From the NCBI GenBank assembly GCA_051362555.1, contig CM120641.1, positions 42,042,401 through 42,106,400 of the forward strand: a DNA stretch of 64,000 bases. The letters are read 5' to 3'. Shown one piece after another: positions 1-64,000 of the stretch. The first letter of the stretch is position 1. Every line of letters starts with the position of its first letter. A program made the translations under genes and the position numbers. This DNA is from Lingula anatina (lineage: Eukaryota > Animalia > Brachiopoda). Below the pieces are notes generated by a model. It did not search any database. It was not told where the DNA came from and saw only the letters and a list, made by a program, of their open reading frames with translations.

Positions 1-67
1 GACCTTGCTGAATAGTTCCAAAATAAACCATTTTCCTTCTTCTATAACGACTTCATTTCATTCATAC

Positions 68-2640
68 CTGATCCTATAGGGTGAATACGACCGCATGCAG
101 CCCCCACGTTTTCGTTCCTCTTCATCAGGTCCACCAGGATTTGAACGGCAGAAGGCTGGAAATCAACGTCGCCGTCAAGAGCCAAGAGGAACGTGTTTTC
201 AGCCAGCTTTCCAACTTTGTTTACGTTTTCTACCTTCTGCATCAGGCGATAACCCAAGAAATAGTAGAGATACATCACCTGAAATTATCAAATTAACGTT
301 ACTTATAAAAAAATTGAAACGTGTTTGCCTATTAAATTAGTTCAAATTATCAAAAATAATGTTAGTGTACAATAAAATGTTAATTATTTTAAATTTACCT
401 GACTCCATCTTTTTCTATGTCGTATCTTTGCTTTATCTTTAAGGTGTGCCACCAACTTATTGCCACCAGGTAGCAGCCATACAAGACGACCCCCATACGG
501 AGTTGGAATCTTTGTAGGAGGAGTGATGGACATTGGAATTCGATGTATGGAGCTGAAGATAAGAAGTTCTATGATTTTAGATGGTCATTTTGTTTTATAG
601 AATAATTGTTGGGATGTTGTAATGCCATATTTATGTGATAATGATGAAATTTGCTACTTCCTGTAATAATGAAATTAAAGCAAACAAATAACAATTTGGT
701 GTGTGTCAGTATTAATTTTTAAATAGGCTGATATCAGTATAAAAATAGTAACTGGATATAAATGGCCATATGCTCTTCAAAGACAAAGAGAATGTATGGT
801 TTACAATTTTCTATTTTCAGTCAGATTATTTTCTCTTTGCCATCTGTATTGCACTACACAAGTCTAAAACCAGTAATCTCAGCCAAGGCTCATACCTGGC
901 AGCAATGTCCACAACACGAACCAAGAGTTTGACAAAATCGTTCACTGTGTAGTTAGAGTTGCCATCCGCATGAGGAGTGAACGCATCATCAAAGAAAATG
1001 TGACCTGAATAGATTAAATAGAGTGGCTTATCGTGCAATATTATTGAATATGGATGATTGAAGTAAAGGAAAAATAAATATTTTGAAGAAATTTGATGTT
1101 ATACTGTTATTGAGGAACTGAATCGAGGTCTCCTGAAATTGTACATTTATTATGTATCGTACATTTGGCCTAGTAATTTTATTCTTTGCGTAACCAGATT
1201 TCTTACATATAAACAATATTTCTTTCTCTTGACATTTTCTTTCTCTTTCATCAGAGATTTAACCCAGCACCCTTGCCGTTCTCTCCGACAATATCAAAAA
1301 CGGAAAACAAAAATAAAATTTTAATTTGAGTTTTTACCTTCAAACTCATAGTAATCCGGGTCATTTACGTCGAGATATTGCTGCGCCAGGCGACGGGAGC
1401 ACTGGTCCATGTCAAGTCTTCAGGCGAAACAAAAAATAAAGACCTTTTATCATTTGAATGTTTTTTTAATTAAAGTAAAAAAACTTCTAAAAAATCAATG
1501 TCGTACAAGCTCTTGCCATCATACATGCAGCTGAAGTGACACTATCGACGCAAACTTATTATGAATTCAAATGTTAACTGCATTTTATTATGCTGAAGCA
1601 ACTATTAACAAAAACGAAAACGTTCGTACACACAACCCCCCCCCCCCCCCCCTCGGTGGCAAGGGTTGTCGAAACAACCGCCCTTTTGGTCGGATATGGC
1701 TCGCTCTGAATCAGATTTTGACTCGGGGTTTAATTCCATTTTTCTAGTTGGGTTAACTTAGGGGTACGAACTTATATGCCCCCTATTTCTTGTCTATTCT
1801 TTTTATGATAATTTAACTTACCTGAAAATTGACTTCAGCATCTGTAACATCTCGTTCTCCGTCTCGTGCCACATGGTGGCGCAGATGTAGATCAAGGGGG
1901 TCTTGGGGTTTCGCCTTGCTACAGAAGCGGTATAAACACGTCGGGTGTCGTCGAACGATTTCGGGTTGTTCATTACCTCCTCCACGCGCATGTAATCACG
2001 TACCTAACAAATGAATTCGAATATTTCATTTTTCTATTAAAAATTCATTTTTAATCATCTTTTGGTTTGCTTTCATTTAAAGTGGGCACGAATTTACACA
2101 TTTTTTAATTTTTTTTTCTGAAAGTTTTATAAATGAGGTAAAATACTGTATGTAGTGCTTGGTGTCAAAAAAGCCTTAATACGCAATCCATAAAACGGCT
2201 CTATTAGAGAGAAATGTCGTAAACTCTAACTTTTCCCACACAAAAAACTACAACCAAAAATGCCATGTTGTCCCGTTGCAAAACGCTATGCCATCACATG
2301 ACATCACTTTATGATTGTAGAAGCACGTGACCCACCTTCTCATCCCTCATAAACTCCCTGTCATCTCGGCGCCTGTTCAGCTTCATGTCCTGTTCTAGAA
2401 GAATGCTGCAGTTGAACGGTTTCACAAACAACCTGTTGCAAAAATGATCAAGTATTTTTTTTTCATTATATCATATTACACGGTAGAAAATTTCCAGCAC
2501 ACTGACGCATAAAGCATACATATATACATATCTTTCTTTCTGAATTTTACTATTTTATACACATTTTTCTTATAAAACTTCAATTTTAATTACAGCAATA
2601 ACCTTTTCGTTATTTCTTGTTATTTTTATCTATGTATATC

Positions 2641-2679
<39 letters not shown>

Positions 2680-4651
2680 TGAGAGAGAGATTATTTACTT
2701 CTCTCCCTTGGCCAGCCGTTCAGATCTTGGCATCCAGATATAAAAAGTTATCCATGCAAGTGATGGCCACCAAATTATCCATATCCACAGCCAGCGGTAT
2801 CTCTCGCTCAAGTCGGTGGTAAAGTCGGGAAAGTTCCACTCCAGATGATTAGTGATCAGCTGGAAAAGCAAATTGACTTTAGACTGTAAATCAGTGTGGA
2901 CATAGTGTATTTTGGCGCGAAATTATATCATGCCTTCAACAATTTCTTCAGAACTAATGATCGATAGATCTTGTAGAAAACATCGATATGTCCTTTGAAA
3001 AAGTAAGAGCGAACATTCCTCATCTGTTGTATGTGGCTATTTTATTCAAGTTAATGGTTACTAGCAATTCCACTTAGTGCAAAATGTGTTTTGAGCAGTG
3101 AAACCTGGAAAATATACAGTATATAAGCCCTGATCTATTCACACACTGTTCTGTTTATTTTGGTGTTAAAATCATTCTTAATATTCAGTTGTTTGTTTGC
3201 AAACGTGTCAACTTAAAGCGGAAAGCCATAGAAACGAATAAATCAAAATTGAAGACATGTTTGGTAAACTTACAGAGGAATACGACTTGTTCTCATCCGA
3301 GCCAAGGCCGATGAGTATGGCAACTGCGACAGGTGTCGCCACCGATAGGGGAGCAGCAAAACTAACCCGCTGCATCTGTATCTTACAGGCCGTTTTAGCG
3401 CAGTACCAGCAGACGAGACTACAGCACACCTGGTATGATGCAAACGTAGGCTACGTTTCAATATCTGTTAAAGTGGGGAATAATTTTTCGACAAAAATTT
3501 TTTTAATAAAAATGTGAACATTTCGACTGTATGGTTTACAGTTGGACTGATTTGTTACCCACCTGTATCAGCATGGCAATACCTGCTTCCCAAGTGGCTG
3601 AAGAAAAATAAGGTTCTCCTTCGATGTCCTGATTGTCAGTTCCCTTACATCGTTGGAAATCCAAATGGAACAGCGAAAATACGTCCAAACTGTTTGTGCT
3701 GACGAGCAGTGCCAGAAGTAGTACCGGGGTTATAGCCAACTTCCACGCACTTATGAAAAAGTATATTTTGTTCTTTGCCTGGCGTATTTTTCTCTTATGT
3801 TTTACCAAAGCCTTGTGGATGAAACTGCGGTCTGGGAGATTGCTGAATTTGCTAGATTTGCGGTCAATCCACACAAAGTTTTCCCACCAAGATAAAGAAA
3901 TGAGAAATAGGGAGACGGGTACGAGCCACATTCTAATGGCCGGGGTAATGGCAGAGTTGTCATACTCATTATAGGTCAGATAAAGAGAAGTCTCTGTATC
4001 TGTCGCATTTTTCCTTGATACTGTCTCCAGAGTAGGGACGAAAAACAGTGCTGAGAGCTGAACTAGAATCGCTAGTGAGTCTGAGAGCATGTGTGTACGG
4101 CGGTACTTCTCGGCCTCGGCACGTGGGCGCAAGATAAGCTGAAGAAGGCTGGGTATTAGCGCCACTCCGTGCATAATCAGCAAACCTTGAATGATGTCAA
4201 GAAAGGGAAGGACGAGGAAGACGAGGATGCACAGTCCAACTGAGTGACACGTTTCTACGACAAGAACCTGCAAAGCAACAAAATATTTCTAAGCTATAAT
4301 ATATCTCCACATAAAGATAACTTTATTGCTGACTTTCTGTCCACAGGGTGACTTTAAGATGTTCATTTGTAGATGGATTGTGGAAACAAGAACGTCTGTT
4401 CTGTTTGTTATGTACCTATACAAAGAGTCATCAAAATATTGAAAAGAAAATGATTTTTTATTATACTGCAAATATTAATAAGTGTCCCACATTTAGAACC
4501 ATTGTTTTCCTTGTAGACTTCACACAATGATGTTCATGGAAAAGTTATTTGAAAATTGTCAGAGCTTGCCATTTTTAACATTGTCTTTATTTTCATACTA
4601 TTATTTTTTAATTTTTAATTATTTTATTTTTATTTATTTACTGATTGATTT

Positions 4652-4694
<43 letters not shown>

Positions 4695-7600
4695 TTTTTT
4701 GAGGCTCGACAGCAGAACTTGTATCCACCTATGTAAGTAGTTGCCTTGACAACACAATTAATTAGAAAAATGACGAACAAAATTATTGGTTAGATGTACA
4801 TGTATTTGTTATCTTGGCATCGTGGCATGATTGACGCAACCCACGTAAAGGTGTGCTTTAAAAAAGTGTCATCGCAAAAAGGCGATCAGTTAATTATTTA
4901 GCAAACAGTTTTGAAGATAGAAAAGAAATAGCTATTTAGGTTATAAACACTCTAATGATCCAGTCTACTTTTTACTAAAAGAAGCAAACTGATAAATCCA
5001 TTAAAATAACACAACTAAAGCTACATTTCCCCCATTTTGAACCCCAAGCCTTGGTCCATTAAACGAATGCGATAAAAACCTGGTATATAAACAAGTGACT
5101 CAAACCACCGTCATCACTCGAGGCAAGACAGCCAAGATGTCAGCAAGCCACCTCTTTTATTCAGTGGTGCTAGCCACCACCCTCTTTTATGCCGCAGCTC
5201 AAAAGTTCCCGTCTGCGGATTATATCGCGAAAGTTCATGAGTTGCATCGTATAAATTTGCAGATCAAGTTTATAGAAGAGAAGATGCTCACCGAGTGCAA
5301 AGGGTTTCACATCAATGTTGCTCCACTTGGTTTTCCAGACAACATCTTTGGGAAAAGGAGCACTAAAACCATTGAGGAAGTGCAGTTTGAGATAGAGCTC
5401 GCAAAACCTACGCTGTCAAGCTGGAAAACGCAGTATTTTGCGTGCAAGCAAATATCACTGCGGAAAGGTATGAAACCACCTGATGAGATTTTTTTCTAGT
5501 AAAGACTTCTCTCACTCAAGTTTATTTCTTGTATTTTGGATAAAAAAGGTACGTCACCTTGGTGTATTCAGCCTCACATAAAATATCATTTTTGCCAGTT
5601 AAGGCAACCAGAACGATTACGATATACATGTAAATGTACATTAACACTTATATCGGACATGTTTCAACACAATCCCCATAAATGATTTTTTCATCAGTAA
5701 AATAATGAAAAAATAACAATTGAATCTTAATCTATTTTATTTTAGTAATTGATTTTATGTAAGGTAATCAAGATTGCATTTCATTATACGAAAAAAATTG
5801 CATTCAGGTTATGAATTTGGCCATGACATTATGAGGAATGGTCGATGTCGGATTTTTCGCTAAAATATAGATTAAAAGGAAGAAAAAAGCAAAAATTTAA
5901 TAAGAAGAAATGCAGTGAACTGCACCTCCAAATGTGTTAAATTTAGCATGAAGTTTATGCTACATGCTAAGCCTCAAAGACAGCTTCACTGTATGGGGTT
6001 TAGAATTTTCGCCATTTAAGTTTTAATATACAGAATTAAGTAAAGCATATTATACAGGGCTGTGTTTTTTTAGGATAATTGGCTTGGGTTGTCAATACGT
6101 TACATGATAATTGTCTGTGACAAAAAATGCACCATTTTGAAGTGGCTTTCTTCTTTTTGTGTGAAAAACGCTAAATATCGATCAATTTATTGGAGTCAAT
6201 TTGGGTTTGAACTGTAGACGGAGAATTGATATTCGTATAGGTGTACATACCCGCCGTCGGATTTTTCAGTTTAAGGAACAGACATCTTAAAATGCACATT
6301 TTCATATGGAAATATTCAAAGAGTTATGCGGCACGTTAGTCTTTTATCTATAGTCCATGTAATTAATTATTCGAGATCTTTTAACTATTTTCTCTGCGTC
6401 ACCAAAGAAAAACAATATCCAAAACAATTGACAAAAATGGCCTATAACGATCTATTATCCCGTTTTTACAACCACGATTGAAATTCGAAAGTCTTCGTTT
6501 CCATTACAAAGGCGGCTTAGGCCTATACACATTGGAGATTCAGGGAAAAGTGTTGAAATTTGCCGGAAAAAATATTCATTTTCGATTTTTTTTTTTACTT
6601 TTATATATTTGATTTAATACTTTCTTTAAAAAAGTTGTCAATTTTTCCATATAAAGGTCTAACGCACACTGTAGGATTCATCCAAACGAATATGGGCAGA
6701 TATGCCCCCTTCGCTAACATGAAATGTCGAATTCAACCCGCGTCTTACCAGCGTCAAATGCCCAACATTAAACCAAAATTTCGCAATATTTTCCCTTTTA
6801 GCGAAGTGGGGGAGGATGGTAAGCCTGCTGAATATTTTTTTCTTGCTTGCCTGCTATGACAAATAAGACATATGTTTTTTATAATCATATAGTCGCAACA
6901 CATAAATGGGTCTTTTCTACATGTCGTATTCTAAGAGATGTTTTTTTTTTAATCGTATGTCCTCTTTTTGGCCATTGATCAACTATTGCTATTCTCTTTA
7001 TAATTATAGGTGTGTTTCTGTCTACATCCCTAAAAAGTTAGTCCCATGTTAGTCTTTTATCTATAGTCCCATGGTCTAAGTATTCAGTTTATTCAAGATA
7101 TGTAAATCATACCGGTATATCTCAACACTATTGCTATTCACTGAATATCACAAATAGGTGGAAAAACCATCAAGACACCTCCTTGATAAGGCACCTTTGA
7201 CACGTGCCTGCCGTTCATGACTCCAGCTGGCTGATATATATTCAGACAGTATACGAGATAATTCGTGGACCAGGAAGGTAAATTAACCGAATAAGGTTAA
7301 GGTTAGACCAATCAGGGGATAGGCAGTAGTGTGTTTTGAACGTTTATATTTATCAACCACCCATAGCATCCAAATATATTACTTATTAACATGATATGGA
7401 TAAAAAGCATATCTCCGGTAAAGATTCATGAAAAAATCAATTACCATGGAAGATGTTCGTAATTTAATGTTAAAACAATCAATGTGGTTTGTTGGTTTTT
7501 TGTTTTTCGTCATCTTATCAAAACATGGTCAAATAAAACTGCTCATGATAGTGTTTTAACAATTGAAAAATTTAAGCAAACTTTTAAAATTACAAGTCTC

Positions 7601-10600
7601 TACCAGAGGCCAGCTGAATAGTGCAAGGTCATTTGAAGGAAGGGATGGGGGTCTGCGGGTGCAAAACCGACCATCACCATCCCCCCTTTGGTGTGGGGTT
7701 CGGGGCCCGCTAAAGGGCCCCAAATTTTTTTGGTATTTTAAAAGAGGGTGAACGGTGCCATTTGGTACGGTTTAGAACTATGATTCAGCTTGTCAAAATT
7801 TTAATTTAATTTCAAGAGGGTACCACTTGTGTATTTTTTTTTTTTTCAGAAAACGAAGGGGGGGGTCAGGACCCCCCCCCCTCCCCCCGACACCCCCTTA
7901 ATCCGTCACTGTAATGGTGTCCAATTCGTGCAAAATATCTCGTGCAAAAAGTTGCACAGAATTAGCCAAAGAAACATCCGTGAATTTCTGGTGAAAAATC
8001 AATCTGTGATTCTTATATTGGGTATAAAATTAATTACCATGTATTCCTATGAGTGACTAGTTGCAGATTATCGCTTACCACATCGTTTATCTTTCATGAA
8101 CAGCTAAACCATGTCAAGACGGATTCGTCAACTTTGAGGATTCCTGCTACTATTTCAAGTCTTTCGTTGCACAGAAATTAACCTGGGACGAGGCCAGAGC
8201 CCGTTGTCAAGCAAAGTCAGCAGACCTTGTTACCATTGAGTCCAAAGAGGAACACGAGTTCCTTAAGAAAAATCTTAAACGTAAGTTCGCTTTTACGTCA
8301 TTATGAGTAAATTCATTTAAATAAATTTTGTAAACTGCTCTCTGCAGTCTAAACAATGTAAGTTTAACGCTCTATCTATTGGTTTTCCACCTCTCAAATC
8401 ATCGACAACAAAACAGGTTAACGTTTTTAACTGCAATAAGCCAGTTGGATGTTCATTAAAAAAGAATAAAAACAATGAAACTCTCAAAAACATGGATTAC
8501 CCAGAATACACGTGTGGAATATTCTGTCTTTCAGCCATTACTAAGCAAGGTATTTTCCAAGGCTGGTTTGTGGGGGGTAAAAGACGCCCTGGTTTCTTTG
8601 CCGTTAGCAAACAGCAATACTACTGGGTGCCTACTGGGGGAACTGTTACCTACGACGGGTGGAAGAAAGCTGAAGGAGTGCCAGGTGATTACCAACCTGA
8701 TGGTAGCGGCACATGTATGATCCTGTGGATTGGAAGAGAAGACTTCGTTGATTACGAATTTGACGACTGTAAATGTTACGGCATTAATGATAACTTGGGT
8801 TTTATTTGTGAAAAACCAAATCAGTAAATTATGGATCACGACCGCACAGCACCACTTCAAGGTATTAACTTTCAAAAAGATTCGGAAAATATATCCATTT
8901 AATTGTCCGAACATTTCGTCAATTGTGTGAACATAGCGAAAAGGATTTTAATTTCCCCTGTATGATGTAAAGGAACGCAGCTTTAATTTTTATCATAAAT
9001 GAAAATAATAAAAACAATAATACTGAATGACCAAGATAAAAACGTCTCAAAATAAAGAAAAATTGTATGTGCTCAAATTGTTCAGATTCCAAACATTTGT
9101 TGACTTGAATTACATCATAAAAATAAAACATGAATGAACTGGCACTAACAGTTTTATTAGCATTCTTTCAATACGACAAAAGGCCTTTTTGAAAGTCGGT
9201 CGTAATCAACCAAAATTTCGTTGCGTTGAGCAAGTTAACTCTACCAATTATTTTAATGGCGATGTTGATAACGTTATACTGTAGCTCTGCTTTGCCAGAT
9301 GCTAATACCAAAGATTAAAATGCTCTCAATTGCACATTTGCAAAAGGAAATCAAAACGGTCTCATCGTCTGTTGAATTTCTGAGCGTTAAAAAGTGCAGT
9401 GTTTGTCTTGCTTTAATTGCACTGTTATCGGTCATGTCTTACTGAGTTTTAACTGACAGTCAAAACTGTTAATATGGTTCTCCAGGATTTTAATTCGTCT
9501 TTTTACTAGTGCATTCTCAAAACAACGATGTCTTTACATTTGTGTTTCGTTTGAAAAGCACTGTCATTTCCTCGGTTTTACTGATATTCAGAATAAGATG
9601 AGTATACTTGCACCACTATATAACATTAAACATTTAACATATTTAACATTTTCTATATGCACTCTCATCGTTATCAGTAAGTCACCCGACAGGCGCCGTA
9701 TCATCTACAAATTTCACGTAAAAAGTTTTCAAAACATATTAAATACAACGTTTCAAATGTGTTGATGTTCAAAGAGGAACGAAACATGTGGAATAAGTCT
9801 ATTTTTGGATGAAATGGAAATAGCACAATCATGTTGTCCTTTGAAGCACAATCATGAATCACGTCAAGTGCTCAAAAATTCCAATAATCTCAACTAACAC
9901 ACCAAGCATTTATAGCAATCAGTACTCACAAGCCACAAGATATCTATAGGTTCTCCTCCTGTACTCTGAGAGTACTTTCAAGTTTACATTGACGGGTATC
10001 TAATTTTTCCTGTCGGAAGACGGTCAAAAATGGAGGATGGAACAATAAAGATAATTTGGAAGCCTGTCAGAAAATATGTCTGGATCCGCCCCTGCTCTCT
10101 CTCGTATCCTAGCACATGTAAATATGCCATGAGATGGGTTTTTAGGGCACTTACTCATTCCCCTCGATACACAATTTTAACTTAACCACACACTGAAAGA
10201 AATTAGTAGTACTTTAACAGATAGTGCCTTTTAAACCAACGTTTATTCATATTCACAATTGCAAGCTCTCCTTAAAAAAAGGAAGAAAATAAGTTACACT
10301 AAATTGTTTAAAAAAATACACAAAGATACTGGTAAAAAGCTTAAACTCTCTTATTACATGTATGTTATAATGAGACAAGGGCTTGTTTGTACAGTGTATG
10401 CGTGAACATATCAGGGAGAAGGGAAATGTTCCCAGAAATATATTTCTTTAATACTTGTGATCCATACCTAATGCATTACTGTTTTTTTTTTAATAAATTT
10501 CGAATCTCAGTGCTTCATACAATTTATGAAGAGTATCGGCAAAATACACTCCCCTTGACTTCTAAATTCGACTTTTAAATTCGATGAAGTCTATCCACAC

Positions 10601-13600
10601 TAATTTTACGAACTGTAGTTAGCCTCTGGTCAATATTCTTAAACGAAGGATCCTTTATGGTCAATATATTTAAGAGACTCTCGACTCTTGCCCATAAACC
10701 GCCGACTTAAGGCACCCAAGCTCTTGAAAATTAAGTACTTAAAAATGCCCATTGATAACATGATATATGAGCTGCATCTTGTTTTATATTGAAGTGCCTT
10801 TTCTAATAGGGAGATAAGGCATACTTTATCATTGGCAAACAACAAAATGGAACTTGCCTTCCACAAAAAGCGTTGGCGTACAGTGCTAAATAAGTTAAAT
10901 AACTTAATGGCGCATTGTAGTGGCTAATAAATGCATAGAGTGTCGTTTTTTACTATTTATAATATATAAGTGACGGGATTTTATTTGTTTTAGTGATCAT
11001 CATATGTTAGAAAAGCACAGACGATAAGATATTTGTTTCTTTACGAGAAGAGGAAGAAGTATTAAGTTTTATTTAACTTTTTTTAAAAACATTTTTGTAG
11101 AAATCTTGTACTTATAGTTTAAAAGCTTTATCTAATAAACCACCCTAAGTCTTATTTCCCTGCTAACTCCCGTTTGGTCTTAAAATATTTTACAATATAT
11201 ATGAAGAACAGGCCTTATCAATTTTTTATTAAACAATTTATCAATGTTCAAACATTTGCAAAACAAACGAAATGCCTTATACTGTACATTTATCAGGCAC
11301 AATTGACAGCTCAAATAAATAAAGGGTTTTTTCATCGAGGTGAATTCCTGTCAACAGCAGATTTAGAGTGAAATGTTTCTTTTTTTTTCATGAGCAAGAC
11401 TGACCAGCCACTTTACCAAACATTAATTAAATCATTGATTGCAGATCAACCCATCGTGGGCCAATTTTGCAATTCTTGTCCAGGGATGATCAATTTTTTT
11501 CATCGATGAGATTTTTTATAAATCCTGCATAAGCACGAATTTACTTTTTCCGTGTGCTTAAAACGCTTTCAACCTCGTAGGGCCAAATGTACTGTAAAGT
11601 ACCTGAGGTCAACTGACTGGTGACTTCAATTCGATTAACTAATTTTCAGAGTAAAGAAAAGTGCACATACTTAGCCAGAGACATAACATAAAGTGAAAAT
11701 CGATCTGTGACCCCGGTAAAGAGTACATGAAATACGATGTCCACTTTTCCGCCTAATCCCTTGGCCCTGTTAAGTATTAACTCTAAACGATATCATTGAT
11801 ATTTCAGAACGCTGTGGCGTAATAGTGGATATAGTTGCTATGCTGCTCTAACAGTAGTCTTGTGTGCTAACGTGCTGAACGGCCGTTCTAGCTGGAGATA
11901 ATTGAGAATGTGGACACAGGGCCTGAAAACAATTTTCATTGAGGATATAGGTATAATACCAATATACTCCCTAGCAAGGTCTCTCTAGCTCTTACACTGT
12001 ACTTAAGGGGCTAAAGTCCTTCGACCGATTCTATAACTGCAAGAACAGCAAGTGAGGTCTCTGATGGACAGTAATCATAACAAATGTACATGTCCAACAG
12101 GGAAAAGGAGGGATGTGGCGAAATAAAGGCTTCATGACACAATGATTACATCTATACATAAAAAAGAAAGACAAAATCGTGTTCCATATTTACTTTAATT
12201 ACAAATCTGCAACAATCAGGCATATCGAAATCCCAAGGGTAGTCTTCTTCTTAATCTTTTTATTTTTTCTATTGATTGATTAATTGGGGTTTAATCAGTC
12301 CTTAACTTGAGTCAAGCGCTCAAAAATTGTCCACGTCACCAGGAAAACGTGTTGTTTGTCTCGACAAAATTCCATGCGCTGTTCTTTAAAACATTAATGT
12401 CTAGCCCTCAAAATTTACTTTGTAAACAGATAAGCATTTGTTGCCAGTTACTTAAAAATGAAGCAGACATACAGAAAATGTTAAGTTGCACATAAATAGA
12501 TTGATGACTTCCGGGTTTGCCTTCTACCGAAATTTATCTTGATTCCTAAAATTGGTGTATAAATAGAAACTGATATATTTAAAATTGCGGAAATTCGTTG
12601 TAGGGGAAAAGTTAATTTAAGTTTGATAATATAATTGTTTCACTATGTGATATGAAAAAAATAATGTGTCATCGATGTAGACCAAAAGCAAATAAACAGT
12701 CGTGTTAGACTGAACTTGCTTTTCGTCGACTTTCAACTCCAAATCTCACATAATTTTTCCCTATTAAATCATAATAAATATTCATCTGATAAAATTTTGC
12801 CTCAATTATTTCAGCATATTTTGTATACACCTTTAGGCTTGTTTTCGAACCACTCTGTGAATATAATATTTCTAGCTTCTTTGCATTGTCTCATCCTGGA
12901 AAAAGAGATCTCGGTACAGAGTCTAACATAAGTGGTACGTAATGATAAGAAAATTATTTACAGTCTACAGAATCATAAAAATAAAAAAATAAACAAATAA
13001 TAATATTGAGACCCATTTTAACAGCACTTTTATTTAAATTACCAGGAGTGGTAATGAACTTGTGAACAAAATTTTAGTGACACCATGAATTGATTTTTGT
13101 AATTTTTGAACAGGGTGTTTCCTTCATAGCAATGTACTTATGTCAACATGTCAACAGTTGTGTGTGTTCAGTATCAGCCGGGGGGCGTAATGGCCCTCGG
13201 CATCATGCTGATAAGGGTAGAGGAGCGTCAGCAACTTGGCTGTATTTAGTTTGCCTCGTAAGGCAGAGTTCCGAGAAGAGCCGAAGAAGTTATATACCCA
13301 TGTCCATTCGTTACAATCGTCCGTGGTTGGATGATCGTTGACCGATGCAAGTTTGCAAGTTTCTTTAGTGTAAGCTCAAATTATGTGTTTAAACTACACC
13401 CACGCGCTCCTTATATTCTAAATACCGATTTATTTACATATATCGGCACATCTTTTTAGATTATGGCGGTTGTGAATGCCGGATCCAAATTCCAACACTC
13501 ATGGCTTATGAAATCCCTTTTTGAGATAGTATTTTTCTACTTCTTAAAGCATAGTCATTAAGAAACTGTTATAAGTGCACCACACCCATGTGATTTATTT

Positions 13601-14985
13601 GACGCTTATCTCCTTACTTCAAGTTACGGCATTTAAACTGTCCACTCAGTTACTGTAAATCACTGATATGTACAATTCTTTTTACTGGACTGTAGATGAG
13701 AAATTGACCTTTCTCTCTCTCTCCCTTTTTTTCTCTCACTCTCTCTCTTTTCAAGGTATATATCAGTGCTTTAAATCGCACCCGGCCAATATTTGTCTCC
13801 AACTATTCCTAGTTCATTCTTTCTCAATTTGCAGGGAACATGAATATAAGTGATAACATAGGCAAATACCTAGATTTCTTGTTATGCTATCAGCCACTTT
13901 ATCTATAACATTATTATAATTCTAAAATCACCAGGCGACAACTGTTTAACTGGGACACAGAGACAGAGACAATCAGTTGCTTTGGATTTTAATAACATTT
14001 CCACGCAGCTTCTTTTTTTCACAAAATTATTTAAAGTGTATTGTTTGATCACCATTGGACCCACACAGAACTAAGTGGGATTGGATATTTTTGACAAAAG
14101 TATTACTCTGCATTTTTTTGTATAGACAGAAATGGCATTTTGATGAAGACAAAATTGCAAGCTTCAATACACTGGCTTACTGTCTGGGATAAGGAAAACA
14201 CACAATTACATTTATAACTTGGTAATGTTATGGGTGGGATGTTTGAAGACCGTATTAAATATCAATTTTATCCGTTTTAGTTTTTTCTTTATAGATTTCA
14301 ACATGCATAAAAGGACGAAATATAAGTACAAAAGTAGCTTATAAAATAAAAATAATTGGAATATAAACAAATAGAAAAAATAAAGCCATCTTGTCATCTT
14401 GTAGGTTTCAAATCGGACCCTTCATTTTTGCCCTAAATACGATAGCTAAATACAACTAAACAGAAAAATATAAAGAATAAATACACGGAGTCTACTTACC
14501 GCAAAGAACGTCCCCAAACTCGGCCACAGCGTTACCTTGAAGAGAACCTTGAATAAACACTGCATGAAAGTTAGGAGATAGGGAAAACACATGGTGGCTG
14601 CAAGCCCCCATATCCATCTCACGGAGACCTCATCACAGCGAACCCTATCCGTCAAATTGGTGTTTTTGTGAACTGACGGATCCACTATACAGTTCGTCAA
14701 ATTCCCAAACATGTCAACCTCGCAAGTCAGCCACTTTTCTGTCCTCGACTGGGCCACCGAGATCATAAGTGTGATTTTATGGATGACGGTCGACCCGAGG
14801 ATGAAGAAGAGGAGAAGCCAGTATACGATCACCTTGCAGACCCGCTTGGTTACCTCTAGGCACCAGCTCTCTGAGAGTTCTTCGTTGTCCGGTGATGTTA
14901 TACGGAAAATGTCCCAAAGCTTGGCGGCGGGTCCCTTAGGCCTGTGGAATAATGAGTAGTTTTTTAAATTTTCATTTATGAACTG

Positions 14986-15057
<72 letters not shown>

Positions 15058-15603
15058 GAGAGAGAGATTGAGAAGATGGGGATGCAGCACAGGAGGTTAA
15101 ATACATATATCACAAACAGGACGATTTTTTAATTACAATAAATGTATGAAAACTCGACATTACTTTACGCCCTGCTCTTTTGGCATCTTCATTGCTGACT
15201 TTCTCCGCGAGGGGGGTGGTGACGTCGGGAACGGTGGTGGTTTTTCTATCTCTGTCTTTTCATTTGGAGTATCTAAATGTTTGTAAGCCGGAGGGTCCTC
15301 TTCGTCTTCATCTTCATCTTCGTCTTCATCTTCTGAATCGCTCAACTCAGGCAAGGTTTCTGCCTCGCTGGCTTCGCTCTCCCTTCGCAAACGATTACCA
15401 CCAAATCTGTTTAATCCAGTACTAAAAGTGAAATTTTCCATGTTAAATAAAGTTGAATTTTTTTGCTCTAAACCGAAAAGAGATCCCTTGCGAACCACAT
15501 GTCCGATTTCACCGTTCATCGCCGAATCAAACTTCCCAGGGGTAATTTCCACATCCCCCGGGTCTGGCAGCGGCGTTAGAATATCGTCTTCGGTGTCTGA
15601 CAT
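68..15603 (-). CDS. CHS: Chitin synthase, tandem copy A (5' part; gene continues beyond the left edge). Coding exons: 15164-15603, 14500-14941, 3563-4267, 3274-3429, 2699-2859, 2336-2432, 1822-2003, 1338-1417, 896-1004, 399-552, 68-278
   Basis: Exons are bounded by GT/AG with consistent phases. Motifs seen: [60 protein letters not shown]. The exon structure matches copy B one for one. ATG at 15603 gives an acidic/Pro-rich N-terminus. Confidence 0.95.
5084..5118 (+). promoter_or_regulatory. TATA box and initiator-like element of the nested gene
   Basis: TATATAAA at 5084-5091, a TCATCACT Inr-like sequence about 25-30 nt downstream, and the ATG at 5137. AATAAA motifs follow the CTLD stop at 9007, 9051 and 9122. 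Confidence 0.6.
5137..8827 (+). CDS. Nested antisense gene: secreted prohormone-like N-terminus fused to a C-type lectin domain (about 266 aa). Exons 5137-5467, 8104-8280, 8535-8827
   Basis: ATG at 5137 is followed by a hydrophobic signal peptide ([21 protein letters not shown]). Phase-1 donor G|GTATGA at 5468 matches the phase-1 acceptor CAG| at 8103. Exon 2 reads [17 protein letters not shown]...[29 protein letters not shown] (CTLD N-half), with donor GTAAGT at 8281 and acceptor TTTCAG at 8534. Exon 3 reads WFVGG...YYW...W...QPD...C...FDDCKC...FICEK-stop. The CTLD is certain; the junction to exon 1 is inferred. Confidence 0.75.
7600..7911. mobile_element. GC-rich non-autonomous DNA-transposon (MITE-like) remnant in intron 1 of the nested gene
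   Basis: G/C-run hairpins (GGGGGGGGTCAGGACCCCCCCC, GGGCCC...GGGCCC) and an end ATCCGTCACTG that resembles the GGATCCGCCCCTG end at 10082-10094, typical of invertebrate MITEs. Confidence 0.4.
9270..9720 (-). mobile_element. Decayed non-LTR retrotransposon 3' fragment (Rex1/Babar- or L2-like RT C-terminus)
   Basis: The minus strand translates to [19 protein letters not shown] (cf. FADDT), KTEEMTVLF (cf. KTKEMIVDF) and KARQTLHFL...[14 protein letters not shown] (cf. the DUF1891 region), with stops and frameshifts. Confidence 0.7.
10400..11060 (-). mobile_element. Possible highly decayed LINE RT fragment
   Basis: Only weak resemblance to CR1/L2-type RT C-terminal segments (AVYG..R..L-like, KT.K-like), with many disruptions. 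Confidence 0.3.
14988..15068. repeat. (GT)n(GA)n compound microsatellite in intron 1 of CHS copy A
   Basis: Directly visible. Confidence 0.95.
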
Positions 15604-16224
15604 TGTATTTCCAGAAGTCACCTATTACGCTTACAGCACTTTTCTGCCGATAAAACTTAGCTAACGCTCTTTTCACTATTCGGAGCGATGGCTGATAAGA
15701 AGAAACGACGAGAACTCTCGAAACGGCAATCAAAAAGTTTGACTTGCCGTGCCGGCGCCGCAACTTACGTAACTGATACAAGTATCGGGCAGGCTAGAAA
15801 CAAATGATCACGAAAGATCGTCAGAGTGTCACATTTCTAGTGACAAAACCGACGTCATTTTATACGACATCATCCAGTGGTAAACTTGTCAATGATTACC
15901 CACGTAACTACCGACCGGTCTTACTCCAACCGGATACAGTGCCACAGTGATTGGGCCAATAAAAAACGCACTTCAATAAGTGCATAGATTATCAGTTATT
16001 ACGAAAGCCGCACTTTGACCTGTGCAGACACTGGCGGTATTAGAGGTTTCCGTCCAGTGGGACTTCTGTGGCACTGTTTGTTTTGTTTGTTGATTTTGTT
16101 GATAGTATAAAAATGCTCGTGCAGTTATAAGCTTACCCTGACAGCCACTAGAAATTAATGATAATAAGTGTAGACTTCTAGTTCTTAGAATTTTTTATAC
16201 AAGTCCGTGCATGTTAGTTTGATT

Positions 16225-16264
<40 letters not shown>

Positions 16265-17192
16265 ACGCACGCACGCTCAAACAAGTGTAGATGCGGTACC
16301 AACAACTTTCGTATTTGTAGTATTTCAGAAAGCCCCCTTTTTCCAGAAGTCACGGGATGGGCCAGTATTTCGATCGTGAAAAAATAAAGAAAAAGAGGGA
16401 AAAAGCTTGCTTCCCTTATATTAACACACTGAATTAGATATGAACATCTCCTGTGTCTTCCAACAAATGTGAAGATCGTCTGTGTTTTAATCAAAAGGGC
16501 AAGCCTAGGGGTTAGCCTAGAGGGGTAAGACATTCTTTGACTATCTAAACATGTAGTTGACCCTCTGCGAGCAGCAGATTCGTGCATAAAAAATATCCGC
16601 GTCGAATGAATTCGTGTTTTGCTATATTGACAACGAAAAAATTTAAAGGAAGGTGTTTAGAATATAGCCATGAATGCCACAATTTACATAAACATTAATT
16701 GACCCGTGGGTCGGGAAGTTACCGTTTGTGAACTTTGAGGGTAACGGATGCTTAGGCACTGTGATAGTGATAATTTACATTCCGTACCTGATAATTTACA
16801 TTGCTTTCATGATAATTGGCCTGTGTCATAAACCTATTTATATTTTATCTATTTAAACCAAGGGCGTCCTTCCTCCCCCGCCCCCCACACACAACTATCC
16901 ACACCTCATGTCTTTTATATACTTATCGTAATCATTGTGACTTTAATTATCTACGTCTCCCTTAATTTGCGACAGTTTACGTGACTATTACTAAAAAAGT
17001 TTTAAAATGGTTCAAATGGAAGAACACCTAAGAACTGAACAACAAATTCATAAAAGAGAACTATCATTTTCTCATTAACGAAGAAAATCTTTCGGATTTA
17101 TACGATTTTATGAGTTTTATTAACGATATCAAAGTTCAAATCCTTTTATCCCGTGACCCTTCACAAGCCATCGGGCAACCAGCACGGGGGTG

Positions 17193-17278
17193 ACAAAATA
17201 CTATTTCATATAGTGTAGGCTGCTATCTATATGAAATAGTATACAAAATACTATTTCATATAGATAGCAGCCTACACT
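17193..17278. repeat. Perfect 31-bp inverted repeat (17212-17242 / 17248-17278, 5-nt loop) with an overlapping 21-bp direct repeat
   Basis: AGTGTAGGCTGCTATCTATATGAAATAGTAT-acaaa-ATACTATTTCATATAGATAGCAGCCTACACT. ACAAAATACTATTTCATATAG occurs at 17193 and 17243. Confidence 0.95.
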
Positions 17279-17408
17279 GTACATTCACCTGTATGTTTAT
17301 GGGTGTGTCTGATAATCAACGTTTTAAAGAAGGAACCAGGTTTCTGCACAGGGCATTGTGTGCTAGCTGAACCGTGCCTAGTGTTCGAGGCATGTGAACT
17401 ACGGTATG

Positions 17409-17444
<36 letters not shown>

Positions 17445-17817
17445 TTGGGAAGTCTTGTTTATATTGACATAGAGAAAATCGGGAGACATTTTGATAGACC
17501 ATCAAATAACGAAATAAATAGTTCAACCTCACAGCTTTCCTCAACACTACAAGGTATCACAGTGAATGTAATGAAATAGACATTTATTTGACAAGTATGG
17601 CGGGGTATTCAATCAGGCGTTTACGTCATCGTCCCCCGTACATTGTATGTCCGAGTTGTGGTGAAAACGTCGTGTACAATCCTAAGCATATTTACATGTC
17701 CACGTTAGTGGTACAATACGTGTCCAGCGTCAACTTTGGCTAAATCATATCTTATCATGGAAATATATCAAATGGATTTTAATTTTAATGACGTTAGGTC
17801 GAAAAATTTATCTCTGT

Positions 17818-17820
<3 letters not shown>

Positions 17821-17880
<60 letters not shown>
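17821..17880. repeat. (AT)n microsatellite
   Basis: Directly visible. Other simple repeats: poly-C 17410-17443, (GT)n 16229-16263, (GA)n 2645-2690, (GATA)n 22646-22686, (CA)n 28395-28430. Confidence 0.95.
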
Positions 17881-17883
<3 letters not shown>

Positions 17884-17925
17884 TGAGATGAAATCGTTTA
17901 ACCGAAAGCAGAAGAGAGGTGATAG

Positions 17926-18118
17926 TTAAGGGTTCATTCCCAATGAAGCCCAATGAAACTCCTGGCGTTGAGTACAATATAGAAAAGCTGGTGATTATAC
18001 AAGTACGCAGGAAAGAATGGGTGTATTAATATGTGTATCTGATTGCATTCAGCGAAAGTCCCCGTGGATTTCGATCGATCTACGTAGAACGGCAGTTTCA
18101 TTGGGAAAAAGTCCTTAA
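17926..18118. mobile_element. MITE family 1 (TIR about GGG(C/T)TCATTCCCAATGAA); partial copies at 32714-32864 and 55890-56044
   Basis: TTAA-GGGTTCATTCCCAATGAA...TTCATTGGGAAAAAGTCC-TTAA. The internal sequence (CTGGTGATTAT...TGATTGCATTCAG...GATCGATCTACGTA...TTTCATTGGGAA) recurs at the two other loci. TAA/TTA flanks and GG-starting TIRs fit a PIF/Harbinger derivation (inference). Confidence 0.75.
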
Positions 18119-18984
18119 AGTAAAGTATAAATGCTCATGGAAGGCATCAGTGTGTTGTGAAGCTCTGTATCAAATTTTCAATGATCAATTTATTTTCAAA
18201 GGCAGAAGTGCATCGATATCACTTCTTGTGCAAATGTTTACATAGGGATAGGATAGGAGAGAAATAACGTTGTTCTAACGGGCTGCCTACGTCATCACAG
18301 TTCTTGGAACTGTAACTGTGAATATAATAGTAAGGAATCGTCGCTTTATTATACTAATTCATATGAGACAACTGATTTCTAGAAACAATTTGGAATTACA
18401 TTAAAGGTTTCGTCTCTATATGATTTACAAATACGTACATTACAAACCTGTCCAAAATGCATGACTCATTGAAATGCAATGCTACTAGTATATATACAAA
18501 AACTATACCTCTATATGTTAAAAAAGCCAAATAGCTTGCTATTAAATACCCATCTCATATAAATGAATTTAGCAAAGCAATGCAACTGAGCAAATTCCTG
18601 ATCCAAATTCTCAAAGGTACATTTGACCCAAGCATCGGTGAAGCGTGGATTCCCAGTTACACACATAAACTCAAAGTCGAATTAAGTCGACATGCCAAAG
18701 GCTAAACCGAACTAATCACTCCATCAGCCATAAAAAAATTTTAAAAAATTATTTAAATTTAAAACTGCACCTTCTTGAAAATTTTGCTCCTTTGACCTTA
18801 CTTATCTGACCTTCTTATCTGAACCGTTCAAACATAGCGTGCAGAAAAAATTCCGTTTAATATCATTTTTCGGGTAATATGCAACAACGTTATTTGTTAT
18901 TTTTCTATTTAAGATCTACTATTTGGAACGAAATGGTGACATTTGATCGGCTTTTGTGGCAAAAAATGACTTCAAATGCACTTT

Positions 18985-21900
18985 TTACAATTTCTCACTC
19001 CAAAGAACGTCTGTGTCATTATCAGTCATAATTTCGGGGATAGATCCAGGTGTGTTGGCGAGACTAGATCCAGGTGTGTCAGCGGGACTAGATCCAGGTG
19101 TGTTGGCGAGACTAGATCCAGGTGTGTCAGCGGGATAAGACCCAGGTATGTCGGTATACACTCCTTCATCTCCCTCGAACGCAGGGTTATCGTACTCCTT
19201 GTTCGGCACGACCGGTACATCAAACGTGCCGCTTGCCGAGCTCTCCGCCGATTCGTTGATAGTCTCGATTTTCTGCGCCTTGACAACTTTCTTCAGTTGA
19301 AACGCTCGGGTGAGCTGGATGGCTCTGGCTGCCCCTTTCCATTTGTTACGTAATTTGGAAATCTTCTCTTCTTGGAAAACCTTGTCCCACTCATCGGCTA
19401 AGCTTGCTAGAGCTTCGTTCCGTCTTCGATCCTGGTAACTGGCAGTAATTTCGCTCTTTCTACGTTGTTGCTGTAGTTTCTCGGGCCCTTGGTCGGACAA
19501 TGCCAAGAAACGGTCAACAAATGCTTTATTCATAGTCGCGTACCCCTCCTTAACTGTCTTTTTTTTCTTCTTGACGTGTTTCTCGAAGGACTTCTTCCTC
19601 TCTCTGGCAAAATTAAACTCTTCGTCGGAGGCACCGGAAGTAAAGCTGCAAACGGACAGCCTGTCGGAGTCGTCATCGCAATGTTGTAGACGTTGTAAGT
19701 CGCGCACAAGAGCGATCTTTGCGGCGGTTTGATCTAGTTTTCCTGACACAGGGGTTGTAGACATGATGTGCCAGAAAGTCAGCAGACGATGTGCTATCAT
19801 CCCAAGAAGCTGAATGAGGAGAACTAACAGAAAGAATATCAAGAAAACCGTCCCGATTGGCTCCAAGTTCAGCTTCTTATGACTGACGTTATCTTTACAC
19901 ATAATCGGCCAAGTAATAGAAAGTCCGTAGTCTTTATTGTCTTTCTGTTTTTGAAGCACAAAGATGACAACAACAAAAATGGCGTTCAGAAGAAAGATGG
20001 CGAATGTGATCTTGTTGCGCAATCGTATTAGCTCAGAAGCCATGTGCTCCTGATGCTTCGGGTCGTTTTCTAAAGGGAACAGGTATTGTTTGATGAGATC
20101 TTTCCAAAACTTTGTCTCCGCCTCTTCTTGGGGAATTATAGGACCCTCCTTCAGCCCTTTGTCCTCTGTCCACATTGGATTGACGAGTTCGTCGCGTTCT
20201 TCTTCTTCAAACATTGGGTTAACTGTATTGAATGAAAAAGAGGCATGAAAGCAGACTAAAAATCTGATGCCGATGTGCAGATTCGTGTACTTTACTGAAA
20301 TGTTACGGCATAAAGCCACACAATACTATTAAACTGCATCTTTCCACAAACAAGTACATGAAGGCCTACAGGTACTTTGTAAATGTTCGGTTGTAAATGT
20401 TCTTTCTTTAACACTGTGCCAAAAACCTGCTGAAAAATTATTTAATCTATTGGTCCAAAGTGCCGCGCATCGTGGTCCAACTACTGTAGTTGATGGACCA
20501 AAACTCTGGCCTGGAACTGAACAAATTTTATGATATTTCTTTTTTTTTTTTTTTTTTTTTTTGGTATTTGGCGTGTGACTAGTGATAAGTGCAGCGAGAT
20601 GTTCTTCATTTTTGAAATGTTTCAAACATACAACAAAAGACAAACCTACCGGTAAACACGTCCTCCTCCAAGATATCTAATTTTGGGAAGTCTCCGTTCT
20701 CAGTCGTAAAAGACGGTCTGCGTTCTTCCACCATACCCTCAGTGCGCACACGTAAATAACTCTCTGCTGTGGAATCTGACAAACAAAAAAAAATGTCTTC
20801 ACTGACAATTACTTCAAACGTATTTAAAATGAAAAGCAAATATTTGTTTGTGATCTATTTCACGTAAACAATTTTTTTTTGGTTCCCGTCTCGTTTTAAC
20901 AACTTGCAATTGCAAAGTAGTAAAATCTTCGTAAAATGAAAGACAAATTATAAAAGCAATATAACTTTTAGAACTAACGTTTTTCATTACACCGTATGTC
21001 CGAATATACTCAATTAAAGAAAAATGAAAATTACCTCTTCCACCAACCACCGACGTTTTCTGATTCAGCAATTTCTTCTCCATTTCATCCATGCGAGAAA
21101 ATAAGGCTTTCGTCTTTTGATCCTCATCTATACTGTTGTCACGTGGACAGCAGATACACCGGAAGAGTTTTCCAAACGTTAATTTGAACCCGTCTTCGTC
21201 CTTTTCAGCTCTCACTGCGCTAAAAAATTTCATCAAGGCTGCACTAGGTGAGTTGGCTGTCTTTTCTTTAGCTGTCTTGGATTGCTGTTTATCTTCACTG
21301 GGAGTTGCCATTTCTGCAACCTTGACCTCTCTCGTGCCCCATGAGACCACGTGCAGGTTGCACATGGAGTATATAAATAGCAACAGGTACATACTGGGAA
21401 TAAGCAGGTAATACAGCACGCCGGCAAACACACAGTAGAATTCCTGCGGGTGGAGGATTGCGGCCAACAGAAAGGCGCCAGCAACAAGGAAAAAGAACAA
21501 GGCGGTAGGGGAACAGGCCCCTTGCGCTTTAATCTGCAGACTGATGCTGACCAGAACCAGTGCCATCACCAAGGCGTAGATTGAGGACATTAGGAATGCT
21601 ACAAACAGCTGGAACGTAAAACATTTGACCATGAATTTCACTTAAAACCGATCCCAACCGATTACAAGGACAGAAAAAAGTTAAACGTGTTTCTTTATGT
21701 TTAAAAGGAATGAACAAACTAACATATATAATGGAATTTTCCAAAATGTTCTAATACTTATCGCAATTGATCCCCTAACTGCGACGTTTTAAATTTTTCC
21801 CATCAAAAGTTCACGTGTTTGTGTACTTTTTTTGTTTACCTCCTCCCAAGATACTTTTAAGTATTAAAATATATTTCTTGTATGTAATCATACATTTTCT

Positions 21901-22644
21901 ACGTCTGCATTAAGAACGTATGTTTCATCCTTTTATTTATGAATACATAAAAATACCAACCTGAATTTTTGTACTTGTAACAAAACATAGTATGATGAAT
22001 ACCACGATGGGCACAAGGTTAATCCAGAAGGCCACATCATTCTTATCATAACCATTTCCACTCGTAGTACAGTTGGCTCCCGTGGCAGCCTGGTTGCAGT
22101 CAAAGACAGTGATAGTTTGGATAGCTCCTACAACCACCAAGAATATTGTTCCCGGTCCCAAAATGGAAGACACCATGAGACACGCTTGGTAGATGATGTA
22201 TAACATGGAGATGTCCTGGTTCGCCTGAATAACCAACATATTACATATGATTTTCACGCATATGTTGTACTTTAAATTCGACAAATGTGGACGTTTCTTT
22301 TTTTTGTTTGTTTGTTTGTTTGTCGCTTTTTTGGTTGTCATGTTTTATATTGCCTTGCTTCCTTCTTTCTTATGGGGCAGATTTTTGAGTAACATACAAT
22401 GGCAACAAGGCTAGACCATTACTTCCAGTGAGACTTCGTCACACTTAACTATTCTGTTATCTGGTTGACATCTATATGAATGATTTTATTGTTCATTCAG
22501 TTAATTAAATTTTGTACATAAAATACTAAACAGTCGTAATTTACATCAGTGTGCTTAAAAATAAAGAAAGGGTGATTATTAACTGTCGTTGATATACTTC
22601 TCAGTTTAAGCAGAAAGGTAACTTAACCCACTGTTGGCTAACTT

Positions 22645-22687
<43 letters not shown>

Positions 22688-25600
22688 TAACGCATCGCTA
22701 ATAGGTAGAGTTTAATAGTATACCCTGATGGTGTGTTTGAAGCTGAGGAGCAAGTCCATAACGTTAGCCATAGTGGATGGTGACCAACGTCTTCTTTGGT
22801 TGAAAAATTCGTCAAAGGTCTCTGGAGCGTAGGTAAGAGCGTCAGAAGCAGCACTATACTCCACGCGGTATCCTTGCTGAAGTAACAGGGTGCAAAGCCA
22901 ACGATCTTCACCTGCAAAGCGGAAATGAAAAAGGGTGTCCAGTGGCCGTTTAATGCTAATATTTTCCTTTTCAAGTCTGTTTCTACCCAGAAGACTACTT
23001 ATTCAATTCGCCACAACCGTTTTATTATTATTATTATTATTAATCTACAATGCCCCTTTATTTACCAAAGACATAATTTAAAATTGCTAATCACATGTTA
23101 ACTGTTTATTTTCAACAAAGCATCAACTTCTATTTCAAAATTGATTTAAAATGTAATATTCAACGTTGGGTTTCATCATTTAGTGATTTAATCACAGTGT
23201 GAATAAAAATGCGCGTTTTGTATTTAAGGTACATTGTATACCTTTAATTAATCAATTATTCAAAGGATAATTGTCGTTTCTGAATACCTTGGTCGTACTG
23301 TAAATAGTGCACAGCTTCGGTGGGAGTGGTTGCATATTTCCGCATCACGTTATCGTCCATGAGAGCAGAACCGCGAAACAAGCTGAAACATCCGGGGCTG
23401 CAGAGAACGCAACCAATCATATGTTCCGTTGCTTTCTGGAACCAATGTGAGACAGCATATTCGAACTTCTGGTACCAAACCATAGGACCTTAAACGAAAG
23501 CGAGAAACTGAATGTTTGTTTTACAAAATGTTATAAAATAATTATAAGTAAATAATAAAGAAAGTGATACTGATTGCTTGCTCGTTTTCAATAAAATATA
23601 AATATCCTTGTTCGTGTTTTCATTCCTATGGGCTAAATTATACGATGTAAAAACAGGAATATAATCCGTCTAATCGTACGCACGAGTGGTCTCCGACTGT
23701 ATCTTTTGCTGAATGATTCCAAATATTTTGCCTTACTCTTTAAAGCGACTTTATTTCACCTATACCTGAGCCTATAGGGTGAATACGACCGCATGCAGCC
23801 CCCACGTTTTCATTCCTCTTCATCAAGTCCACCAGAATCTGGACGGCAGATGGCTGAAAGTCAACATCGCCGTCAAGCGCCAAAAGAAACGTGTTTTCAG
23901 CCAGCTTTCCAACCTGTTTTACGTTTTCTACCTTCTGCATCAGGCGGTAACCCAGGAAGTAGTAGAGATACATCACCTGCAATTATTGAAAAATAACGCA
24001 GGTTTCTAAAATTTGGAATGCGTTTGCCTTCCTTGCTAAACAAGTTCAAGTTATCAGAAATAATGTCAGTGTACAATAAAACGTTAATTATTCTCAATTT
24101 ACCTGACTCCATCGTTTTCTATGTCGTATCTTTGCTTTATCTTTAAGGTGTGCCACCAACTTATTGCCACCAGGTAGCTGCCATACAAGACGACCCCCAT
24201 ACGGAGTTGGAATCTTCGTAGGAGGAGGGATGGACATTGGAATTCGATGTATGGCGCTGAAGATGATAAATTCCACAAATTTTAGGAGTTTCATAGTTTT
24301 CAGGAATGATATTTTTTTAGAGAACAATTATCTGGATGTTGTTATGCCAAATTTCTGTGATATAAGGAGCTTCGGTAGGCTACCTCCTATAACAATTAAA
24401 TTAAAAGTGAAAGTGAATAAAAACTGTGTGCGTGTGACTTTAAAAGTCACTGATACCAGTACCAAACTATAAGATGTAATCGGATAAAAAATGGACAATA
24501 AAAATGCTGGTCAAAGTCAAAAAGGAATGCAATGTATATTTTGCCATTGCCCTACATGTACTTCATTTGTATTTTTCCTGTATGCCATCTGCTTTGCACT
24601 ATACACACGTCTAAAATCAGTAATGTGAGCTAAGGGTCATACCTTGCAGCAATGTCCACAACACGAACCAAGAGTTTGACAAAGTCGTTCACTGTGTAGT
24701 TAGAGTTACCGTCCGCATGAGGAGTGAACGCATCATCAAAGAAAATGTGACCTAAACAGATTTAATAGAGTGGCTTATCGTGCAATATTATTGAATATGA
24801 ATCATTTGAAATTAATTTCACCAAAGGATATCTAATCAAATTCTCTACAAATTTTGGTGAAAAAAACTAACAACAATTTCAACTGGATCCAGGTCTCCTA
24901 ACATATTTTTGTTATCTTACATTTTGTCTTGGCGGAGGTCTGCATTTTAAAAGTGTTCTGTAGTAATCTTCATCTTTTCGTTTCTCCTGACAAACTACTT
25001 TTTTTCTTTCCCATCTCAGATTTAACCCAGCACGCTTGTCGTTCACTCCAACCATACCAATTCAAAAACAATTTTTTTTTTCAATTCTCACCTTCAAACT
25101 CATAGTAGTCCGGGTCATTTACGTCGAGATATTGCTGCGCCAGGCGACGGGAGCACTGGTCCATGTCAAGTCTTTCAGTAAAACAAAAATAGACACATTT
25201 TACAATTTTGAATATTAATTTTTTTAAGAAAGAAAAAAGACTACAGAGTGAATATTTGAATTTTGTTAAGACACTAATCGATACACAAGTATAAACAACT
25301 CTTCATTGTGATCCTAATCAATGCAAATGCTGTAAAGGTACATTTGAACCGAGCGACGGTGGAACGTCGATTCCCGGTAACCAGTTACTGTCCTACTTAT
25401 CCTACCCAACATTTCTCATATTGGGTCAACCGCCGGGGTAAAAGGTCCGCTTTTTAAGAAAAACAATCTATTGAAAATTTTCTATTGTACGGCGGCTACA
25501 GACCTGCCTCTTGTCTGTTATTTTAATAATACTCTTACCCACCTGAAGATTGACTTCAGCATCTGCAACATCTCGTTCTCCGTCTCGTGCCACATGGTGG

Positions 25601-28390
25601 CACAGATGTAGATCAAGGGGGTTTTGGGGCTTCGCCTTGCTACAGAAGCGGTATAAACACGTTCGGTGTCGTCGAACGATTTGGGGTTGTTCATTACCTC
25701 CTCCACGCGCATAAATTCGCGCACCTAACAGATGAAGTCGAATATTTCATTTTTTTATATGAAAAAATATCATTTATAGTTATTTTTGGTTGCAGTCATG
25801 AAGTTTCAGTGCCTTTTACCAATTTTTCCAAATCAGGTGAAATACTGTACATGTATGTAGTACATGTTGTCAACTAGCCTCTATTTCCAATCCATAAAAT
25901 GTCTCTATTTGGGAGCCATGAAATCTTTTGTTTTTCCATTCAAGAAATTGCTACCATGTTGTTCTGTTGCAAAACGCTATGGCATCACTATATAATGTTT
26001 GAAGCACGTGACCCACCTTCTTGTCCGTCACAAACTCCCTGTCGTCTCGGCGCCTGTTCAGTTTCATGTCCTGTTCAAGAAGAATGCTGCAGTTGAACGG
26101 CTTCACAAACAACCTGTTGAGGTAATAACAGATGAAGTAATATTTCTTAATTTTGTTATGTTACATGGTAGAATATGTTCAGCACAATGACGCGAAAAGT
26201 ATTCATATGTCTCTTTCTGAATCTTTACCAATAAATGCACTTTTTTCAAATAAAAGTTCAATATAAATAAGGGCCATTACTCTTTTGTTATAAATACTTG
26301 TGTGCGGTAATTGAGAGAGAGAGAGGGGGATTATTTACTTCTCTGCCTTGGCCAGCCGTTCAGATCTTGGCATCCAAATATAAAAAGTTATCCATGCAAG
26401 TGAATGCCACCATATAATTATCCATATCCAGTGGAAACTCACTTCGCTAAATTTGGGGAAGTTCCACTCCAGGTAATCATGAATCAGCTGGAAAAGTAAA
26501 TTAACATCAGACGATTCATTCTTTGATTTTCTCGTGAAATTGCAGGGAACCATTTGGAAAGGAACAATTACCGAATTTTTTTCAGTACTAACGATCGATA
26601 TATCTAGTTGAAATCATTGAAACCTCTGAATGATTTTTTTTTGAAGATCGGACATTTTTTCTTCTATTACATGGTTAAAGTCGATTGAATAATTTCGAGA
26701 TATTCCCCTCCGTGCTTTGAGCAGTGTAGTGAAAACTGGAATATATAGTATATGAACCCTGATCTATTCACACCCTGCTCTGTTTATTTAGCTGTTAATA
26801 TCATTCCTAATATAAAGTTTAGTTTTCTTATTGGAAATGTGCCGACTTATAGAGGAGAGCCATAGAAACAAACGAATCAGCATTGAAAATGTATTGGTTA
26901 ACTTACGGAGGAATAAAAATGTTCTCCTCCCCAGTCCATGCCGATGAGTATGGCAATTGGTGTCGCCACCGATAGGGGAACGGCAAAACTAACCCGCTGC
27001 ATTTGTATCTTACAGGCCGTTTTAGCGCAGTACCAGCAGACGAGACTACAGCCCACCTGGTATGATGCCAATTATTTATACAAGTCATTAGCATTCATAA
27101 GATACACTTGATAGTACCTACATTACTTATATTGTTATCATTATTATCTTACAGAAGAAAAAAATAACGTGTGAGTAATAAAAACAGGAGATGTAAGAAT
27201 ACTGGTACCATTTGAACAATAGAGTTGAGAGAATTTTCTTCTCTTTTTTCAAATCATTATGTCCTGTTATGAAACTAAAGAAAGTAGTTTCTGGAAAGCA
27301 GTTAAGACATGGGTTTCCTTTGATTCATTTAGCACGTGCATCTAACTTAAACTAGTTAATAATATTTCGAAACTTCAGGATATCAACATTGGTGCTTTAA
27401 TGTGAACATGGTGGCTGTATAATTTAGAATTGGACTGATTTGTTACCTACCTGTATCAGCATGGCGATACCTGCTTCCCAAGTGGCTTCAGGAAAATCAT
27501 CATGGTCTTTAAAGGTGTCGTTGCCACATCGTTGGAAATCCAAGTCGAACAGCAACGACTCATTATTAAAGCGTGTTTTGTCGGTTTGTTCCAGAAGTAG
27601 CAATTGCAAAGGGGTTATAGCCACCTTCCATGCACTAATGAATAGGAATATTTTATTCTTCGCTTGGCGTATTTTTTTCTTATGTTTTACCAAAGCCTTG
27701 TGGATGGAACTGCGGTCTGGGAGAGTGCTGAATTTGCTGGATTTGCGGTCAATCCACACAAAATTTTCCCACCAAGATAAAGAAATAAGAAATAGGGCGA
27801 TAGGTATGAGCCACATTCTTGTGGTCGGGACAATGGAAGAATTCCCATGGCTTTCATTATAGGTCAGATAATTTGAAGCCTCATTGCTTCTTGTCTCCAA
27901 AGAAGGGAAGAAAAACATTGCCGATAGCTGAACTAGAAGCGCTACTGAGTCTGAGAATATGTGTAGAGGGCGGTATTTCTCGGCGTTGGCACGTGGGCGC
28001 AAGATAAGCTGAAGAAGGCTGGGTACAAACGCCACTCCGTGCATTATGAGCAAACCTTGAATTATGTCAAGATAGGGGAGAATGAGGAAGACAAGGATGA
28101 ACAGTCCAAATGAGTGACACGTTTCCACGACAAGAACCTGGAAAGAAAAACAATACCTATTAGATTTGTTTATTATTAAAATATATATCCACATTAAGTA
28201 TTATCTCTGATTCTCTCCCACAGGATAACCTAAAATGTCAATTTTAAGCTAGTTGTAGAACCAAGGATATTTGGTCTGTTTGTAATGTACCTAGACAAAA
28301 AGCCATATATAAGTATTAATTAGTAATTATTATAAAACTGCAATTTTAAACAAGAACCCTACCATGAGAACTAGTGTTTTCCGTATACAG

Positions 28391-28433
<43 letters not shown>

Positions 28434-31400
28434 AGAGAGATGCCCATTATTTTAGGACAGTTAGGGATCAATATCGAATCACCGTCCATTTGGATTCCTC
28501 GGCTATATATAAGTAAAGATGCAAAATGTTGGACTGAATATAAGGGTAAAGGCATTTTTATGTATACATGCGCCTTGCGTCTGTACATAAAGGTATCACC
28601 TGCATCTGTCGTCACCGTCGTCGCCGTGTACTTTCAGTAATAACACGATAAGTGGAAAACTGTTTGACCTATTGTCTTAAAAGTTTAAGCACTGATGAAT
28701 ATTTATAAAATACAGGTTGAATATAAAAATCAGCCTGATCGGACCTTTTTTTTCAAAAGTGCGCTGTTTTTTTCTCTTTTTTTCAGCATATATACAATAC
28801 AGGTAACACATTTCAAGTTAATCGATTAGCATAATGTCTTTAAACTTACAGGAGTGATCAATATTACTACAGGTTTATCAAACAGGGTTAAATCTAATTT
28901 TTTTTACTATTATTTCAAAATTACAGCCACAAATTACACAGACAGAAGTTCATTCCACTATCTTAGTTGTATTAAATACTACAAATTGGTTCCTAGTTAC
29001 AACTGTTAAATAAGATGCCATCATGTTACACTTAATATTTCAATGGTTATGAATAAAAAGACGAAAACAATTTCATTTAATGGTAACATACAGATAGCTA
29101 ATATCAGGTGTACGGATGATTTACCAATAGAATTTTTGAAGGACGCAACCTTAATTGCTGCACCGCTACTACTTGAGAAAGAAACTTGTACTGTAGGCAG
29201 TTCAGTCAATTGACACTTATTAGTTAGCCAGTGATTACGTGGGTACGTTGTGTCACTTATTCTGATGTAAAATCTGATGTTTGCAGTCTTGATGTTAGAT
29301 TGGATCGTAAAATATCCAGTAAATTAGAAGAAAAATAGAAATCCTTATAGTGTTTTACAAATACGGTAGTTTTGGAAATTTTCTACAAGAATTTTAAACA
29401 TACTTCAATTTTTACTTTGATTTACTCTATTGAATAGATGCATAGTGAACAAAATATTAACCTTTATTAGCTGAACATTTTTAATTCAAATGATACAGAT
29501 AACTACAATTTCCTTTTATATCAAAGATGGAATTATCTGGGTTTTTAGCTGGCCGCTATATAGGAGAAAACACACGGTTGATATATGACCTAATGCACAT
29601 CACAGAAAAACGAAATATTCCAGGCTTGCTTGTTTTGATTGATTTTGAAAAGGCTTGCAATTCGGTTGACTGGGATTTTATAATTAATGTACTGGACTTC
29701 TTTAATTTTGGTGACGCAATTAAAAAATGGTTTGGGATATTAAATTTCGACTGCAGCGCCTCCATTAGTCAGTGCGGTCATTTATCCGAGTACTTCAGAA
29801 TCTCGAGAGGATGCCGTCAGGGTGACCCCCTCTCCCCGTACATTTTTATTTTATGTGCTGAAATACTTTCGTTACTGATCAAGAATAATAGTGATATTAC
29901 TGGTATAAAGATAGAGAATACAGAATTTAGAATATCACAATATGCTGACGACACTACCCTCATTCTCAACGGCAGCAGACTCTCATTTCTTGCAGCATTT
30001 AATACACTTGATTTCTTTTCAAAAATATCAGGTTTGGCGATAAATAAGAGTAAGACTAAACTAATTTGGATTGGCGCAAAAAAGTTTAGCAAGGAGGTGT
30101 TTCACCATGTAAGATGGAAGATGAATTGGGTTTATGACAGTTTTGATTTGTTAGGTATTGAATTTACATTGAATTTGCAGGATATGATAAAAACTAATTT
30201 TGAACAATACATCGTAAAAATTAAAAGAATGTTGCAACAATGGGAAAGGAGACCTTTGACGCCCATTGGCAAAATCACTGTACTGAAAACCCTGGTTGTA
30301 CCCATGTTAAACCACCTATTCATTTCCCTTCCCAATCCAGATGAAACATACATGAAATTACTAAACACAATGTTCTTTCAATTTATATGGGGCAAAAAGA
30401 CGGAAAAAGTGAAAAGGAGTGTAATAACTGGTAATTATGAACAAGGTGGTCTTAAGATGGTAGATTTATTTGACTTTATTGCTTCTCTTAAATGTACTTG
30501 GATTAGAAGAATTTATCAGACAGACAACATATATGCTCAACTTCTCCAAGCTATTTTTGATCGAGATGTAATAAGTTATATATTTACTTTTGGGAATGCG
30601 TATCTAGATAAGCTTATTAAGGATTGTAGTAACTGTTTTTGGAAAGATGTTCTGGTTTCCTGGAAATTAGTGTTAACACGCTTACTAGAAAGAAAAAGTA
30701 TAATATCTGTGGAGCCGATTTGGTATAATGATAATTTTAAGATTGGGGGCAAGCCTGTGTTTATAAGAAAATGGTTTAACAAAGGCGTCAAAATTGTTAG
30801 CGATTTTCTTGAAAATAACAGAATTTTAACAAAGGAAGAATTTGAACAAAAATTTAGCCTACAAAACTGTTGTGCGCTTACATTTTATGGTATACGAAAT
30901 TCTATTAAGCACAGGCTTATGAATAAAACGCATAACGATGTTCTTGAGATCACCTCTCACCCTTTTTTGCCTCAAGCAATAGAGCTTCTTATCAAACATA
31001 GTAAAGGCTGTAGAGACTTTTATCAAACTCTCTACAAGCCAGCTACACGAATGACAAATGAAAAAAAAATGGAACGCAAAGTCAAATTTTGATGTACATT
31101 GGAAAGATGTCTATAAGAACTGTTTCGAAACAACAAAGAACACCAAACTGCAGTGGTTCCAATACCGCATAATACATAGGCTCCTGCCTGTTAAATCATA
31201 TTTAAAAACTATAGGGATTGAAAACGATGACGTCTGTTCTCTTTGTGGTGTTGCAAGGGAAGACATTTCGCATACTTTCTTCCAATGCGCGTATAGTAAA
31301 AAAATTTGGGAAGAACTGAAAGCTTACATCTTTAACAGAACGAATAAAAACATTACCTTTAATGAAAAATGCATCCTTTTCGGCTATCCAACAAACCTAA

Positions 31401-31688
31401 ACAGCCCAATTAATTTTGTTATTCTTTGTACGAAATGTTATATTTACAAAAGTTTCAAAAAGAAAGAATGTATGCGTCTTTCTTCACTCATAAATTACAT
31501 AAAGGACCAATTTATTATAGAAAAATTCAATGCATTAAAAAAGCTAAATTTAACAAACTTTGAAAAAAAAATGGGAAAATTGGTCAGACATGTTTGAATT
31601 TAATTAGCTTCAGCAAAATAATATTTTGCACTTTTTGCTTGTTTAATAATATGTTGTAGTTATGGATGAATACATTGTGGTATCGATC

Positions 31689-31747
<59 letters not shown>

Positions 31748-34700
31748 ACCTATTGTTCATGAGATTATAAACTTATATTCGTGTGTGTAAGAGAGAGAGT
31801 GAGTGTGCAGTGTGCATTTACCATACTTGGGTATATGTACTTTCTTATACTGAAATTTTTCAATAAAAAAAAAAAAAAAAAAAAAAAAAAGATGGAATTA
31901 TTAAAAATCGTCGTCCAATTTTCATTTTTACTAGCCAAGGAATCCAAATTGTCAGACCAGAGACCTATCTAGGACAATCAGCGAAAAAACTGCAATATTG
32001 ATTAGAAAGTAAGTAGGACAGTCAAAAAATATATTAGATAATAATTTTATAAATAAAAAGAGAAATTATTATAAAGAAAATCGAATCTTTTATTTCTGCT
32101 GTTGCCGCTTACCTTAAAGTCCTAAAACTAAAAGAATAAATACACGCAGGTTACTTACCGCAAAGAACGTCCCCAAACTCGGCCACACCGTTTTCTTGAA
32201 GAGTACCTTAAATAAACACTGCATGAATGTTAGGAGATAGGGAAAACACATGGTGATTGCAAGTCCCCATATCCATCTCACGGAGACCTCACCACAGAGA
32301 ACCCTATCCGTCATGATGGTGCTTCTGTTAACCCCTTCTTCCACTTTGCAATCCGTCAAATAGGTGCCGTTGTTATAGTTTGTCATGTTCCCAGACTGCT
32401 CAACCACATACCAAGGTTCAACCTTGCAAGTCATCCACTTTTTTGTCCCCGACTGAGCCACCGAGATCATAAGCGTGATTTTATGGATGACGGTCGACCC
32501 AAGGATGAAGAGGAGGAGGAGCCAGTATACGATCACCTTGCAGACCCGCTTGGTTACCTCTAGGCACCAGCTCTCTGAGAGTTCTTCATTGTCCGGTGAT
32601 GTTATACGGAAAATGTCCCAAAGCTTGGCGGCGGGTCCCTTAGGCCTGTGAAATAATAAGTACTTTTATTTATTTTATTTATGAACTGTTACAAATAACT
32701 GGACTTTAAAAGAACTGAGTAGCGTACAGAAACACTGGTGATTATCGAGCATGTTAGAAACAAGAGGAGGCGTGTTAATTTGTTAATCTGATTGCATTCA
32801 GTAAGAGTCCCCACGGAGTCGGATCGATCTACGTAAAGCGATAGTTTCATTGGGAATGAGCCCTGTGTTTGTAAGAAAAGGAACAAAATGATAAATACAT
32901 TGGAAAATAGATAAGTGTGGTAATATTCAGATGGAATATTTAATAGATTAAATAATTTAAGAATAAAATTTAACTTATCTCTTATATTACAAGGCACCTA
33001 TGTGAATCAAAAGAGATAGACATATGAAGGTCTCCTCATTAACCCCAGCGAAAGTATAGGTAAAGGACAAACAAATATGGTGTTCCAAATTTGGCCGGTA
33101 GCGGCCGCTTCTATTTAAAGATCCCTCTAGTAAAAGAATAGTGTCAAGTTATTATATAGCATTAGATAATGTTGAATTAATTAAAAATGAACCGCAAAAG
33201 TTAAAGGCGTGGGTAGGCAATGTTTTTAAATGGACGTAACACAGTGGAAACTAGTTGCTCTTGCTCAGTACGTACAAAGCATATTAAAAACCTTTTCACA
33301 TTCCACGTTTATAGTACATGTCCAGGGTCAATTTTGACTTGATAACATCTTTGTATAAATTTGCCAAATGGATAACTCTATTCCTATGACGTTAGAACGG
33401 AAAATTTTCTTCTGGGTCATATCAATTATTCATGATTGAAATGAAATATCATAGAGGTGTCATCTTAAAGTTAAGTCTTGGCTTTCTATCGTTACATAGT
33501 TAAGGACTACCAAATTACTGGGAAAACGTGGAAATACCTTTCTAAGAAAGTAGCCTGTTACATGTAAGTGCAGTTTTGATATAAATGCAATTATTGGCAA
33601 TCGTTTCTTTCTCAGACGCGAAAGGGGATTCAATTTTTATAATTTAAATACCTCTGTCTGAAATAAATACCTGCAAAAAAATGCTGTGAAACGGTATACT
33701 AGCAATAGAAAAAAGACTGTACATCATCGTATTGAAAATATAATGGGGAGATAATTTGTGACATAATTATATCATTTACAATAATAACGGCTGTATTGGT
33801 CACCAAGTTTTTCACAGACCAAACTGTCAACTGTGATGCACTCGTGTGTGGTGAGGCTCCCTATCAAGTTTTCAATGATCAATTTATTTTCAAATGTTGA
33901 AATGTAGCCATCACCGTTATCTCTTCTTAGGCAAATGTTTACATAGCGATAACGTTGTTGTAACGGACTGGCTACGTCATCACAGTTCTTGGAACTGGTA
34001 TATCTACTACACAAACCTGGCGTACTCAGAACAGCCCTACAAAGTCTCTTTTTAGTTCAACAAAAAGGCGCTTATTATAACAATCCCTGTTATGTTTTTG
34101 TTACACGATAAAAATGTTTACGTTATGCGATAAGCGGAGTGGACGCACCCCCCCCCCCCCTCCACCTCCCCCCCCCCTCCCCCAGCTTCAAGAGGCAAGG
34201 TCCAACACTGGGGCATTAATTTCCCAAGGTTCCTTATTAAAAGTTCATTCTGTATTTCTTACCCCGCATTTAGAGGAAAGGTTTCAGGATTAGGGGCAAA
34301 AGGTGTGAACAAGTGATGTATGCCTACAATGTAATCATTGGCAGCCCAGATAAGAGAGATAAAAAAGGAAAAGGTCCTATGTGTGACTCATGATACTGAT
34401 CGATTGGGATTCAATAAGTGGGACAAGGAAGTATTGAGTTTCAGCGTCTGTTGACAAGGCAACAGAGGTGGCCGGTGAGCAGGTGCGACGATGGATGTAC
34501 GTGCCTGTCTGCACCTACCCGGGCGCGTGAACACTTATCTTAAAACTAGACAGAAATTCGTTTGATCTATTTGTGTTTTTGAGTCAAAACTTTCATTTTT
34601 GTGTGATGGCAAGTGCAGTAAAAAAAACATTTTGTGAAAGCTTGGTGCACTGCTAAAATATGATAGCGGGTCTCCGTGGAAAAGTGATTTTCAACCTGAC

Positions 34701-36863
34701 AATGATATGAAGGTGGCTTTTAAAATTGTATCCTGATAGTATTTTATGATTTACTAAATGAAAAAAAAAACAGCTTGGGCGATATTTATTTTTAGCTCTT
34801 CTAAACCCTTGTGAAATCTACGATGTAATTTGTACGCGTGGAGGAGAGCAGTCACCACTTGAGATTGACAAGATAGTTGGCTAAGACCTGCAGCTCAAGA
34901 TAGTCTGCTAAAACCTGTAGCTCAAGATAAGGCCCGTACGGACTTCTCAGCATTCTTACAAGTTGTATCTCACCATTTAGTTATAATATATTATTAGTAA
35001 TTCAAGTGGTACATCTGTCTATTATATTGAGATTCACATAATGTATTATTATTATTATTAGATATTATATGGTACAAGGTCATGTTAATATATGGATCAG
35101 TACAGAAATAAAAAGAGTTGAATTAAAAATAATCCAACAGAATAGTGACAAAACCTGTCCTTCTGTCTACTGAGAGTCAATGAAAACGCATCATTTATTT
35201 ATCAAATAATATTTTAAGTTCCTTTGGCACATTAAGAAAATAACAGTTTTCGTGTGGAATATGTGAAATATGAAATAGTGGTCAGCCTACTCTCTTATGA
35301 CCAAACAAGTGCATTTGTATTCGTTTATATGGTTGGAATCGATTCTCGGTAAAAAGTACAAGAAAGTTTTTTTTATGCGTTTTCATTGACTGTCAGTATA
35401 ATTTCAAGACATTTGAAAGGGAACGATGTCATAAAATTAGTTTCGCCATTTATGGAGGGCAGGGCTCTCTAATGAAGTTGAAAAAAGGTGACCTTTTTAC
35501 AAAGTGAAAGGTGAAAGATCACCTTTTCGTTAGGAAAAGGTGATCAAAGATGAGGGATCATCTTTTGATAACATTTTGTAAATAAATGAAAGCGATAAAA
35601 GGTGCTTTTGCATGCAGTGTATCTTATCATCATATTCTATAAAATATAAAACCATGTATAGTTTGGTAGTTTTTCCGCTAGAATGCAGACCTTAACTTTA
35701 TAAATTTCGTCAGCAGGGAGAAAAATAACTGGTCCTTTGCGGGAGCGATATCATAATGTGAGGTTTGTGTAATTAGTGTGGACAAAATCCGTAACGACAA
35801 AAACGAATTAAAAATACACCATTAATTTCAATACTGCATTGCATGAAAAAGAAATATTACTCTAAGATCGAACTGCGGGCGTTCGAACAGTAAAATTATT
35901 GAAATGTGGCTTGAATTTATCATCTGACAAAAATATTAAAATGGGCGCATACGCATCCTTGTACGATGTACATGTAAGATTTTGTAACATCTTCAGATGT
36001 TCCTGGGCTCACATCTCATGATTTTGTAAAATATAAAAAGAAAACAATAGGTACCACAATTTCAGGTGATTAAAAAAAGCATCAATACAGTTAATAGAAT
36101 ACGGTCACTTTTTTTTGTTATTTCTGCGTTGGAAATCCTCCCTTATTATCATGAAAAATTTGTAAAGGAAAAAAAGGTGGGTTTTTATTTCTTTCCAAAT
36201 TAATCATAATTTGTAACAGACTCATAATATGACACTTATACGTCTTGTTAAGTTATTTAACTTAATAATTATGTCGTTAATGAAAAAGATCTGCAAAACG
36301 CATTTCAGAGCCATTCTTAAGCAAATGAAAACGGCGCAGCTGACATTTGAACTGAACAAAAATTGCTGAAATCGTGATTAAAAGTTATTTTAATGGAGGG
36401 TTTAGCGCTTATAAATCGCGTACCTCATCCTTTGAAAAAAAAGATAAAAACACAAAAGAGAACAGAAGATAGGCTATGCATAGACATGAAGGATAACAAA
36501 TAGCAAATAAAAGTGTTTTGATCACTCAATCTTGTAAAAATGGAAAAAAAAAAAAAACATTCATACGCCTTAGTGAAATTAATGTAGAAACATAAAATGA
36601 CATTACTTTTGTTCATCTTCATTGCCAGTCACCGCAGTCGCATACATCGGCGGGGGCGTAATGGAGCGCTGGATATACTTTTCAACGTTGTCCTTCGTCA
36701 GCTCAGGCAACTCTGCCAATTCCGACTCGTCCTCTTCTCCCTCCTCTTCTATGATACTGTTATCGAATGAGTCGAAACTGGTATTTTTCATTTTGAGCAG
36801 TGTTGGATTTGTCTGCTCTATCATAAACAGGGATCCTTTCCGTACTTTAAAGTCTTCGTTCAT
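18985..36863 (-). CDS. CHS: Chitin synthase, tandem copy B, complete, about 1717 aa, no myosin motor domain seen. Coding exons: 36607-36863, 32159-32645, 27451-28137, 26907-27056, 26339-26487, 26017-26113, 25543-25724, 25092-25171, 24643-24751, 24103-24256, 23766-23976, 23288-23488, 22724-22911, 21961-22224, 21035-21608, 20650-20775, 18985-20222
   Basis: All GT2 chitin-synthase motifs are present: CATMWHE, DGDVDF, EYAVSHW, CVLCSPGCFSLFR, QYDQ|GEDRWLCTL, QRRRW (22784-22798), SWGTRE, plus a C-terminal coiled coil and TM helices. Exon phases join into one open frame (5154 nt including stop). Confidence 0.95.
19041..19157 (-). repeat. 24-bp coding minisatellite (alternating two-variant 48-bp unit) in the last exon of CHS copy B
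   Basis: TAGATCCAGGTGTGTTGGCGAGAC alternates with TAGATCCAGGTGTGTCAGCGGGAC, encoding PGSSPADT/PGSSLANT. Confidence 0.9.
29527..31746 (+). mobile_element. 5'-truncated L1/Tx1-clade LINE ORF2 (reverse transcriptase + C-terminal zinc knuckle) in intron 2 of CHS copy B
   Basis: Motifs GF..GRYIGEN.RLI.D, DFEKA..SV, GCRQGDPLSP, SQYADDTTL, GGLKM, CSLC...EDI.H.FFQC. There is a frameshift at the A-run near 31061-31069 and no endonuclease domain. A (TTA)n tract follows at 31689-31746. Confidence 0.92.
35168..35398. mobile_element. MITE with 24-bp terminal inverted repeats, TA-flanked
   Basis: TACTGAGAGTCAATGAAAACGCAT ... ATGCGTTTTCATTGACTGTCAGTA (one mismatch). Confidence 0.7.
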
Positions 36864-37910
36864 TTTTGAAGTTTCCTAAAAAGCCAACTTGCTAATCAGC
36901 GTGCGTCTTTCCAAAGTGACGGCGACAATCTGCGTTTTGCAATTTAGTTACGAAAAGTTATTTAAAACGCCATTTATTTTTTGTGGGTAAAGAACATTTT
37001 ATTTGTTTGCAAATCTGACGACAGGGATTCATTAAGATAATGGAACCTGATAATAGTTAATAAGCAATGTCAAATTAATCATTCCCTGGTTAGATTAATG
37101 TTGGCGATAATGTAATCAATAAAAATCTATCGCTATTTGGACTAAACTTTTTTCTTGGTGTTTGATCAAACCAGGTAGTTTCTTACGAAAAGCAACAGTA
37201 GCGCATTTCTGCGATTTTTTAAACAATTTATTACCTTTATTTTCCTGCTATTTGGTCACGCATGGGCATTATGTAGAATAAACTTATCTGATAGCCGTTT
37301 CAAAAGCAGTGTTAAATGCCGTTTTAACATGAATGCAGTACTTACCACTGTTTCTTTCTAAAACGCAAACAGTGATTCATAAGATTACTTTCCCAATTAA
37401 GCTTTTCAACCTAAAATAAATCGCTGCCAAAAGAAGGACACCCTTTGTATTTCAGGTCGGAGAGGGCAAATCTAATACCACGAGTCCCTCTGTAACAACG
37501 TTGTTAGGGTAATGCTTTTATTATTGGTACATAATCAAGACCTACATAACATACACGGGAATAAATTACTTCATCTATTACATCTTTACATTATCACAGA
37601 GGTAAAATCATGAATAGCTAAGTTTTTGTCTCCCTTCTTTCTGACTAAAAATAATAAATTAAAAAAATAAATAAACAAAATGAAAAAAATAAAACCAACA
37701 GCACTCACAGTATATTATAAGAGTTGAAAAATCAAGCACCTAACATAATTAAATTTCAAATAAGGTACGATTGTGATTGAGGATGTGTATTATAAAAATG
37801 CAACCCTGGGACAAATGATCACATAAAAATCTTGAGAATTTTACAATTTCATAATCTACTCGTCGCACGGTAGCAAAGCAAAGGGGTCAGGCGACTTGAA
37901 GTGCGCAACT

Positions 37911-38001
37911 CCCAGCAAACAGAACAATTTATAACGTTACCATAACATTTTTTAATATAAACGTTATGGTAACGTTATATTAACGTTCTGTCCATGCTGG
38001 G
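37911..38001. mobile_element. Short palindromic non-autonomous DNA element (CCCAGCA...TGCTGGG ends)
   Basis: Terminal CCCAGCA/TGCTGGG with an internal inverted repeat TATAACGTTACCATAAC...GTTATGGTAACGTTATA. Confidence 0.65.
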
Positions 38002-38996
38002 TCGGAGGTGTTACGACCAAAGCTGGAAAAAAATCTGATTAAACTTACGAAGGAATGCTAAGATAGTCGTCACTAATGATACTAAAAATACAGATTTGAA
38101 AAAGGTAATTAGGCTTTTTGCTCAGGAATGCAAGGGCATTATGCCTACATAATTCACAAAATATTACAATATTAACTTCGATGAGACAATACTAAAATGA
38201 TTTATCAAAAAACCCTGAATTATCTTCTCTTCCAATACCCATTCGCAGGATAAAATATATTGTTAGTGCTTGTACATAATTCGTCATAACTGCAAAACTT
38301 TCACAAGGAATACAAGATCCACACGTTGTTAGCGGACACACGCAATTCTCTATCATTATAAACAACAAGTGTTTTTGTACAATGTAGAATACACTGAACA
38401 CAAGGCTGTCGGCTCTAGGAGTAACAGCAATGTACCACATTGACGGAGTTTTTGTTCCTTTAGTGTCCAATCGTTTTCACATTACCATTAGACAACAAGA
38501 CTGCAGAGTTTCAGAACAAGAACAATAAGGGCAGCCTCATAATGCTGCGATCACATGCAGATACATATCCACCCTATGTGTCACCCTATTTGACGTCATT
38601 TGTCGATGACATTGAGAAAAACGGTTGCCAGCCAAGCTACAGGCCACCTCTAGACGGCTAAATTCCCGTACTTGCCCGTATTTGGAAAATGAAATTTTGG
38701 AAAGATCTAAAAACTTGTGTAAATCTACAAGAGGGACACTGGATCAAAATGCAGACATGTCCCAAGTAATCGTGAAATCTTCGCGTCTATGCATTATAAT
38801 AGTCCAGCAAAAATATTTGTTAGGGTTGCCAGCTCTCTTAATTACAATCAATCAAAACTGTCTTACAGCATCCCACTGAATCACTTCAACATTTCCTCCT
38901 CCTGAACACATTTTTATCTGTGTTCTCTCAAGGGCTAAGCTTGGCCAGAAATAAACTTCACCACAATTGACGTCACCCCATTTGATATACCCCGTT

Positions 38997-39368
38997 TCAA
39001 GTCATCAGAGGACGCAGTTATTCTGACACCGGTTATTCCGTATTTTACTACAGCTTTGGGGCTGTAAAGACTAAAATATCTCCTTAATCTCTCCCCCTCC
39101 AAACTCTTTAAGAATAAGTCTCAAGTCATCAGAGGATGCAGTTATTCTGACACCGGTTATTCCGTATTTTACTGCAGCTTTGGGGCTGTAAAGACTAAAA
39201 AATCTCCTTAATCTCTCCCCCTCCAAACTCTTTAAGAATAAGTCTGTAGTCATCAGAGGATGCAGTTATTCTGACACAAGTTATTGTATTTTACACCAGC
39301 TTTGGGGCTGTAAAGACTAAAAAAATCTCCTTAATCTCTACCCCTCCAAACTCTTTAAAAATAAGTCA
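38997..39368. repeat. Tandem repeat, about 124-128-bp unit x3
   Basis: GTCATCAGAGGA(C/T)GCAGTTATTCTGACAC...GCTTTGGGGCTGTAAAGACTAAAA...CCTCCAAACTCTTTAA starts at 39001, 39125 and 39249. Confidence 0.92.
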
Positions 39369-40073
39369 CAATAATGCCCTCTAAAAGAGCTGCGAATAGT
39401 AAAAATTCCAGTATAAAAAGATATCTCTAAGCACCTTGGGTTGGGTAGTGATATAAATGTGCAGGTATTGGGGAGGTAAATGCTTTCAGTTTAATATCGG
39501 TTATGTTGTTGTCAGGTAATAATGTGTAAGTTGACTACAGCTCTTTGGTTTATGTACTGGCTGTGATGTTATAGCAATATGGCACTAAATGCTTTCAATT
39601 TAGTATTGGTTATGTGGACATATAATCTGACCAACCACTGAGTCAACTCCAATAATCATTTCAGTGTATGGCAAATAATGTTTCGATATTTCTAAAGCAA
39701 TAGTATATCAGCTGTCTTAGTTGAAGTACAGTTCATTGCCAGCTCAAATACAGTCAACCACTTACACAACACAAGCCACCCCTTCAATATCCAGATTTGA
39801 CGGTATACAATAAATATCTGTCTGATTCCTTTCACAGGGACGATGTGATTGCTGACACAACTGAAGTAATGCCTTCAGGAAAACAGCCAAGAGATGGCCT
39901 CAGCTGATCACAATCCTGCTTGTGCTAGGTAAATGTGTGCATTACTTCTTCCAAAGAAATGACCATTCACTGTCTGCGCCTTGGCTGAAGTAGTCGTCCA
40001 ATGCTGACACACCTGTTTAAGTCACATGTTAGTTGATTATCTATAGCATAATCCCTTAAAATCAAGACAGTGG

Positions 40074-43000
40074 TCAACTGTTCACGCTGGTGTCCAAATT
40101 GAGCTTCTGTTTTAAAGTCTCATAAACTGTGAAAGATATAGAAACAGTGGGTATAACACGGACATAGTTAATGGTCAAGCCTCGAAACAAACCATTTCTC
40201 AGACCATCTTCCACCCAGATGGTTTTAAACGTCTGTCTTAAAGTCCTGTGAAATAAATGAAGAAGCAATCATGTCAAAAATAAAGTCAATAAACAATGCA
40301 GGTAAAAAACATCTGGTATAAAACTGCCTTAACACTGGTTCACTTCTACTAGCAATGCCCTACTACTGACTTTACCAAACAATTTGCTTATTTAACATGG
40401 GGGAAAAAAATTCTAAGGTGGGATGTGGAGCCCTTTGAAATCTGGTTTGATAAAGTCAATCAGCATACTAGTCATCTAAGAATAAGTTAAGGTATTGATA
40501 ATATCTTCTACTTGGGCTAATTCCAGCCAACTGTCATAACCAAGTACATTTTTCTCTTTTTTTTTTAAAGCACAATCAATTTTAAGTGCCAACTTCACAC
40601 CTGAATTTATGACCCTCAGGTAGCATGGTAGCCACTTGCATTCTTCTCCGCGTGACGTCCAGCGGGTAAGTCGCCGTCTGAGCCAAGGCACCAGCCAAAC
40701 CACCACACAGAGTTCTGGCCCAGATCTTTAACACAGGGTTTCCCTTCTGGTCTGGATAGCCAAATACATCTGGGAATTTCTGCAGGCAGAATTCTTTTAG
40801 GGTTTCGAAAGCAAAGAATGATAGTCCTGAAATGTGATATGGATTTCTGTGTTAGTTTCTGGGATATGTTTTATTTTTGAAAAATGTCCACATAATGGGA
40901 CAATCATACATCTATAGATGTAATCGGCAAAAAATATATCGGGGCTAAAACATGCTGCTCACAAGTGGTAAAAAATTCATGAAGGAAGTATCTGCTGTAA
41001 AGTCATTTCTTTGTAATTAAAACAAATATTTATCAATTGATGCTTTTTCAAAGTTTGAACTTCAGATAATAAATTATCCAGTTACTGAAATTTGGCAACC
41101 TAAAACTTTTAAGATGTCTTTGTTCACTTCTGAGCTTTCAGCAAGAAAAATTGTACAAAAAGAATTTTTTAAGAAATTCAATAAACTGCTTATGGCATAC
41201 AGATGCAAATTTTTAAAAATTTGTTTGAAAAATTACATCAATTTAATTTTTTTTTTAGTGTGTGGCAGACTAGTGAGGTATTCTAGAGTCATCCTATGTG
41301 GTTTTTAGACTCAATGAACAATTAAGGTGATAGCTGAAAATGCATCAATCTAGTTATAATTTTTTAACCTGCATAAGGAGCCATTCCCAGTAATGAAGGT
41401 GCTATTCCTGGGTAGAACCCTTTGATCCCATCACTGCGTTTGATGGACCATATAGTATCCCTGATCCCACTGTATACATGCTCTCCAGTGGTTTGAAAGG
41501 CAAGGCGAGTACGTATAACATCCAGTGGGTATGTACATGTAACTGCAGCTAGCCCTACAGAGATAAAAGTAACAGGTCTTGCTAGATATAAAATATAGTG
41601 TTAGGCACAAAACATTCATACAAAGCCTATCATCTGGGCATAATGCTAGTTAACATTTTTTTCATCACATATGGTCATCATTGTACAATGTGAATGAAAC
41701 AAACTGAGGATGTCTCAGAAATGACAGCTTTAAACTCTAAACAATGCCTTTCTAAGAAACCTGCAGTCATTTTTTAGTTCATGTGATAAATCGTTACTCT
41801 GCATAATACAATGGTTACTTTAAAGTATAAATATGGTGAAAAGTTTGACCCCTGTGTAGCATGTTAACTTAATAGAATACCTATGTCACATGTAAAGCAG
41901 ATATTGTTTAGGAATAAAGAGCCAACTCATTCAGAAACGTTCTGTAGGACTGCATCTATACTAGAATGGGAGTAAAGACGAAAATTTTTTGAAAGAGACT
42001 GTATACAGGACTTTGGTACCAAAAATAAACCATATACACATTTTTGGTGTCTTCAAAAAGTTTTAGCACTCAACAACCATGATCCTACTTAGTTTCAAAC
42101 TCAAAACCATTGTATTATTACATTTTTACACCAATTATTTTCTTCAGAAATGTTTAACCAAGTGGTATTTACTTATATTTCTTTCATTAAAGAAAATAAG
42201 AACCTTCTAAACAATGATATTCTTATATACTGTCCTTTTAATAATGGGCAAATAGGATAATTACTTTAATATTACTATATTAAAGCCAAAATTCAAATCA
42301 AATAAACATTTCTATACTATCAATCCTTCTTACCTGCTATTGATCCAGCTGTTAATTTAAGAAAGTGTGGATGGTCAATCTTACCAGGTAGATTCTGAAT
42401 AACAGAAATCACAGGGTGAAGGGTGAGGTAAAACATAAAAAGATTAAAAAAAAAAACCCACTTAAATCTATGTTATTAGGAATTACAATTATAGCAGCCA
42501 CTATTTAAGTCTATACAGTCTGAGAATTAAGTATCAACTGGAGACAAAATGGACAAATGTTTTATGATAACAACATATAACAGTCACTGCAACTTGGTAC
42601 GAACTCAGTATAACATCAATAATGTGCTTATATACACAAAATACTGGTCCAAGAAACAACTTAAAATAAAATCATCTGCCTCATTGTAACTCCTTACAAC
42701 ACTGCTTCCAACAAATAATAGCGATAAAACACGTTTTGTACCACAAATGTGCTGTCACAGACAGGGTATGGTTCAAACACTTAAGTATTCACTCACAAAT
42801 TGCAAAACATCTCACACATTTCAAATACTTTATCATATCCTAAATATAAGATGTCTAATGCCCTTTACCTGCCTTAATAAAAAAATTGTGTACATGCCTG
42901 TGTTCGTGCATGCGTGGGTGCAAGCATGTGTCTAAAAAAAACAGTTTGGAAGAACAATATTGTTTGAATTTTTTGTAAAAAATACTGTTACAGTATGAAA

Positions 43001-43858
43001 CAAACCTTTTTGCAGAACTCAAATGTGCCAAACTGTATGGCCGAGTATGGGAATATGCGTATCATCTGGGCAAAGTTGCTTTTGTATAGGCTGAAGAAAC
43101 CTTCTCTGTCTATAACATGCTTTAATGTGGACAATATACCTGAAAAAGATAAATTGCATTAACTAAAACAAGCAACTATAAATTGCATTAACTATTTTTA
43201 GAAGACAAAAAGGTAATGTCCTAAAATCTATTAATAACAAGTCAGAACATTACACATAAACTTTGTTTATGCAAATGTTGTTTATGCTTTCAGTTTGCTT
43301 TTTCAGAAGTTTTTATTTAAATATTAAGATGGCTGGTTAACTTTGAATATTTTCATCCTTATTATGGATTTGACACATTTCTACATCTATTCAAAGAAAC
43401 AGCAGTTATACAGAAGTGTCACAAGTACCTAAGTGTTTATAATGTCTGTTATGGGCCTGTAAAAGGATTTTAATTCTGTCCAGTGGAGCCACAAAGGTCT
43501 TAGCGCAGCACCCTGCAATCCCTGAAATTGAAAAAAAAAAAAAAAAAAATTATAAAAAATGTAAAAAATAGAGAAGTGATAAAAATCATTTAACTTGAAT
43601 GAAAAAAAATAGAACCTGCCCTGTGGCATGGACTCTGTAAACATGAAAATCTAAATGACTAATTCTGTTTCTAATCTCTACTCAGTCTGGTAAATTAATC
43701 ACCTTTTTACTACTTCATCTCAGTTCACGGAAGATATTAATCAAAAGATCATGTGATCGTGTAATCTTTCGATCTAACCGGTATATCTTACCTCCAGCAA
43801 ACAACATCTTGGCATAACGTGAATATTTATTCCCTTCATTTTGCTGCTCTATTATCAT
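40074..43858 (-). CDS. SLC25A16: Mitochondrial carrier SLC25A16 (Graves disease carrier / CoA transporter-like). Exons 43792-43858, 43429-43521, 43006-43139, 42334-42394, 41369-41554, 40601-40826, 40074-40245
   Basis: Three PxDxx(K/R) carrier repeats: [59 protein letters not shown]. The C-terminus reads [24 protein letters not shown] probable 5' UTR exon donor lies at about 44780. Confidence 0.92.
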
Positions 43859-45086
43859 ACTAGGTGCCTGAAATAGAAGAGTTAAGTCAGTGGATTTTTA
43901 GCTGAAATAAGAAGAGTACCTACTTAATGATTAACTGGGAAGGCCTATTCTCCGAGACTAAAATCAGAAAGGAAATATCATGACTTTACAATATGATTCT
44001 AAAACTGTCTCAAAAGCCTATACCAATAATACTTTTTGAATAAAACACTCAATGAAATCCTGTATTCCTTTGTTACCATTCTTTGGATCATTCAACCAGC
44101 AATCTTGGATCCATCAAACATATCTAATGGGTCCAAGCAGCAAGTTAAATGTGAATATGTAAAACTAACAGATCTTAGACTTTTCACGAGTAATTTTGAT
44201 GAAAATCTTCCGTACCAAATATGTCAGAAAATCTGTGGAAAAGAACTGTAATGATGAAACTATCTTATTCTAATAATATTGATAAGTACAAGCAATTAAA
44301 AGAAAAAAATGTCTATAGTGTACCTGTAGTCCAAGTTTTTGGATATAAAACCCTTTTTCACTGTTGCACATGTTGCCTTACTTCACAAAAGAAAGACACC
44401 TATAATGTATGGCAGTTTTGCCCTTTTCAATATTACTCACTTTATGACTAACGGAGTAATGTCCACAGTACATGTAGTAGTACGTGCTCCGTTAATGTGT
44501 TGGCGGTGAAGTAAGACATTTGAATTTAATACCAGTATAATAAGCGAAAGTGGGTGAGCCTTAATATCAGCACTCCCTGTGTGTTTCTTTCAGTTTGGGG
44601 GCTTAAAAATGACTTTGGGCATTGTTTATCACTTCAATTTTAATGTGTCGGTGCACGTAAGGAGGAGGCACTAGTTCTATTTGAGTCAAACTTTGCCGTT
44701 TTTGTAACATAAGATTATAAAAATAACCATGGATTGACGGAATTTACAGTCAAGCCATACATAAACAACAGTTTTCTTACCTTAATATCGTCAGCTTCTG
44801 TTGTATATAAATATGAAACATATCCCGGTTTTTTGGGACATTTTCTGTCAAGAAAACACTAAACAGCTGGAGAAAGTGAACATTGATACTTTATAATAAA
44901 GTTTCGGCAAAATATATCTTCGTCTTCTATTTAGTAGAATCACAGTATGCTCATATTATTACTTATTATGTGATATATAAAATATTTTGATCTCCAGTTT
45001 ACTTTATTATATTCACTCATAAAAAAGTTAAAGACATTTTTTTTTACGAAAATATACCCTTTCGTAAAACTGTCTCTGAATTCAAA

Positions 45087-45246
45087 ATGGATGAAGAGAG
45101 ACGGGAGCAAAGGAGGAGGCGAATTTTGAGGAATTCAGAGGACCGTTTGCGGAAAATTGTATCTGGACAGAGAAAAACAGGTAGGCTGAAACATTCATAG
45201 CTGATGCCAGTACCTGTAGTAATATTCATCAGGGTGTAGTGTGTGT

Positions 45247-45277
<31 letters not shown>

Positions 45278-47465
45278 GGGGGCTTTCGAGCTCAAAGCTA
45301 CACCCTACATTGCCAGGTATTCACATAATTCACCGAGCTGCAGATAATGCCAAAAATTGAGGCAAGGGTTAGGGGGGGGGGATGCAGACGTGCCTAAACT
45401 CATTTACAATGATCAGTATGTTCTAATGACAAAATAGCAACGTTTTGTGATCAACATTCAAGAAGAATGAAAACCAGTAAAGTTTGAGCTTGTTCAGCAA
45501 AGTTTAATTTCACATCTTATTTGATTCAAATGTTTTTGGAAACCGTAATTGGTTAGTAAAAAAAACCAGGGCGTGACATAACTATTATTTGAACAATATG
45601 CAGTCTTGCAAATACGGATAGCCCATTCCACACTGCAACAATTTAGTACACTAACATATTTTGACAGGACAGCCATGCATTCCCACTAACAGTACTGCTA
45701 TCAGACTCGGAGCACCTTTGCACTGCAGCACTCCAGTTTACAATAACCCTTTGTTTCAACTCCAGAAGAACAGACAGAATCTCACGAGATATACAGAGAC
45801 GACGGTTCACCATCAAGTCCCCCAGGTTCAGTTGATAATGATCCCCTCGACCAGACTGGATCCACAAACCATAATAACAGTGCCAACTCAGACAATATTA
45901 TCCCTGACTTAGACAATAGCAGAACTCAGGCAGAACCTCTGAGAGAGAAGGCTACTGAAACATCACAGTCTGGTATCAGGCAGAGGATAGGTACCAAGTC
46001 TTCAGAGCAAGCACATGCTGCCGACTCTACTGAATCAAGACTGCTCAATTCAAGTGCATATGGAGATGATGGCTTTGAGACCACATCTGATGCCCAAGTA
46101 CTGAAAAGCAATAAAGATGCAGCTCAATTTCTGGGGATTGCACGCTTTGTCGGGAGTCTACTCCTTGGTGTGGTGCTTAATTTGATACTCCACAGCATTG
46201 GTTTACTGATGCAGGTAAGATGTAGTAGTGGGGTTATAAAAAAACCACATCACACCTATCATGTTGAAATGATTTTCACATCTTACACAATGTCAATGTA
46301 AGAAAGATGGCAGGAAATAACAAAGTGTAGGGGAGGGGGTGAGGTTTGGTTTGAAAACATGATCTTAAAATTTAAATAAACAGAAATTTTGAAAATCAAT
46401 AGAAATTTAAAATAGAATAGTATTTGAAATATAAAATTTGTGTTGTTATTAGTAGACAAAGTCAATTATCATTTTATCTCAGTTGTTATGGATTTCGATC
46501 TTACTGAGATGTTTTGAATCGCTGTGTCTCACAGCCAACTGTGTTCATAATTTCAGTCAGTCATCCTCCCTTTCATACTGGTAGAAGCCACAGTGGAGTG
46601 GTATCAAGTTACTCACAAACTGGTAAGTGGACTCTTACAGATTGCTTTTGTTTTAAATATGAACCGTTCATAATACCTGATGAAGACAACTTAAAATTGA
46701 TTGACTTATGATGAAGTCAAAATGTGGTATTTGTGATTGACTGAAAACATATTTTTATATTTTTTTTTTAAAGCAGTTAATGTAGTAAACAGAACACTGT
46801 CAATTTAAAACTGACCCACAGTGCATTTGATTGTATTTATTAAGAAAAAGTTATCAAAAGACAAATGCAAATTTTATCAAAAATAACAACTGCCAAGTTT
46901 GTCATTTGAAATTGTGTAAGTCTAGATTAAGTAGGACTTGAAGTATAGCTTAATTGCTCTCAGATGTAAAGAATAGACTTAAAGTAAAACTTCATCATTT
47001 ATCAAAATGCATAATTTTGATCACCACTTCTTCAAGACAAAAATGATAATCAGATTAAGAATGAAACTTGAATTTCATCCTGGAAAAATCACACACAGAT
47101 GGTACAAGCTCAGACTTTCAGACAATATCCCATAGATTTTGTCAGGAAACTAAACTGTCATGTGATATTTCATTTGATTGAAACTGGATGTATCAAAATA
47201 AACACTTTGGTCACAGAACTTGTAACTTATGTAACTTACTTTTTTCATCGTTGTATGAAAAATGTTTTTAGTGCTTTCATGTTCTCTTTTCCAGCACAAG
47301 ACGGGTGCCCAAGGCAGTCTTCTGACTTCAGCACTGCTACTCAATGGTATAAATAAAGACATAATTGACAATTACAACACAACTATGGCAATAGTTACAA
47401 ACATTTTGGAGGACTTTGCTGCAATGATGTTCAGTTTTGTTTTGATACAGGCAGTGAGGAGTTGA
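45087..47465 (+). CDS. CAMLG: CAML / GET2 (guided entry of tail-anchored proteins factor), about 259 aa. Exons 45087-45180, 45766-46214, 46557-46622, 47295-47465
   Basis: N-terminal basic motif RREQRRRRILRNSEDRLRKI (the CAML/Get2 TRC40-binding motif), a disordered middle, and three C-terminal hydrophobic segments ending LLTSALLLNGI...LEDFAAMMFSFVL. Splice phases are consistent. The ORF track largely misses this gene. Confidence 0.85.
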
Positions 47466-48074
47466 AATCTGACATCTTTATAATTTATGCAAGTCATTTC
47501 TTTTTAACACCAGTCAAACTGGTCAGTCCAGATAAATTTGGGCTTAGTGTATGAATTTCATATTATATTATTAAGATTTATCTCACAAAAAGCAAAAAGT
47601 AGATTTAACTGTTTTAATTTTAACACGAGTTGTTTGCCACTAACTAGCTTTGAAGCTAGAATAACTTCAACTTCGACAGGAGTAATGTGCAATGCTACAA
47701 GTCCATAGCTGGATTCAAATTCAATTACAAATTTGTTATTAGGGTTGAAAGCTTTTGCCCTAAACCAGCAAGAATGTGTTGTGCTGCATGCAGCAGGCCA
47801 CTTACCCATGCATTACAGATCACCAAATTGCAATTATTGTCTTTTGTTGATAGCAAGTTGCATGGTGTTATGATTTAACATTAGAATGAATTTTGTTTAT
47901 TTGGTAAAGCTGCGCATTCACATGATAATTCCGTGAATTATGATGAGTCTGTGAGAGACCCAGATGTAGCATGTTACCTAGAGGTATGATATTAAAAAAT
48001 GCGGGAGTGCTGCAATTGATTCAATTTGCTGAGTGATTTAATTTGTGGAGCAATTTAATTGGAAGGCAGCAGCA

Positions 48075-50044
48075 CTGGTGATGAGGATTGGGTAAGTCTT
48101 GCACTGCAATTTGCTAGGCCCCAAAAGTTTTCGTAACCCATGTATATCTTTGGGTTTGCATGCATTCACTACGGCCCTCACGCGTTCTTCTGTAGGTCCC
48201 ATTCTTATCCATAGAACTCCAGTTCATCCCTGCCTAGGTTTGTGGATTGCAGTCTCTCAAGGACTGGACGTAGATGTTTCCTGTTCTGCTTCATGCACTA
48301 CTATGTTGTCAGATATGTTGGTTCCTCCCTCAATGCCAGCTAGGGTATTTGCTATCTTATGTTTGAAAACTTCACTTGCTGAAGATACTCCATATTTAGT
48401 CCAGCAAGAGCCACAGACGTAGTAATGGAGGGCGATTCTGGTGCTAATTTAAGCTGATCATATCCCATTTTCAGATCCAGCTCTGAAAATACAGCTGGGC
48501 CATTAAAACTCTGCAATACCTCATCAACAGTAGGTATATGATAGCCTCATTGCACAGGAAGCATATCTATGCATCATCTTATATCACCCCCTGGTTTAGG
48601 TACAATCACCACAGAATTCACCCAGAGTTGGTCCTTCTGCTGGTTCAGTGTTGTCCTGTGTAATGGTTGTACCACAGACTTCACTGGTGGGTCTGTGTGT
48701 ATTGTAATCTCAGTATCTTTAAAATTAACTGAGGCCTGAAAACACATCAATGAATTCTGTATATAGCGAGTCCTCATATTATATTGTTATAATCTATTGT
48801 TATATCTATTCCAATTTTCATCATTCCTAGATTCATTGCGGTGTTGTGCCCTATTAGTGGCACCCTGTGCCCTTTCACTACTACAAATTCTGCATGGCCA
48901 CTTCCTTTGCCTGCCTTGATGTCACATTCAAATGTTCCCTTCACTTCTAAAGGTTTCTCAGATGTGTATGAATATAACTGTTCATTTGGGGGTCCTGCAC
49001 AAGAGTCGCATTTTATTCTGTTGGATTTCTGCATTTCCCATGTGTTTTTATCAATGATATTAAAGTAGGAACCCAAGTCTGGTAAAACATTTAAATTCAT
49101 GCTGCCAGTCTCTATTTCCACCATGTCTTCAGTGTGAATTGCATTGGTTCCCACACAAAATGCATATGGCCTACTTGGCTACTTTGCAAGTTTTGCAAAT
49201 TCTTGCAAAGTGATCAAACTTCTTACACTTGTTGCAAGTTTTTCCTCTAGCAAGGCATTTTAAGTCATGGTAAAGTGTCCCTTACCTCCATATCCATAAC
49301 ACGTTTTCTCAGTTGGAGTTTTTTTTTTTTACTTTGTTGCTTATGTCTGAACTTGTGGCATTTGAACTGAGTTGGTTTGTCTAATGACTTCAGTTTCACC
49401 ATACTCACTGTTTCTGGTGTTCCACTTCCATTTCCTTTCATTTGTGACTCAGTATGCTCGCATCAAGTTGCCAGTTCTATTGCCCTTAATGTCAACTCCT
49501 CTCCTTCCTCCAAGACTTGGCGTTTAATGTAGCTAGGCGGGCATCTCCATATTATAGCACTCCGAATGTGCTTGTCTGGATTGTCACCATAGCCGCAGTC
49601 TCGGATCGCCATCCTTAATGTGTAGCAAAATGCTGCGTAGTTTAATTTTCTTTAGGTTCTTGGAACGTCTGTTGAGCACATGAAATGTTTACATTTGGTA
49701 CAAAATATTACTTTAAAATGTTAAGTGCCTATGTATAGTCATGTTTCTCACCGTGTTTGGGAGAGTCCTGAAAATATCTTGTACATCTGTGCCTGTCGAA
49801 TGTAACATAAGCTGCATTTTTAAATGTCTTTTTTCGTTATTTGTTCCGTCTGTTGGTTCTGAAACAATCAACCCTTTCCTGCTAGCAAAAAGCTCAAAAC
49901 TATCTAACCAGCTTGTCCAGTGTGGTCCTAATGTCTCTGGGTTTCTGTATGGCTGGAGTTTTGGAATTTTGCTTTTTTCCTCCATTTTCTCAGAGAAAGT
50001 CCGCTTTCAGTTTTGCACTATAGTTTGTCCTGGTCACCACTGTT
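48075..50044 (-). mobile_element. Decayed Ty3/Gypsy LTR retrotransposon (gag, Zn knuckle, protease, RT fragments)
   Basis: Gag-like W..WL..FELF (49713-49985), CLARGKTCNKC...HFA knuckle (about 49200-49300), protease-like LPDLGS (48774-49154), and RT pieces WVNSVVIVPKPGGDIR, FSELDLKMGYDQ, YGVSSASEVF, NISDNIVV, PTEERVRAV. A PBS-like CA-g-TGGTGACCAGGA lies at about 50028-50044. Many stops and frameshifts. Confidence 0.88.
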
Positions 50045-53000
50045 GATGCCTTCTAATTAAATCACATCGAAATAAGATGTCCTTTTTATTATTTGAAGAA
50101 AACATTGACCGAAATTTGCAAATTATTAATTTCAGTATATCTGCCATCTTAATATAGGCCAGTAAGATGATATTTGCAGAGAGAAAAAAAAAAACCTGAC
50201 GAATACTGAACCATTGGAGACATTTTCTAAAAGCTCCAGTGGCAGTTGAAGGAGTCTTCTTGCTTTGATGACTCAAGGGTGCTGGACGGGTCACTTTTAT
50301 TTCAATTGAAGGAACAGGTTACAGCAAACTGGAGTGATCAACAACTGCAATAATTTGAAGTTTTGGGTGGAAGCTTCAAAATTTCTTGCCTTATTTTTAT
50401 TATAGTTAAAAGTTATGACAGGATATTGTTTGTAGAAGACAAAATGAATGAACAATAAAAACACTTCCAAATTTCTCAAGTTTCATTTTATTTTAATACT
50501 ATTATGTAATGTGAAACTAGATATAAAACTTCTTGAAATGAAGCAATAGTAAATAATAGCATCAAGTGCCTATGTAAGCATTTCTGACAATTTACAGTAT
50601 TATTACGTTTTGCACACATGCATCTATGATATCTCAACAGACAGCACCAGACCTTGCTGAATTTTTGCAATTTTAATATTTCGATTGAATTGAACTTATC
50701 TAGGTGCCAGTTTCTCAAAACAACTAAATATGGTCTCAATTTTTTTAACTTGAGATTTAATGTTCTTTGACCCAAGATAAATGTGTAGAATCCACTCAAA
50801 TAAATCCCTTCCCTATGTTTTAACCAACAGCTACTTGTGGTGGACTGGTTCAGACATTTCTTTAAGAAGTCGGAGAAACCTGGATTTAAATGTCAAGCCA
50901 CTGTTATGCCAGGCTTGCATCCACAAGGAGAACACACTTTTGCTTTTTCAATGCTTTCAGTTCTTTCTTCAAAGAACTTCGGCAATATTTGATAGATGAC
51001 ATTAAATCCATTGATTATTGTAAGTGGTGAACTAAAAGATACTGCAGGTTTAACTTTGTGATATATTTGTGAAAGTGGGCCAACATTTGTTCTCCAAGTG
51101 GCTGTTAGCCCAGTGTAACAGGAGACTAAATACCAACTCATAGTCAAACTTGCTTTTGTGAAACCAGCCCCAGATGGTCCATCTTTATGAATTAACAGCA
51201 CATATAGTCAGCAGTGTGTAATGAAACCAATCTCTGAACCTATAGAGAGCCACTACCAGTAACAAAACGCTCAGCCAAGAATGTCCATCTTTCCAGAAGT
51301 GGCAACTGAACTGGCTGCGGTCTTTAAGTGGTAATGAATCTTGTGCAAGGACAGTATTTCCCAGAGAGAACTGTTTACATTCTTTTTGGTTTCTGTTATT
51401 CACTTTCAGTATGCCTATCTGATCATCGATCTTTCTACCTCTGAAACATTGTAATACATATTTTGATTATTCAATGAATGAAAACTGATTCATAGATCAT
51501 ATATACAGCACTTCTTGTAATTCTGAAAACTGGACAACAGGCCGAGGCTCCAGTCCAATTATAGAAGTGGCTCACTGGTTTTTGCACTAGCCTAAACAGC
51601 CAAACAAAGTAGGGGAAAATATAAAGGTTTTTGTCCATCTAGTGCTATATTTGTTACCTCATGTTCACATACTACTGAACTTTAGTTCATGGCAAATCAA
51701 CAGAAACCGTATTGCACATGAAAATAAGGGATAACTAATAACATATACAGTGCATTGCCAATCATCAATGATAATGATACCTTCAATCGTGTCTTCAATC
51801 AGCAATCCAGACATCATAAAACAGAGAGTAACAGCTTTATCACCTATACTCCAGATTAAAATAAAACGACACTATTCATTAGCTACTCTGTGGATACATA
51901 TATACATTACAATGTAAAATGTGCACGCTTGCTTTCTATGGAATCTGTTACAGCAAGTAACAAAGTGCACAAGCTATCATTTCTCTCTATTTCACACTAT
52001 ATAAGGTAACAATGTACACTAGACAAGCACCTGCCAACTGCATCTCAACTAGGCTTACTTACAGACAGAATAGTGTTCATATATTAAAAACCTAACAATT
52101 CATGTTAGGATGTAATAACTATCAACACCAAACTGCAATATGGTAAAATTTAACAGTAGTAAACGTTTTTATAACATTTTTTAAAATATTTAATAGTTTA
52201 TTTAGATACAAGTGCCTTCATAAATTTCAAGAAATTCAAAACAGACAAGCAAAACACCAATGCTACATATAAAAGACAGGTAAAAGCACATTTAAACCAT
52301 AGCCTAGTTGCCTTTATGCTAAGGTTGTGATTTTTTATGGTGAAAAAACTTAGGTGCAACTCCAGATCATTTACTGCTTATTTAAGTTTATTGCAACAAT
52401 TATGGAAAATAATTTTATTTCAAAATCAATGACAGAAGGAACATTTCTGTATCAAAATAATCCCAGCTTTACTAGTAATTTAAATGTTACCTTAATTTTT
52501 CAATGTGCTGTTTGACACAACAGCTACTCCCCACCTCCCCCCTTGTTAATACTGAAAGTGGGTACGTCGTTTTGAAGGCATGTACATGGTTAAGCTATCA
52601 ATAAATTTGCACTGTTAATTTGATAGCATAAAATTCCCCGAATGAGATATTTCTCCGGTTTCCTAAAAACAAAAATTGCACTTATTTTACAAATCGAAGA
52701 TGTAATATCTGACAATAGGTGATGGCATTAAATGTGATATAAAGTTAAAATAGACAATTTTAAGTTTCCACTCACTCGGTCAACTTGACTGCTGATGAAC
52801 TTGCAGTTATATTGCTAGAAGTACTCATTGCTGGAAAATAACATACATGACAGGTGTCTCACAACTTCTATTTAGACTAAAATAAAACAGAAAATGAAAG
52901 ACAAGTCTGTATACATACAAATCAAACCAAATCCATTCCTTAATACAAAATAAGAGTTACATAGCCACAGAGCTTAATCCATGTTTTGAAGACAAAGAAG

Positions 53001-53270
53001 CAAACAATATGCAAGTATAATTATTTTTATCCAGAACCATGTTTCTTCAATCCCTAATCTCTTCCTTGAAAATAATGGATCTAGAGAGGAATGCATTATC
53101 TTGCAAAAGAAATAAAATTGGCAGTGTATGGCAGAGACAACATTTTTACAATCTCTTAAAATGCTCCGAGATGTGTGACTTATCACTTTAGTTGTCTTTT
53201 CTTTGGGTGAGACTACTATGACCATGGCTGAGATAACTTGGTTATCTCTACAAACTGAGGACAAAAAGTT

Positions 53271-56200
53271 TCAAGGTTCATCTTTAGTTATTTTTTGAAG
53301 CTTTTTCACCCTGTTAACTGCTCTCTTACGTTGCTTTTTCTTTTGTGCTGCAGCTTTCTCCTTCTTCCTTATTCTCTGCTGAGCCAGTTTTTCTTTTTTC
53401 TTGGCCTTTGCTGCAGCCGCCTTCGCAAGTTTTTTTGCTCTAGTCAGTGCCATTTTTTCACGCTTTTTGGCAATAATTGCTGCATTTCTTTCTTTTTTCA
53501 ATTGTTGTGAGTAACCTCGCACTAGCTCTGGGTGACCTTCTGCACTAACTTTCTGTTCCCATGCAACAAGGTTCTTCTCATATTCTGCCTTTTCTTCAGC
53601 ATATGCCTTCTTAAATTCCTATGGAGGAAGATGCATATATTACATGAAACTAGTTGTATCACCCAGAATCTAAATTTACACCTACAAGAAATAACTAAAG
53701 ATGAATTTTGTAACAAAGAGAATCACAACCGCATCTCTATGTATGCAAAACTTCAATGCCATTGAAGTCTGGGACAACATTTTTTTAACTCTTTTCTGCT
53801 TGCCCTCTGAGACTTGCCCTCTGACCTAACAATCTACCAGTCAAAACAGCAAAAATATTGGACCAGTAACTGTACAAATTTACATTTAATTTTATCGGAC
53901 CAGATCGAATTCCAATGATATTTTTACCTAGAATGTGTGTAAACATGGAAACCTCCAATCATTACCTCCATTATTTGTTTTGCATTCACTCAGCCAGATA
54001 GATATGACCTACTAGTCATTATGTATAATAATATGTACCTGTTTATCATCTTCAGGCATTCTCCTCCACATCTGTGCACATCCAGACATATACTGCGTCA
54101 CTGGGGCCTCCCCACGGTCCACCATCTTGGATGCCGCAAAGCGCAGAAATGCACTCACAGGCTTCTTAGGTTTCTCTAGCTTGTGAAGCATCTAAAAGGC
54201 ACAAGACTCAGGACGTACTATGTGACATATCAGATAGGAATTTGAAAGACCCATTCCTGTTGAAACGCATTTTGACTAAAACCCCAAACACAAGTTGCTC
54301 TGAAATCAAATTAAGCCACTCTGTAGCCACAATTGCAATTAAGTCAAATTCGTAGGAATCTTACCAATGAAAGAAAAGACAAAAAAATCTAGATAATTAT
54401 AACCATTAAGATTTCATGATGAAAGGAAAACAATCTGATAGTGCACATTTCAAAATTTCATCTACATTTCAACGTCACAGTTAACCCCAAAATGATTAAA
54501 ACACATAGTTCCTGGAAGAAGTTACAAGGAATGTGCACAACTCCCTCTAGCAACTACACAAATCTAGGTGACAGATATACATGTGCAGGGCATTGAAACT
54601 ACAGACACACCCTTACACCCCATTTCCATAGATTAGATCGACCTACTTTAGATCGACCTAACTCCCTGGGGGTTCACGCTAAATAGCTGTCAGCCGGGCG
54701 GACACGAAAGTTAATTATCCCCTTACAGCTTGTAGTAGGCGGGACGGACATTTAAGTCGGATTATCTGAAAGTAATCTAGTGAGACTCCCCGCGGGGATA
54801 GATCGATCTAAAATCTATGGGAATAGAGCCTTACTTACAGCCTTTGTTCTCCTTCTTTCCAGTTTCTGTTTTCTGGTTCTGCCTTGCTCTCCCAACATCT
54901 CTCTTTGCTCTGGAGACAGACTCTGTATGAAGGCCTCATACTTTTCATGGTACTTATCAAGCTCCTTTTTAGCTGCATTAACATACATCTAGAGGACAAA
55001 TACAAAAATAAATAAATACTAATAATAAAAAAATAACATTAATAATAAAATCAATCAATAAATAAATAATGAATTAATAAATAAAATAATGATAATATTT
55101 AAAAAATTTGTAATCCGTTATGTGCAAAATTTTTTTGGACATTCGTTATTTTGTATTATGCCATATATATATACAACTGTGTTGTTAGAGAATTAAAACT
55201 GTGCCATATGATGAAGGAACTATCCTCATGAAAAGATTCAAATGCTAGATTATTTTTCTTAATTTCATAACATTCCAGACTTCTGAATGGATACTTACCG
55301 CTTTCTCATCTGTATTCAATGATTTCCACATTGCACCAGCAATTTTTGAAAGTTCAGTGTTTTTGATGTCTGAAAGAGAATCACGTAACTTACATGAGAC
55401 AGAAGAAATAACTTATGAACTCCCAATTGTAAATTTTAATCACACAACATTGCATCAAATTTTATGGGCAAATCTTTTAATTTTCACAACTTTTGAAGAA
55501 GAATATGGAGAAGTGGGCCTTTATCAATGATAATAAAAACAATCTATACTTGTCCAGAGGCCCTGCTTAACCACCAGCCAGAGCAGAAATACACTGGCAC
55601 CGAAAAGTCAATAAGAAGTTTACCTTTAAATGGAAAGAGTTAAGAAACTGGCGTGAACAAGGACATGCATAACTACTGAACACTTACCTGGATTCTCATT
55701 TTTGATATCGGACCTCTTGGCATTTAAGAAACTTAAAAAACTAGATGGGGGCTTTTTAGGTGGAACTATTTTTTCTTGACTGGCACATGCTACTGGTGTG
55801 TAGTGGATGCTCCTGGAAAGAAAACCAAATACAAAGTTCATGCTCTCGCCCTAAATGCGGTTGGTTTAACAGATTAACAAGCCTCTTGGCACTGAGTAAA
55901 ATACAGAAAAGCTGGTGATTATACAGGTGCTTGGGAAACAAGAGGCGGCGTGTTAATCTGTTTAATTGATTGCATTTAGCGAGAGTTCCTACAGAGTTGC
56001 ATCAGTCTATGTAGAGCAATAGTGTCATTGGGAATAAGCCCTAAGATGAGACCCCTTGTATTGTAGTAAATCCTGCCTTTCGGTTACCTAACTTGAAGCC
56101 ATGCCCAGTTACACTATAAGAGTGCATTCCCAGAATTTTAGATCGATCCATCTGGATCGACCTAACTCCTTGGGGGTTCACGCTAAATAGCTGTCAGCCG

Positions 56201-57765
56201 AGCGTGTACCATAGTTAATTATCCCCTTACAGCTTTTAGTAGGCGGGACAGACAATTAACTAAGCCGGCTGAGCTGAGAGTAATCTAGTGAGACTCCCCA
56301 CAGGGATAGATCGATCTAAAATCTGTGGGAATGGGGTCTATAAGTATAGTAAAGTAAAATACTAAAGAAACAGTAATCTCATTTGAGTGAGCACCACTGG
56401 GCTTTGATATCTACTTACCCTTCTAAAAGACCAGATTAGTTTAGATTGTCACATTGGGGCTTATAAAAGAGATAATCCCCACCCCCCTGGGGATGGTAAA
56501 TATATGTTAGGACCAGTCAAACTGGTACAGTATAGAAAACTGCACTGTTTTATGTGACAATGATCTAACAGTACACCCGATGCTCCCTGTCAATATGGTA
56601 CAAAGGTCAGTACATAAATGCCAGCATAGACACACAACACTATGCCCAAACCTAACAATTAAACAAGCATATATAAAATTTGGGTGACCACTGCCTGCTT
56701 CAATTATAGGCCTTTTTATAATGAATACCAAATTAAATGGTGCAGCTTTATTCCTTTTAGTGTTGTTATGTTCAAAGTTTGCATTATAAAACCAAATTTA
56801 AAAACAGTCTTTCTATTTATGACTCTGTTCACATTCTGCCTCAAAGCTAAAAACAAATTATCCTGCGATAAATGACATTTTCCCCCCAATTTACCAACCT
56901 TTAATCTTCCTTTCCTGACACTCACCATTACTCTGTCACTATTTTCGAAAAAAGAAACCTGCATTTAAGGGGAGGTTTTTCAAATACACCGTTCAACTTC
57001 CACTGATTCAACTTCCAGGTATCACAGGACACACACTCTCTTTGAACAGACTGTGTCAAGATGGCAAACTACCAAGGTTGGACAGGGGACAGTGAATAAT
57101 TGTCTATGTTATACTGATTGGGGCTATTTATCTGTCATTTTATGTTTTAAATGTTTTAATTGCCCTCTGATAAGTCCAACAGGAAGCGATCCATGCACTT
57201 GGAATGTGTTAAAAACCCTACTTTGTGTCGTTAATTAAAATATATATCAATGACTGTCACTAATAATTAACATTAATTTAAATTCTTGCCAATATTTTTG
57301 TTTTTAAATTTTTTTAAATTAGAATTTTTTACAAATATTTTTATGTCTGCCGATAATAACCGCAGTTGACGGACCTTTGAAGACGCTCACTTAATTGACG
57401 TCAATGGTCCTCGCAACACAGCGTTTATCAGGCTAGTAGCGTTTATATTTCCTTGCCCCTCATTCTTTTCTATATAACAATGTAAGACAACAAATTCAAA
57501 CTTGCATTAGTTTCTAATTATTTAAAGAAAAGGTTCTTAGGATTCGTTTGACGTGCAAAGGCTTGTCAAATGAAGTATCTTGTCTCGCTGAAGTCTCTCC
57601 ACGATTTGCATCCCAAAGTAGCATAGCATAGATTAAGATTAGCATAATAACGACTCCTTTTCTTCATATCTATATTGCACCACATACAAACCTTGCATAA
57701 CAAACAGAAGAACTTTCAAAAAGTCGCAACTTTCCGAAGCTGAGCTTCAAAACACGCAGGGCCAT
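53271..57765 (-). CDS. TFAM: Mitochondrial transcription factor A (two HMG boxes), about 306 aa. Exons 57692-57765, 55688-55812, 55299-55369, 54839-54988, 54039-54191, 53271-53618
   Basis: Mitochondrial presequence-like start (MALRVLKLSFGKLRLF). HMG box A reads PPKKPPSSFLSF...NPDIKNTELSKIAGAMWKSL, followed by a basic linker. HMG box B reads KPKKPVSAFLRF...MWRRM...Y..EKAEY...WE....EGHPELVR, followed by a basic tail. Confidence 0.88.
54615..54833. mobile_element. MITE family 2, copy 1 (TFAM intron 4); second copy at 56125-56340 (TFAM intron 1)
   Basis: Two copies of about 210 bp share GATCGACCTAACTCC..GGGGGTTCACGCTAAATAGCTGTCAGCCG...AGTTAATTATCCCCTTACAGC...AGTAATCTAGTGAGACTCCCC...GGGATAGATCGATCTAAAATCT. 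The ends are inverted (ATTCCCA.AGATTTTAGATCGA) and copy 1 is flanked by TTA. Confidence 0.85.
56125..56340. mobile_element. MITE family 2, copy 2
   Basis: See 54615-54833. Confidence 0.85.
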
Positions 57766-58126
57766 TTTCCCTCCTTGGAAAACTAGGTCACTCTGCACAT
57801 GTTCCGGAAGGCTGGAACGAAAAACAAGAATCGAAAACAAATTGATATCTAGAAGAAAACCTCTAAAAAGTTCCCAATTGACAGATAGCACATACATGTT
57901 TTCGTTGAAGTTGTACATATTCATCCAAATGCTATTTGCAAAGTTATTTTAAAATTGAATTAAATTATATTAGTCTTGTAAAATGAGTGCTCGCCCTGAC
58001 GTCAAACACCCACACAAACAATCCGAGCAGAAAAGAAGACGAACTGCAGTGAAGAGGAAAGTAACCTAACCATATTTTGCAGTTGATAGACGACTCAGAC
58101 AAAAAAACGCGTCTCTTGTGGAAATT
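57766..58126. promoter_or_regulatory. Bidirectional promoter between TFAM and CPE
   Basis: Divergent ATGs are separated by 361 bp. Full CRE TGACGTCA at 57997-58004 and ETS/GABP-like TTCCGGAAG at 57802-57810. Confidence 0.65.
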
Positions 58127-62964
<4,838 letters not shown>

Positions 62965-62995
62965 GTGAGTTATCTTCACAGTCTCTTTATCTCTT

Positions 62996-63030
<35 letters not shown>

Positions 63031-64000
63031 TCCATTAACAGTACTTGTTGCTTACATAAGATAGCACTGTATTAAACGGACTTGGGTAGAAATTCTCATT
63101 TGATCTTTTATGATGCTATTTTGAGGGAAATGATCCTCAGCGAAACAGTCAAAGTTATGATTATGTAAGACCAACAAAGGATGCAGCTGATACCACTGAA
63201 AATAGAACTGTAGAGTTATCTTTCTGACGTAGTAATTTGCACCTGATCTGTAGTTTAGTATGAAGGATGGATAGAGATGATGTTGTCTCATGTATATGGT
63301 GTTGTCTCACCCTCTGACATTAACGTCATTTGCACCTGATCTGCTGCGTGAACAGGAAGGATGAACAGAAGGGATGTCACTAACAATATCCTTTAGCATT
63401 TATCTAGTGGATTCTTGGAATTAGAAATCATTACATGTCAGGAGAACCCTAATGATGTATTTTAATAAGGTTTACTTTGTCTGGTAGTCAGTATGACATT
63501 TACTAGCAGTGGTTACTGATTTTGATTATGACATGTATTAATTTAACTGCTGCTGAAGATTATTCAATTAATGTGTGTGTAATAAAGGAATGGATGATGT
63601 TCAAATGGACTTACATAACAGACATTACTGCAACAGTTGATGAAAAAATCAAATAATATTTGGGCAAAAAGCTTGAAATAGGACAGCATTACTTTTAATC
63701 AGTAATGATATTGGAAATGGATGATAATGAAGATTGGGTGCATCCTGACATTTAATCAGAGGAAAAATAACCTAGAGATCTTGTATGAAAAAAAAAAATG
63801 CTATTTTTATATTTTTGCCAGATAATACTAAAGGTGCAATGAATGTTACAGAGAAGTGTTCACTCAAGGTTAATAAGAAAAAAGGATGAAAAAAAGAAAA
63901 GAATGACCAATTTTTCAAAAATTGTCACAAGCCTGAATTGGCAAGATTGCAGTGACTATGTGCAAGCAACAGTTTTTATGGCACATTAACTGTGGATTCT

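What the first reader, a model, noticed from the sequence alone, without database searches (positions are those of the whole stretch)
5084..9130. Nested antisense gene in a chitin synthase intron: prohormone-like precursor spliced to a C-type lectin domain
Seen: the ORF track shows 5095-5499 and 8492-8827 as unrelated and misses 8104-8280. A phase-1 GTATGA donor at 5468 joins in frame to the phase-1 CTLD exon at 8104, which I found no other signal-peptide exon for. The product is signal peptide / Q22...NIF71-G-K-R / helical spacer / long-form CTLD, with its own TATA box and AATAAA sites. Established: G-KR is the prohormone convertase + CPE + PAM signature for an amidated peptide, and N-terminal Gln can cyclise to pyroglutamate. 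Inference: one precursor would give a 50-aa pGlu...Phe-amide peptide plus a lectin chain. I do not recognise this N-terminal module or the architecture. Its location inside a chitin synthase suggests co-regulated secretion into a chitinous matrix (shell, radula, chaeta or gut lining), for example a bioactive peptide tethered to glycans.
Basis: partly seen in the sequence, partly recalled or inferred. Interest (0 to 1): 0.85.

Follow-up and report, generated by a model that had tools for sequence, protein, structure and literature searches.

The report
Lingula lectin with shuffled cleavable stalk
A predicted secreted sugar-binding protein gene lies backwards inside a chitin synthase intron of a lingulid brachiopod; its front part is an undescribed two-helix module that Lingula also puts in front of other binding domains, and it is likely a cleavable stalk rather than a hormone.

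Summary
The gene model holds up on sequence: three exons (5137-5467, 8104-8280, 8535-8827) give a 266-aa signal peptide / helical module / C-type lectin, antisense in intron 2 of chitin synthase copy A of a Lingula. The splice is not shown by RNA: 4 of 9 listed runs were laid and none had exon reads (inconclusive). The hormone reading is weak. A full HMMER search of residues 22-110 found one relative (E 8.7e-6), a cluster of three Lingula anatina proteins where the same module precedes EGF + LCCL. There the site reads LRKRR, furin-type, without the glycine needed for amidation, and the would-be amidated end is not conserved (linker 3 of 18 identical, helices 11 of 28 and 10 of 25). Both helices, the basic site and two cysteines are kept. 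A predicted fold puts the helices parallel, both cysteines at one end. Most likely this is a portable secreted module, cut in its linker but held together, carrying different recognition heads. Co-regulation with chitin synthase has no support: the sister copy lacks the gene, and the QPD motif points to galactose, not chitin. New variant of a known kind; modest interest.

The parts
5084..5090 (+). TATA box (TATATAA), 47 nt before the ATG
   Evidence: consensus match only
5137..5467 (+). Exon 1 coding part: signal peptide plus the whole helical module; ends in a phase-1 donor
   Evidence: homolog P0003 E 8.7e-6, 27 of 78 identical with one gap
5137..5199 (+). Predicted signal peptide, residues 1-21
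   Evidence: hydropathy and -3,-1 rule; SignalP not available
5215..5298 (+). Helix 1 (residues 27-53) ending in Cys54
   Evidence: AlphaFold2 model, pLDDT 87-89 in its core; 11 of 28 identical to paralog, Cys kept
5350..5358 (+). G-K-R (72-74), in the linker; aligns with R-K-R of the paralogs' RKRR furin-type site
5371..5460 (+). Helix 2 (residues 79-108) with heptad repeat and Cys103
   Evidence: pLDDT 89-90 in core; heptad; 10 of 25 identical
5468..8103 (+). Intron 1 (2636 nt, GT-AG); holds a dispersed repeat near 7743-7807
   Evidence: junction not seen in reads
8104..8280 (+). Exon 2: first half of a long-form C-type lectin domain (Cys114, 125, 145)
   Evidence: Pfam PF00059 E 7.2e-7; 73 PDB sequences at E up to 0.001, the 60 shown being C-type lectin-domain proteins
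8535..8827 (+). Exon 3: second half of the lectin domain with QPD (223-225, nt 8693-8701), FDD in place of WND, Cys230, 248, 250, 261, stop
   Evidence: and motif reading; no profile match on its own; best of 5 in-frame acceptors by pyrimidine count
9007..9127 (+). Three AATAAA signals (9007, 9051, 9122)
4268..14499 (-). Host: intron 2 (10.2 kb) of chitin synthase copy A
   Evidence: splice sites; flanking exon matches PF23000 and Lingula anatina LOC106176561 at 97%

Best explanation
This is a three-exon gene for a predicted secreted C-type lectin whose first exon is a portable Lingula module, two helices joined by a linker with a basic site, that is likely cut in the secretory pathway but likely stays in one piece as a stalk under the lectin head. 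Shown: the module recurs in front of EGF + LCCL in three other Lingula proteins, with both helices, the K-R and two cysteines kept. Predicted: the helices pack in parallel with the linker running back between them. Inferred: Cys54 and Cys103 meet at one end and form a disulfide; a convertase cuts after K-R; the N-terminal 50 residues remain attached as a light chain; the stalk presents or bundles the recognition head, and cutting matures it. Inferred: the head binds galactose-type glycans in mucus, haemolymph or matrix, as a pattern-recognition or adhesion protein. Its place in the chitin synthase intron is most likely a recent, functionally unrelated insertion.
For: One hit among 1.84 billion representatives, P0003, E 8.7e-6; three L. 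anatina members; EGF and LCCL after the module. Alignment score 130 against a maximum of 47 in 5000 shuffles. Identity is in the helices (11 of 28, 10 of 25), not the linker (3 of 18). Paralog site RKRR fits R-X-K/R-R. Heptad core of helix 2 kept in both. AlphaFold2: helices 27-53 and 79-108, mean pLDDT 78.4, pTM 0.69. Best structural rows are up-down-up three-helix bundles aligned over 76-86 of 89 residues (e.g. 1gvn_A Z 8.3, rmsd 2.8; 9rgv_A Z 7.6, rmsd 2.6), which implies parallel helices. In the paralog the two module cysteines (53, 105) are left over after the six of EGF and six of LCCL. P0003 and P0005 differ at 0 of the first 109 positions and 25 of the last 136: fixed stalk, variable head. 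Exon 1 ends in phase 1, the phase that suits exon shuffling (general knowledge).
Against: No RNA read supports the gene. The family is in effect two sequences. Only 2 of 5 AlphaFold2 models were confident (78, 72, 48, 39, 31), and the paralog folded alone was unreliable (pLDDT 38). I could not see model coordinates, so the disulfide is inferred from topology. Z near 8 for a helical bundle is only a common arrangement (note). The window's site lacks the P4 arginine of a furin site, so it may not be cut. The lectin has an extra cysteine (248) that could pair otherwise. Oligomerisation was not tested.
Confidence: 0.5

Rival explanations
1. The module is an uncut helical neck or assembly domain in this gene: the basic site is a decayed copy of the paralogs' furin site, and the protein works as an ordinary single-chain or oligomeric lectin, like tetranectin or collectin necks.
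For: No R-X-K/R-R in the window's module. The Gly codon (GGG) and the following Ser codon (AGC) are each one base from an Arg codon, which fits decay from RKRR. Heptad repeats in both helices.
Against: K-R and the downstream Thr are kept at 35% overall identity (3 of 6 site positions). The site lies in the low-confidence, exposed linker (pLDDT block 54). K-R alone is a usable convertase site (general knowledge). Direction of change cannot be told from two sequences.
Confidence: 0.27
2. One reading: the precursor releases a free 50-residue pyroglutamyl, amidated peptide hormone and a separate lectin chain, like vasotocin and neurophysin.
For: Signal peptide, Q22 and G-K-R are present; GKR by chance 1.3% in shuffles. 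Peptide-plus-domain precursors exist in spiralians (vasotocin-neurophysin; PMC8557429, passages). This copy could have gained amidation alone.
Against: All 3 homologs lack the Gly and the amidated end. Conservation is equal on both sides of the cut. The peptide would carry one cysteine with a likely partner in the other chain. No match to five short motifs of the window's module in the pro-neuropeptide supplement of PMC8557429, which names Lingula 430 times, apart from 2 unrelated limpet matches to one of them. A second GKR lies inside the lectin domain.
Confidence: 0.12
3. The junction is wrong or the gene is silent: exon 1 reads through to the stop at 5497-5499 as a small protein, or the insert is a recent, unexpressed duplicate.
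For: 0 reads on the exons in 4 runs of 1.1-1.8 billion letters each. No near-identical protein in the public collection. Exon 3 is too divergent to match Lectin_C alone.
Against: All three exons are open and in phase, with exon GC 0.435-0.444 against 0.32-0.35 in introns. The homolog also continues from the module into extracellular domains. No other signal-bearing first exon. The public model of the host gene is partial and starts after this intron, which may explain the absence. The read test had no positive control and tissues are unknown.
Confidence: 0.11

Closest known systems
Lingula anatina LOC106152117 / LOC106162175 / XP_013397664 (uncharacterised or 'lactadherin-like', 245 aa)
   Same: Signal peptide plus the same two-helix module, basic site at the same place, two cysteines.
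   Different: Head is EGF + LCCL, not C-type lectin; site is RKRR without Gly.
Secreted single-domain C-type lectins of lophotrochozoans (perlucin-like, bivalve QPD-type lectins)
   Same: Signal peptide, long-form lectin domain, QPD motif linked to galactose binding (PMC12842671, passages).
   Different: An 89-residue N-terminal module with a basic site; FDD for WND; an extra cysteine.
Tetranectin/CLEC3 and collectin necks (recalled, not tested by alignment)
   Same: Helical heptad segment on its own exon before a long-form lectin domain.
   Different: Their neck is one helix that trimerises; here two helices with a cleavable linker are predicted, and no sequence match was found.
Vasotocin-neurophysin and NG-peptide precursors
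   Same: Signal peptide, N-terminal peptide, basic site, folded cysteine-rich domain (PMC8557429, passages).
   Different: Their peptides are short and conserved; here 50 residues, helical, amidation signal not conserved, likely disulfide-tied.
Two-chain proteins cut by convertases and held by disulfides (insulin/relaxin type; recalled)
   Same: Likely working principle: cut in a linker, chains remain together.
   Different: No sequence or fold relation shown; one cut only; fused to a recognition domain.

Membership tests
C-type lectin domain protein (PF00059) | Profile match above the curated cut-off | tested here: met
   Exon 2: 30.3 bits against cut-off 22.6, profile positions 2-35 of 107
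C-type lectin domain protein (PF00059) | Second half of the domain (WIGL-like strand, calcium site 2, closing cysteines) | tested here: inconclusive
   No profile or PDB lectin match for exon 3 alone; motifs WFVGG, QPD, FDD, FICE and Cys230/250/261 are in the expected order by eye
C-type lectin domain protein (PF00059) | Calcium-dependent sugar binding | not testable with these tools
   Needs an assay
Amidated neuropeptide / prohormone precursor | Signal peptide | tested here: met
   (hydropathy and -3,-1 rule only)
Amidated neuropeptide / prohormone precursor | Gly plus dibasic site present | tested here: met
   G72-K73-R74
Amidated neuropeptide / prohormone precursor | Amidation signal and peptide C-terminus conserved among homologs | tested here: not met
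   0 of 3 homologs have the Gly; linker 3 of 18 identical
Amidated neuropeptide / prohormone precursor | Similarity to a known peptide family | tested here: inconclusive
   No Pfam, NCBIfam or PDB match; no true motif match in one supplement; no dedicated peptide library available
Amidated neuropeptide / prohormone precursor | Mature peptide detected, regulated secretion | not testable with these tools
   Needs peptidomics
Furin substrate | R-X-K/R-R site | tested here: not met
   Absent in the window's module, present in all 3 paralogs
Tetranectin/collectin-type trimerising neck | Single heptad helix that trimerises | not tested
   Heptads present, but no oligomer job was run
Nested gene | Whole unit inside one intron of another gene | tested here: met
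   5084-9127 lies within 4268-14499

The most novel reading that the evidence does not exclude
Lingula has an undescribed 'cleavable adaptor' first exon that is shuffled onto different recognition heads, and in this one copy the furin site has turned into a Gly-Lys-Arg amidation site, so that a 50-residue amidated helix is made and stays tied by a disulfide to a glycan-binding head: a prohormone-like peptide being born from a structural cleavage site and delivered by a lectin.
Probability: 0.1. Interest if true: 0.72.

Novelty: new variant of a known kind. Interest (0 to 1): 0.36.

Why it matters
Secreted lectins with lineage-specific N-terminal additions are common in lophotrochozoans, and nested antisense genes are common too. 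What is new is a definable module with no family in Pfam, NCBIfam or the PDB, used with at least two unrelated heads, invariant while the head diversifies. If the two-chain model is right it is a small, testable example of how brachiopods build recognition proteins by exon shuffling, and of how a Gly-Lys-Arg motif can mislead neuropeptide mining. It does not settle a long-standing question.

Tried and rejected
No whole genome was held, so paralogs in this assembly could not be counted. No RNA holder was listed; 9 same-species raw-read runs were offered, 4 were laid and only an intronic repeat drew reads: inconclusive, no positive control, host gene not covered. Word-index searches found nothing for exon 1 (113 candidates) or exon 3 (18 candidates). 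ESM Atlas: no usable hit for exon 1 or the paralog's module. Metagenome scan with the two-sequence alignment: 438 pattern matches, none confirmed. Foldseek on the module: nothing at E up to 0.001; no listed family stood out in the wide structural search. Antibody light-chain hits for exon 3 rest on a short shared motif and were rejected. The complex job on the two halves gave no verdict (0.33 against a mark of 0.34; alignment not used) and is not used as evidence. The paralog folded alone was unreliable. No convincing terminal repeats of a transposon around the insert. Earlier findings of the scan: nothing shown in 6 look-ups. Literature: 0 papers with all of four prohormone-plus-lectin terms; 0 with any of five paralog accessions; one irrelevant paper for furin/coiled-coil/LCCL terms; two listed for Lingula + LCCL, one checked and unrelated. 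The three paralogs are absent from the Lingula shell proteome supplement of PMC13425148, with a positive control accession found 17 times. The spliced protein was never searched or folded as a whole, so the fit of module to lectin head is open.
Full report
Observation. An ATG at 5137 opens a frame that meets a phase-1 donor at 5467^5468; exons 8104-8280 and 8535-8827 continue it to a 266-residue protein with G-K-R at 72-74 and cysteines at 54, 103, 114, 125, 145, 230, 248, 250 and 261. A TATA box lies at 5084 and AATAAA at 9007, 9051 and 9122. The donor is the only positive-scoring one of 21 GT sites in 5137-5520 and is in the top 1.3% of the window's + strand GTs, using a matrix of recalled frequencies; no other ATG-to-donor candidate between 4300 and 8060 has a signal-like start. 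Exons are 0.435-0.444 GC, introns 0.32-0.35. The predicted signal cut leaves Q22 first. Exon 2 matches Pfam Lectin_C above cut-off and C-type lectin structures. Exon 3 matched no lectin profile alone; I assign it by motifs in the expected order, which is knowledge-based reading, not a tool result.

Host and organism. The flanking - strand exon matches the chitin synthase N-terminal domain PF23000 and is 97% identical to Lingula anatina LOC106176561, so this is a lingulid brachiopod. The window holds two tandem chitin synthases. The lectin gene lies in intron 2 of copy A (14499-4268). The same intron of copy B (32158-28138) aligns only at its two ends, holds a reverse-transcriptase element and shows no trace of any of the three exons, although two of four other intron pairs tested still align well between the copies (79% and 83% of aligned columns; the other two only weakly). 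The gene therefore entered copy A, or left copy B, after a fairly recent duplication. [quoted passage not shown] In Drosophila, nested and host genes are less correlated in expression and function than nearby genes, and opposite-strand nesting is the usual case (PMC3814207, abstract; PMC4394429, passages). QPD is linked to galactose binding, EPN to mannose/glucose, with exceptions in bivalves (PMC12842671, passages); chitin is a GlcNAc polymer. So nothing ties the lectin to chitin.

Expression. No RNA holder was listed; nine raw-read runs of the same species label were offered. Four were laid on 5040-9180, reading about 6, 6, 6 and 25% of each: no read fell on an exon and no joint was seen; only a dispersed repeat near 7743-7807 drew partial reads. 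Tissues are unknown and the host exons were not covered, so this is inconclusive.

The N-terminal module. It has no match in Pfam, NCBIfam or PDB sequences. A full HMMER search of residues 22-110 against 1.84 billion representatives gave one hit, P0003, E 8.7e-6, 35% identity. Its cluster holds three L. anatina proteins of 245 residues, with EGF and LCCL domains after the module. The match is almost ungapped (27 of 78) and far above shuffles (130 against a maximum of 47 in 5000). By region, identity is 11 of 28 in helix 1, 3 of 18 in the linker, 3 of 6 at the site and 10 of 25 in helix 2. The site reads LRKRR in all three homologs, a furin consensus without glycine; the window's copy has K-R but no P4 arginine. 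Its Gly and the following Ser codons are each one base from Arg. Both module cysteines have counterparts (53 and 105). Two paralogs are identical over the first 109 residues and differ at 25 of the remaining 136.

Structure. AlphaFold2 from the single sequence gives helices at 27-53 and 79-108 with a long linker, mean pLDDT 78.4, pTM 0.69, with two of five models confident. Foldseek found nothing significant. The wide structural search returned up-down-up three-helix bundles over most of the model, top Z 8.5 to 7.6 with rmsd about 2.6 to 5.4. That is a common arrangement and shows no homology, but it implies that the two helices run parallel with the linker in the place of the middle helix, which would put both cysteines at one end. 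I could not inspect coordinates; the disulfide is inferred. The paralog folded alone was unreliable.

Mechanism. Most likely (0.5) the first exon is a portable module: signal peptide, two packed helices, a basic site in the linker, a disulfide at the far end. A convertase would cut the linker, the halves would stay together, and the unit would act as a stalk or maturation switch under whichever recognition head follows. Next (0.27) the site in this copy has decayed and the module is an uncut neck. A free amidated hormone (0.12) remains possible only as a private gain in this copy, since the amidation signal and the peptide's end are the least conserved parts, the opposite of what neuropeptide families show (general knowledge). 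A wrong junction or silent gene (0.11) cannot be excluded without reads.

Comparison and novelty. The head is a C-type lectin domain; the protein fails the conservation test for an amidated peptide precursor and, in this copy, the furin consensus. It may still work like a two-chain, convertase-matured protein. Peptide-plus-domain precursors are known (vasotocin-neurophysin, PMC8557429, passages), but short motifs of the module had no true match in that paper's precursor supplement. I found no paper naming the paralogs or this architecture, within an open-access library only; Gerdol et al. 2018 on Lingula immune genes was seen only as a reference and may cover them. PMC10140915 (passages) describes lineage-specific domain combinations as usual for these lectins; PMC6425005 (passages), PMC13425148 (passages and supplement searches) and PMC4453069 (passages) added nothing on this module. 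Verdict: real gene model, new variant of a known kind, interest 0.36.

Noticed in passing
window 1-15621 and 18985-36875, - strand: Two tandem chitin synthase genes with 73-83% DNA identity over long stretches, some introns included; the first exons are acidic and proline-rich and no myosin head was evident in the ORF lists. The public model of copy A is partial and starts in exon 3.
   Followed up: partly
window 29503-31597, + strand: Non-LTR retrotransposon (RVT_1 and zf-RVT) in intron 2 of chitin synthase copy B, in two overlapping frames; the same intron holds the lectin gene in copy A, so both copies took antisense inserts there.
   Followed up: partly
window 58070-62323 and beyond, + strand: A secreted M14 zinc carboxypeptidase of the CPD/CPM/CPN/CPE group. 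Such enzymes trim basic residues after convertase cuts; its closeness to the lectin gene is probably chance.
   Followed up: partly
window 7743-7807: Short dispersed repeat in intron 1 of the lectin gene, found in many unrelated transcripts in all four runs.
   Followed up: no
P0003, P0004, P0005 (outside the window): Module + EGF + LCCL proteins of L. anatina: N-terminal 109 residues nearly invariant while the LCCL head varies; one is auto-named 'lactadherin-like' though Pfam finds no discoidin domain in the representative P0003.
   Followed up: partly
window 19037-19152, - strand: 24-nt coding tandem repeat in the C-terminal tail of chitin synthase copy B; a similar repeat ends P0001.
   Followed up: no
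window 48774-50006, - strand: ORF fragments that look by eye like a decayed LTR-retrotransposon gag/protease; no Pfam match.
   Followed up: no
window 53271-53618 (- strand) and 45747-46301 (+ strand): A lysine-rich exon resembling an HMG-box protein tail by eye, and a low-complexity exon with a hydrophobic end; neither matched Pfam.
   Followed up: no
window 38997-39371: Three copies of a 124-nt tandem repeat, 93% matches.
   Followed up: no
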